In this document: in pieces, positions 1-19,125 of the stretch
Numbering within the stretch: position 1 is the first letter of the stretch
How the letters are laid out: every line of letters begins with the position of its first letter
Assembly (NCBI GenBank): GCA_964510585.1
Contig: CAZECW010000125.1
Coordinates: 1-19,125 of the forward strand
Length of the DNA stretch: 19,125 nucleotides
Reading direction: 5' to 3'
From: an uncultured archaeon
GTDB taxonomy: Archaea; Asgardarchaeota; Jordiarchaeia; Jordiarchaeales; Jordiarchaeaceae
The notes under the pieces: model-generated
The model's database searches: none
What the model was told of the DNA's origin: nothing
What the model saw: only the letters and a program-made list of their open reading frames with translations
Made by a program: the position numbers and the translations under genes

Positions 1-1
1 G

Positions 2-67
2 ATGAAACTCGTGCTTGACCTAGAAAAATTGGACAACATACACAAATTAATGCAGCTTATGCATTGA
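2..67 (+). CDS. Possible 3' end of an upstream gene (…MKLVLDLEKLDNIHKLMQLMH*); resembles C-termini of MmgE/PrpD-family proteins
   Basis: Frame 2 is open from the window edge to TGA at 65-67 and encodes an amphipathic LDLEKLDNIxxLM tail. Only 21 residues are visible, so the family call is weak. Confidence 0.3.
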   Translation: MKLVLDLEKLDNIHKLMQLMH

Positions 68-99
68 ACCGCAAGAAAGTTTTGTAGAATCCCACCTTT

Positions 100-397
100 A
101 GTTTTCATAAAAAAGTTGGGTAAACCCCTCCCAAAGCCCTCTCGATCCCAAGCCTTACAAGTGGTGTGGATAACTCTCCTCAATAACTTTCCCCATTTTA
201 TTCAACAAACACAAGGACACTACTAAGAGTAGCTGAGCTTCACAGTGAAGATTAATAGGGCTTCACAGGAGACTTTTCTCCTGGAAATCGTATTAAGTAG
301 AGCATTAAACTTCCGAGAGTTAACTTTGAAAAACTATCTGGAGGCTCCACCTCCTTCCAAGGATAAAGATTTGGTTTTTAATTTCGTCCTTCCCCAC
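100..397 (-). pseudogene. Probable degraded HxlR-family winged-HTH regulator remnant
   Basis: GTG at 397 gives MGKDEIKNQIFILGRRWSLQIVFQS*, like the HxlR 'lG.kW.l.Il' motif. A shifted frame then gives RKFNALLNTIS (HxlR 'RFNEL..si'), and a later segment gives LNKMGKVIEESYP. Stops and frameshifts interrupt it. The 3' boundary is approximate. Confidence 0.35.
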
Positions 398-639
398 CTT
401 AAAAAATAAAGGAGTTAGAAATTACAGAAACATACAAATTTAACCAACTATTTGAAGAAATTAAGTATAAACAAAGTCGCCTAATTTAGATAGGGAAAGA
501 GATGCTGTTAAAAAAGGGATTCTCGGAAAAAGGTTAAGGATATAGACAGCCTGAAAGATATTATAAATTATAAGGGCGTTAGAAATTCATATTAGAACCC
601 AGAGAAAGACTAAATTCAATATAGTTTAGGGTGTCGTGA

Positions 640-2313
640 ATGGAATTTAAAGAAATAAATTTTGTTTCGGATGTATTGGTAATCGGTGCAGGTGGGGCTG
701 GTACTAGGGCGGCTATAGAGGCTCATGAAAAAGGTGTCGACGTATTAATTGTTGCGAAGGGCGGTTTCCCCTCTGGATGCACTCCCATTGCTGGGGGAAT
801 AATGCAGGCCCCAATCGATCCTAACGATAGCCCAGAAATCTACTTTAAGGACGTTATAGAGGGAGGAGCAAAGGTAAACAACCAGAAACTAGTTAGAATA
901 CTTACAAGTGAGGCTAGGGATAGGGCTCTGGACCTAGATAGGTTTGGAACACCCTTCATGAAACAAGATGGAAAGTTTTTAGCGGTGGGCGGTCCGGGAA
1001 CATCACGCAATCGCCTCCTCCCGGTTACAGACCTCTATGGATCAGCGTGGATTAGCGGTTTAGTAAACGAGGTTAAACGCAGGGAAATTAGAGTCTTGGA
1101 GAGAATTATGATAACAAGACTCTTAACAGACAATGGAAAAGTTGTGGGAGCCACAGGGATAAATCTCAAAACTGGAGAATTTTTGGTTTTCAATGCCAAA
1201 ACAATTATTTTGGCCACCGGAGGAGCAGGGCAACTCTACGGTTTAACAACAAACCCTCGGGATGTTACCGGTGACGGATACGCTTTGGCCTACCGGGCTG
1301 GAGCTGAGCTGACGGATATGGAATTTATCCAGTTTAGAGCTTGCATAGTTTACCCGCCGGGGCTAAGGGGGCAGCCTCCACCAGCAGATGGGATGCCTGG
1401 AAGGGGTGGTAGGTTCTACAATGCCCTTGGGGAGAGATACATGAAGAAATATGATCCGGTGCATGCTGAAGAAGTGACCCGTGACTTGATTGCCATCCGA
1501 GCCCGAATAGAGATAAGGGAGGGTAGGGGAACAGTTCACGGTGGGGTTTACAATGATCTTTCGGGTTTGCCTGAAGAGATGTGGCCTCTTTTTTCAAAAT
1601 TTAGGGAGGCCTGTAAAGCTGAGGGCATTGACCCTTCTTGGCAGCCTGTGGAGTGGGCTCCCGGAGTTCACCACTTTATGGGCGGTGTTAGAATCAACGA
1701 AAAGTGTGAAACTAATGTTTCTGGCCTCTTTGCGGCTGGAGAGGTTGAGGGCGGAATTCATGGCGCGAACAGAATTGGTGGAAACGCTCTAACCGAAACC
1801 CAGGTCTTTGGAGCAAGAGCCGGAAAATTTGCTGCAGAAAAGGCATTATCCACACCTATGCCCAAAGTTAATGAGAAGCAGATTGAAGAGGAAAGAAACC
1901 GAATTCTGGAAATTTATCTACGCAGGAAGGGTGTGGATGCAGGGAAGATAAAAGCAGAAGTTCAGGGAATAATGGAGAAGTACGTTGGAGTTATTAGAAA
2001 CGCTGAAGAACTCCAAAAGGCAATAAATGAACTTGTGAGAATCAGGGAGGAAAAATTACCCAAACTATGGATTGGAAATGAAAAATCATTGGAAAATCTC
2101 GGCGAAGCATTAGAAGTTGTAAACTTCGTGGATGTTGGAGAAATGGTGGCTAGGGCAGCACTCATGAGAACAGAGAGCCGGGGAGCGCACTATAGGGAGG
2201 ACTACCCACAACAGGACGATGAGAAATGGTTAAAGAACATTATCATTCGTTTAGAAGCTGGAGAAATGAAGCTGCGAACCCAACCCATCCAGTCACTCAA
2301 TTGTCAACTATAA
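640..2313 (+). CDS. SdhA/FrdA/TfrA-family FAD-dependent oxidoreductase flavoprotein (557 aa), non-covalent-FAD type, altered substrate site
   Basis: Motifs GAGGAG, ATGGAGQLY..TTNP...TGDG, EVTRD, HHFMGG, HGANRIGGNAL, RTESRGAHYRED. SGCT replaces the RSHT covalent-FAD motif. GGGTG RBS at about 629-633. Confidence 0.93.
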   Translation: MEFKEINFVSDVLVIGAGGAGTRAAIEAHEKGVDVLIVAKGGFPSGCTPIAGGIMQAPIDPNDSPEIYFKDVIEGGAKVNNQKLVRILTSEARDRALDLDRFGTPFMKQDGKFLAVGGPGTSRNRLLPVTDLYGSAWISGLVNEVKRREIRVLERIMITRLLTDNGKVVGATGINLKTGEFLVFNAKTIILATGGAGQLYGLTTNPRDVTGDGYALAYRAGAELTDMEFIQFRACIVYPPGLRGQPPPADGMPGRGGRFYNALGERYMKKYDPVHAEEVTRDLIAIRARIEIREGRGTVHGGVYNDLSGLPEEMWPLFSKFREACKAEGIDPSWQPVEWAPGVHHFMGGVRINEKCETNVSGLFAAGEVEGGIHGANRIGGNALTETQVFGARAGKFAAEKALSTPMPKVNEKQIEEERNRILEIYLRRKGVDAGKIKAEVQGIMEKYVGVIRNAEELQKAINELVRIREEKLPKLWIGNEKSLENLGEALEVVNFVDVGEMVARAALMRTESRGAHYREDYPQQDDEKWLKNIIIRLEAGEMKLRTQPIQSLNCQL

Positions 2314-2700
2314 AAAAACCAATGTGAAAGTTAGTGGTGAGCATATTTGCTAGAAATGAGGCTCACACTCATTACTGAAAAAATGAGTAGAATTTTAACG
2401 AGTAGTAGATGTTTAGAGGCACCATAGGCGGGATAGAATTCTTAGAGAGGTGGTATAAAGATTCTTCTTGAAGTACGTGATTTGATTTAGATGCATTCTT
2501 TAATAGTTGGAAAAACTTTCGAAGAATGAGTAGACTGTGAATCCTCTTCGTAGAGTGCACTGAAATAAATGTGTGAAATTGATTGTTTTTGTTTCTGTTT
2601 TTTGAAGGAATAACTGGAGGGGACTTTTTTGGTTTCTAGCATATTTTTTGAATTTAAAAATAGAAAAAGGAGGAATGATTGGTTTTTGATTTTTGTTGAA

Positions 2701-4491
2701 TTATATTTCTCTGGAGGAGTAGAAAACAATAGACCAAAGTAAGAATGTTAAGAGTATTAGTGCGAAGCCTATAATTAGTATTAGGGGCCAGACGAAGCCA
2801 CCTACAATGAAAAATAAAGCACCTATGATGCATAGAACTCCGGCAAATGAGGAAGCATTTGGGCTATTGGTCATATCACGCATAGAGTGACTTGCAAAAC
2901 CCAGCACAATGAAGGCGAAGCCAAGCACCGTGAAGCCTATCCACATAAGTTGGAAATTCGGTGTGCACACAGGTAAAAATGGAACCGAAGACATTTCCAA
3001 AGGTGCACTTGCATACTTGTAATCTACTGTTAGGTTTCCCATAATGATGAGCAATGCTCCAGATATGATACCTATAATGCCCAAGATGGAGCCAATTATA
3101 TTCGCCGTTCCTACACCGATCTCGTATGTGCCGCAGAAACCAATACCTATCAAAACGCTGGTCGCAATGAGAAATACGCACATTATGAAGGATAATTCAA
3201 GGAATATAGGAGCAGAAGAATAAAAGAGGGGTAAAGCCATAATGGGTTCACCATGATACATGTAGCTTAGATGCGCCATCCACGGAGCCAGTATAAACAG
3301 GTAACTATTAAGCTGTACAAGGTAAATGGATATTTCAGATAAAAAGTTGTAGGCCTTAATAACCCATGCTATACCTATGCCTGCGGTTACGGCTCCAATT
3401 ATTCCTCCGACTGCCCCAATCAAGAATGCATCTCTAGACAGCCTCCAACCCCCTTCTGCTTGCCCTACACCTTTTCTACTTCTATAGGCAATCACTAGGC
3501 ATAGTGACACGACTGTAAGCAATGTGGCCAGTAAACCTATCACCAGGAAATTTGAAGCAAACGGTATATTCTGCTGATAAAAGTAGAGCGAGACATAAGA
3601 GTTATAGAGCAGATTGCCCAGTATGGTGGGTCCGGTGGCGATGACTGTGTTATTCTCAATAGTGTTGCCAACTGAGGGGGAGTCATAATATACTCCCCTA
3701 CCCCAGAGGTCTATGACAACGTTACCTGTAACGGTGTTGTATGAGCTGGACCAAAGTTCGAAGCCAGCCATACCGTTGTACTTAGCAGTGTTGCCGGACA
3801 GATTATTGGAGTCCGAGTAGCGGTACAGGTGGAAGCCGCCCCAAGCGTTATTTGCAGCGGTATTACCAGAAAGATAATTATTACAAGACCCACTTTCTAA
3901 GAAAAAGCCGCTGTAACTGTTTTCTTTGGCTGTGTTGTTTGAAAGAATATTATTAAAACTATGTACTAGGTAGAAACCCCAACCATTGCTATTTGCAGTA
4001 TTGTTTAATAGAATGTTGTTATTTGAATCGGAATTTAAATAGAAGCCACAGTAACCCCCGTGATAGTCGTAGCGGTTATTGTTTGCAATGTTGCCCATGA
4101 GAGTGTTGTTTGAACTACCGTTCAGGTAGAAGCCGTACTGCCACCCTGTGACTATAACGTTTTTTATGGTCACATTACTTCTGCCAGTCAAGTTAAAGCC
4201 GCACCCAGACCCTGAACCCTTTAGGGTGTATCCCTTTCCATCTATTACAATATTGTCCGCTGCGACCACTATAGTTTCATAAATGTTTCCGGTAAAATTG
4301 TAGTCAGTCGAGAGTTCCATCTTTTCATGAATAATGCTGGAAGACCCCTGTGAGACGCCAAGTATGTAAAAGTTGATTGGCGGATAAATATCCCGGTCAT
4401 GGATCGAGATTACCACTGCAGTTGCTACTACGAGTAAAATGACTGCGAAGAAAAACATTTTTAGTTTTTTCCACTCTCTTTTAATCCCCAT
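2701..4491 (-). CDS. Membrane protein: N-terminal anchor, NosD/CASH right-handed beta-helix (PbH1 repeats), polytopic C-terminal membrane domain (596 aa)
   Basis: About six tandem GFYL..S.NN.L.(G/N)N.A..N repeats, a hydrophobic N-terminal segment (MFFFAVILLVVATAVVISI), about 7-8 hydrophobic helices in the C-terminal half, and GAGGG RBS upstream of the ATG. Confidence 0.88.
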   Translation of the reverse strand: MGIKREWKKLKMFFFAVILLVVATAVVISIHDRDIYPPINFYILGVSQGSSSIIHEKMELSTDYNFTGNIYETIVVAADNIVIDGKGYTLKGSGSGCGFNLTGRSNVTIKNVIVTGWQYGFYLNGSSNNTLMGNIANNNRYDYHGGYCGFYLNSDSNNNILLNNTANSNGWGFYLVHSFNNILSNNTAKENSYSGFFLESGSCNNYLSGNTAANNAWGGFHLYRYSDSNNLSGNTAKYNGMAGFELWSSSYNTVTGNVVIDLWGRGVYYDSPSVGNTIENNTVIATGPTILGNLLYNSYVSLYFYQQNIPFASNFLVIGLLATLLTVVSLCLVIAYRSRKGVGQAEGGWRLSRDAFLIGAVGGIIGAVTAGIGIAWVIKAYNFLSEISIYLVQLNSYLFILAPWMAHLSYMYHGEPIMALPLFYSSAPIFLELSFIMCVFLIATSVLIGIGFCGTYEIGVGTANIIGSILGIIGIISGALLIIMGNLTVDYKYASAPLEMSSVPFLPVCTPNFQLMWIGFTVLGFAFIVLGFASHSMRDMTNSPNASSFAGVLCIIGALFFIVGGFVWPLILIIGFALILLTFLLWSIVFYSSREI

Positions 4492-4723
4492 ATGTTTCCC
4501 TCGCTAACTATAAGAAATAAGGGTTTAGAAGGGTTTATTTCATCTTTTAGTTTCTCGAACTCTAATAACAGAATATATTTTTGCGATCAGTGAAGTTAAA
4601 CATGTATTGGAAATCATTAATAAAAGTTTAATGTTTGAGGCAAAAACTAGCTTGATTCTTACACATAAAGGGTCTTGCCTTTGCTTCGGAAGTTTGGAAC
4701 CGTTTGTTAACTGTCGTTGAAAA

Positions 4724-6328
4724 TCAAGGTGTTTTGTTCCCACTTTTAGGAGATGGTTTATAGGCGTCTGCGAAAAGTTGGTAAAAGTCGTACAGGTTGA
4801 ATCCGACTGCCTCTCCCTTTTTCTCTTTTTGTTCTAGGACTCTCTTGAATTGTAGCATGCAGAATGGGCAGTTTGTTACTAGTCCGTTTACTCCGAATGC
4901 TTGGGCTATTTCTATTCTTCTGGCGGCTAGTCGGTCTGCGAGTTCAGGAAAGGCTGATCTCACTCCGCCCCCTCCACCACAGCACCAGCCGGACTTGGGA
5001 ACTCTCACCAGCTCTACGCCTGGAATTTTTTGAATCAAATTCAAGTATATTTCTTCTTCTAGCCCGCTGGCCATTATGTGGCAGGGGTAATGGTACATGA
5101 GTCTTACTTTTATGGGTTTGAGGTCTTCTGTGTTCAACTTTATTTTTCGCTCCATGTATTCTCCGACATCGTATATTTCGAAGTTGATGGGGATTCCATA
5201 CTCTTTGGCGAGTTTTGGGTAATCTTTTCTGAAGGTGGAGTTGCATCCGGAGCAGCTTGTTAGCACTTTTTTAACGCCCCTCTCTGCATACTCGTTGAAT
5301 ATGGTGAAGTTCTTTGTGACGAAGGGTTTCATACTGTCCCTCTGACCGGTTCTCATAAACGGGGAACCGCAGCAGGTTTGGCCTTTGGGTAGATGAACAG
5401 CTACACGATTATTTTGGAATATGTCTATTATTGCCTTTGCTACTGGTTGCTGTCTACGATTTATTATGCAGCCAGTAAAGAGTACGATTTCGTCCTGGGG
5501 TTCCCCCTCAAAATTTTTGATGTACTCTGGAAACAAGTCTATGGCGGGGGTGTCAATCACGGGTACGGAACCTCCGGTCTCCAGTACAGATTGAACTATT
5601 GCTCTGTGCTGGGGGAGGGGGCCAACACCTTCAACCACACTTCGGTACCGGAGGTACTCAACGACGCTTCTCCTTATGTCTATTTTTCGGGGGCAGGCAA
5701 CCTCACACTCCTGGTCTACTGGACATTTGAAAAGGCCTTGATCCACAGCTTCTCTTAGTCTTCCCTCGCTGGCATCTAGAGGGTCGCATATGAATCTGCA
5801 TATTTCAACTAGTGCTGCTGGTCCCAGAAATGTACGGTCTACATCTATGACGTTGCAGTCTGAGTAGCAGGCGGCACAGAGTATGCACTGTTTATTTTCT
5901 ATCATCTGCTCCAAGTCTTGGGGCGGAATTTTGGGTATGCCTCTAAATTCTCCCACCGTGAGGTCGGTGATTCGCCAGGGTCGCACTGCCCTTATACTCT
6001 GGAAGAAGGGGTCCAAGTTTACCACAAGGTCCCTTATAACTTCTAGATGGTCGAGGGGTTCAACTAGCAATGAACCATCTACAAGTACGTCCTTCACGAA
6101 TGTTTTGCAGGCTAATCCTGCCCTCTTGTTTATCCTCACAGCGCAGGAACCACATTGACCCATTCTGCAGGATGAGCGGAATGTTAAGGATTCATCTATG
6201 TTCTCTTTGATGTATAGGAGGGCTTCCAGAACTGTGGTGTCCTCTGTCACATTCAAATCAAAGTTTTGATAGCGGGGTTCAGTGTCAGTTTCGGGATTAA
6301 ATCTATAAACTGTTAGCTTGACCTTCAC
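4724..6328 (-). CDS. tfrB: TfrB-like protein: SdhB/FrdB Fe-S domain fused to two HdrB/HdrD-type CCG domains (534 aa)
   Basis: 2Fe-2S motif CRMGQCGSC…C; CILCAACYSDC; CPVDQECEVACP; CCG domains FTGC…TCCGSP…SCSGC and YHYPCH…WCCGGGGG…NCPFC. GTG start with GAGGTGA RBS overlapping the upstream TGA (6338-6340). Confidence 0.85.
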   Translation of the reverse strand: MKVKLTVYRFNPETDTEPRYQNFDLNVTEDTTVLEALLYIKENIDESLTFRSSCRMGQCGSCAVRINKRAGLACKTFVKDVLVDGSLLVEPLDHLEVIRDLVVNLDPFFQSIRAVRPWRITDLTVGEFRGIPKIPPQDLEQMIENKQCILCAACYSDCNVIDVDRTFLGPAALVEICRFICDPLDASEGRLREAVDQGLFKCPVDQECEVACPRKIDIRRSVVEYLRYRSVVEGVGPLPQHRAIVQSVLETGGSVPVIDTPAIDLFPEYIKNFEGEPQDEIVLFTGCIINRRQQPVAKAIIDIFQNNRVAVHLPKGQTCCGSPFMRTGQRDSMKPFVTKNFTIFNEYAERGVKKVLTSCSGCNSTFRKDYPKLAKEYGIPINFEIYDVGEYMERKIKLNTEDLKPIKVRLMYHYPCHIMASGLEEEIYLNLIQKIPGVELVRVPKSGWCCGGGGGVRSAFPELADRLAARRIEIAQAFGVNGLVTNCPFCMLQFKRVLEQKEKKGEAVGFNLYDFYQLFADAYKPSPKSGNKTP

Positions 6329-6337
6329 AAAATCACC

Positions 6338-8050
6338 TCAATAAGTCCTCTTTTCCGGTTTAAACATGGTGATTGTCACATTCTCGTAGGTTAATATGGG
6401 CATTTCGGGATGGTAGTGTAATATTATGTGTTTTGTCCAGTTTTCATAGTCCCGGTTGGGATAATCGGTTCTATAGTGTGCTCCTCGGGTTTCCCGCCTC
6501 GTCAGCGCAGCTAGTGTGGTGGCTTCCGCTAAATCCAGCATGTTTCCTAGCTCTAGGGCTTGGATAAACGCATTGTTGTAAATGGTGCTCTTATCTTCAA
6601 CGTATATTTTTGTGTATTTTTCTTTGAGTTCCCGAATTTTCTTTAGAGCTTCTGTTAATCCTTGTTCGTTGCGGAATAGTCCCACCTTCTCCCACATGGT
6701 TTGTCTCAGTTCGTCTCTCAGCTTTGGAACGCTGTACTCTCCTCTCTCACTGAAGAATTTGTATAATCGTTCCTCCTCCTTCTTTATCTTCTCTTTGGGA
6801 ACCGAGCGGAGACCCTCATTTCTAATGTATTCACAGGCTCTTTGTCCCGCCCTTTTTCCGAAAACCACACACTCAGTGAGAGCATTGGCTCCTTCCCTAT
6901 TCGCCCCATGAACACTCACACAAGCCACCTCTCCAGCGGCAAAAAGGCCCTTTATGGAGGTCTCAGTCCAAGTGTTGGTTTTCACACCACCCATCCAGAA
7001 GTGTTGACCGGGCACCACAGGAATAACGTCTTCCTTTATATCCACTTTAGCAAAAACACTCGCTAACTCTGCGAATTCAGCCAGCCTCCTCCTGAAGAAG
7101 CTTAAGGGTATGTTGGTGACTTCAAGAAGCTTTTCCAGCTCCTCTATTTTTATGTGGGTTAAGTCCAGCCCAATGTATTTCCCCTCTATTCCTCGACCCT
7201 CATTTATCTCTGTTTGCATAGCCTGAGAAACAACGTCTCTAGGTGCCAATTCCATAAAGTTTGGGGCATACCTCCTCATAAAACGCTCCCCTTCACTATT
7301 AATTAGTGTGCCGCCAATCACCCGGGCAGTTTCAGATATTAGTGTTCCCCGAGGGTAAAGAGTTGTAGGATGAAACTGCACAAACTCCGGATCTTTAAGT
7401 GGAGCACCAGCCCTATAGGCCATCGCGGTTCCGTCTCCGGTACACACACTTGAATTGGTGGTTCTGGCATAAACCCAACCGAATCCCCCGGTGGCCAGAA
7501 TTACAGCCTTAGACCTTATGGTGTGGAATTCTCCATTTTTTATCTCAATCGCAGTTATTCCTCTACACAAGTTGTCCTCCACGAGGAGAGAGGTGACGAA
7601 CCACTCATCGTAAAAGGTGACTCCTCTCCTCCAGAGCTGCTCCTGCAAAGCCATCACAAGTTCCCTTGCCCACTGAGACGAAACAATTATTCCAGTTTTT
7701 GTGCTCATACCTCCGGGGCTCGCCCTGAGCAACTCTCCATCTCGACCCCTTGAGTATACTACTCCCCAAGACTCAAGCAAAGGTATCTCGACTTCCGCCC
7801 CATCCGCCAAAACCTCCACGGCATCCTGATCCGCCATGTAGTCACTACCCTTAATTGTTTCCTGTAAATACATTTCCTTGGGCTCATTGGGAGCCGGCGG
7901 GAAATGTAATGCACCGGTGGCTACACAGGTGTGAGACCTTAAGGGATGAACCTTGGAAACAACCGCAACATCTGCATACTCACTGGCCTCCAGAGCAGCC
8001 CGGAGTCCAGCTAGGCCACCACCCACAATCACAATATCGTGAACAATCAT
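6338..8050 (-). CDS. sdhA: Succinate dehydrogenase/fumarate reductase flavoprotein subunit (covalent-FAD His motif present)
   Basis: Motifs GGGLAG, RSHT, QFHPT, LISETAR, ELAPRD, HFWMGG, HGANR, RRETRGAHYRTD. Start moved from TTG 8065 to ATG 8050 because AGGGAG lies just upstream of it. Translationally coupled to tfrB. Confidence 0.9.
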   Translation of the reverse strand: MIVHDIVIVGGGLAGLRAALEASEYADVAVVSKVHPLRSHTCVATGALHFPPAPNEPKEMYLQETIKGSDYMADQDAVEVLADGAEVEIPLLESWGVVYSRGRDGELLRASPGGMSTKTGIIVSSQWARELVMALQEQLWRRGVTFYDEWFVTSLLVEDNLCRGITAIEIKNGEFHTIRSKAVILATGGFGWVYARTTNSSVCTGDGTAMAYRAGAPLKDPEFVQFHPTTLYPRGTLISETARVIGGTLINSEGERFMRRYAPNFMELAPRDVVSQAMQTEINEGRGIEGKYIGLDLTHIKIEELEKLLEVTNIPLSFFRRRLAEFAELASVFAKVDIKEDVIPVVPGQHFWMGGVKTNTWTETSIKGLFAAGEVACVSVHGANREGANALTECVVFGKRAGQRACEYIRNEGLRSVPKEKIKKEEERLYKFFSERGEYSVPKLRDELRQTMWEKVGLFRNEQGLTEALKKIRELKEKYTKIYVEDKSTIYNNAFIQALELGNMLDLAEATTLAALTRRETRGAHYRTDYPNRDYENWTKHIILHYHPEMPILTYENVTITMFKPEKRTY

Positions 8051-8182
8051 AAAATTCTCCCTCAACTATTCGCATTACTAATGTAAAGTTTTCTCTTTTA
8101 CGGACCTCGTTTTATGGACATTGTTATTTTTTGTATTATTTTTCGAGGGTAGATTAAGTTTATGATTTTTGTGGTGGCAAGA

Positions 8183-8211
8183 TTTATAATTTGGTAGGAT
8201 AAAGTAATACT
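8183..8211 (+). promoter_or_regulatory. Putative TATA box (TTTATAAT, 8183-8190) and short inverted repeat AGTA-A-TACT (8203-8211) upstream of the RHH gene
   Basis: The TATA lies about 25 nt before GTG 8214, consistent with a leaderless or short-leader transcript. The inverted repeat is short and could be chance. Confidence 0.4.
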
Positions 8212-8213
8212 AG

Positions 8214-8480
8214 GTGGTATTTTTGCCCTCTGTGAAGGTGAGTTTAAGTTTGCCTGAAGAACTCTTAAAAATAGTAGATAAAGCTGCAGACGAGAATAAG
8301 ATGAGTAGAAGTGAGTTCGTTACCCGAATTCTGGAAAAGGCATTGAAGCCAGAAGAAGAGGTTCACAGGTACCCAACGGTTCTCTGGAAGCTACAGAAAT
8401 CGGGATACCTGAAACTTAGAAGCCCCAGATATCCTAGTAGAAGAATTGGGAGATGGATAGTGGAGGATGCAGAGGAGTGA
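8214..8480 (+). CDS. Ribbon-helix-helix (CopG/MetJ/Arc) DNA-binding protein, antitoxin-like (88 aa)
   Basis: VKVSLSLPEELLKIVDKAADENKMSRSEFVTRILEKAL is a clear RHH pattern. TTG 8223 is an alternative start. Confidence 0.88.
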   Translation: MVFLPSVKVSLSLPEELLKIVDKAADENKMSRSEFVTRILEKALKPEEEVHRYPTVLWKLQKSGYLKLRSPRYPSRRIGRWIVEDAEE

Positions 8481-8908
8481 GAGTCTCATACAGTTTTTCT
8501 GAGGGAGGATACACAGCTCAGGGAGATATAATACCGGATGTGCCAATCGTCAACTTGGCTCTTAAGGTGGGAAGATGCAGAGCCAGAGGCCCGGCAATAA
8601 TTGACACTGGGTTTGACGGAGGCGTTTACCCAAATATGGAAATTACGAGACTCTTTAAAGACGCTGAACCTCTCCTAGTAGTAGAATTTGAAAATCCGCT
8701 CTATGGAAGAACGGAGTTTGAGGTATTCACCGCTCAAGCCTTCCTAAATTATGGGAGAGACTACTTTAGTATAGGTGAGGTGAAAGTCTACGTACCAACC
8801 GAACCCGAACACATAACTGGAGAGGTATTAGTTGGCAGGGAAATACTCAACCAGTTCAAAGCCCTACTACTGGAACCCCAAACAAAAACCTTAACCATAG
8901 ACCTATAG
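8477..8908 (+). CDS. Clan AA (retropepsin-like) aspartic protease (about 143 aa)
   Basis: AIIDTGFDG catalytic DTG motif and C-terminal VLVGREILNQF (hhGRxhL). Start moved to GTG 8477, which forms a GTGA overlap with the RHH stop and has GGAGG/GAGGA upstream. Confidence 0.85.
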   Translation: MRVSYSFSEGGYTAQGDIIPDVPIVNLALKVGRCRARGPAIIDTGFDGGVYPNMEITRLFKDAEPLLVVEFENPLYGRTEFEVFTAQAFLNYGRDYFSIGEVKVYVPTEPEHITGEVLVGREILNQFKALLLEPQTKTLTIDL

Positions 8909-9092
8909 TAGAAATAAGCGAAAACTTAACTAAATAGTTAAGATTAACAACCTTTTTGAAAAACCCGTTTTGGACACCCATTTCTTCCACAAAATCGTTG
9001 GCGAGAACGCACCGACAGGCTGCAGGGAGTGTCGGATGCTTGAAGTCACTTGTTCGTGAAAATTTTTGGTTTATGGTTCGGAACTTTTAGGG

Positions 9093-9374
9093 TTAATCTA
9101 TTTTTGGTGTGAATTTGAGTACCAGCCAGTGGCGTCTTGAGATTCTCAGAGCAACTTTGTTTTTGCCGTGTATCACCTGTTTGGCGTATGGCTTTATTTC
9201 TTCAAGTATTGAGGCGTCGCTTCCAGAAAATTCCACTTTTAGGGGGAGGTGTGAAACTTTGAAGATATTTCCTCCGAGCTGGTAGTATTCAGCCCAGGGC
9301 CCCACAAGTTTGAATCCCCTATCTTCGAGAATTTTCAGGACCTCTTGTGGAATCACGTCTGATAATTTTAACAT
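9093..9374 (-). CDS. Small hypothetical protein (93 aa) coupled to the nucleotidyltransferase
   Basis: ATG at 9374 overlaps the upstream stop by 7 nt. Composition is protein-like and the ORF fills the space. Confidence 0.72.
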   Translation of the reverse strand: MLKLSDVIPQEVLKILEDRGFKLVGPWAEYYQLGGNIFKVSHLPLKVEFSGSDASILEEIKPYAKQVIHGKNKVALRISRRHWLVLKFTPKID

Positions 9375-9895
9375 TGTTTAGCCCCCAACCGCCTGGATAA
9401 TTTATTAAATTCTTTAAGTAGCCCTGCTTCTCTAACTCTTTTACATAGGAGACCGTAATCTATTTTCTCAGCTTTCACTAGTACATCTTTTAAATCTTCG
9501 TAGTCCCTTCGACCAAAGGCCATAAGCTTTGTTACTATTAAATCCTCTATGGATGGTAGGTAAAGATTGCCACGAATTTTTTTTGAGTGCTTTTTGAAAT
9601 CAGCATCGTATATCATTAAAGGCACATTTACATCGATTCTATTGCTGCTTGAAGTTTTTATAGAGAGCCCCCAGCTTCGCCACTGAACGTTAAATCCTCT
9701 CTTTCTCAGCTCCTCTGTTATTTTTCCTCTTAGCTCCTCAACATTACCAACTGACACCATAACATCAATATCCTTCGTTGTGCGGTGTAGAAGACCGTGA
9801 AGAATTAGTGCCCTCGCCCCAATCAAGTAGACGTCATAATTATATTTCTCAAAAACTTTCAACAATTCCTCAAAATCCACAGGAAACTCAAACAT
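9368..9895 (-). CDS. DNA polymerase beta-superfamily nucleotidyltransferase (DUF6036/AbiEii-like, 175 aa)
   Basis: YLIGARALILHG…RTTKDID (G…R-T-x-D-x-D) and C-terminal SIEDLIVTKL…GRRDYED. GGGTGG RBS. Confidence 0.82.
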   Translation of the reverse strand: MFEFPVDFEELLKVFEKYNYDVYLIGARALILHGLLHRTTKDIDVMVSVGNVEELRGKITEELRKRGFNVQWRSWGLSIKTSSSNRIDVNVPLMIYDADFKKHSKKIRGNLYLPSIEDLIVTKLMAFGRRDYEDLKDVLVKAEKIDYGLLCKRVREAGLLKEFNKLSRRLGAKQC

Positions 9896-9911
9896 TAGAC
9901 CACCCTTTATC

Positions 9912-9940
9912 TAAAGCTTTAATCCAAACATATTTAATAT
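9912..9940 (-). promoter_or_regulatory. Putative promoter of the NTase cassette: TATA-like TTAAATA (9937-9931) and perfect palindrome TAAAGCTTTA (9912-9921)
   Basis: Both elements are read directly. The palindrome lies between the TATA-like box and the RBS. Confidence 0.4.
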
Positions 9941-9961
9941 TCACGTTTTATTAGAATCTTC

Positions 9962-9977
9962 AAAAAAGTAAAAAAAA
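9962..9977 (-). terminator. Oligo-T tract (T8-AC-T6), likely end of the GRE-activase transcript
   Basis: The plus strand reads AAAAAAGTAAAAAAAA. It lies downstream of the activase stop and upstream of the NTase promoter. Confidence 0.45.
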
Positions 9978-10114
9978 TAGGGTTTGTTACTATGGAGTCT
10001 TCAAATATTGATGAAGAGAAGCTACAAATATTATCTAATGTGGAAATAATTTGATACACCGTCTTGGAATTAAGAAGCTTGTTAGCATTTTTGAGGGGTG
10101 GTATTTGTTTGGTG

Positions 10115-11014
10115 TTAGAAATTTTCGAATTCGAAATGGGAGAAGATGTTTTTTATTTTTTCTTTTTCGTCCTTGTTTAGCCATTCTGAGCGGTGGTATT
10201 CTGGTTTTACTCCGATTTTTTCTGGTTTAGATAGCCATAGTGGGTTGTAGGGTAATAGGCCGATTTTTTTGATATTTAGAGATTTTAGGTATTGGGCTAG
10301 TTTGGTTAGATTTTCTTCTGTGGCGGTGATGTTGGGGATTAGTGGGATTCGTGGTAGGACTTCTAGTTTCTGGTGTTTTATTAAATCCTCGAAGTTGCTG
10401 AAGATTTTTTCATTTTTTGCTCTACAGTACTTCAAGTGTAAGTCAGGGTCGAATATTTTTAAATCAAAATAGATGAGGTCTACGTAGGGTAATATTAATT
10501 CGTTGAATTTTTCGCGGTTATAGTATCCGCTGGTTTCTATGCAGACGTGGATATTTTCCTTTTTGAGTTCCTTTAATAGTTGGTTTACATATTCCATGTG
10601 GTAGAGGGGCTCGCCGCCGGATAGGGTGACTCCGCCACCAGAGTTCTTATAAAAAATTTTGTCTTTTAATATGATGTCAACGAGTTCTCTTATTTCGTAT
10701 TCTTTGCCCACAAATTTTAGTGCCTCATTTGGGCATACCTTTATGCATTCGCCGCAGAGATTACATAGACTGCGATCTATGCGGTAGGGGTATGAGAAGT
10801 CTATGGCCTTCATTTTGCAGGCTTCTATGCATCTTCCGCATTCTCCACAGTTTTCCCTGTAGAAGGCTATTTCCTGATTTGGATTTTTGGTCTCGGGATT
10901 TTGGCACCAGACACAGGATAGGGGACACCCTTTAAAGAAAATTAGGGTGCGTATCCCAGGGCCGTCATCCAATGCGTTTCTCTTAATGTCCACTATTAAT
11001 GTTCTTTTCGTCAT
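10115..11014 (-). CDS. Glycyl-radical enzyme activating enzyme (radical SAM) with 2x[4Fe-4S] ferredoxin insert (299 aa)
   Basis: DGPGIRTLIFFKGCPLSCVWCQNPE; inserted CGECGRCIEAC and CNLCGECIKVCP; GGGVTLSGGEP; ETSG; DLK; PRIPLIP; LLPYN. Confidence 0.95.
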   Translation of the reverse strand: MTKRTLIVDIKRNALDDGPGIRTLIFFKGCPLSCVWCQNPETKNPNQEIAFYRENCGECGRCIEACKMKAIDFSYPYRIDRSLCNLCGECIKVCPNEALKFVGKEYEIRELVDIILKDKIFYKNSGGGVTLSGGEPLYHMEYVNQLLKELKKENIHVCIETSGYYNREKFNELILPYVDLIYFDLKIFDPDLHLKYCRAKNEKIFSNFEDLIKHQKLEVLPRIPLIPNITATEENLTKLAQYLKSLNIKKIGLLPYNPLWLSKPEKIGVKPEYHRSEWLNKDEKEKIKNIFSHFEFENF

Positions 11015-11029
11015 TGCTTCTCAACTATT

Positions 11030-11054
11030 AAAAAGTTAAAGAAAAAGAAAAAAA
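11030..11054 (-). terminator. Oligo-T terminator-like tract between the GRE and its activase
   Basis: The minus strand reads TTTTTTTCTTTTTCTTTAACTTTTT, 6 nt after the GRE TAA (11061-11063). Confidence 0.5.
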
Positions 11055-11060
11055 TGTTTT

Positions 11061-14030
11061 TTATCTTGAGCAGAACTCTGTCCTCTCAATTATTTCCTGC
11101 TGCATGTTCTTGTTCAATTTTACAAAGTAGGCATTGTATCCAGATACCCGAACCAGCAGCCAGCGGTAATCGTCGGGATTTTTCATAGCGTCCCTAAGTG
11201 TGTCTGAAGTTATTACGTTAAATTGCCACTGCATCCCACCTAGGTCAAAGAAGCTCTGAACATAGCTGGTGAACAAGTCAAGTGTTTTCTTGTGTGAATC
11301 TCCCGGATGTGGCACAAGCTTCACATTGAAGGAGGCATTGTTGGGCATTTTCAGATAGTTCATGCTTGCTATTGAGCGGATGTTTTGGAGTAACTGGTCT
11401 GAGGGACCTGGGGCGGGGGTGAGTCCAGGGGTGAAGGCTTTCCCCTTCTTTCTTCCTGAGGGTAGGGCTCCGGAGAGCATGCCGAAACCTACATGGTAGC
11501 TTATGGACCAGTATCCTACGAGGTAGTTTCCTCCGCGATAGTTTTTGGCTGGGTTGTATATGTCGAAGCAGTAATCTATTAGGTCTTGGGCTACCTCATT
11601 GGTTCCTGGCTCATCTGAGCCGAACTTGGGAACCTTCTGGATTTTGCGTAGTACCTCCTCGGTTCCATTCTCGAAATTGTTTTCCAGGGCGTTCATTAGG
11701 GTTGGCCAATCTAGAACCTTCTTTTTATAGATTAAGTCCCTTATGACAAGTAGGCTGTCCACAACGTCAGTCAATGAAACCAAAGCCACTCCAGAAGTGT
11801 TGTAAATGGCTCCACCATTAACTACATCGGTTCCCTTCTCCAAGCAGCCCTCAAACATTGACGAGAGAAGCGGGGTTGGATGTATGTACTGGTGTGCATA
11901 TCCTAGGTAATTGTTAATTTCAATCGATTTTTCTGCTAGGTATCTTAACTGTGTTTTGTAGGCGTTGAGGAAATCCTCAAATGTGTCGAATGAGTTTCTA
12001 ACATCCCCAGTTTCTGGACCTATTTTTTCGCCCATCACTGGATGTACTCCATTGTTGAGAGCCATTTCCAGGGGGGCAACAAGGTTTAGAAGCATGCAGT
12101 TTGTGTGGCCGAAGTGTTTTCCAACTATTGTGGGCTCAACGCAGCCGGTGGCAGCCCAATCCCTTGCATCTTCGATGGGGATTCCCTGGTAGACTAGGGC
12201 TTCAATCATTGCCTTATCGTTGTGGATGGAGGGGGAGGCAACCATGTTAATGTTTACTTCGCATAGTCGTCTCAAATATTCCTTAGAATTTACTCCAGTA
12301 TAGTATCGGGCGTTCATGTTTGGGTCTTGGAAGCATAGCATTTCCGCCACTTTGAGAATAATGTAGGTCATATCGTTTACAGCATTTTTTCCCTCCCTGT
12401 CTACTCCTCCCACGGTTACAGTGTCGTCTGAGGAACTGCCACCAAAAAGTTTGTTTCCAACACTGGGCACCAGTGGGTCGTGGTCGTTAATCCTGAGGAA
12501 GAAGTGTCCCACCAGCTCTATGGTTCTTTTTACTATTTCTTCCCTCTCTTTGTCGGTTTTTGCTTGTGACATTTCTTTCTCAAAGTAGGGTTGAAGCATT
12601 TGGTCCAGCCTTCCAATGGACATGGCGGAATTAGCGTTTTCAGCATGGATGCAGGTCCATGTTATCCAGAGGGAAGTTAGTGCTTCATGTATGGTTTCTG
12701 CGGGTTTTGCTGGTACCTTGGCGCAGATTCTTGATATTTCTTTTAGTTCCTCTATTCTTTTGGCTTGTTGGGGGTCGTTTGGGTTTAGGGTTTCCGCTAT
12801 TCTTAGAGCTTCCTTACTTAGGTTTTTGGCGTGGTTTAGGACTCCATCGATTACTATTTGGACTGCCTTGTAGAAGTTCTTTTTCTCTGGAGATTTTGCC
12901 TGTTTCTCCTTTAAAGCCGCTTCCTCCCTGATTTTTTCAAATCCCATGGTTAGTACCTTGGGGAGCCCTGGAACAGTGTGGGATATGGCATTGTTCTTCA
13001 TCATAAAGTATAGTACGAATCTCTCCTCTAATTGTTGGGAGATGGGGTTTCCATACTTTTGTCTGCAGTATTCGCGGACGTTTCTATCCATCCAGTATGG
13101 GAAAACTTCGAAGTTTAGAATATCTGCATCTTGGGGGGAAATGTCATTGGGGTTGAGTTCCCTCTTATATATTGTCCTCAACTCTGGCCAGATAGCGGTT
13201 CCTATCAGTTCGGGATAGATGGGTATGCCCACCTCTTTAGTGGTTGTGGAGCCGGGAATGAGGTATTGGTCGTGGATTATGGGTTTGCGGTTTGTCAATA
13301 TGTGGTATAGTGCTTTTGCCTGGCGGAGTTCTGGGTCGATTGGTTTTCCATTCTTGTCCGTTTCGAAACCGTTCTCTCTGTGGTATTCTGTTAGAAGCTT
13401 GGCTCTCTCCACACAAATTGCGGGTTTGAGGGCGTAGCGGCGGTTCTTCAAGTATTTTAGGCGTGGAAAATCATCAATGGAATATTTTCCCAGGTAGGGG
13501 TCTTCAAGAAACTTTACGTTGTCCACCTTTCGACCCAGGATTTCGTTTTGGAGGCGTTTCCTCTTCTCCTTATCGATGTCCCCTATAGGGTAGAGTAACC
13601 TGTTTCCGGGGCCCTTGTAGCCCTTTATCTTGGCTCCCTTAATAACAGTGGTCATGTAGGAGAACTTGGTGAGGTAAGCCATGTTCCCAACATAATTCAT
13701 CTCATTGGTTAACAAGTAGTTGAGGGATTCCTCAGGACTCTTGTTCCAGATTTTAGCCATGGTTTCTTTATCTTTATAGTAAATGGTAATGTTTGGGTTC
13801 TCGATTACCCCGTCACTTACCTTCATTTTTCCGTCCTTAAAAACCACATATATGTTGACTTTGCCGTCACGGGTTTTGAACTGGTACTTCGCGTTGAAAA
13901 TGAATCCTGTTTCCTTATTGTAAATCTCCTTACGAAGTTTTGGACTTATTCTAAACAGTAACCCCATCAGTCTCAACGAAAGCTTAAACATTCCAATCGA
14001 AAGGTTACTTTTAAACTCTTTAAGACTCAT
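11061..14030 (-). CDS. Glycyl radical enzyme (PFL2/dehydratase-like superfamily) with N-terminal SCP2-like extension (about 989 aa)
   Basis: Gly loop RVSGY (Gly codon 11141-11139), single-Cys loop GCVEP (Cys codon 12143-12141), GRLDQ, SHTVPG, LPSGR. Start moved from TTG 14048 to ATG 14030 because of the AGGTGG RBS. Confidence 0.93.
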   Translation of the reverse strand: MSLKEFKSNLSIGMFKLSLRLMGLLFRISPKLRKEIYNKETGFIFNAKYQFKTRDGKVNIYVVFKDGKMKVSDGVIENPNITIYYKDKETMAKIWNKSPEESLNYLLTNEMNYVGNMAYLTKFSYMTTVIKGAKIKGYKGPGNRLLYPIGDIDKEKRKRLQNEILGRKVDNVKFLEDPYLGKYSIDDFPRLKYLKNRRYALKPAICVERAKLLTEYHRENGFETDKNGKPIDPELRQAKALYHILTNRKPIIHDQYLIPGSTTTKEVGIPIYPELIGTAIWPELRTIYKRELNPNDISPQDADILNFEVFPYWMDRNVREYCRQKYGNPISQQLEERFVLYFMMKNNAISHTVPGLPKVLTMGFEKIREEAALKEKQAKSPEKKNFYKAVQIVIDGVLNHAKNLSKEALRIAETLNPNDPQQAKRIEELKEISRICAKVPAKPAETIHEALTSLWITWTCIHAENANSAMSIGRLDQMLQPYFEKEMSQAKTDKEREEIVKRTIELVGHFFLRINDHDPLVPSVGNKLFGGSSSDDTVTVGGVDREGKNAVNDMTYIILKVAEMLCFQDPNMNARYYTGVNSKEYLRRLCEVNINMVASPSIHNDKAMIEALVYQGIPIEDARDWAATGCVEPTIVGKHFGHTNCMLLNLVAPLEMALNNGVHPVMGEKIGPETGDVRNSFDTFEDFLNAYKTQLRYLAEKSIEINNYLGYAHQYIHPTPLLSSMFEGCLEKGTDVVNGGAIYNTSGVALVSLTDVVDSLLVIRDLIYKKKVLDWPTLMNALENNFENGTEEVLRKIQKVPKFGSDEPGTNEVAQDLIDYCFDIYNPAKNYRGGNYLVGYWSISYHVGFGMLSGALPSGRKKGKAFTPGLTPAPGPSDQLLQNIRSIASMNYLKMPNNASFNVKLVPHPGDSHKKTLDLFTSYVQSFFDLGGMQWQFNVITSDTLRDAMKNPDDYRWLLVRVSGYNAYFVKLNKNMQQEIIERTEFCSR

Positions 14031-14287
14031 CAAACCACCTAGAATCAAATTTTTATTTAGTCTCCCTCATCAATCATCACTACATGTTCTCTCCAGTTTA
14101 TAATTGGGAAACAACAGCTTTTTGAACATTTTATTTCAAGTAAGAGTATAATAAACATTTTGTTTTGGTAAATTGTACTGAAATCTAAAAACCTAAAGGT
14201 TAAAAATTTATTAGTAAACGGTGAAAAATAATTCATTAAAATAGAAGTTGGAACAATCTGGAGGGTGATTGAACGCCGTCCAAAACG

Positions 14288-15106
14288 TTGAATGTACTCG
14301 CAATTTTTGCCCATCCTGATGATCTCTCATTCTTCTGCTCAGGAACACTAGCCAAATGGGCGGAGCAGGGACACAAAATTTACGCTTTATGCGTCACAAG
14401 CGGCAATGTGGGAACACTAAGAACAGACCTTAAAAAGGAAGATGTGGCTGAAATGCGGGAAAAGGAGCTCAGAGCCGCCAACGAAATACTTGGAGTGAAG
14501 GAAACCCTAATTTTGGGTTATCCAGATGGGGGATTCATAAACGCTCCAGAACTACGGGAAAAACTAATCTATTACGTTAGAAAATACAAGGCAGACCGTG
14601 TAGTAACCTTTGACCCCTGGGTAGCCTACGAGGTGCACCCCGACCACGTGGTTGTGGGAAGAATGGCCGCGGAAGCAGCGGCCTTCGCAGCCTTCCCCCT
14701 TTTATACCCCGAACAAATTAGGAGTGGAGTTGAACCCTACGCCTGTTCCGAGGTGTGGTTTATGGGGCTACTGGGCCATCCCCCAAACTGCTTTGTGGAT
14801 ATCTCTCAAACCCTGGAAAAAAAGGTGAAGGCCTCCTTAAAGTTTGAAGCCACACTCACACTCCTAGCCCGACTATTTGCTCCCAACATTGACCCCACCC
14901 GGGTAACTTCGGAGGACTTGAAGATCCTATCTCAACATGCAGACACACTCCTACGCTTTATGGCCTCCACCATAGGGGAGAAAGTAAAGTTAAAAGCGGC
15001 TGAAGCATTCTTTGTCCAAAGAACTCTACCGGGACATTTTGATAACTTTCAACAAATAATGCTGGAGATGCTGGGAAACCCGCCTGAACCACCCAAAATC
15101 TGCTAA
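14288..15106 (+). CDS. PIG-L/LmbE-family Zn-dependent de-N-acetylase (272 aa; probable true start ACG 14273)
   Basis: AHPDD, TSG..G, R..E…A…LG, PDG, HPDH, VDIS…KK..A, AEAF motifs. Confidence 0.92.
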   Translation: MNVLAIFAHPDDLSFFCSGTLAKWAEQGHKIYALCVTSGNVGTLRTDLKKEDVAEMREKELRAANEILGVKETLILGYPDGGFINAPELREKLIYYVRKYKADRVVTFDPWVAYEVHPDHVVVGRMAAEAAAFAAFPLLYPEQIRSGVEPYACSEVWFMGLLGHPPNCFVDISQTLEKKVKASLKFEATLTLLARLFAPNIDPTRVTSEDLKILSQHADTLLRFMASTIGEKVKLKAAEAFFVQRTLPGHFDNFQQIMLEMLGNPPEPPKIC

Positions 15107-15297
15107 AATCCAATCACTTCTAAACGCTACCCTATCTCTCAAAATAATAAGTGAGAATTTGGACCCCCAGAAAAATGGAGTCCCGAAGCCCCACCTCGCA
15201 TTCCAACCTTTTTTCCATAACTTTGCAGAAATCTGCTTTTCTACATTACTTTGGCAGCGATGTTTTTTTGGAAAATCTATTGGATGCTAAATCCGTT

Positions 15298-15696
15298 CTA
15301 GTAGAGTTCAACTTGAAACTCTTCGATATTTTTGTAGCTCTCATCCTTGGTGACGAGCTTTGCATTGTTTTCTATGGCGACAGCTGCAATTAAAACGTCT
15401 ATGAGATTCATCTGTCTGCCTTTTTCTTTTAGCTCAAATTCAATGTTTGCCGCTATTCTTGCGGAGGAAGCTGTGAAGGGTAAAACAGTTAGTCTCTCAA
15501 GAAACCTTACAGCATCACTATATTCCTTCACTCTCCCCGCTATTTTTGGGCCCCTCAAGATTTCCCAAGCCACAATTGAAGTGGTTAAAAGAGGATACTC
15601 TCTAATTTCTTTATATTTCTGTATTGAGTGCTCCTTTCCTCTCAAAAAGTCTACCAAGAAGGTTGTTTCAAGGCAGTATCTTTGCGTTTTTATCAA
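15298..15696 (-). CDS. vapC: VapC PIN-domain toxin
   Basis: YCLETTFLVDFLRG, SIVAWEILRG, IDVLIAA, LVTKD. Likely start TTG 15696 with GAGGGGAG upstream; it overlaps the antitoxin 3' end. Confidence 0.88.
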   Translation of the reverse strand: MIKTQRYCLETTFLVDFLRGKEHSIQKYKEIREYPLLTTSIVAWEILRGPKIAGRVKEYSDAVRFLERLTVLPFTASSARIAANIEFELKEKGRQMNLIDVLIAAVAIENNAKLVTKDESYKNIEEFQVELY

Positions 15697-15889
15697 ACTC
15701 TTTTCTCCCCTCAAGTATTACCTTCTCAATTTCTTCGGCGTCTTTCCAGGCTCCAGCAAACTCAATCAGGTTCTTTTTTTTCCCCTCAGTAAGTCTGATT
15801 ATGACATCGCTAAAGCTTTCACCTTCCAGTTTCTCCCTCTTTAACCGTTCATATGCTTCAAGGGTTATTGTCAAAGTCTTAGTTGGCAT
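15668..15889 (-). CDS. vapB: VapB antitoxin (DUF217-like, 73 aa)
   Basis: TKTLTIT.EAYERLKR.K..GESFSDVIIRL signature, directly upstream of the PIN gene. Confidence 0.88.
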   Translation of the reverse strand: MPTKTLTITLEAYERLKREKLEGESFSDVIIRLTEGKKKNLIEFAGAWKDAEEIEKVILEGRKEFDKNAKILP

Positions 15890-15895
15890 AATATT

Positions 15896-15927
15896 TACGT
15901 GTACACGTATGTTTATAAATCTTTTCC
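15896..15927 (-). promoter_or_regulatory. vapBC promoter: purine-rich BRE, TTTATAAA (15919-15912) and perfect 14-bp palindrome TACGTGTACACGTA (15896-15909)
   Basis: Read directly. The TATA is about 25 nt from ATG 15889 (leaderless geometry), and the palindrome fills the space between them. Confidence 0.7.
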
Positions 15928-16479
15928 GTTTTTCAAAAAAACTTCTGAAGTAGGAAAATGTATTACACCCTCAGCTGTATACACTCAGTCAAAACCTTTA
16001 ATGGAAGCGTTTCAATAGGATCCCAACAAAGAATCATAAAGATGCTGCGGGTTTAAAAAAATCCCAGAAATCTTCCAGTGAGAAGGAAATACGGTGTTTT
16101 TTTTAAGTATCCTTTTTTTGTTGAGATGTACCGTTGGGGTGGTTTTTGACTCTGCCTGATATTTACCTTAAACAGTTAATTTCCGAACATAGAACATGCA
16201 TTAGGGTAATATTGGGGTGCGCCTTTGGCTAAAATGCTTAAATTATTCGATAGAGGTGTAGTTCTGGATAGATGGGTGTTAAAGTTAGAAAATTGTCGAA
16301 TTTTTTTGGGTATGTTCTCAATTTTATAGTTTATAATTCAATTTTTGCTTTCTTTTGTTGTGAATATCGCAATATAATTTATTTATTTTTGAGATATTTT
16401 TTTATATGAAATGTTACTATAATATAATTAAGGCTGGCTGAAAGGAATTTGGAAAATAGTTGGTGGGTGGCCAATTTAG

Positions 16480-17484
16480 ATGAAGCCGAGTCTCCTAATC
16501 ATAGGCATCACCTTCTTGGCGGTTTCCCTACTGGCTGTTAAAATACAGGGCCAAAATCTTATGTTTCTCCTTCCGCTGTTGTTACTAATTGTTTCTTTGT
16601 CCGGGGTGGGAATCGCTGCGGTTACCATTTGGAGGAAATATGTTATTCCCGTTAAGGCTCTGGCTAGTTTAGAAAACATTATTGTGGATCACATGCCCAG
16701 TGGTATTACTCTGTGGGCTTTTGATTTTGTTGAAATGCAGAAGCACACCATTATCGTTTCAGGATTCATTGCGGCAGTAAAATATTTTATGATTGAAATG
16801 CGTAAAGGAGATTTAAAAAAGCTGGAAACAGAGTTTGGGACATTCATAAAAGAGGATGGAGATTTTTTAACTGTCACCTGTATTACCAGTGGTAACACTA
16901 AAGCGGAAGAGGAGTGGATTAGGCAAAGGCTGCAAACCTTTCTGCGTGTTGCCGAAATTCACCACTGGAATGATCTCATAAATTGGGCTGGTGACACGTC
17001 AATTTTTGAAGAATCGCTTTTCCAAATCATTTCCTCAGTAGTCAACATGAATAACACAGTTAAACTCCAGAAGCAAAGGATTTCCAACATGAGGAGGAAG
17101 AAGGCCAGACTTTATGCAGAGCTTAAAAAATTGGACTCAGAGATAGATACAATTGAGACGCAGTTCCGGAATGGAAAAATTAGTGAAGAAGAATTTGAGG
17201 TTAGGAAAACTAGGACTAAAAACAAGTACAAAAGAATTCGCGAATACTATATCAATACCTGCTTGTTACTCTCAAGAGTTACCCACAAACCAACAGGAGA
17301 AGGAGTAGAAGCTTCCAGAGAAATAGAAAAAATTAGAACCAACTTCCTCAAACTTAAGGGAGAAATAGACAATTTACACCTAAAAAAATCTGAAGGCACC
17401 ATTACCCCAAGCGATATCAAAAATAAAGAAAAAATTCAGAAAGAACTAACAATCCTCATAGAAAATCTAGAAAAATTTATGTAA
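16480..17484 (+). CDS. Membrane-anchored protein: 2 TM + longin-like domain + coiled coil with SHOCT-like motifs (334 aa)
   Basis: Two N-terminal hydrophobic segments; SGITLWAFDF…IVSGFIAAVKYF..EM..G.L…LINWAGDTSIFE matches the pattern I associate with Asgard longin domains; K/E-rich heptad region with GKISEEEF. GGTGGGTGG RBS. Confidence 0.75.
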   Translation: MKPSLLIIGITFLAVSLLAVKIQGQNLMFLLPLLLLIVSLSGVGIAAVTIWRKYVIPVKALASLENIIVDHMPSGITLWAFDFVEMQKHTIIVSGFIAAVKYFMIEMRKGDLKKLETEFGTFIKEDGDFLTVTCITSGNTKAEEEWIRQRLQTFLRVAEIHHWNDLINWAGDTSIFEESLFQIISSVVNMNNTVKLQKQRISNMRRKKARLYAELKKLDSEIDTIETQFRNGKISEEEFEVRKTRTKNKYKRIREYYINTCLLLSRVTHKPTGEGVEASREIEKIRTNFLKLKGEIDNLHLKKSEGTITPSDIKNKEKIQKELTILIENLEKFM

Positions 17485-17553
17485 CCATACCAAAAAGAAG
17501 GTAAAGTATTGAATTTACTTTACTCTTATTATTGCAGTCTCTATTTCTCAGGC

Positions 17554-18696
17554 TTAATGGATTCTTTCAGTTTCAACTCTCATTATGGCTTCTCTTCCCG
17601 TCTTTTCTGGAATTTCCTCCCTGACCCTTACTAGTTTTATGGCGTCGTGGGGACACTTGTGGGCACATATCCCGCAGCCTATACATCTTTCCTCCAAAAT
17701 CATAATTTTCTCGTCTGATAGGTTTTCACTGTGGGGATAATGGTGATAAATTGCTTGGAGAGGACACCACTTTATGCATGTTTCACACAGGCGACAATTT
17801 TCATGGCTTATTTCGGGCATAAAATTAGATTTCGCAACAGAGCGGGGATTGTGAAGCTGCGTTATGCCTCTCAATAGAATGCAGCAGTCGTTGCAACAGT
17901 TACAGATAAAGTTTGGTTTCTCCTGCTGATTGCTTACAGTGTGTACGAGACCTGCGTCTTCGGCTTTTTTGAGTATTTCTAGGGCTTCCTCCTTGGACAC
18001 CCTTCTCCCATTGCGGTACTTTATCAAGTATTCGGCGAATCGGTCGAAACTAAAGCAGACCTCCAAGGGTTTATCACAATTGTTGGCTGAAAGCCGGCAG
18101 GCACAGGGATTAACCGCTATGCTTCTTGCCTCTTCAATGTATTTGCTCACCTTCTCGAAGGGAAGAATCTCTGCTTGCACACTGATTTTCTCCTCAATGG
18201 GAATCACCCTCATTAGGGGATAGTTTGAAGCCCCCAACTCCATTCCCCAGTGGGAATACATCGCCTCATGTATCTTAGCGTATTCCCTCTTTCTGTCCGT
18301 GATTACACCGTCATTCATTTGGAGTTCAAAAATTCCCGGAACATAAGGCAACATACTGTAGTAGGTTTTACCGTCTCTGCTGCTGGTAAATTCAAAAAGC
18401 GAACCATTCCGAGCCAGCTTCTCAAAAATACTCTTAACATAGTCTACGTTCTTCCCGGTTTCCCCTGCCACCTGCTCAATTGTTTTCGCATCAATGTAGG
18501 GAGCGTTGAAGGCAGAGCAGAGGAGCTCTGCTTCCTCGGGAGTGTAAATTAATTTTAAAATTTTCAGCATATCCTTACTCTTGGGGACTTTTACAGGCCA
18601 CCGGTTAACCTTCTGTCTCAAAAGTTCATAAACATCTTCGCCCATAAAACCACAACCAATAGACCATTGAACTGAATCTTTCTTTAAGTTTTCCAC
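17554..18696 (-). CDS. Cys-rich iron-sulfur protein: N-terminal helical domain, CxCR…CNCCxDCC cluster, C-terminal 2x[4Fe-4S] ferredoxin (380 aa; alternative start ATG 18645)
   Basis: PCACR…C…C, SKEEALEIL..AE..GLVH, FICNCCNDCC, CRLCETCIKWCP, CIGCGICAHKCP. Confidence 0.88.
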   Translation of the reverse strand: MENLKKDSVQWSIGCGFMGEDVYELLRQKVNRWPVKVPKSKDMLKILKLIYTPEEAELLCSAFNAPYIDAKTIEQVAGETGKNVDYVKSIFEKLARNGSLFEFTSSRDGKTYYSMLPYVPGIFELQMNDGVITDRKREYAKIHEAMYSHWGMELGASNYPLMRVIPIEEKISVQAEILPFEKVSKYIEEARSIAVNPCACRLSANNCDKPLEVCFSFDRFAEYLIKYRNGRRVSKEEALEILKKAEDAGLVHTVSNQQEKPNFICNCCNDCCILLRGITQLHNPRSVAKSNFMPEISHENCRLCETCIKWCPLQAIYHHYPHSENLSDEKIMILEERCIGCGICAHKCPHDAIKLVRVREEIPEKTGREAIMRVETERIH

Positions 18697-18795
18697 TCCT
18701 CCTCCTAAGAGGTCCTGGAAGATAAGAATAGCTAGCTTTTTTTAACCAAAAATTTATTATGAAACCTCAATGTAGGTGTGAGGGGTGTTTTTAAG

Positions 18796-19125
18796 ATGCC
18801 CAAAGTGAAGGCAAACGATATTGAGATTTACTATGAACTGCATGGGAGTGGGACCCCGCTAGTTTTGATTCAGGGATGGGGTTATAGTTCAGAGATGTGG
18901 AGTCCCGAGTTCATAGGGAAATTTTCAAAATTTTACAGAGTCATCACATTTGACAATCGTGGAACTGGGCGGAGCAGTGCACCGGACATCCCCTACACCA
19001 TAAAAATGTTGGCGGATGACCTTGCGGGGTTGATGGATGCCATAAAGGTTCCCAAAGCCCACATACTAGGAGCCTCAATGGGGGCAATGATTGCCCAGGA
19101 ATTCGCTATTAATTATCCCCAGAAG
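18796..19125 (+). CDS. Alpha/beta hydrolase (PcaD/lipase-like), 3'-truncated at the window edge
   Basis: Hand translation: MPKVKANDIEIYYELHGSGTPLVLIQGWG…FDNRGTGRS…ILGASMGAMIAQEFA, containing the GxSxG nucleophile motif. GGGGTG RBS. Absent from the supplied ORF track. Confidence 0.92.
   Translation, partial: MPKVKANDIEIYYELHGSGTPLVLIQGWGYSSEMWSPEFIGKFSKFYRVITFDNRGTGRSSAPDIPYTIKMLADDLAGLMDAIKVPKAHILGASMGAMIAQEFAINYPQK

Follow-up and report, generated by a model that had tools for sequence, protein, structure and literature searches.

The flavoprotein gene described here encodes a protein from a distinct branch of the SdhA/FrdA/NadB superfamily that is widespread, uncharacterised and marked by a rewired substrate pocket. 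With a probability of about 0.5, the protein is proposed to act as an oxidoreductase on a 2-substituted succinate/fumarate, with methylsuccinate/mesaconate as the first candidate pair and tricarballylate/aconitate as the second. For the clade as a whole, we infer this substrate assignment from gene neighbours. "The window" refers to the whole stretch of DNA that was analysed, 19,125 nucleotides in length. The features that define the gene and its fold are as follows:

Positions 640 to 2313, forward strand: gene for a 557-aa flavoprotein that belongs to the rewired SdhA/FrdA-like clade.
Positions 685 to 702, forward strand: GAGGAG dinucleotide-binding motif for FAD, residues 16-21, from the sequence.
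Positions 2173 to 2202, forward strand: ESRGAHYRED block in the C-terminal helical domain, typical of SdhA/FrdA, from sequence, domain match and alignment.

The translation of this open reading frame is free of stops, and its product matched the Pfam domains FAD_binding_2 (E = 1.6e-67) and Succ_DH_flav_C (E = 6e-29). The AlphaFold2 model has a pLDDT of 92.6 and, in Foldseek, a TM score of 0.91 with SdhA of M. smegmatis Sdh1 and 0.90 with E. coli FrdA. The structure model called for in the first-pass annotation therefore returned the FrdA/SdhA fold, and with both domains and the three-domain fold present the protein is a member of the SdhA/FrdA/NadB superfamily. Residues G16 and G18 of the GAGGAG motif are invariant in the family alignment. 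Against two congeneric orthologues, the dN/dS of the gene is 0.08-0.10, which indicates purifying selection; a pseudogene, or degeneration private to this gene, was ruled out by this ratio of about 0.1 and by conservation across the family. No fused form that would hint at a redox partner was found among longer proteins. The ESM Atlas returned generic names only for this protein.

The pocket changes are common to over 120 archaeal and bacterial proteins, a clade under strong purifying selection. In the phylogeny this clade was monophyletic (SH-aLRT 100) and lay outside a 97-supported clade of TfrA, SdhA, FrdA and NadB. The flavoprotein of the window is placed inside it, grouping with Freyarchaeota sequences (69-87% identity), and carries the clade signature Q-x-R/M-x-C ... 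P-P-x-D-G-x4-G-G/A-R/K-F-Y-N, plus W339. Thus, the rebuilt pocket noticed in the first-pass annotation is real but is a family signature and not a peculiarity of this gene, and one of its elements, Pro for Arg248, is limited to the Freyarchaeota sub-clade. Literature searches on mesaconate, citraconate or aconitate reductases, methylsuccinate or tricarballylate dehydrogenases, and Asgard TfrA turned up no description of the clade. Relatives are named "fumarate reductase (CoM/CoB) subunit A" by JGI. A contig scan with the family alignment, run with generic motifs, returned mostly canonical SdhA and served only as a source of reference sequences.

Residues of the substrate site were compared with E. 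coli FrdA taken from NC_000913.3, for which the literature numbering was verified to be that of the mature protein. The register was set by HMMER and MAFFT alignments, and a site table was compiled for 121 clade members and 16 canonical FrdA, SdhA, NadB and TfrA sequences. A register error had been named as a possible source of the substitutions; none was found, as three independent alignments gave one register and canonical proteins have the same flanking MEFIQ and GG..N blocks. The sites are:

Positions 778 to 780, forward strand: C47 (SGCT) at the position of the covalent-FAD His, FrdA H44; site table.
Positions 1330 to 1344, forward strand: QFRAC for QFHPT, with R233 for H232 and C235 for T234; alignments and site table.
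Positions 1378 to 1422, forward strand: rebuilt capping-domain loop PPADGMPGRGGRFYN, for L-x-T-E-x-x-R-G-E-G-G-x-L-x-N; alignments and site table.
Positions 1480 to 1482, forward strand: R281, the equivalent of the FrdA R287 proton donor, kept in 120 of 121 clade members.
Positions 1654 to 1671, forward strand: clade-specific W339 and H344, the latter the kept equivalent of FrdA H355; each in 121 of 121.
Positions 1771 to 1773, forward strand: R378, the equivalent of the FrdA R390 carboxylate clamp, kept in 121 of 121.

The FrdA H44 position is occupied by Cys in 106 and by Ser in 12 of the 121 clade members, and by His in 11 of the 16 canonical sequences. Because C47 replaces the covalent-FAD His, the FAD is predicted to be bound non-covalently. 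The likeness to methanogen TfrA drawn at this site in the first-pass annotation holds, since Methanobrevibacter TfrA also has Cys (RSGCT). The alignments also bore out its assignment of R281, H344 and R378 as the kept equivalents of R287, H355 and R390, and residue for residue its four substitutions, His232 to Arg, Thr244 to Ala, Glu245 to Asp and Arg248 to Pro. The last three lie in the ADGMPGRGG segment at nt 1384-1410, as A249, D250 and P253. In addition to these, T234 is changed to C235, L242 to P247, E250 to R255, I253 to R258, L254 to F259 and V350 to W339, a position at which canonical proteins have Val or Ile.

The substitutions differ in how widely they are shared. R233 is present in 107 clade members, being replaced by Met in two sub-clades (14/121), and C235 in 112, whereas the canonical H, P and T are present in 16 of 16. 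P248, D250, G251, F259, Y260 and N261 are each found in all 121 members and R258 in 118, and the position of T244 is Ala or Gly across the clade. P253 and R255 are restricted to the Freyarchaeota sub-clade, most clade members having Val and Leu there. The canonical fumarate-site residues H232, T234, T244, E245 and R248, all kept in the 16 canonical sequences, are absent from the flavoprotein of the window.

In E. coli FrdA, R287 acts as the proton donor, H232, T234 and T244 form the distal clamp and act on the transition state, and E245 and R248 form a proton relay; H232 and T244 are required for fumarate/succinate turnover (PMC5773532). Read against these roles, the alignments show that the clade keeps the FAD site and what would be the proximal catalytic half, with R281 as the donor and H344/R378 as the clamp for the first carboxylate. 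They also show that it has replaced the residues expected to hold and twist the distal half of fumarate and to relay the proton. R233, R258 and W339 are candidate pocket-lining residues. The gain of R233 and R258 and the loss of E250 would make the pocket more cationic, which a third carboxylate would fit better than a methyl group. The position of SdhA F119, which became Leu in an E. coli strain evolved on methylsuccinate (bioRxiv 10.1101/2025.11.12.688011), was set aside as a family feature, since this flavoprotein has Gly118 there and most clade members have Phe or Tyr.

The gene neighbours begin with the sequence directly upstream:

Positions 2 to 67, forward strand: end of an MmgE/PrpD-family gene, last 22 codons (MKLVLDLEKLDNIHKLMQLMH and stop), cut by the contig end.
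Positions 68 to 639, no strand: 572-nt spacer between the epimerase-like and flavoprotein genes; ORF and Rfam scans.

The spacer contains no ORF of at least 60 aa and no Rfam match, and it presumably holds a promoter; the assembly breaks inside it both in this genome and in genome G056. The complete MmgE/PrpD gene is found on another contig of the same assembly, C199, of which nt 1926-2516 match window positions 1-576 at 86%. The C199 protein has both the N and C domains of MmgE_PrpD, and among solved structures iminodisuccinate epimerase (2hp0/2hp3, E = 2e-76), rather than PrpD, is closest to it. The order of a PrpD-like gene followed by the flavoprotein gene is also found in loci L006, L093, L111 and L112. 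The characterised MmgE/PrpD enzymes all use C2/C3-substituted succinates, and one is a (S)-(R)-methylsuccinate isomerase (PMC12290011).

Elsewhere, clade members are found near genes for PrpF-like isomerases, class I fumarase, LeuCD/LeuB-like proteins, a CoA ligase with a CitE-like lyase, PrpB-like lyases and TRAP dicarboxylate transporters. In Asgard loci of two lineages, a recurring cluster contains the epimerase-like gene, the flavoprotein gene, class I fumarase, SdhA-TfrB, Iso_dh and LeuCD-like genes. A family-specific DNA pattern retrieved 76 metagenomic loci, which formed 47 clusters at 85% identity, 41 of them with visible neighbours. Organic-acid genes lay no more than four genes from the flavoprotein gene in 34 of the 41: PrpF-like in 19, TRAP DctPQM in 7, SucCD-like with CitE-like lyase in 5-7, class I fumarase in 6, MmgE/PrpD in 6, LeuCD-like in 5-6 and PrpB-like lyase in 3. 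These conserved neighbours would all act on substituted C4-dicarboxylates or their enoates. Homoaconitase has the loop motif YLRT and IPMI has YLVY. The operon-linked LeuD-like small subunits have YLN[VT], YLSL, YMDL or FIMG; the lack of Arg in these loops leans toward an alkyl rather than a carboxyalkyl substituent. The loop was nevertheless given up as an arbiter between a C5 and a C6 substrate. The principle that this loop sets specificity is backed by published work (PMC7308503).

Two further genes of the window bear on the place of the flavoprotein in this genome:

Positions 4724 to 6328, reverse strand: TfrB-like subunit in which an SdhB-type Fe-S protein is joined to two CCG domains; NF004898 and Pfam.
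Positions 6338 to 8065, reverse strand: canonical SdhA/FrdA paralogue, 575 aa, with RSHT, QFHPT and S-E-T-A-R; TIGR01812.

Both scored above their model cut-offs, the paralogue at 634.5 against 567 for TIGR01812 and the TfrB-like protein, which contains Fer2_3 and CCG domains in Pfam, at 403.7 against 385 for NF004898. The TfrB-like gene lies directly after canonical SdhA, whose product it partners, and 2.4 kb from the flavoprotein gene. A canonical NadB with QFHPT is encoded on contig C202 of the same genome. Since the canonical SdhA/TfrB-like pair and the canonical NadB are both present, the rewired flavoprotein would be a third, non-redundant enzyme. Neither class I fumarase nor PrpF was detectable in this genome. 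A malate dehydrogenase of the Ldh_1 type was not found either, but a type-2 enzyme (Ldh_2) is present, which weakens the idea that the flavoprotein stands in for a missing malate dehydrogenase.

The first-pass annotation had proposed a reductase or dehydrogenase acting on a non-fumarate enoate. This proposal gains support from the site table (121/121 against 16/16), monophyly, the presence of canonical SdhA and NadB in the same genome and the neighbours, and the likely substrate, which it left open, can be narrowed to 2-substituted succinates/fumarates.

The first alternative, an ordinary soluble fumarate reductase/succinate dehydrogenase of the TfrA type in which fumarate is held by other residues (Arg for His, Asp for Glu), is considered unlikely. 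The flavoprotein resembles TfrA in length (about 550 aa), in its two Pfam domains and in the Cys at the covalent-FAD position. TfrA (NF004900) is its best-scoring curated NCBIfam model, and the JGI name of its relatives points the same way. Retention of R281, H344 and R378 would be expected of such an enzyme, and the TRAP transporter, fumarase and succinyl-CoA-ligase-like genes frequent nearby would also suit plain fumarate/succinate metabolism. However, the score of 502.4 bits is under the cut-off of 718, and Methanobrevibacter TfrA has QFHPT..VTEAVRGEGG where the flavoprotein has QFRAC..PADGMPGRGG. For these two reasons a true TfrA was ruled out. TfrA keeps all five of the residues that the rewired clade changes, including the turnover-essential H232 and T244, and falls in a separate clade of the tree. 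A TfrB-like gene is indeed beside or near the rewired flavoprotein gene in Asgard loci (L093, L113, L114, L115 and L006), but here it already adjoins canonical SdhA; no TfrB gene, nor any other Fe-S partner gene, was found near the flavoprotein gene in the bacterial loci. Lastly, this alternative leaves the PrpF-like, MmgE/PrpD, LeuCD/LeuB-like and PrpB-like neighbours unaccounted for.

It is quite unlikely that the protein is instead a NadB-like stand-alone oxidase of a C-N or C-O bond in an amino- or hydroxy-dicarboxylate, with a soluble acceptor; candidate substrates would be an N-substituted aspartate (iminodisuccinate-like), 3-methylaspartate or malate. Like NadB, it is a stand-alone flavoprotein with the same three-domain fold and predicted non-covalent FAD, its bacterial operons are without an Fe-S partner, and its upstream neighbour is closest to iminodisuccinate epimerase. 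Yet every canonical residue changed in the clade is retained by NadB, which keeps QFHPT (as the first-pass annotation had stated, and as is true of E. coli NadB and of the NadB of this genome) and SEAVRGEGG and has no ESRGAHYR block. The TIGR00551 score is 312 bits against a cut-off of 452.75, and with a canonical NadB elsewhere in the genome, identity with NadB was ruled out. In addition, nadA/nadC, C-N lyase and aminotransferase genes are not consistent among the clade neighbours, and the type-2 enzyme already present in the genome argues against malate.

The window also contains, 9 kb from the flavoprotein gene, a glycyl radical enzyme of 995 aa, whose N-terminal extension weakly resembles SCP2, and the activase for it. 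The nearest solved relative of the enzyme is Archaeoglobus PFL2. An archaeal fumarate-addition pathway, in which this enzyme made the substituted succinate for this lineage and the flavoprotein oxidised bulky alkyl- or aryl-succinates, would agree with SCP2 genes flanking the pair in L006 and with orthologues of the radical enzyme in four congeneric genomes that have the epimerase-like gene and not in two that lack it, although those four are closely related and their co-occurrence is therefore not independent evidence. Both parts of this proposal are very improbable, as true benzyl- and methylalkyl-succinate synthases are far weaker matches (194-214 bits against 427), and no glycyl radical enzyme is near the flavoprotein gene in L093, L113-L115 or any bacterial locus.

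Oxidation or reduction of a 2-substituted succinate/fumarate, the preferred reading, was also compared with other known systems. Complex II SdhA/FrdA (E. coli FrdA 1kf6; closest solved 7d6v, M. smegmatis Sdh1) has the same fold and FAD site, and the ESRGAHYR block of the C-terminal domain and the R287/H355/R390 equivalents are also common to both. The rewired flavoprotein differs from it in the predicted lack of covalent FAD, the replaced distal clamp and proton relay, the absence of its own Fe-S and anchor subunit genes, and an identity of 28-34%. Salmonella TcuA, a FAD_binding_2 flavoprotein, converts tricarballylate to cis-aconitate and passes electrons to TcuB, an Fe-S protein with CCG-type domains. 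Thus TcuA provides a likeness in desaturating a 2-substituted succinate with such a partner, but by description it is shorter and without Succ_DH_flav_C, and its model was not among the best 25 of the 59 NCBIfam families matched by the flavoprotein. Soluble PF00890 "flavin reductases" for non-fumarate enoates are a precedent for retuning of the pocket around two conserved arginines, for example IrdA, which reduces itaconate to methylsuccinate (bioRxiv 10.1101/2022.12.26.521950). However, urocanate reductase (UrdA), the cinnamate reductases and IrdA belong to the flavocytochrome-c3/UrdA type; they are as a rule extracytoplasmic and have no SdhA C-terminal domain, and UrdA matches the flavoprotein weakly (E = 1e-17).

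The proposed enzyme would be cytoplasmic, with FAD bound non-covalently, and would retain FrdA-type chemistry, hydride passing to or from FAD N5 and the proton passing via Arg. It would interconvert a saturated and a 2,3-unsaturated 1,4-dicarboxylate with a C2 substituent, (S)-methylsuccinate/mesaconate being the first candidate and tricarballylate/aconitate the second. The upstream MmgE/PrpD epimerase-like protein may supply the right stereoisomer. The product would be carried toward central metabolism by Fe-S hydratases (class I fumarase/mesaconase or LeuCD-like), helped by a LeuB/IDH-like dehydrogenase or by a CoA ligase and CitE-like lyase. Precedents exist for every step. Citraconate and 3-methylmalate are processed by LeuCD and LeuB. 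Mesaconate is formed from (S)-methylsuccinate by E. coli SDH (bioRxiv 10.1101/2025.11.12.688011) and is hydrated by class I fumarase (PMC12290011). In Asgard archaea, the SdhB-CCG (TfrB-like) protein encoded close by may pass on the electrons and so serve the rewired flavoprotein as a relay. The Met found at R233 in two sub-clades and the lack of detectable class I fumarase and PrpF in this genome count against the proposal.

More tentatively, the clade may be the missing free-acid (CoA-independent) oxidoreductase for branched C5/C6 carboxylates, whether methylsuccinate/mesaconate or tricarballylate/aconitate. It could then act with a racemase of the iminodisuccinate-epimerase-like kind, a PrpF-like double-bond isomerase, Fe-S hydratases and LeuB-like or lyase steps in a so far undescribed anaerobic pathway, through which Asgard archaea, TACK archaea and many sediment bacteria would process itaconate-family acids. 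No anaerobic route for degrading itaconate-family acids is known beyond reduction (PMC12290011). If the proposal is true, a new anoxic route would exist by which itaconate, mesaconate, methylsuccinate or acids of the aconitate type are used.

Databases label hundreds of clade proteins "TfrA" or "FAD-dependent oxidoreductase," and the clade is thus counted as fumarate reductases in reconstructions of Asgard archaea, Nezhaarchaeota, Methanomethylicia and many sediment bacteria. If the clade acts on substituted succinates, those inferences about the TCA cycle and fumarate respiration would be wrong. As a natural experiment, the clade may also show how complex-II chemistry is retargeted, with R233, C235, A/G249, D250, R258, F259 and W339 as the candidate specificity residues.

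P0001, the protein under study, is a 557-residue flavoprotein encoded by a stop-free ORF at 640-2313 on the + strand of the window. It contains the Pfam domains FAD_binding_2 and Succ_DH_flav_C. The AlphaFold2 model (input alignment of 34 homologues) had a pLDDT of 92.6 and TM scores of 0.91 against M. smegmatis Sdh1 SdhA and 0.90 against E. coli FrdA; the structure model proposed as a check in the first-pass annotation thus has the SdhA/FrdA fold. The dN/dS of the gene, calculated against two congeneric orthologues, was 0.08-0.10. By the names of its nearest database relatives (81-69% identity), the host is an Asgard archaeon of the Freyarchaeota.

The first-pass annotation had placed the pocket residues from the sequence alone. 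Its register was checked by HMMER pairwise alignment to solved SdhA chains, by local-pair MAFFT with diverse references and by a 137-sequence alignment, and it held in all three. The reference was E. coli frdA from NC_000913.3, numbered as in the literature from the mature protein, in which H44, H232, T244, E245, R248, R287, H355 and R390 match the expected letters. The alignments agreed that the equivalents of R287, H355 and R390 are retained, that H232 is replaced by Arg, T244 by Ala and E245 by Asp, and that the covalent-FAD His is lost. FrdA orients fumarate with H232, H355 and R390 and uses T244 to twist it into the transition state; its proton donor is R287, and E245 is part of the proton shuttle; H232 mutants neither reduce fumarate nor oxidize succinate, and T244 mutants are severely impaired in catalytic efficiency (PMC5773532).

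Pocket positions of E. coli FrdA and P0001 ("added" marks changes that the first-pass annotation did not name)
H44 to C47, changed
H232 to R233, changed
T234 to C235, changed, added
L242 to P247, changed, added
T244 to A249, changed
E245 to D250, changed
R248 to P253, changed
E250 to R255, changed, added
I253 to R258, changed, added
L254 to F259, changed, added
R287 to R281, kept
V350 to W339, changed, added
H355 to H344, kept
R390 to R378, kept

A protein search found more than 120 full-length relatives of P0001 (50-87% identity) in Freya-, Hod- and Promethearchaeota among the Asgard archaea, in Nezhaarchaeota and Methanomethylicia, and in Chloroflexota, Planctomycetota and Proteobacteria. 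Each of these relatives contains the block MEF[IV]Q-x-R-x-C ... PP-x-DG-x4-GG-RFYN. The pocket changes are a family signature and are not peculiar to P0001. Residues were counted in 121 family members and 16 canonical sequences, namely E. coli FrdA, SdhA and NadB, the SdhA and NadB of the host genome, Methanobrevibacter TfrA and ten other archaeal or bacterial SdhA/TfrA-type proteins.

Residue counts in the family and in the canonical sequences (P0001 numbering)
R233: family 107/121, Met in the remaining 14; canonical His 16/16
C235: family 112/121; canonical Thr 16/16
P248, G251, F259, Y260, N261 and W339: family 121/121 each
D250: family 121/121; canonical Glu 16/16
Position 253: family Val 103/121, Pro only in 8 Freyarchaeota sequences; canonical Arg 16/16
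R258: family 118/121; canonical hydrophobic or Lys

The earlier claim that R248 is replaced by Pro is true of P0001 but does not extend to the family. Since Pro at 253 is confined to the 8 Freyarchaeota sequences, this change and the arginine of PGRGG are sub-clade features. The basic residues appear, from the alignment, to shift position around the loop between sub-clades. In most of the family R233 is combined with a hydrophobic loop, LVTLGG; Freyarchaeota combine R233 with R255, a Nezhaarchaeota sub-clade has Met and His255 (QWMTC..VAHGA) and a Loki/Promethearchaeota sub-clade has Met and Lys254 (QAMVC..VKFGA).

The proposed phylogeny also separated P0001 from the known enzymes. In a quick maximum-likelihood tree, all 38 sampled members formed a single clade (SH-aLRT 100) outside the 97-supported group of TfrA, SdhA, FrdA and NadB, adjoining other divergent orphan clades. 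Orphan SdhA-like clades with differently rewired pockets were seen among genome contigs and Asgard loci (L013, L031, L038, L070, L026 and L105); thus a Clostridiales MAG has QFYPH..IIPEEVYYKDLVGG and a Bacillus has QFYPT..PASNPLFGDGA. Because these branch beside the P0001 clade, the superfamily holds several uncharacterised specificities. Distribution of the clade is patchy, with true members in only 6 genomes among 301 Asgard species representatives; 3 of these 6 belong to the host genus, which is represented by six genomes.

P0001 was not assigned to a known enzyme for several reasons. First, TfrA (NF004900) was its best curated model at 502 bits, under the cut-off of 718. Secondly, Methanobrevibacter TfrA, read from genome contigs, has RSGCT and so lacks the covalent-FAD His like P0001, as had been stated for methanogen TfrA, but unlike P0001 it is otherwise fully canonical (QFHPT...VTEAVRGEGG); TfrA was rejected on both grounds. 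Third, P0001 fell under the cut-off of every SdhA, FrdA and NadB equivalog model, and NadB was rejected because a canonical copy is elsewhere in the genome, on contig C202. A canonical SdhA is encoded in the window:

4724-6328, - strand, TfrB-like SdhB-CCG fusion, above the TfrB cut-off, following the canonical SdhA
6338-8065, - strand, canonical SdhA (RSHT, QFHPT, SETAR)

This makes P0001 the third paralogue in the genome, and it is not redundant with the other two. The pair at 4724-8065 (- strand) combines an SdhA bearing the covalent-FAD histidine with a TfrB-like SdhB carrying two CCG domains; it has no membrane anchor, and the host is a non-methanogen.

The window is a complete contig and begins with the end of another gene:

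First 67 bases, 3' end (last 22 codons) of an MmgE/PrpD-family gene

A second contig, C199 (2.5 kb), carries the remainder, and its end overlaps window 1-576. Identity in the overlap is only 86%, pointing to strain heterogeneity or to a collapsed variant in the MAG. Two genomes (window 1-639 with G000:C199; G056:C188) have an assembly break in the spacer that precedes the flavoprotein gene. The closest solved relative of the C199 protein is iminodisuccinate epimerase (E 2e-76), and E. coli-type PrpD was absent from its matches to solved structures. The epimerase-like gene precedes the flavoprotein in four relatives (L006, L093, L111 and L112), with class I fumarase genes downstream in L093 and L112; the L093 cluster also includes SdhA-TfrB, a LeuCD-like pair and Iso_dh. 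Loci L113-L115, from a second Asgard family, have Iso_dh and the flavoprotein in divergent orientation to SdhA-TfrB, with an MmgE/PrpD gene following. Window 2314-4491 encodes a 596-aa NosD-like protein (right-handed beta-helix) that is convergent with the flavoprotein gene. In the sister species G064 (L112, G064:C13) class I fumarase alpha/beta genes lie between these two genes, and they were lost at this locus from the host genome and G082. Neither class I fumarase nor PrpF was detectable in the host's 96%-complete assembly.

Neighbourhoods were read at 12 homologue loci on long contigs, with NCBIfam for detail. Several arrangements recurred: L009, L090 and L091 have methyltransferase, flavoprotein, LeuC-, LeuD- and LeuB-like genes, then TRAP DctPQM; L116 has TRAP, flavoprotein, class I fumarase and a PrpB-like lyase; L118 has PrpF-like, flavoprotein, SucCD-like CoA ligase and CitE/HpcH-like lyase; L092 has MmgE/PrpD, PrpF-like, divergent enolase and flavoprotein beside the same ligase, lyase and fumarase types; and L119 (Nezhaarchaeales) has Iso_dh then flavoprotein. 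In addition, a DNA pattern specific for P-x-DG-x4-GG-R-FYN gave 80 metagenomic loci, 76 with a family ORF, which dereplicated at 85% identity to 47 clusters, 41 of them with at least two visible neighbours. At least one listed organic-acid gene type was present within four genes in 34 of the 41.

Neighbour types in the metagenomic clusters
PrpF-like, 19 clusters
TRAP DctPQM, 7
SucCD-like ligase / CitE-like lyase, 5-7
Class I fumarase, 6
MmgE/PrpD, 6
Divergent enolase, 6
LeuCD-like, 5-6
Iso_dh, 3
PrpB-like lyase, 3

No further recurrent neighbour family was found in these clusters, no fused forms were found among longer proteins, and no Fe-S partner gene adjoined bacterial members. The divergent enolase paralogue (L092:6666-7931, L127, L140, L146, L157, L160, L190, L191 and L194; 6 dereplicated bacterial clusters) scored 342 with the eno model, slightly over the cut-off of 300. 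A small UbiE/TehB-type SAM-dependent methyltransferase lies directly upstream of the flavoprotein in L009, L090, L091, L136 and L182, where the operon also encodes a TRAP transporter along with LeuCDB-like proteins. The methyltransferase had no close match to the trans-aconitate methyltransferase model.

The residues retained in the clade are those that serve FrdA chemistry on the carboxylate-proximal side, and those replaced are the ones that bind fumarate at its far end, distort it there and relay the proton. The neighbours of the clade all deal with C4-dicarboxylates substituted at C2/C3, or with the corresponding enoates. PrpF-family enzymes move double bonds in acids of the aconitate and itaconate types, citraconate and 3-methylmalate are substrates of LeuCD and LeuB, and CitE-like lyases cleave citramalyl- or citryl-CoA. 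All characterised MmgE/PrpD enzymes act on C2/C3-substituted C4-dicarboxylate skeletons, one being an (S)-(R)-methylsuccinate isomerase, and class I fumarase hydrates mesaconate (PMC12290011). E. coli SDH converts (S)-methylsuccinate to mesaconate, poorly (bioRxiv 10.1101/2025.11.12.688011). From the residues and the neighbours together, we infer, with a probability of about one half, that the clade is an oxidoreductase dedicated to a 2-substituted succinate/fumarate. The epimerase-like partner would feed the correct stereoisomer to the flavoprotein, and in Asgard genomes its redox partner may be the TfrB-like protein encoded alongside.

The TRAP, fumarase and ligase neighbours are also consistent with a plain fumarate reductase, but H232 and T244 are lost, a canonical SdhA is co-resident and the PrpF, PrpD and LeuCD neighbours do not fit, which makes this reading unlikely. 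An amino- or hydroxy-acid oxidase resembling NadB, which would fit the stand-alone architecture and the IDS-epimerase-like neighbour, is somewhat less probable again; NadB keeps all the residues changed in P0001. Shared presence in 4 of 6 congeners hints at a connection with a glycyl radical enzyme encoded 9 kb from P0001, but this is very improbable: the four genomes are close kin, and the enzyme is far nearer PFL2 and dehydratases than fumarate-adding enzymes.

That enzyme (995 aa, adjacent activase, window 10115-14048, - strand) has an N-terminal extension of about 195 aa with a weak SCP2 match (E 0.004), is under every NCBIfam equivalog cut-off and has Archaeoglobus fulgidus PFL2 (2f3o) as closest solved relative. 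The host genome has at least five glycyl radical paralogues, and the four congeners with the orthologue are the same four with the epimerase-like gene. Toxin-antitoxin-like small modules lie between the metabolic genes:

8214-8908, 9093-9895 and 15298-15714, comprising a CopG/RHH protein then a 151-aa protein, a DUF6036/AbiEii-like nucleotidyltransferase with a 93-aa partner, and a PIN-domain protein

For an oxidoreductase of 2-substituted succinates, methylsuccinate/mesaconate would explain the neighbourhood, with documented precedent for every neighbour. Tricarballylate/aconitate accounts equally well for the PrpF-like, MmgE/PrpD, aconitase-like, Iso_dh and 'Citrate_bind' ligase neighbours, and would fit the predicted pocket, made more cationic by the gain of R233 and R258 and the loss of E250. 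Operon-linked LeuD-like small subunits have no Arg in their substrate loop, which may favour an alkyl substituent.

The fold has already been retuned for other substrates in NadB, TcuA, UrdA and cinnamate reductases. The itaconate reductase IrdA is a further example (bioRxiv 10.1101/2022.12.26.521950). A published description of the rewired clade was not found in a literature search. The novelty is a large cytoplasmic clade of SdhA type that has the C-terminal domain and in which a defined set of residues is replaced. Its catabolic gene neighbourhood is conserved, and its members are routinely mis-annotated as TfrA.

Follow-up and report, generated by a model that had tools for sequence, protein, structure and literature searches.

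A glycyl radical enzyme fused to an SCP2-fold domain in an Asgard archaeon, a candidate eliminase for hydrophobic substrates

The window analysed is a 19,125-nucleotide stretch of a contig from an uncultured archaeon of the Jordiarchaeia (Asgardarchaeota). Its minus strand carries an intact gene for an oxygen-sensitive glycyl radical enzyme (GRE) at positions 11061–14030, which starts with ATG, is preceded by AGGTGG and encodes 989 amino acids plus a stop codon. The open reading frame, its translation and Pfam agree with the sequence-only reading of this stretch, which had placed a GRE of about 989 residues here. Pfam assigns the protein to the GRE superfamily, with a PFL-like domain at residues 191–850 (PF02901, E = 2e-167) and a Gly_radical domain at residues 867–970 (PF01228, E = 1.5e-22). 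Since the PFL-like domain begins at residue 191, the N-terminal extension is about 185–190 residues long, not the roughly 170 estimated earlier. The AlphaFold2 (AF2) model of the full-length protein has a pLDDT of 88.4 and a pTM of 0.91. The gene for a GRE-activating radical SAM enzyme of 299 amino acids (10115–11014) lies 46 nt downstream on the same strand. It scores 293.9 bits against TIGR02494 (cut-off 174) and contains a Radical_SAM domain and two ferredoxin-type cluster motifs, features of the kind of activase that installs the radical on a conserved glycine, here the predicted site Gly964.

All features of the GRE gene are given on the minus strand. Residues 1–132 (13635–14030) form an SCP2-fold domain according to the AF2 model, Foldseek and a subthreshold PF02036 match. 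The domain consists of a long N-terminal helix, a five-stranded sheet and a C-terminal helix with an invariant Gly115-Asn116. The following linker of 53 residues (residues 133–185, 13476–13634), delimited by pLDDT and conservation, ends in a conserved DPYL...DFPRL segment leading into the GRE core. Its pLDDT is about 50–60 when the domain is modelled alone and mostly 82–96 in the full-length model, with a dip to 65 around residues 151–160. The catalytic core, delimited by alignment and Foldseek, occupies residues 186–989 (11064–13475). It contains His351 (12978–12980), equivalent to His164 of glycerol dehydratase in the alignment to 1R8W, and, also by alignment, Cys630-Val-Glu632 (12135–12143), the CXE motif of the Cys loop (TGCVEP). 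The glycyl radical site, Gly964 (11139–11141) in the motif RVSGYNAY, is identified by the Pfam Gly_radical match and is invariant in the family alignment.

An SCP2 pattern had been noticed earlier between positions 13990 and 13640; this segment corresponds to residues 14–130, the SCP2 domain itself. When residues 1–190 were scanned alone, SCP2 (PF02036) was indeed the best Pfam family (E = 0.001–0.004, model positions 20–97 of 101), but the score of 18–19.8 bits remained below the gathering cut-off of 21.3. Structure prediction, the other proposed check, was clearer, and the N-terminal region models as SCP2. The AF2 model of the domain, built with 64 homologues, has a pLDDT above 90 across most of residues 11–130. 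A Foldseek search of this model against the PDB returned 38 chains with E ≤ 0.001; SCP2 domains make up almost the whole set, including UbiJ (6h6p, E = 1.5e-6, TM 0.70 by target), AF1534, human and rabbit SCP2, the SCP2L domain of MFE-2 and the C-terminal domains of alkylsulfatases. Among the best matches, single-domain SCP2 entries gave TM values by target of 0.56–0.74, and the search against Swiss-Prot AlphaFold models likewise pointed to SCP2. The family also encompasses stand-alone homologues of the domain, described below. The PDB chains best matched by the profile built from them are SCP2 chains, with the GN[ML] motif aligned, and 11 of 50 match PF02036 at E ≤ 0.01 (best E = 1e-5). One relative (P0149) clears the Pfam SCP2 threshold with 21.6 bits. 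On these models and profiles, the fold evidence for an SCP2 domain in residues 1–132 is decisive. Two proteins with multi-stretch N-terminal matches (P0130 and P0212) were rejected as family members, being ankyrin-repeat and Ig-like repeat proteins.

About 135 near-full-length relatives with the SCP2 domain were found. They span 64 species genomes, mostly of Asgard archaea, together with Desulfobacterales-type bacteria. Thus the relatives suspected earlier in anaerobic bacteria do occur there, and they are even commoner in Asgard archaea. A gene of this family is also present in two cultured bacteria that degrade alkanes and alkenes, Desulfatibacillum aliphaticivorans and D. alkenivorans. Anoxic sediments harbour the family widely, and in Asgard archaea it ranks among the more common GREs. 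The SCP2-like module is also found as a separate gene of 147 amino acids located between a GRE and its activase. In a survey of 80 metagenome loci, scanned with an 11-sequence alignment, a GRE lies directly upstream of the stand-alone homologue in 61 of the 67 loci in which 300 nt or more of upstream sequence were available, and an activase lies downstream in 52 of the 54 loci with 1 kb or more on that side. The SCP2-like module is therefore a dedicated GRE partner, either fused or encoded by a separate small gene. Split and fused GREs fall into a single clade (support 100) in a tree whose only outgroups were D. aliphaticivorans GRE paralogues. The fused form would have reached Asgard archaea once, from Desulfobacterota-like bacteria. 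The conserved neighbours of the split clade, a 616-aa protein without a family and DUF6765, are not obviously lipid-related. A protein-atlas search on both gave no lead, and a comparison of DUF6765 revealed no relation to a weak phospholipase-C-like neighbour or to any solved structure.

The association of module and core was modelled for one split pair, the GRE and the SCP2-like protein of locus L091, with both partners given as alignments. The predicted complex reached an ipSAE of 0.89, compared with 0.01 for the best control; in the benchmark, 58 of 80 solved complexes attained the mark applied, as did 2 of 110 mismatched pairs. The runs share at least 85% of contacts, and the partner pLDDT is at least 72. 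No similar complex has been solved, so the result does not come from the memory of the model. The predicted complex passes its controls, the figure being the confidence of the model and not a measurement. Mapped onto the fused protein, the predicted docking surface comprises residues 278–338 (13017–13199; WPEL and FPYWMDRN), immediately before the loop bearing His351. Nearly all interface residues of L091 are identical in the GRE of the window, and most are identical between the split and fused clades. On the SCP2 side, the predicted interface includes the most conserved residues, Gly115 and Asn116; hence their conservation could reflect docking alone and not the binding of cargo.

The GRE core can be aligned over its full length with PFL2 (2F3O), glycerol dehydratase (1R8W), propanediol dehydratase, HypD and CutC. 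Foldseek gave TM values by target of 0.87–0.94 to eliminases and isomerases, and the best 44 PDB structural matches are eliminases, isomerases or uncharacterised GREs. Cys630 aligns with Cys433 of glycerol dehydratase and with the corresponding cysteine of PFL2, and is kept in 50 of 50 clade-1 sequences; the CXE motif as a whole is conserved in the fused clade. His351 lies within an AISHTV motif, present with an invariant Ser-His in all 50 fused clade-1 sequences, and is also conserved in the split clade. The CXE motif marks GRE eliminases and isomerases, and His164 of glycerol dehydratase has been proposed to protonate the leaving group (PMC13450708). Clustering with a characterised small-molecule GRE, which the sequence-only reading had counted against its own proposal, was not observed: all NCBIfam equivalog scores are far under their cut-offs (HypD, 427 against 1100; CutC, 414 against 1050; HpsG, 402 against 1000; HpfG, 359 against 1000), the PFL2-3 subfamily score of 556 is under the cut-off of 678, and the best solved relative is PFL2. 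By its motifs the GRE would act as an eliminase, yet it falls in none of the named eliminase families.

The best match by sequence among solved structures, PFL2 (AF1449, “PflD”) of Archaeoglobus fulgidus (E = 2e-126), is likewise archaeal and has the CXE motif. At 776 amino acids, this functionally uncharacterised protein (PMC13450708) has no N-terminal module, and the docking segments WPEL and WMDRN are absent from it. The B12-independent glycerol dehydratase of C. butyricum (1R8W) and propanediol dehydratase (5I2A/5I2G) have the same fold (TM by target 0.91–0.93) and about 30% identity over the whole core. They share with the GRE described here the CXE motif, the His164 equivalent, the glycyl radical motif, a dedicated activase and presumably an aldehyde product, but neither has an SCP2 module. 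In the alignment, His281 and Ser282 of glycerol dehydratase are replaced by Ser and Ala, and Asp447 by Asn; these are the residues which we take to hold the small diol. The partners also differ: glycerol and propanediol dehydratases are accompanied by a microcompartment or 1,3-propanediol dehydrogenase, whereas SCP2-GREs are accompanied by a tungsten aldehyde:ferredoxin oxidoreductase (AOR) and beta-oxidation enzymes.

Gene neighbourhoods were compared across 52 non-redundant fused loci, with a minimum of 90 aa for ORF clustering, so that smaller genes, such as any for Fe-S small subunits, would be missed; related genomes occur among the loci, so the counts are not independent observations. 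The activase is the next gene in 29 of them. The commonest neighbour after the activase is AOR, found within six genes of the GRE in 23 loci, in several gene orders and in both archaea and bacteria. Enoyl-CoA hydratase (12/52), FadE-like acyl-CoA dehydrogenase (5/52) and acyl-CoA ligase (4/52) genes also occur near the GRE; the best NCBIfam matches of the ligases are all long-chain-fatty-acid ligases, with scores under the cut-offs. One locus (L058) combines them in the order GRE, ligase, hydratase, AOR, dehydrogenase, SCP2-GRE. In the window itself, neither an AOR nor a beta-oxidation gene lies beside the GRE–activase pair, and ten AOR genes are present elsewhere in this genome. The gene for a PIG-L de-N-acetylase (14288–15106), divergent from the GRE, was considered as a pathway member; it recurs only in near-identical Jordarchaeia loci and is absent from the loci of all other lineages, and the idea was therefore dropped.

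The AOR, enoyl-CoA hydratase, acyl-CoA dehydrogenase and long-chain-like ligase neighbours point to a hydrophobic aldehyde product. Radical chemistry on a lipid or another hydrophobic substrate delivered through the fused domain had been suggested from the letters of the window; these conserved neighbours lend the suggestion independent support, short of proof. We consider it rather likely that the protein is a GRE 1,2-eliminase (dehydratase or lyase) whose SCP2 module serves a hydrophobic substrate, which is converted to an aldehyde destined for beta-oxidation. The thiyl radical on Cys630 would abstract hydrogen from the hydroxyl-bearing carbon of the substrate, Glu632 would deprotonate that hydroxyl and His351 would help the departure of the group on the neighbouring carbon, giving an aldehyde. 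The SCP2 module would dock on helices 278–338 beside the His351-bearing loop and would retain the water-insoluble tail of the substrate or pass it on, a role that SCP2 domains have in alkylsulfatases, MFE-2 and UbiJ. The aldehyde would then be oxidised by the tungsten AOR, activated to acyl-CoA and fed into beta-oxidation. With such a design, anaerobes could probably cleave a hydrophobic alcohol-type compound to an aldehyde and then oxidise it in the manner of a fatty acid.

Alternatively, the SCP2-fold module may be a structural or regulatory subunit without lipid cargo, stabilising the core or gating the radical domain or the channel of an enzyme with a small polar substrate, which we regard as unlikely. 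Its best-conserved residues fall in the predicted interface, as would suit such a role, and a contribution to solubility and gating is described for small subunits of other GREs (PMC13450708). Comparable accessory proteins of GREs with hydrophobic substrates are the small subunits BSS beta and gamma, MASS beta, gamma and delta, and HPAD gamma; BSS-beta and MASS-beta are positioned over the substrate channel (PMC13450708). However, these small subunits are HiPIP-like [4Fe-4S] or rubredoxin-like proteins, and the small subunits covered by a 2026 review are of Fe-S or rubredoxin type only (PMC13450708). The fold here is SCP2, neither HiPIP nor rubredoxin; residues 1–190 contain no cysteine and hence none of the Fe-S or Fe-binding cysteine motifs of known GRE small subunits. 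The weak SCP2 sequence scores are in line with a subunit without cargo, but the solved enzyme-attached SCP2 domains among the Foldseek matches have partners which handle hydrophobic molecules: alkylsulfatases (with decane-sulfonate or dodecanol bound), MFE-2 and UbiJ. The alkylsulfatases SdsA1, Pisa1 and YjcS, the peroxisomal MFE-2 SCP2L domain and UbiJ of the ubiquinone metabolon share the fold and belong with enzymes for water-insoluble substrates, at 11–21% identity to the module described here. No radical enzyme is attached to any of them, and the module described here further differs in its N-terminal position and in also existing as a stand-alone protein whose gene lies between those of a GRE and its activase. 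Finally, the neighbours of the split clade, which show no sign of lipid metabolism, would suit a polar substrate, but the fused clade is accompanied by the long-chain-like acyl-CoA ligase, hydratase, dehydrogenase and AOR.

An isomerase or a ring- or ether-opening enzyme, forming the ketone isomer of a hydrophobic substrate with no leaving group released, is very unlikely. The CXE motif is common to the isomerases YbiW, PflD and HplG, which cleave C–O bonds beside a hydroxylated carbon (PMC13450708), and similarity to YbiW and PflD in sequence and fold almost equals that to the eliminases. Against this, a ketone would not need the AOR that so often accompanies these genes, and the histidine of glycerol dehydratase is retained.

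Asgard GREs have been labelled alkylsuccinate synthases (PMC8163825), and enzymes of this type (MasD/AssA) belong to the same GRE superfamily and are known from sediment organisms of the same kinds. An alkyl- or benzylsuccinate synthase adding hydrocarbons to fumarate, as proposed for GREs of Asgard archaea (Hermodarchaeota, Thorarchaeota) from 29–33% identity to AssA/BssA and a single cysteine (PMC8163825), and also for A. fulgidus PflD, is exceedingly improbable here in spite of the presence of the family in the two Desulfatibacillum species: the true MasD orthologue of D. aliphaticivorans (L078, 1485 bits to 9O8U) has Cys-Met-Ser in its Cys loop and not Cys-Val-Glu; the GRE scores 214 bits to MasD (9O8U, partial) and 194 to TutD (4PKC) versus 427 to PFL2 and 380 to glycerol dehydratase; X-succinate synthases rank structurally under the 44 eliminase, isomerase or unassigned GRE chains; the conserved partner is AOR, not a pathway for succinate derivatives; and the fumarate-reductase-like (TfrAB-like) pair located 3 kb away in the window, like a second flavoprotein there, is not conserved beside the GRE in the 52 loci. 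The retained CXE motif and glycerol-dehydratase histidine indicate an eliminase-type enzyme, and the alkylsuccinate synthase label, which fits neither the Cys loop nor the genomic context, needs revision for these Asgard enzymes.

Characterised GREs had been said to lack an SCP2 domain, and a GRE review of June 2026 accordingly does not mention SCP2, sterol or fused domains (PMC13450708). Literature searches for GREs with SCP2 or sterol carrier found no paper on such a pairing, and those for GREs with ether lipids, fatty aldehydes or AOR yielded nothing relevant. The substrates of characterised GRE eliminases are small and polar, and hydrocarbon-using GREs have Fe-S small subunits (PMC13450708). 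An SCP2 lipid-carrier module on a GRE, fused or separate, would be a new kind of accessory component, and the SCP2-GRE the first sign of GRE chemistry aimed at lipid-like alcohols.

A more specific role, which we rate as quite unlikely, is that of a lyase cleaving the glycerol backbone of membrane lipids without oxygen. A phosphoesterase would first free the head-group hydroxyl; the GRE would take hydrogen from that carbinol carbon and expel the neighbouring alkoxy, acyloxy or hydroxyl group. The resulting 3-(alkyl/acyl)oxy-propanal would be oxidised by AOR, converted to a CoA ester and broken down by the dehydrogenase and hydratase. Only hints point to it: YbiW and PflD provide a precedent for ether C–O cleavage by a GRE next to a hydroxylated carbon (PMC13450708), and the sole enzyme reported to cleave alkylglycerol ethers requires oxygen. 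A lipid lyase of this kind, if real, would represent the first anaerobic route for the cleavage of ether lipids, archaeal ones included, and would be found in Asgard archaea and Desulfatibacillum. As a hint only, genes for metallophosphoesterases or HAD phosphatases lie beside the GRE in about 9 of the 52 fused loci.

The gene for the SCP2-fused glycyl radical enzyme (GRE) occupies positions 11061-14030 of the minus strand as an uninterrupted ORF of 989 residues, with an ATG start preceded by AGGTGG. Pfam places the PFL-like domain at residues 191–850 and the glycyl radical domain at residues 867–970. Since the PFL-like domain begins at residue 191, the N-terminal extension comprises about 185–190 residues; the sequence-only reading had recognised the extra residues, and its estimate of 170 was slightly short. 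A GRE activase of 299 aa is encoded on the same strand, 46 nt downstream of the GRE gene, and scores 293.9 bits against TIGR02494 (cut-off 174).

The earlier assignment of the N-terminal part to SCP2 was followed up by an HMM check, in which PF02036 was the best Pfam family with a score (18–19.8 bits) that did not pass the threshold of 21.3; sequence evidence alone indicates an SCP2 identity weakly. A search with residues 1–190 against 1.84 billion representatives revealed 196 relatives, many of them free-standing proteins of 130–180 aa, and PF02036 was matched by 11 of 50 free-standing homologues. The top PDB matches of a profile of these homologues were SCP2 chains, with the GN[ML] motif aligned. 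The AlphaFold2 model of the N-terminal part (64 homologues) is confident across residues 1–132 and matched 38 PDB chains at E ≤ 0.001, which are SCP2 domains with few exceptions. UbiJ, AF1534, SCP2, the SCP2L domain of MFE-2 and the C-terminal domain of the alkylsulfatases were among the matches, and the Swiss-Prot models gave the same result. Structure prediction bears out the SCP2 assignment: the N-terminal part of the protein has an SCP2 fold. Residues 133–185 form a linker with a conserved DPYL...DFPRL at its end, leading into the core. A distant fused relative, P0162 (985 aa), is probably a paralogue without activity: it keeps the SCP2 module and has lost both the catalytic cysteine (GGAMQP vs. 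TGCVEP) and the RVSGY arginine.

The gene of the free-standing homologue P0146 (147 aa) is flanked by genes for a GRE of 820 aa and an activase, one on either side. The flanks of 80 metagenome loci containing a free-standing module gene were fetched and checked. Of the 67 loci with at least 300 nt of upstream sequence, 61 have a GRE gene immediately upstream on the same strand; of the 54 loci with 1 kb or more of downstream sequence, 52 have an activase gene immediately downstream. These split-system GREs share 40–48% identity with the core of the window's protein, while the identity of other paralogues is only 26–32%. The SCP2-like module is a dedicated GRE partner. The split trio (GRE, SCP2-like protein and activase) is nearly always accompanied by a 616-aa protein without family assignment (32 loci) and a DUF6765 protein (27 loci), for which searches of the protein atlas and the PDB gave no lead to function. 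The split-system loci include L091, L094, L096, L098–L102, L113–L116 and others.

One split GRE–module pair (L091) was co-folded with controls and reached an ipSAE of 0.89, the best control giving 0.01. Of 80 solved complexes, 58 attain this value, as do 2 of 110 mismatched pairs; these counts are only a rough guide for the split pair, for which custom alignments were used. At least 85% of contacts agreed between runs, and the partner pLDDT was at least 72. The result does not stem from a memorised structure, since no similar complex has been solved. The prediction supports, rather than demonstrates, binding of the GRE and the module in the split pair. Mapped onto the window's protein, the predicted interface comprises residues 278–286 and 306–338 of the core, namely the helices just before the loop bearing His351, and residues 34–35, 45 and 106–132 of the module, including the invariant Gly115-Asn116. 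Most of the predicted interface residues are identical in the split and fused clades. In the full-length model (pLDDT 88.4, pTM 0.91), the confidence of the linker rises, and the least confident segment is the loop 344–347, just before His351. In benzylsuccinate synthase, a loop that comes after the first barrel strand contributes to the substrate channel (PMC13450708); we infer that the predicted docking site would adjoin this channel.

Among solved structures, the window's GRE is closest to A. fulgidus PFL2 (E = 2e-126), the function of which is unknown; glycerol dehydratase (GD), propanediol dehydratase, HpyG, HypD and CutC come next in the PDB ranking. Against the NCBIfam equivalogs, every score was far under the cut-off. 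The 44 best structural matches of the full-length model are eliminases, isomerases or uncharacterised GREs (TM by target 0.85–0.94), and the X-succinate synthases rank below them. In the residue-by-residue alignment, Cys630, Glu632 and His351 correspond to Cys433, Glu435 and His164 of GD, GD His281/Ser282 are replaced by Ser/Ala, and GD Asp447 is replaced by Asn. The Cys-X-Glu motif is common to GRE eliminases and isomerases, and in GD the C1 hydroxyl is deprotonated by Glu435 and the leaving hydroxyl is protonated by His164 (2026 review from the Drennan laboratory, PMC13450708). The core is eliminase-type and lies outside every characterised family.

Asgard GREs have been labelled as Ass/Bss on the basis of 29–33% identity and a single cysteine (PMC8163825). 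For the window's GRE, the alkylsuccinate synthase reading is contradicted by Cys-Val-Glu in the Cys loop and a score of only 214 bits to MasD. One of the 10 GRE paralogues of D. aliphaticivorans is a true MasD orthologue, which scores 1485 bits against the MasD structure 9O8U and has Cys-Met-Ser in the Cys loop. Besides this orthologue and seven more GREs, the cultured bacterium (locus L072:901-3903) carries two SCP2-fused GREs, one in fused clade 1 and one in a second fused clade, the core of which is 49% identical.

A search with residues 1–190 among proteins of like total length yielded 135 relatives; the fused relatives are nearly all 983–1003 aa long, and their N-terminal parts are 52–97% identical. 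When one genome per species was scanned, the fused form was found in 64 genomes, the majority from Asgard archaea: Promethearchaeota (Lokiarchaeota), Hodarchaeota, Thorarchaeota, Odinarchaeota, Hermodarchaeota and Jordarchaeia, the source of the window being a Jordarchaeia/Freyarchaeota MAG. The bacterial carriers are Desulfobacterales, Desulfosudaceae, three Desulfatibacillum and two MAGs labelled Bacteriovoracaceae. In archaea and bacteria alike, the core shares 67–78% identity with that of the window's protein, and the active-site motifs show little or no variation among the compared cores. In a FastTree phylogeny of core columns, rooted on the MasD orthologue with few outgroups, the fused and split GREs form one clade (support 100), with the split clade sister to the fused clades (support 97). 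Within fused clade 1, the bacterial sequences branch at the base and all Asgard sequences fall into one nested clade (support 98), in which the window's sequence is the earliest branch; this topology suggests a single transfer from bacteria to Asgard archaea, a reading that depends on the root and the few outgroups. In the genus-level search, the gene was present in three of five other genomes of the source organism's genus and was absent from all 35 sampled relatives at a greater distance.

Among known systems, the window's GRE comes closest in chemistry to the glycerol and propanediol dehydratases, and the module most resembles the SCP2 domains of alkylsulfatases, MFE-2 and UbiJ. An accessory protein placed at the channel, as proposed for the module, is reminiscent of the beta subunits of BSS and MASS, both of which, unlike the module, are Fe-S proteins. 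In the 2026 GRE review (PMC13450708), small subunits are listed for no more than three GREs, SCP2, sterols and fused domains go unmentioned, and lipids come up in just two reference titles. Literature searches found nothing on a GRE–SCP2 pairing.

ORFs from 52 non-redundant fused loci were clustered, and genes within six genes of the GRE were counted. The activase is present in 32 loci (as the next gene in 29), a tungsten-type aldehyde:ferredoxin oxidoreductase (AOR) in 23, an enoyl-CoA hydratase in 12, a FadE-like acyl-CoA dehydrogenase (602 aa) in five and an acyl-CoA ligase in four; the best NCBIfam matches of the ligase are all long-chain-fatty-acid ligases, below cut-offs. The AOR is found in four or more distinct gene orders, spanning archaea and bacteria, and the Desulfobacterales locus L058 has the order GRE, ligase, hydratase, AOR, dehydrogenase, SCP2-GRE. 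An AOR next to an eliminase-type GRE is as expected if the product is an aldehyde, and the remaining neighbours are what a fatty acid would need. Phosphoesterases (metallophosphoesterase or HAD) recur in about nine of the 52 loci, and 14 Asgard loci share a CrtI-like flavoprotein paired with an FNR-like reductase; both offer only hints as to the substrate. The latter pair, a CrtI/carotenoid-isomerase-like flavoprotein and an FNR-like FAD/NAD/2Fe-2S reductase, is divergent from the GRE (L012:8190-9821, L032:5597-6847), with a second copy after the AOR in L025 and L031, and resembles limonene-dehydrogenase-type systems for isoprenoids. In three Desulfobacterales/Desulfosudaceae loci (L058:13039-13668, L010 and L044), a hydrophobic protein of 207–209 aa with no Pfam or NCBIfam family adjoins the GRE or AOR.

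In the window, no AOR was found near the GRE–activase pair, which is followed by toxin-antitoxin-like genes. Three such units surround the pair (8214-8908, 9093-9895 and 15298-15714) and sit at the place of the AOR in related loci. One unit consists of an RHH protein and a 151-aa partner, another of a DUF6036 nucleotidyltransferase and its 93-aa partner, and the third of a PIN-domain protein. Also near the GRE (4724-8065 and 640-2313) are a flavoprotein and an Fe-S subunit carrying two CCG domains, which make up a thiol:fumarate-reductase-like pair, and another flavoprotein of the fumarate-reductase type; in the related loci compared, these genes are not kept beside the GRE in other lineages. 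A role of the neighbouring de-N-acetylase in the pathway is not supported by conservation in the related loci. The source genome contains five GRE genes, one with the SCP2 module and four elsewhere, and 10 AOR-family genes, a high load for a 3.8-Mb archaeon.
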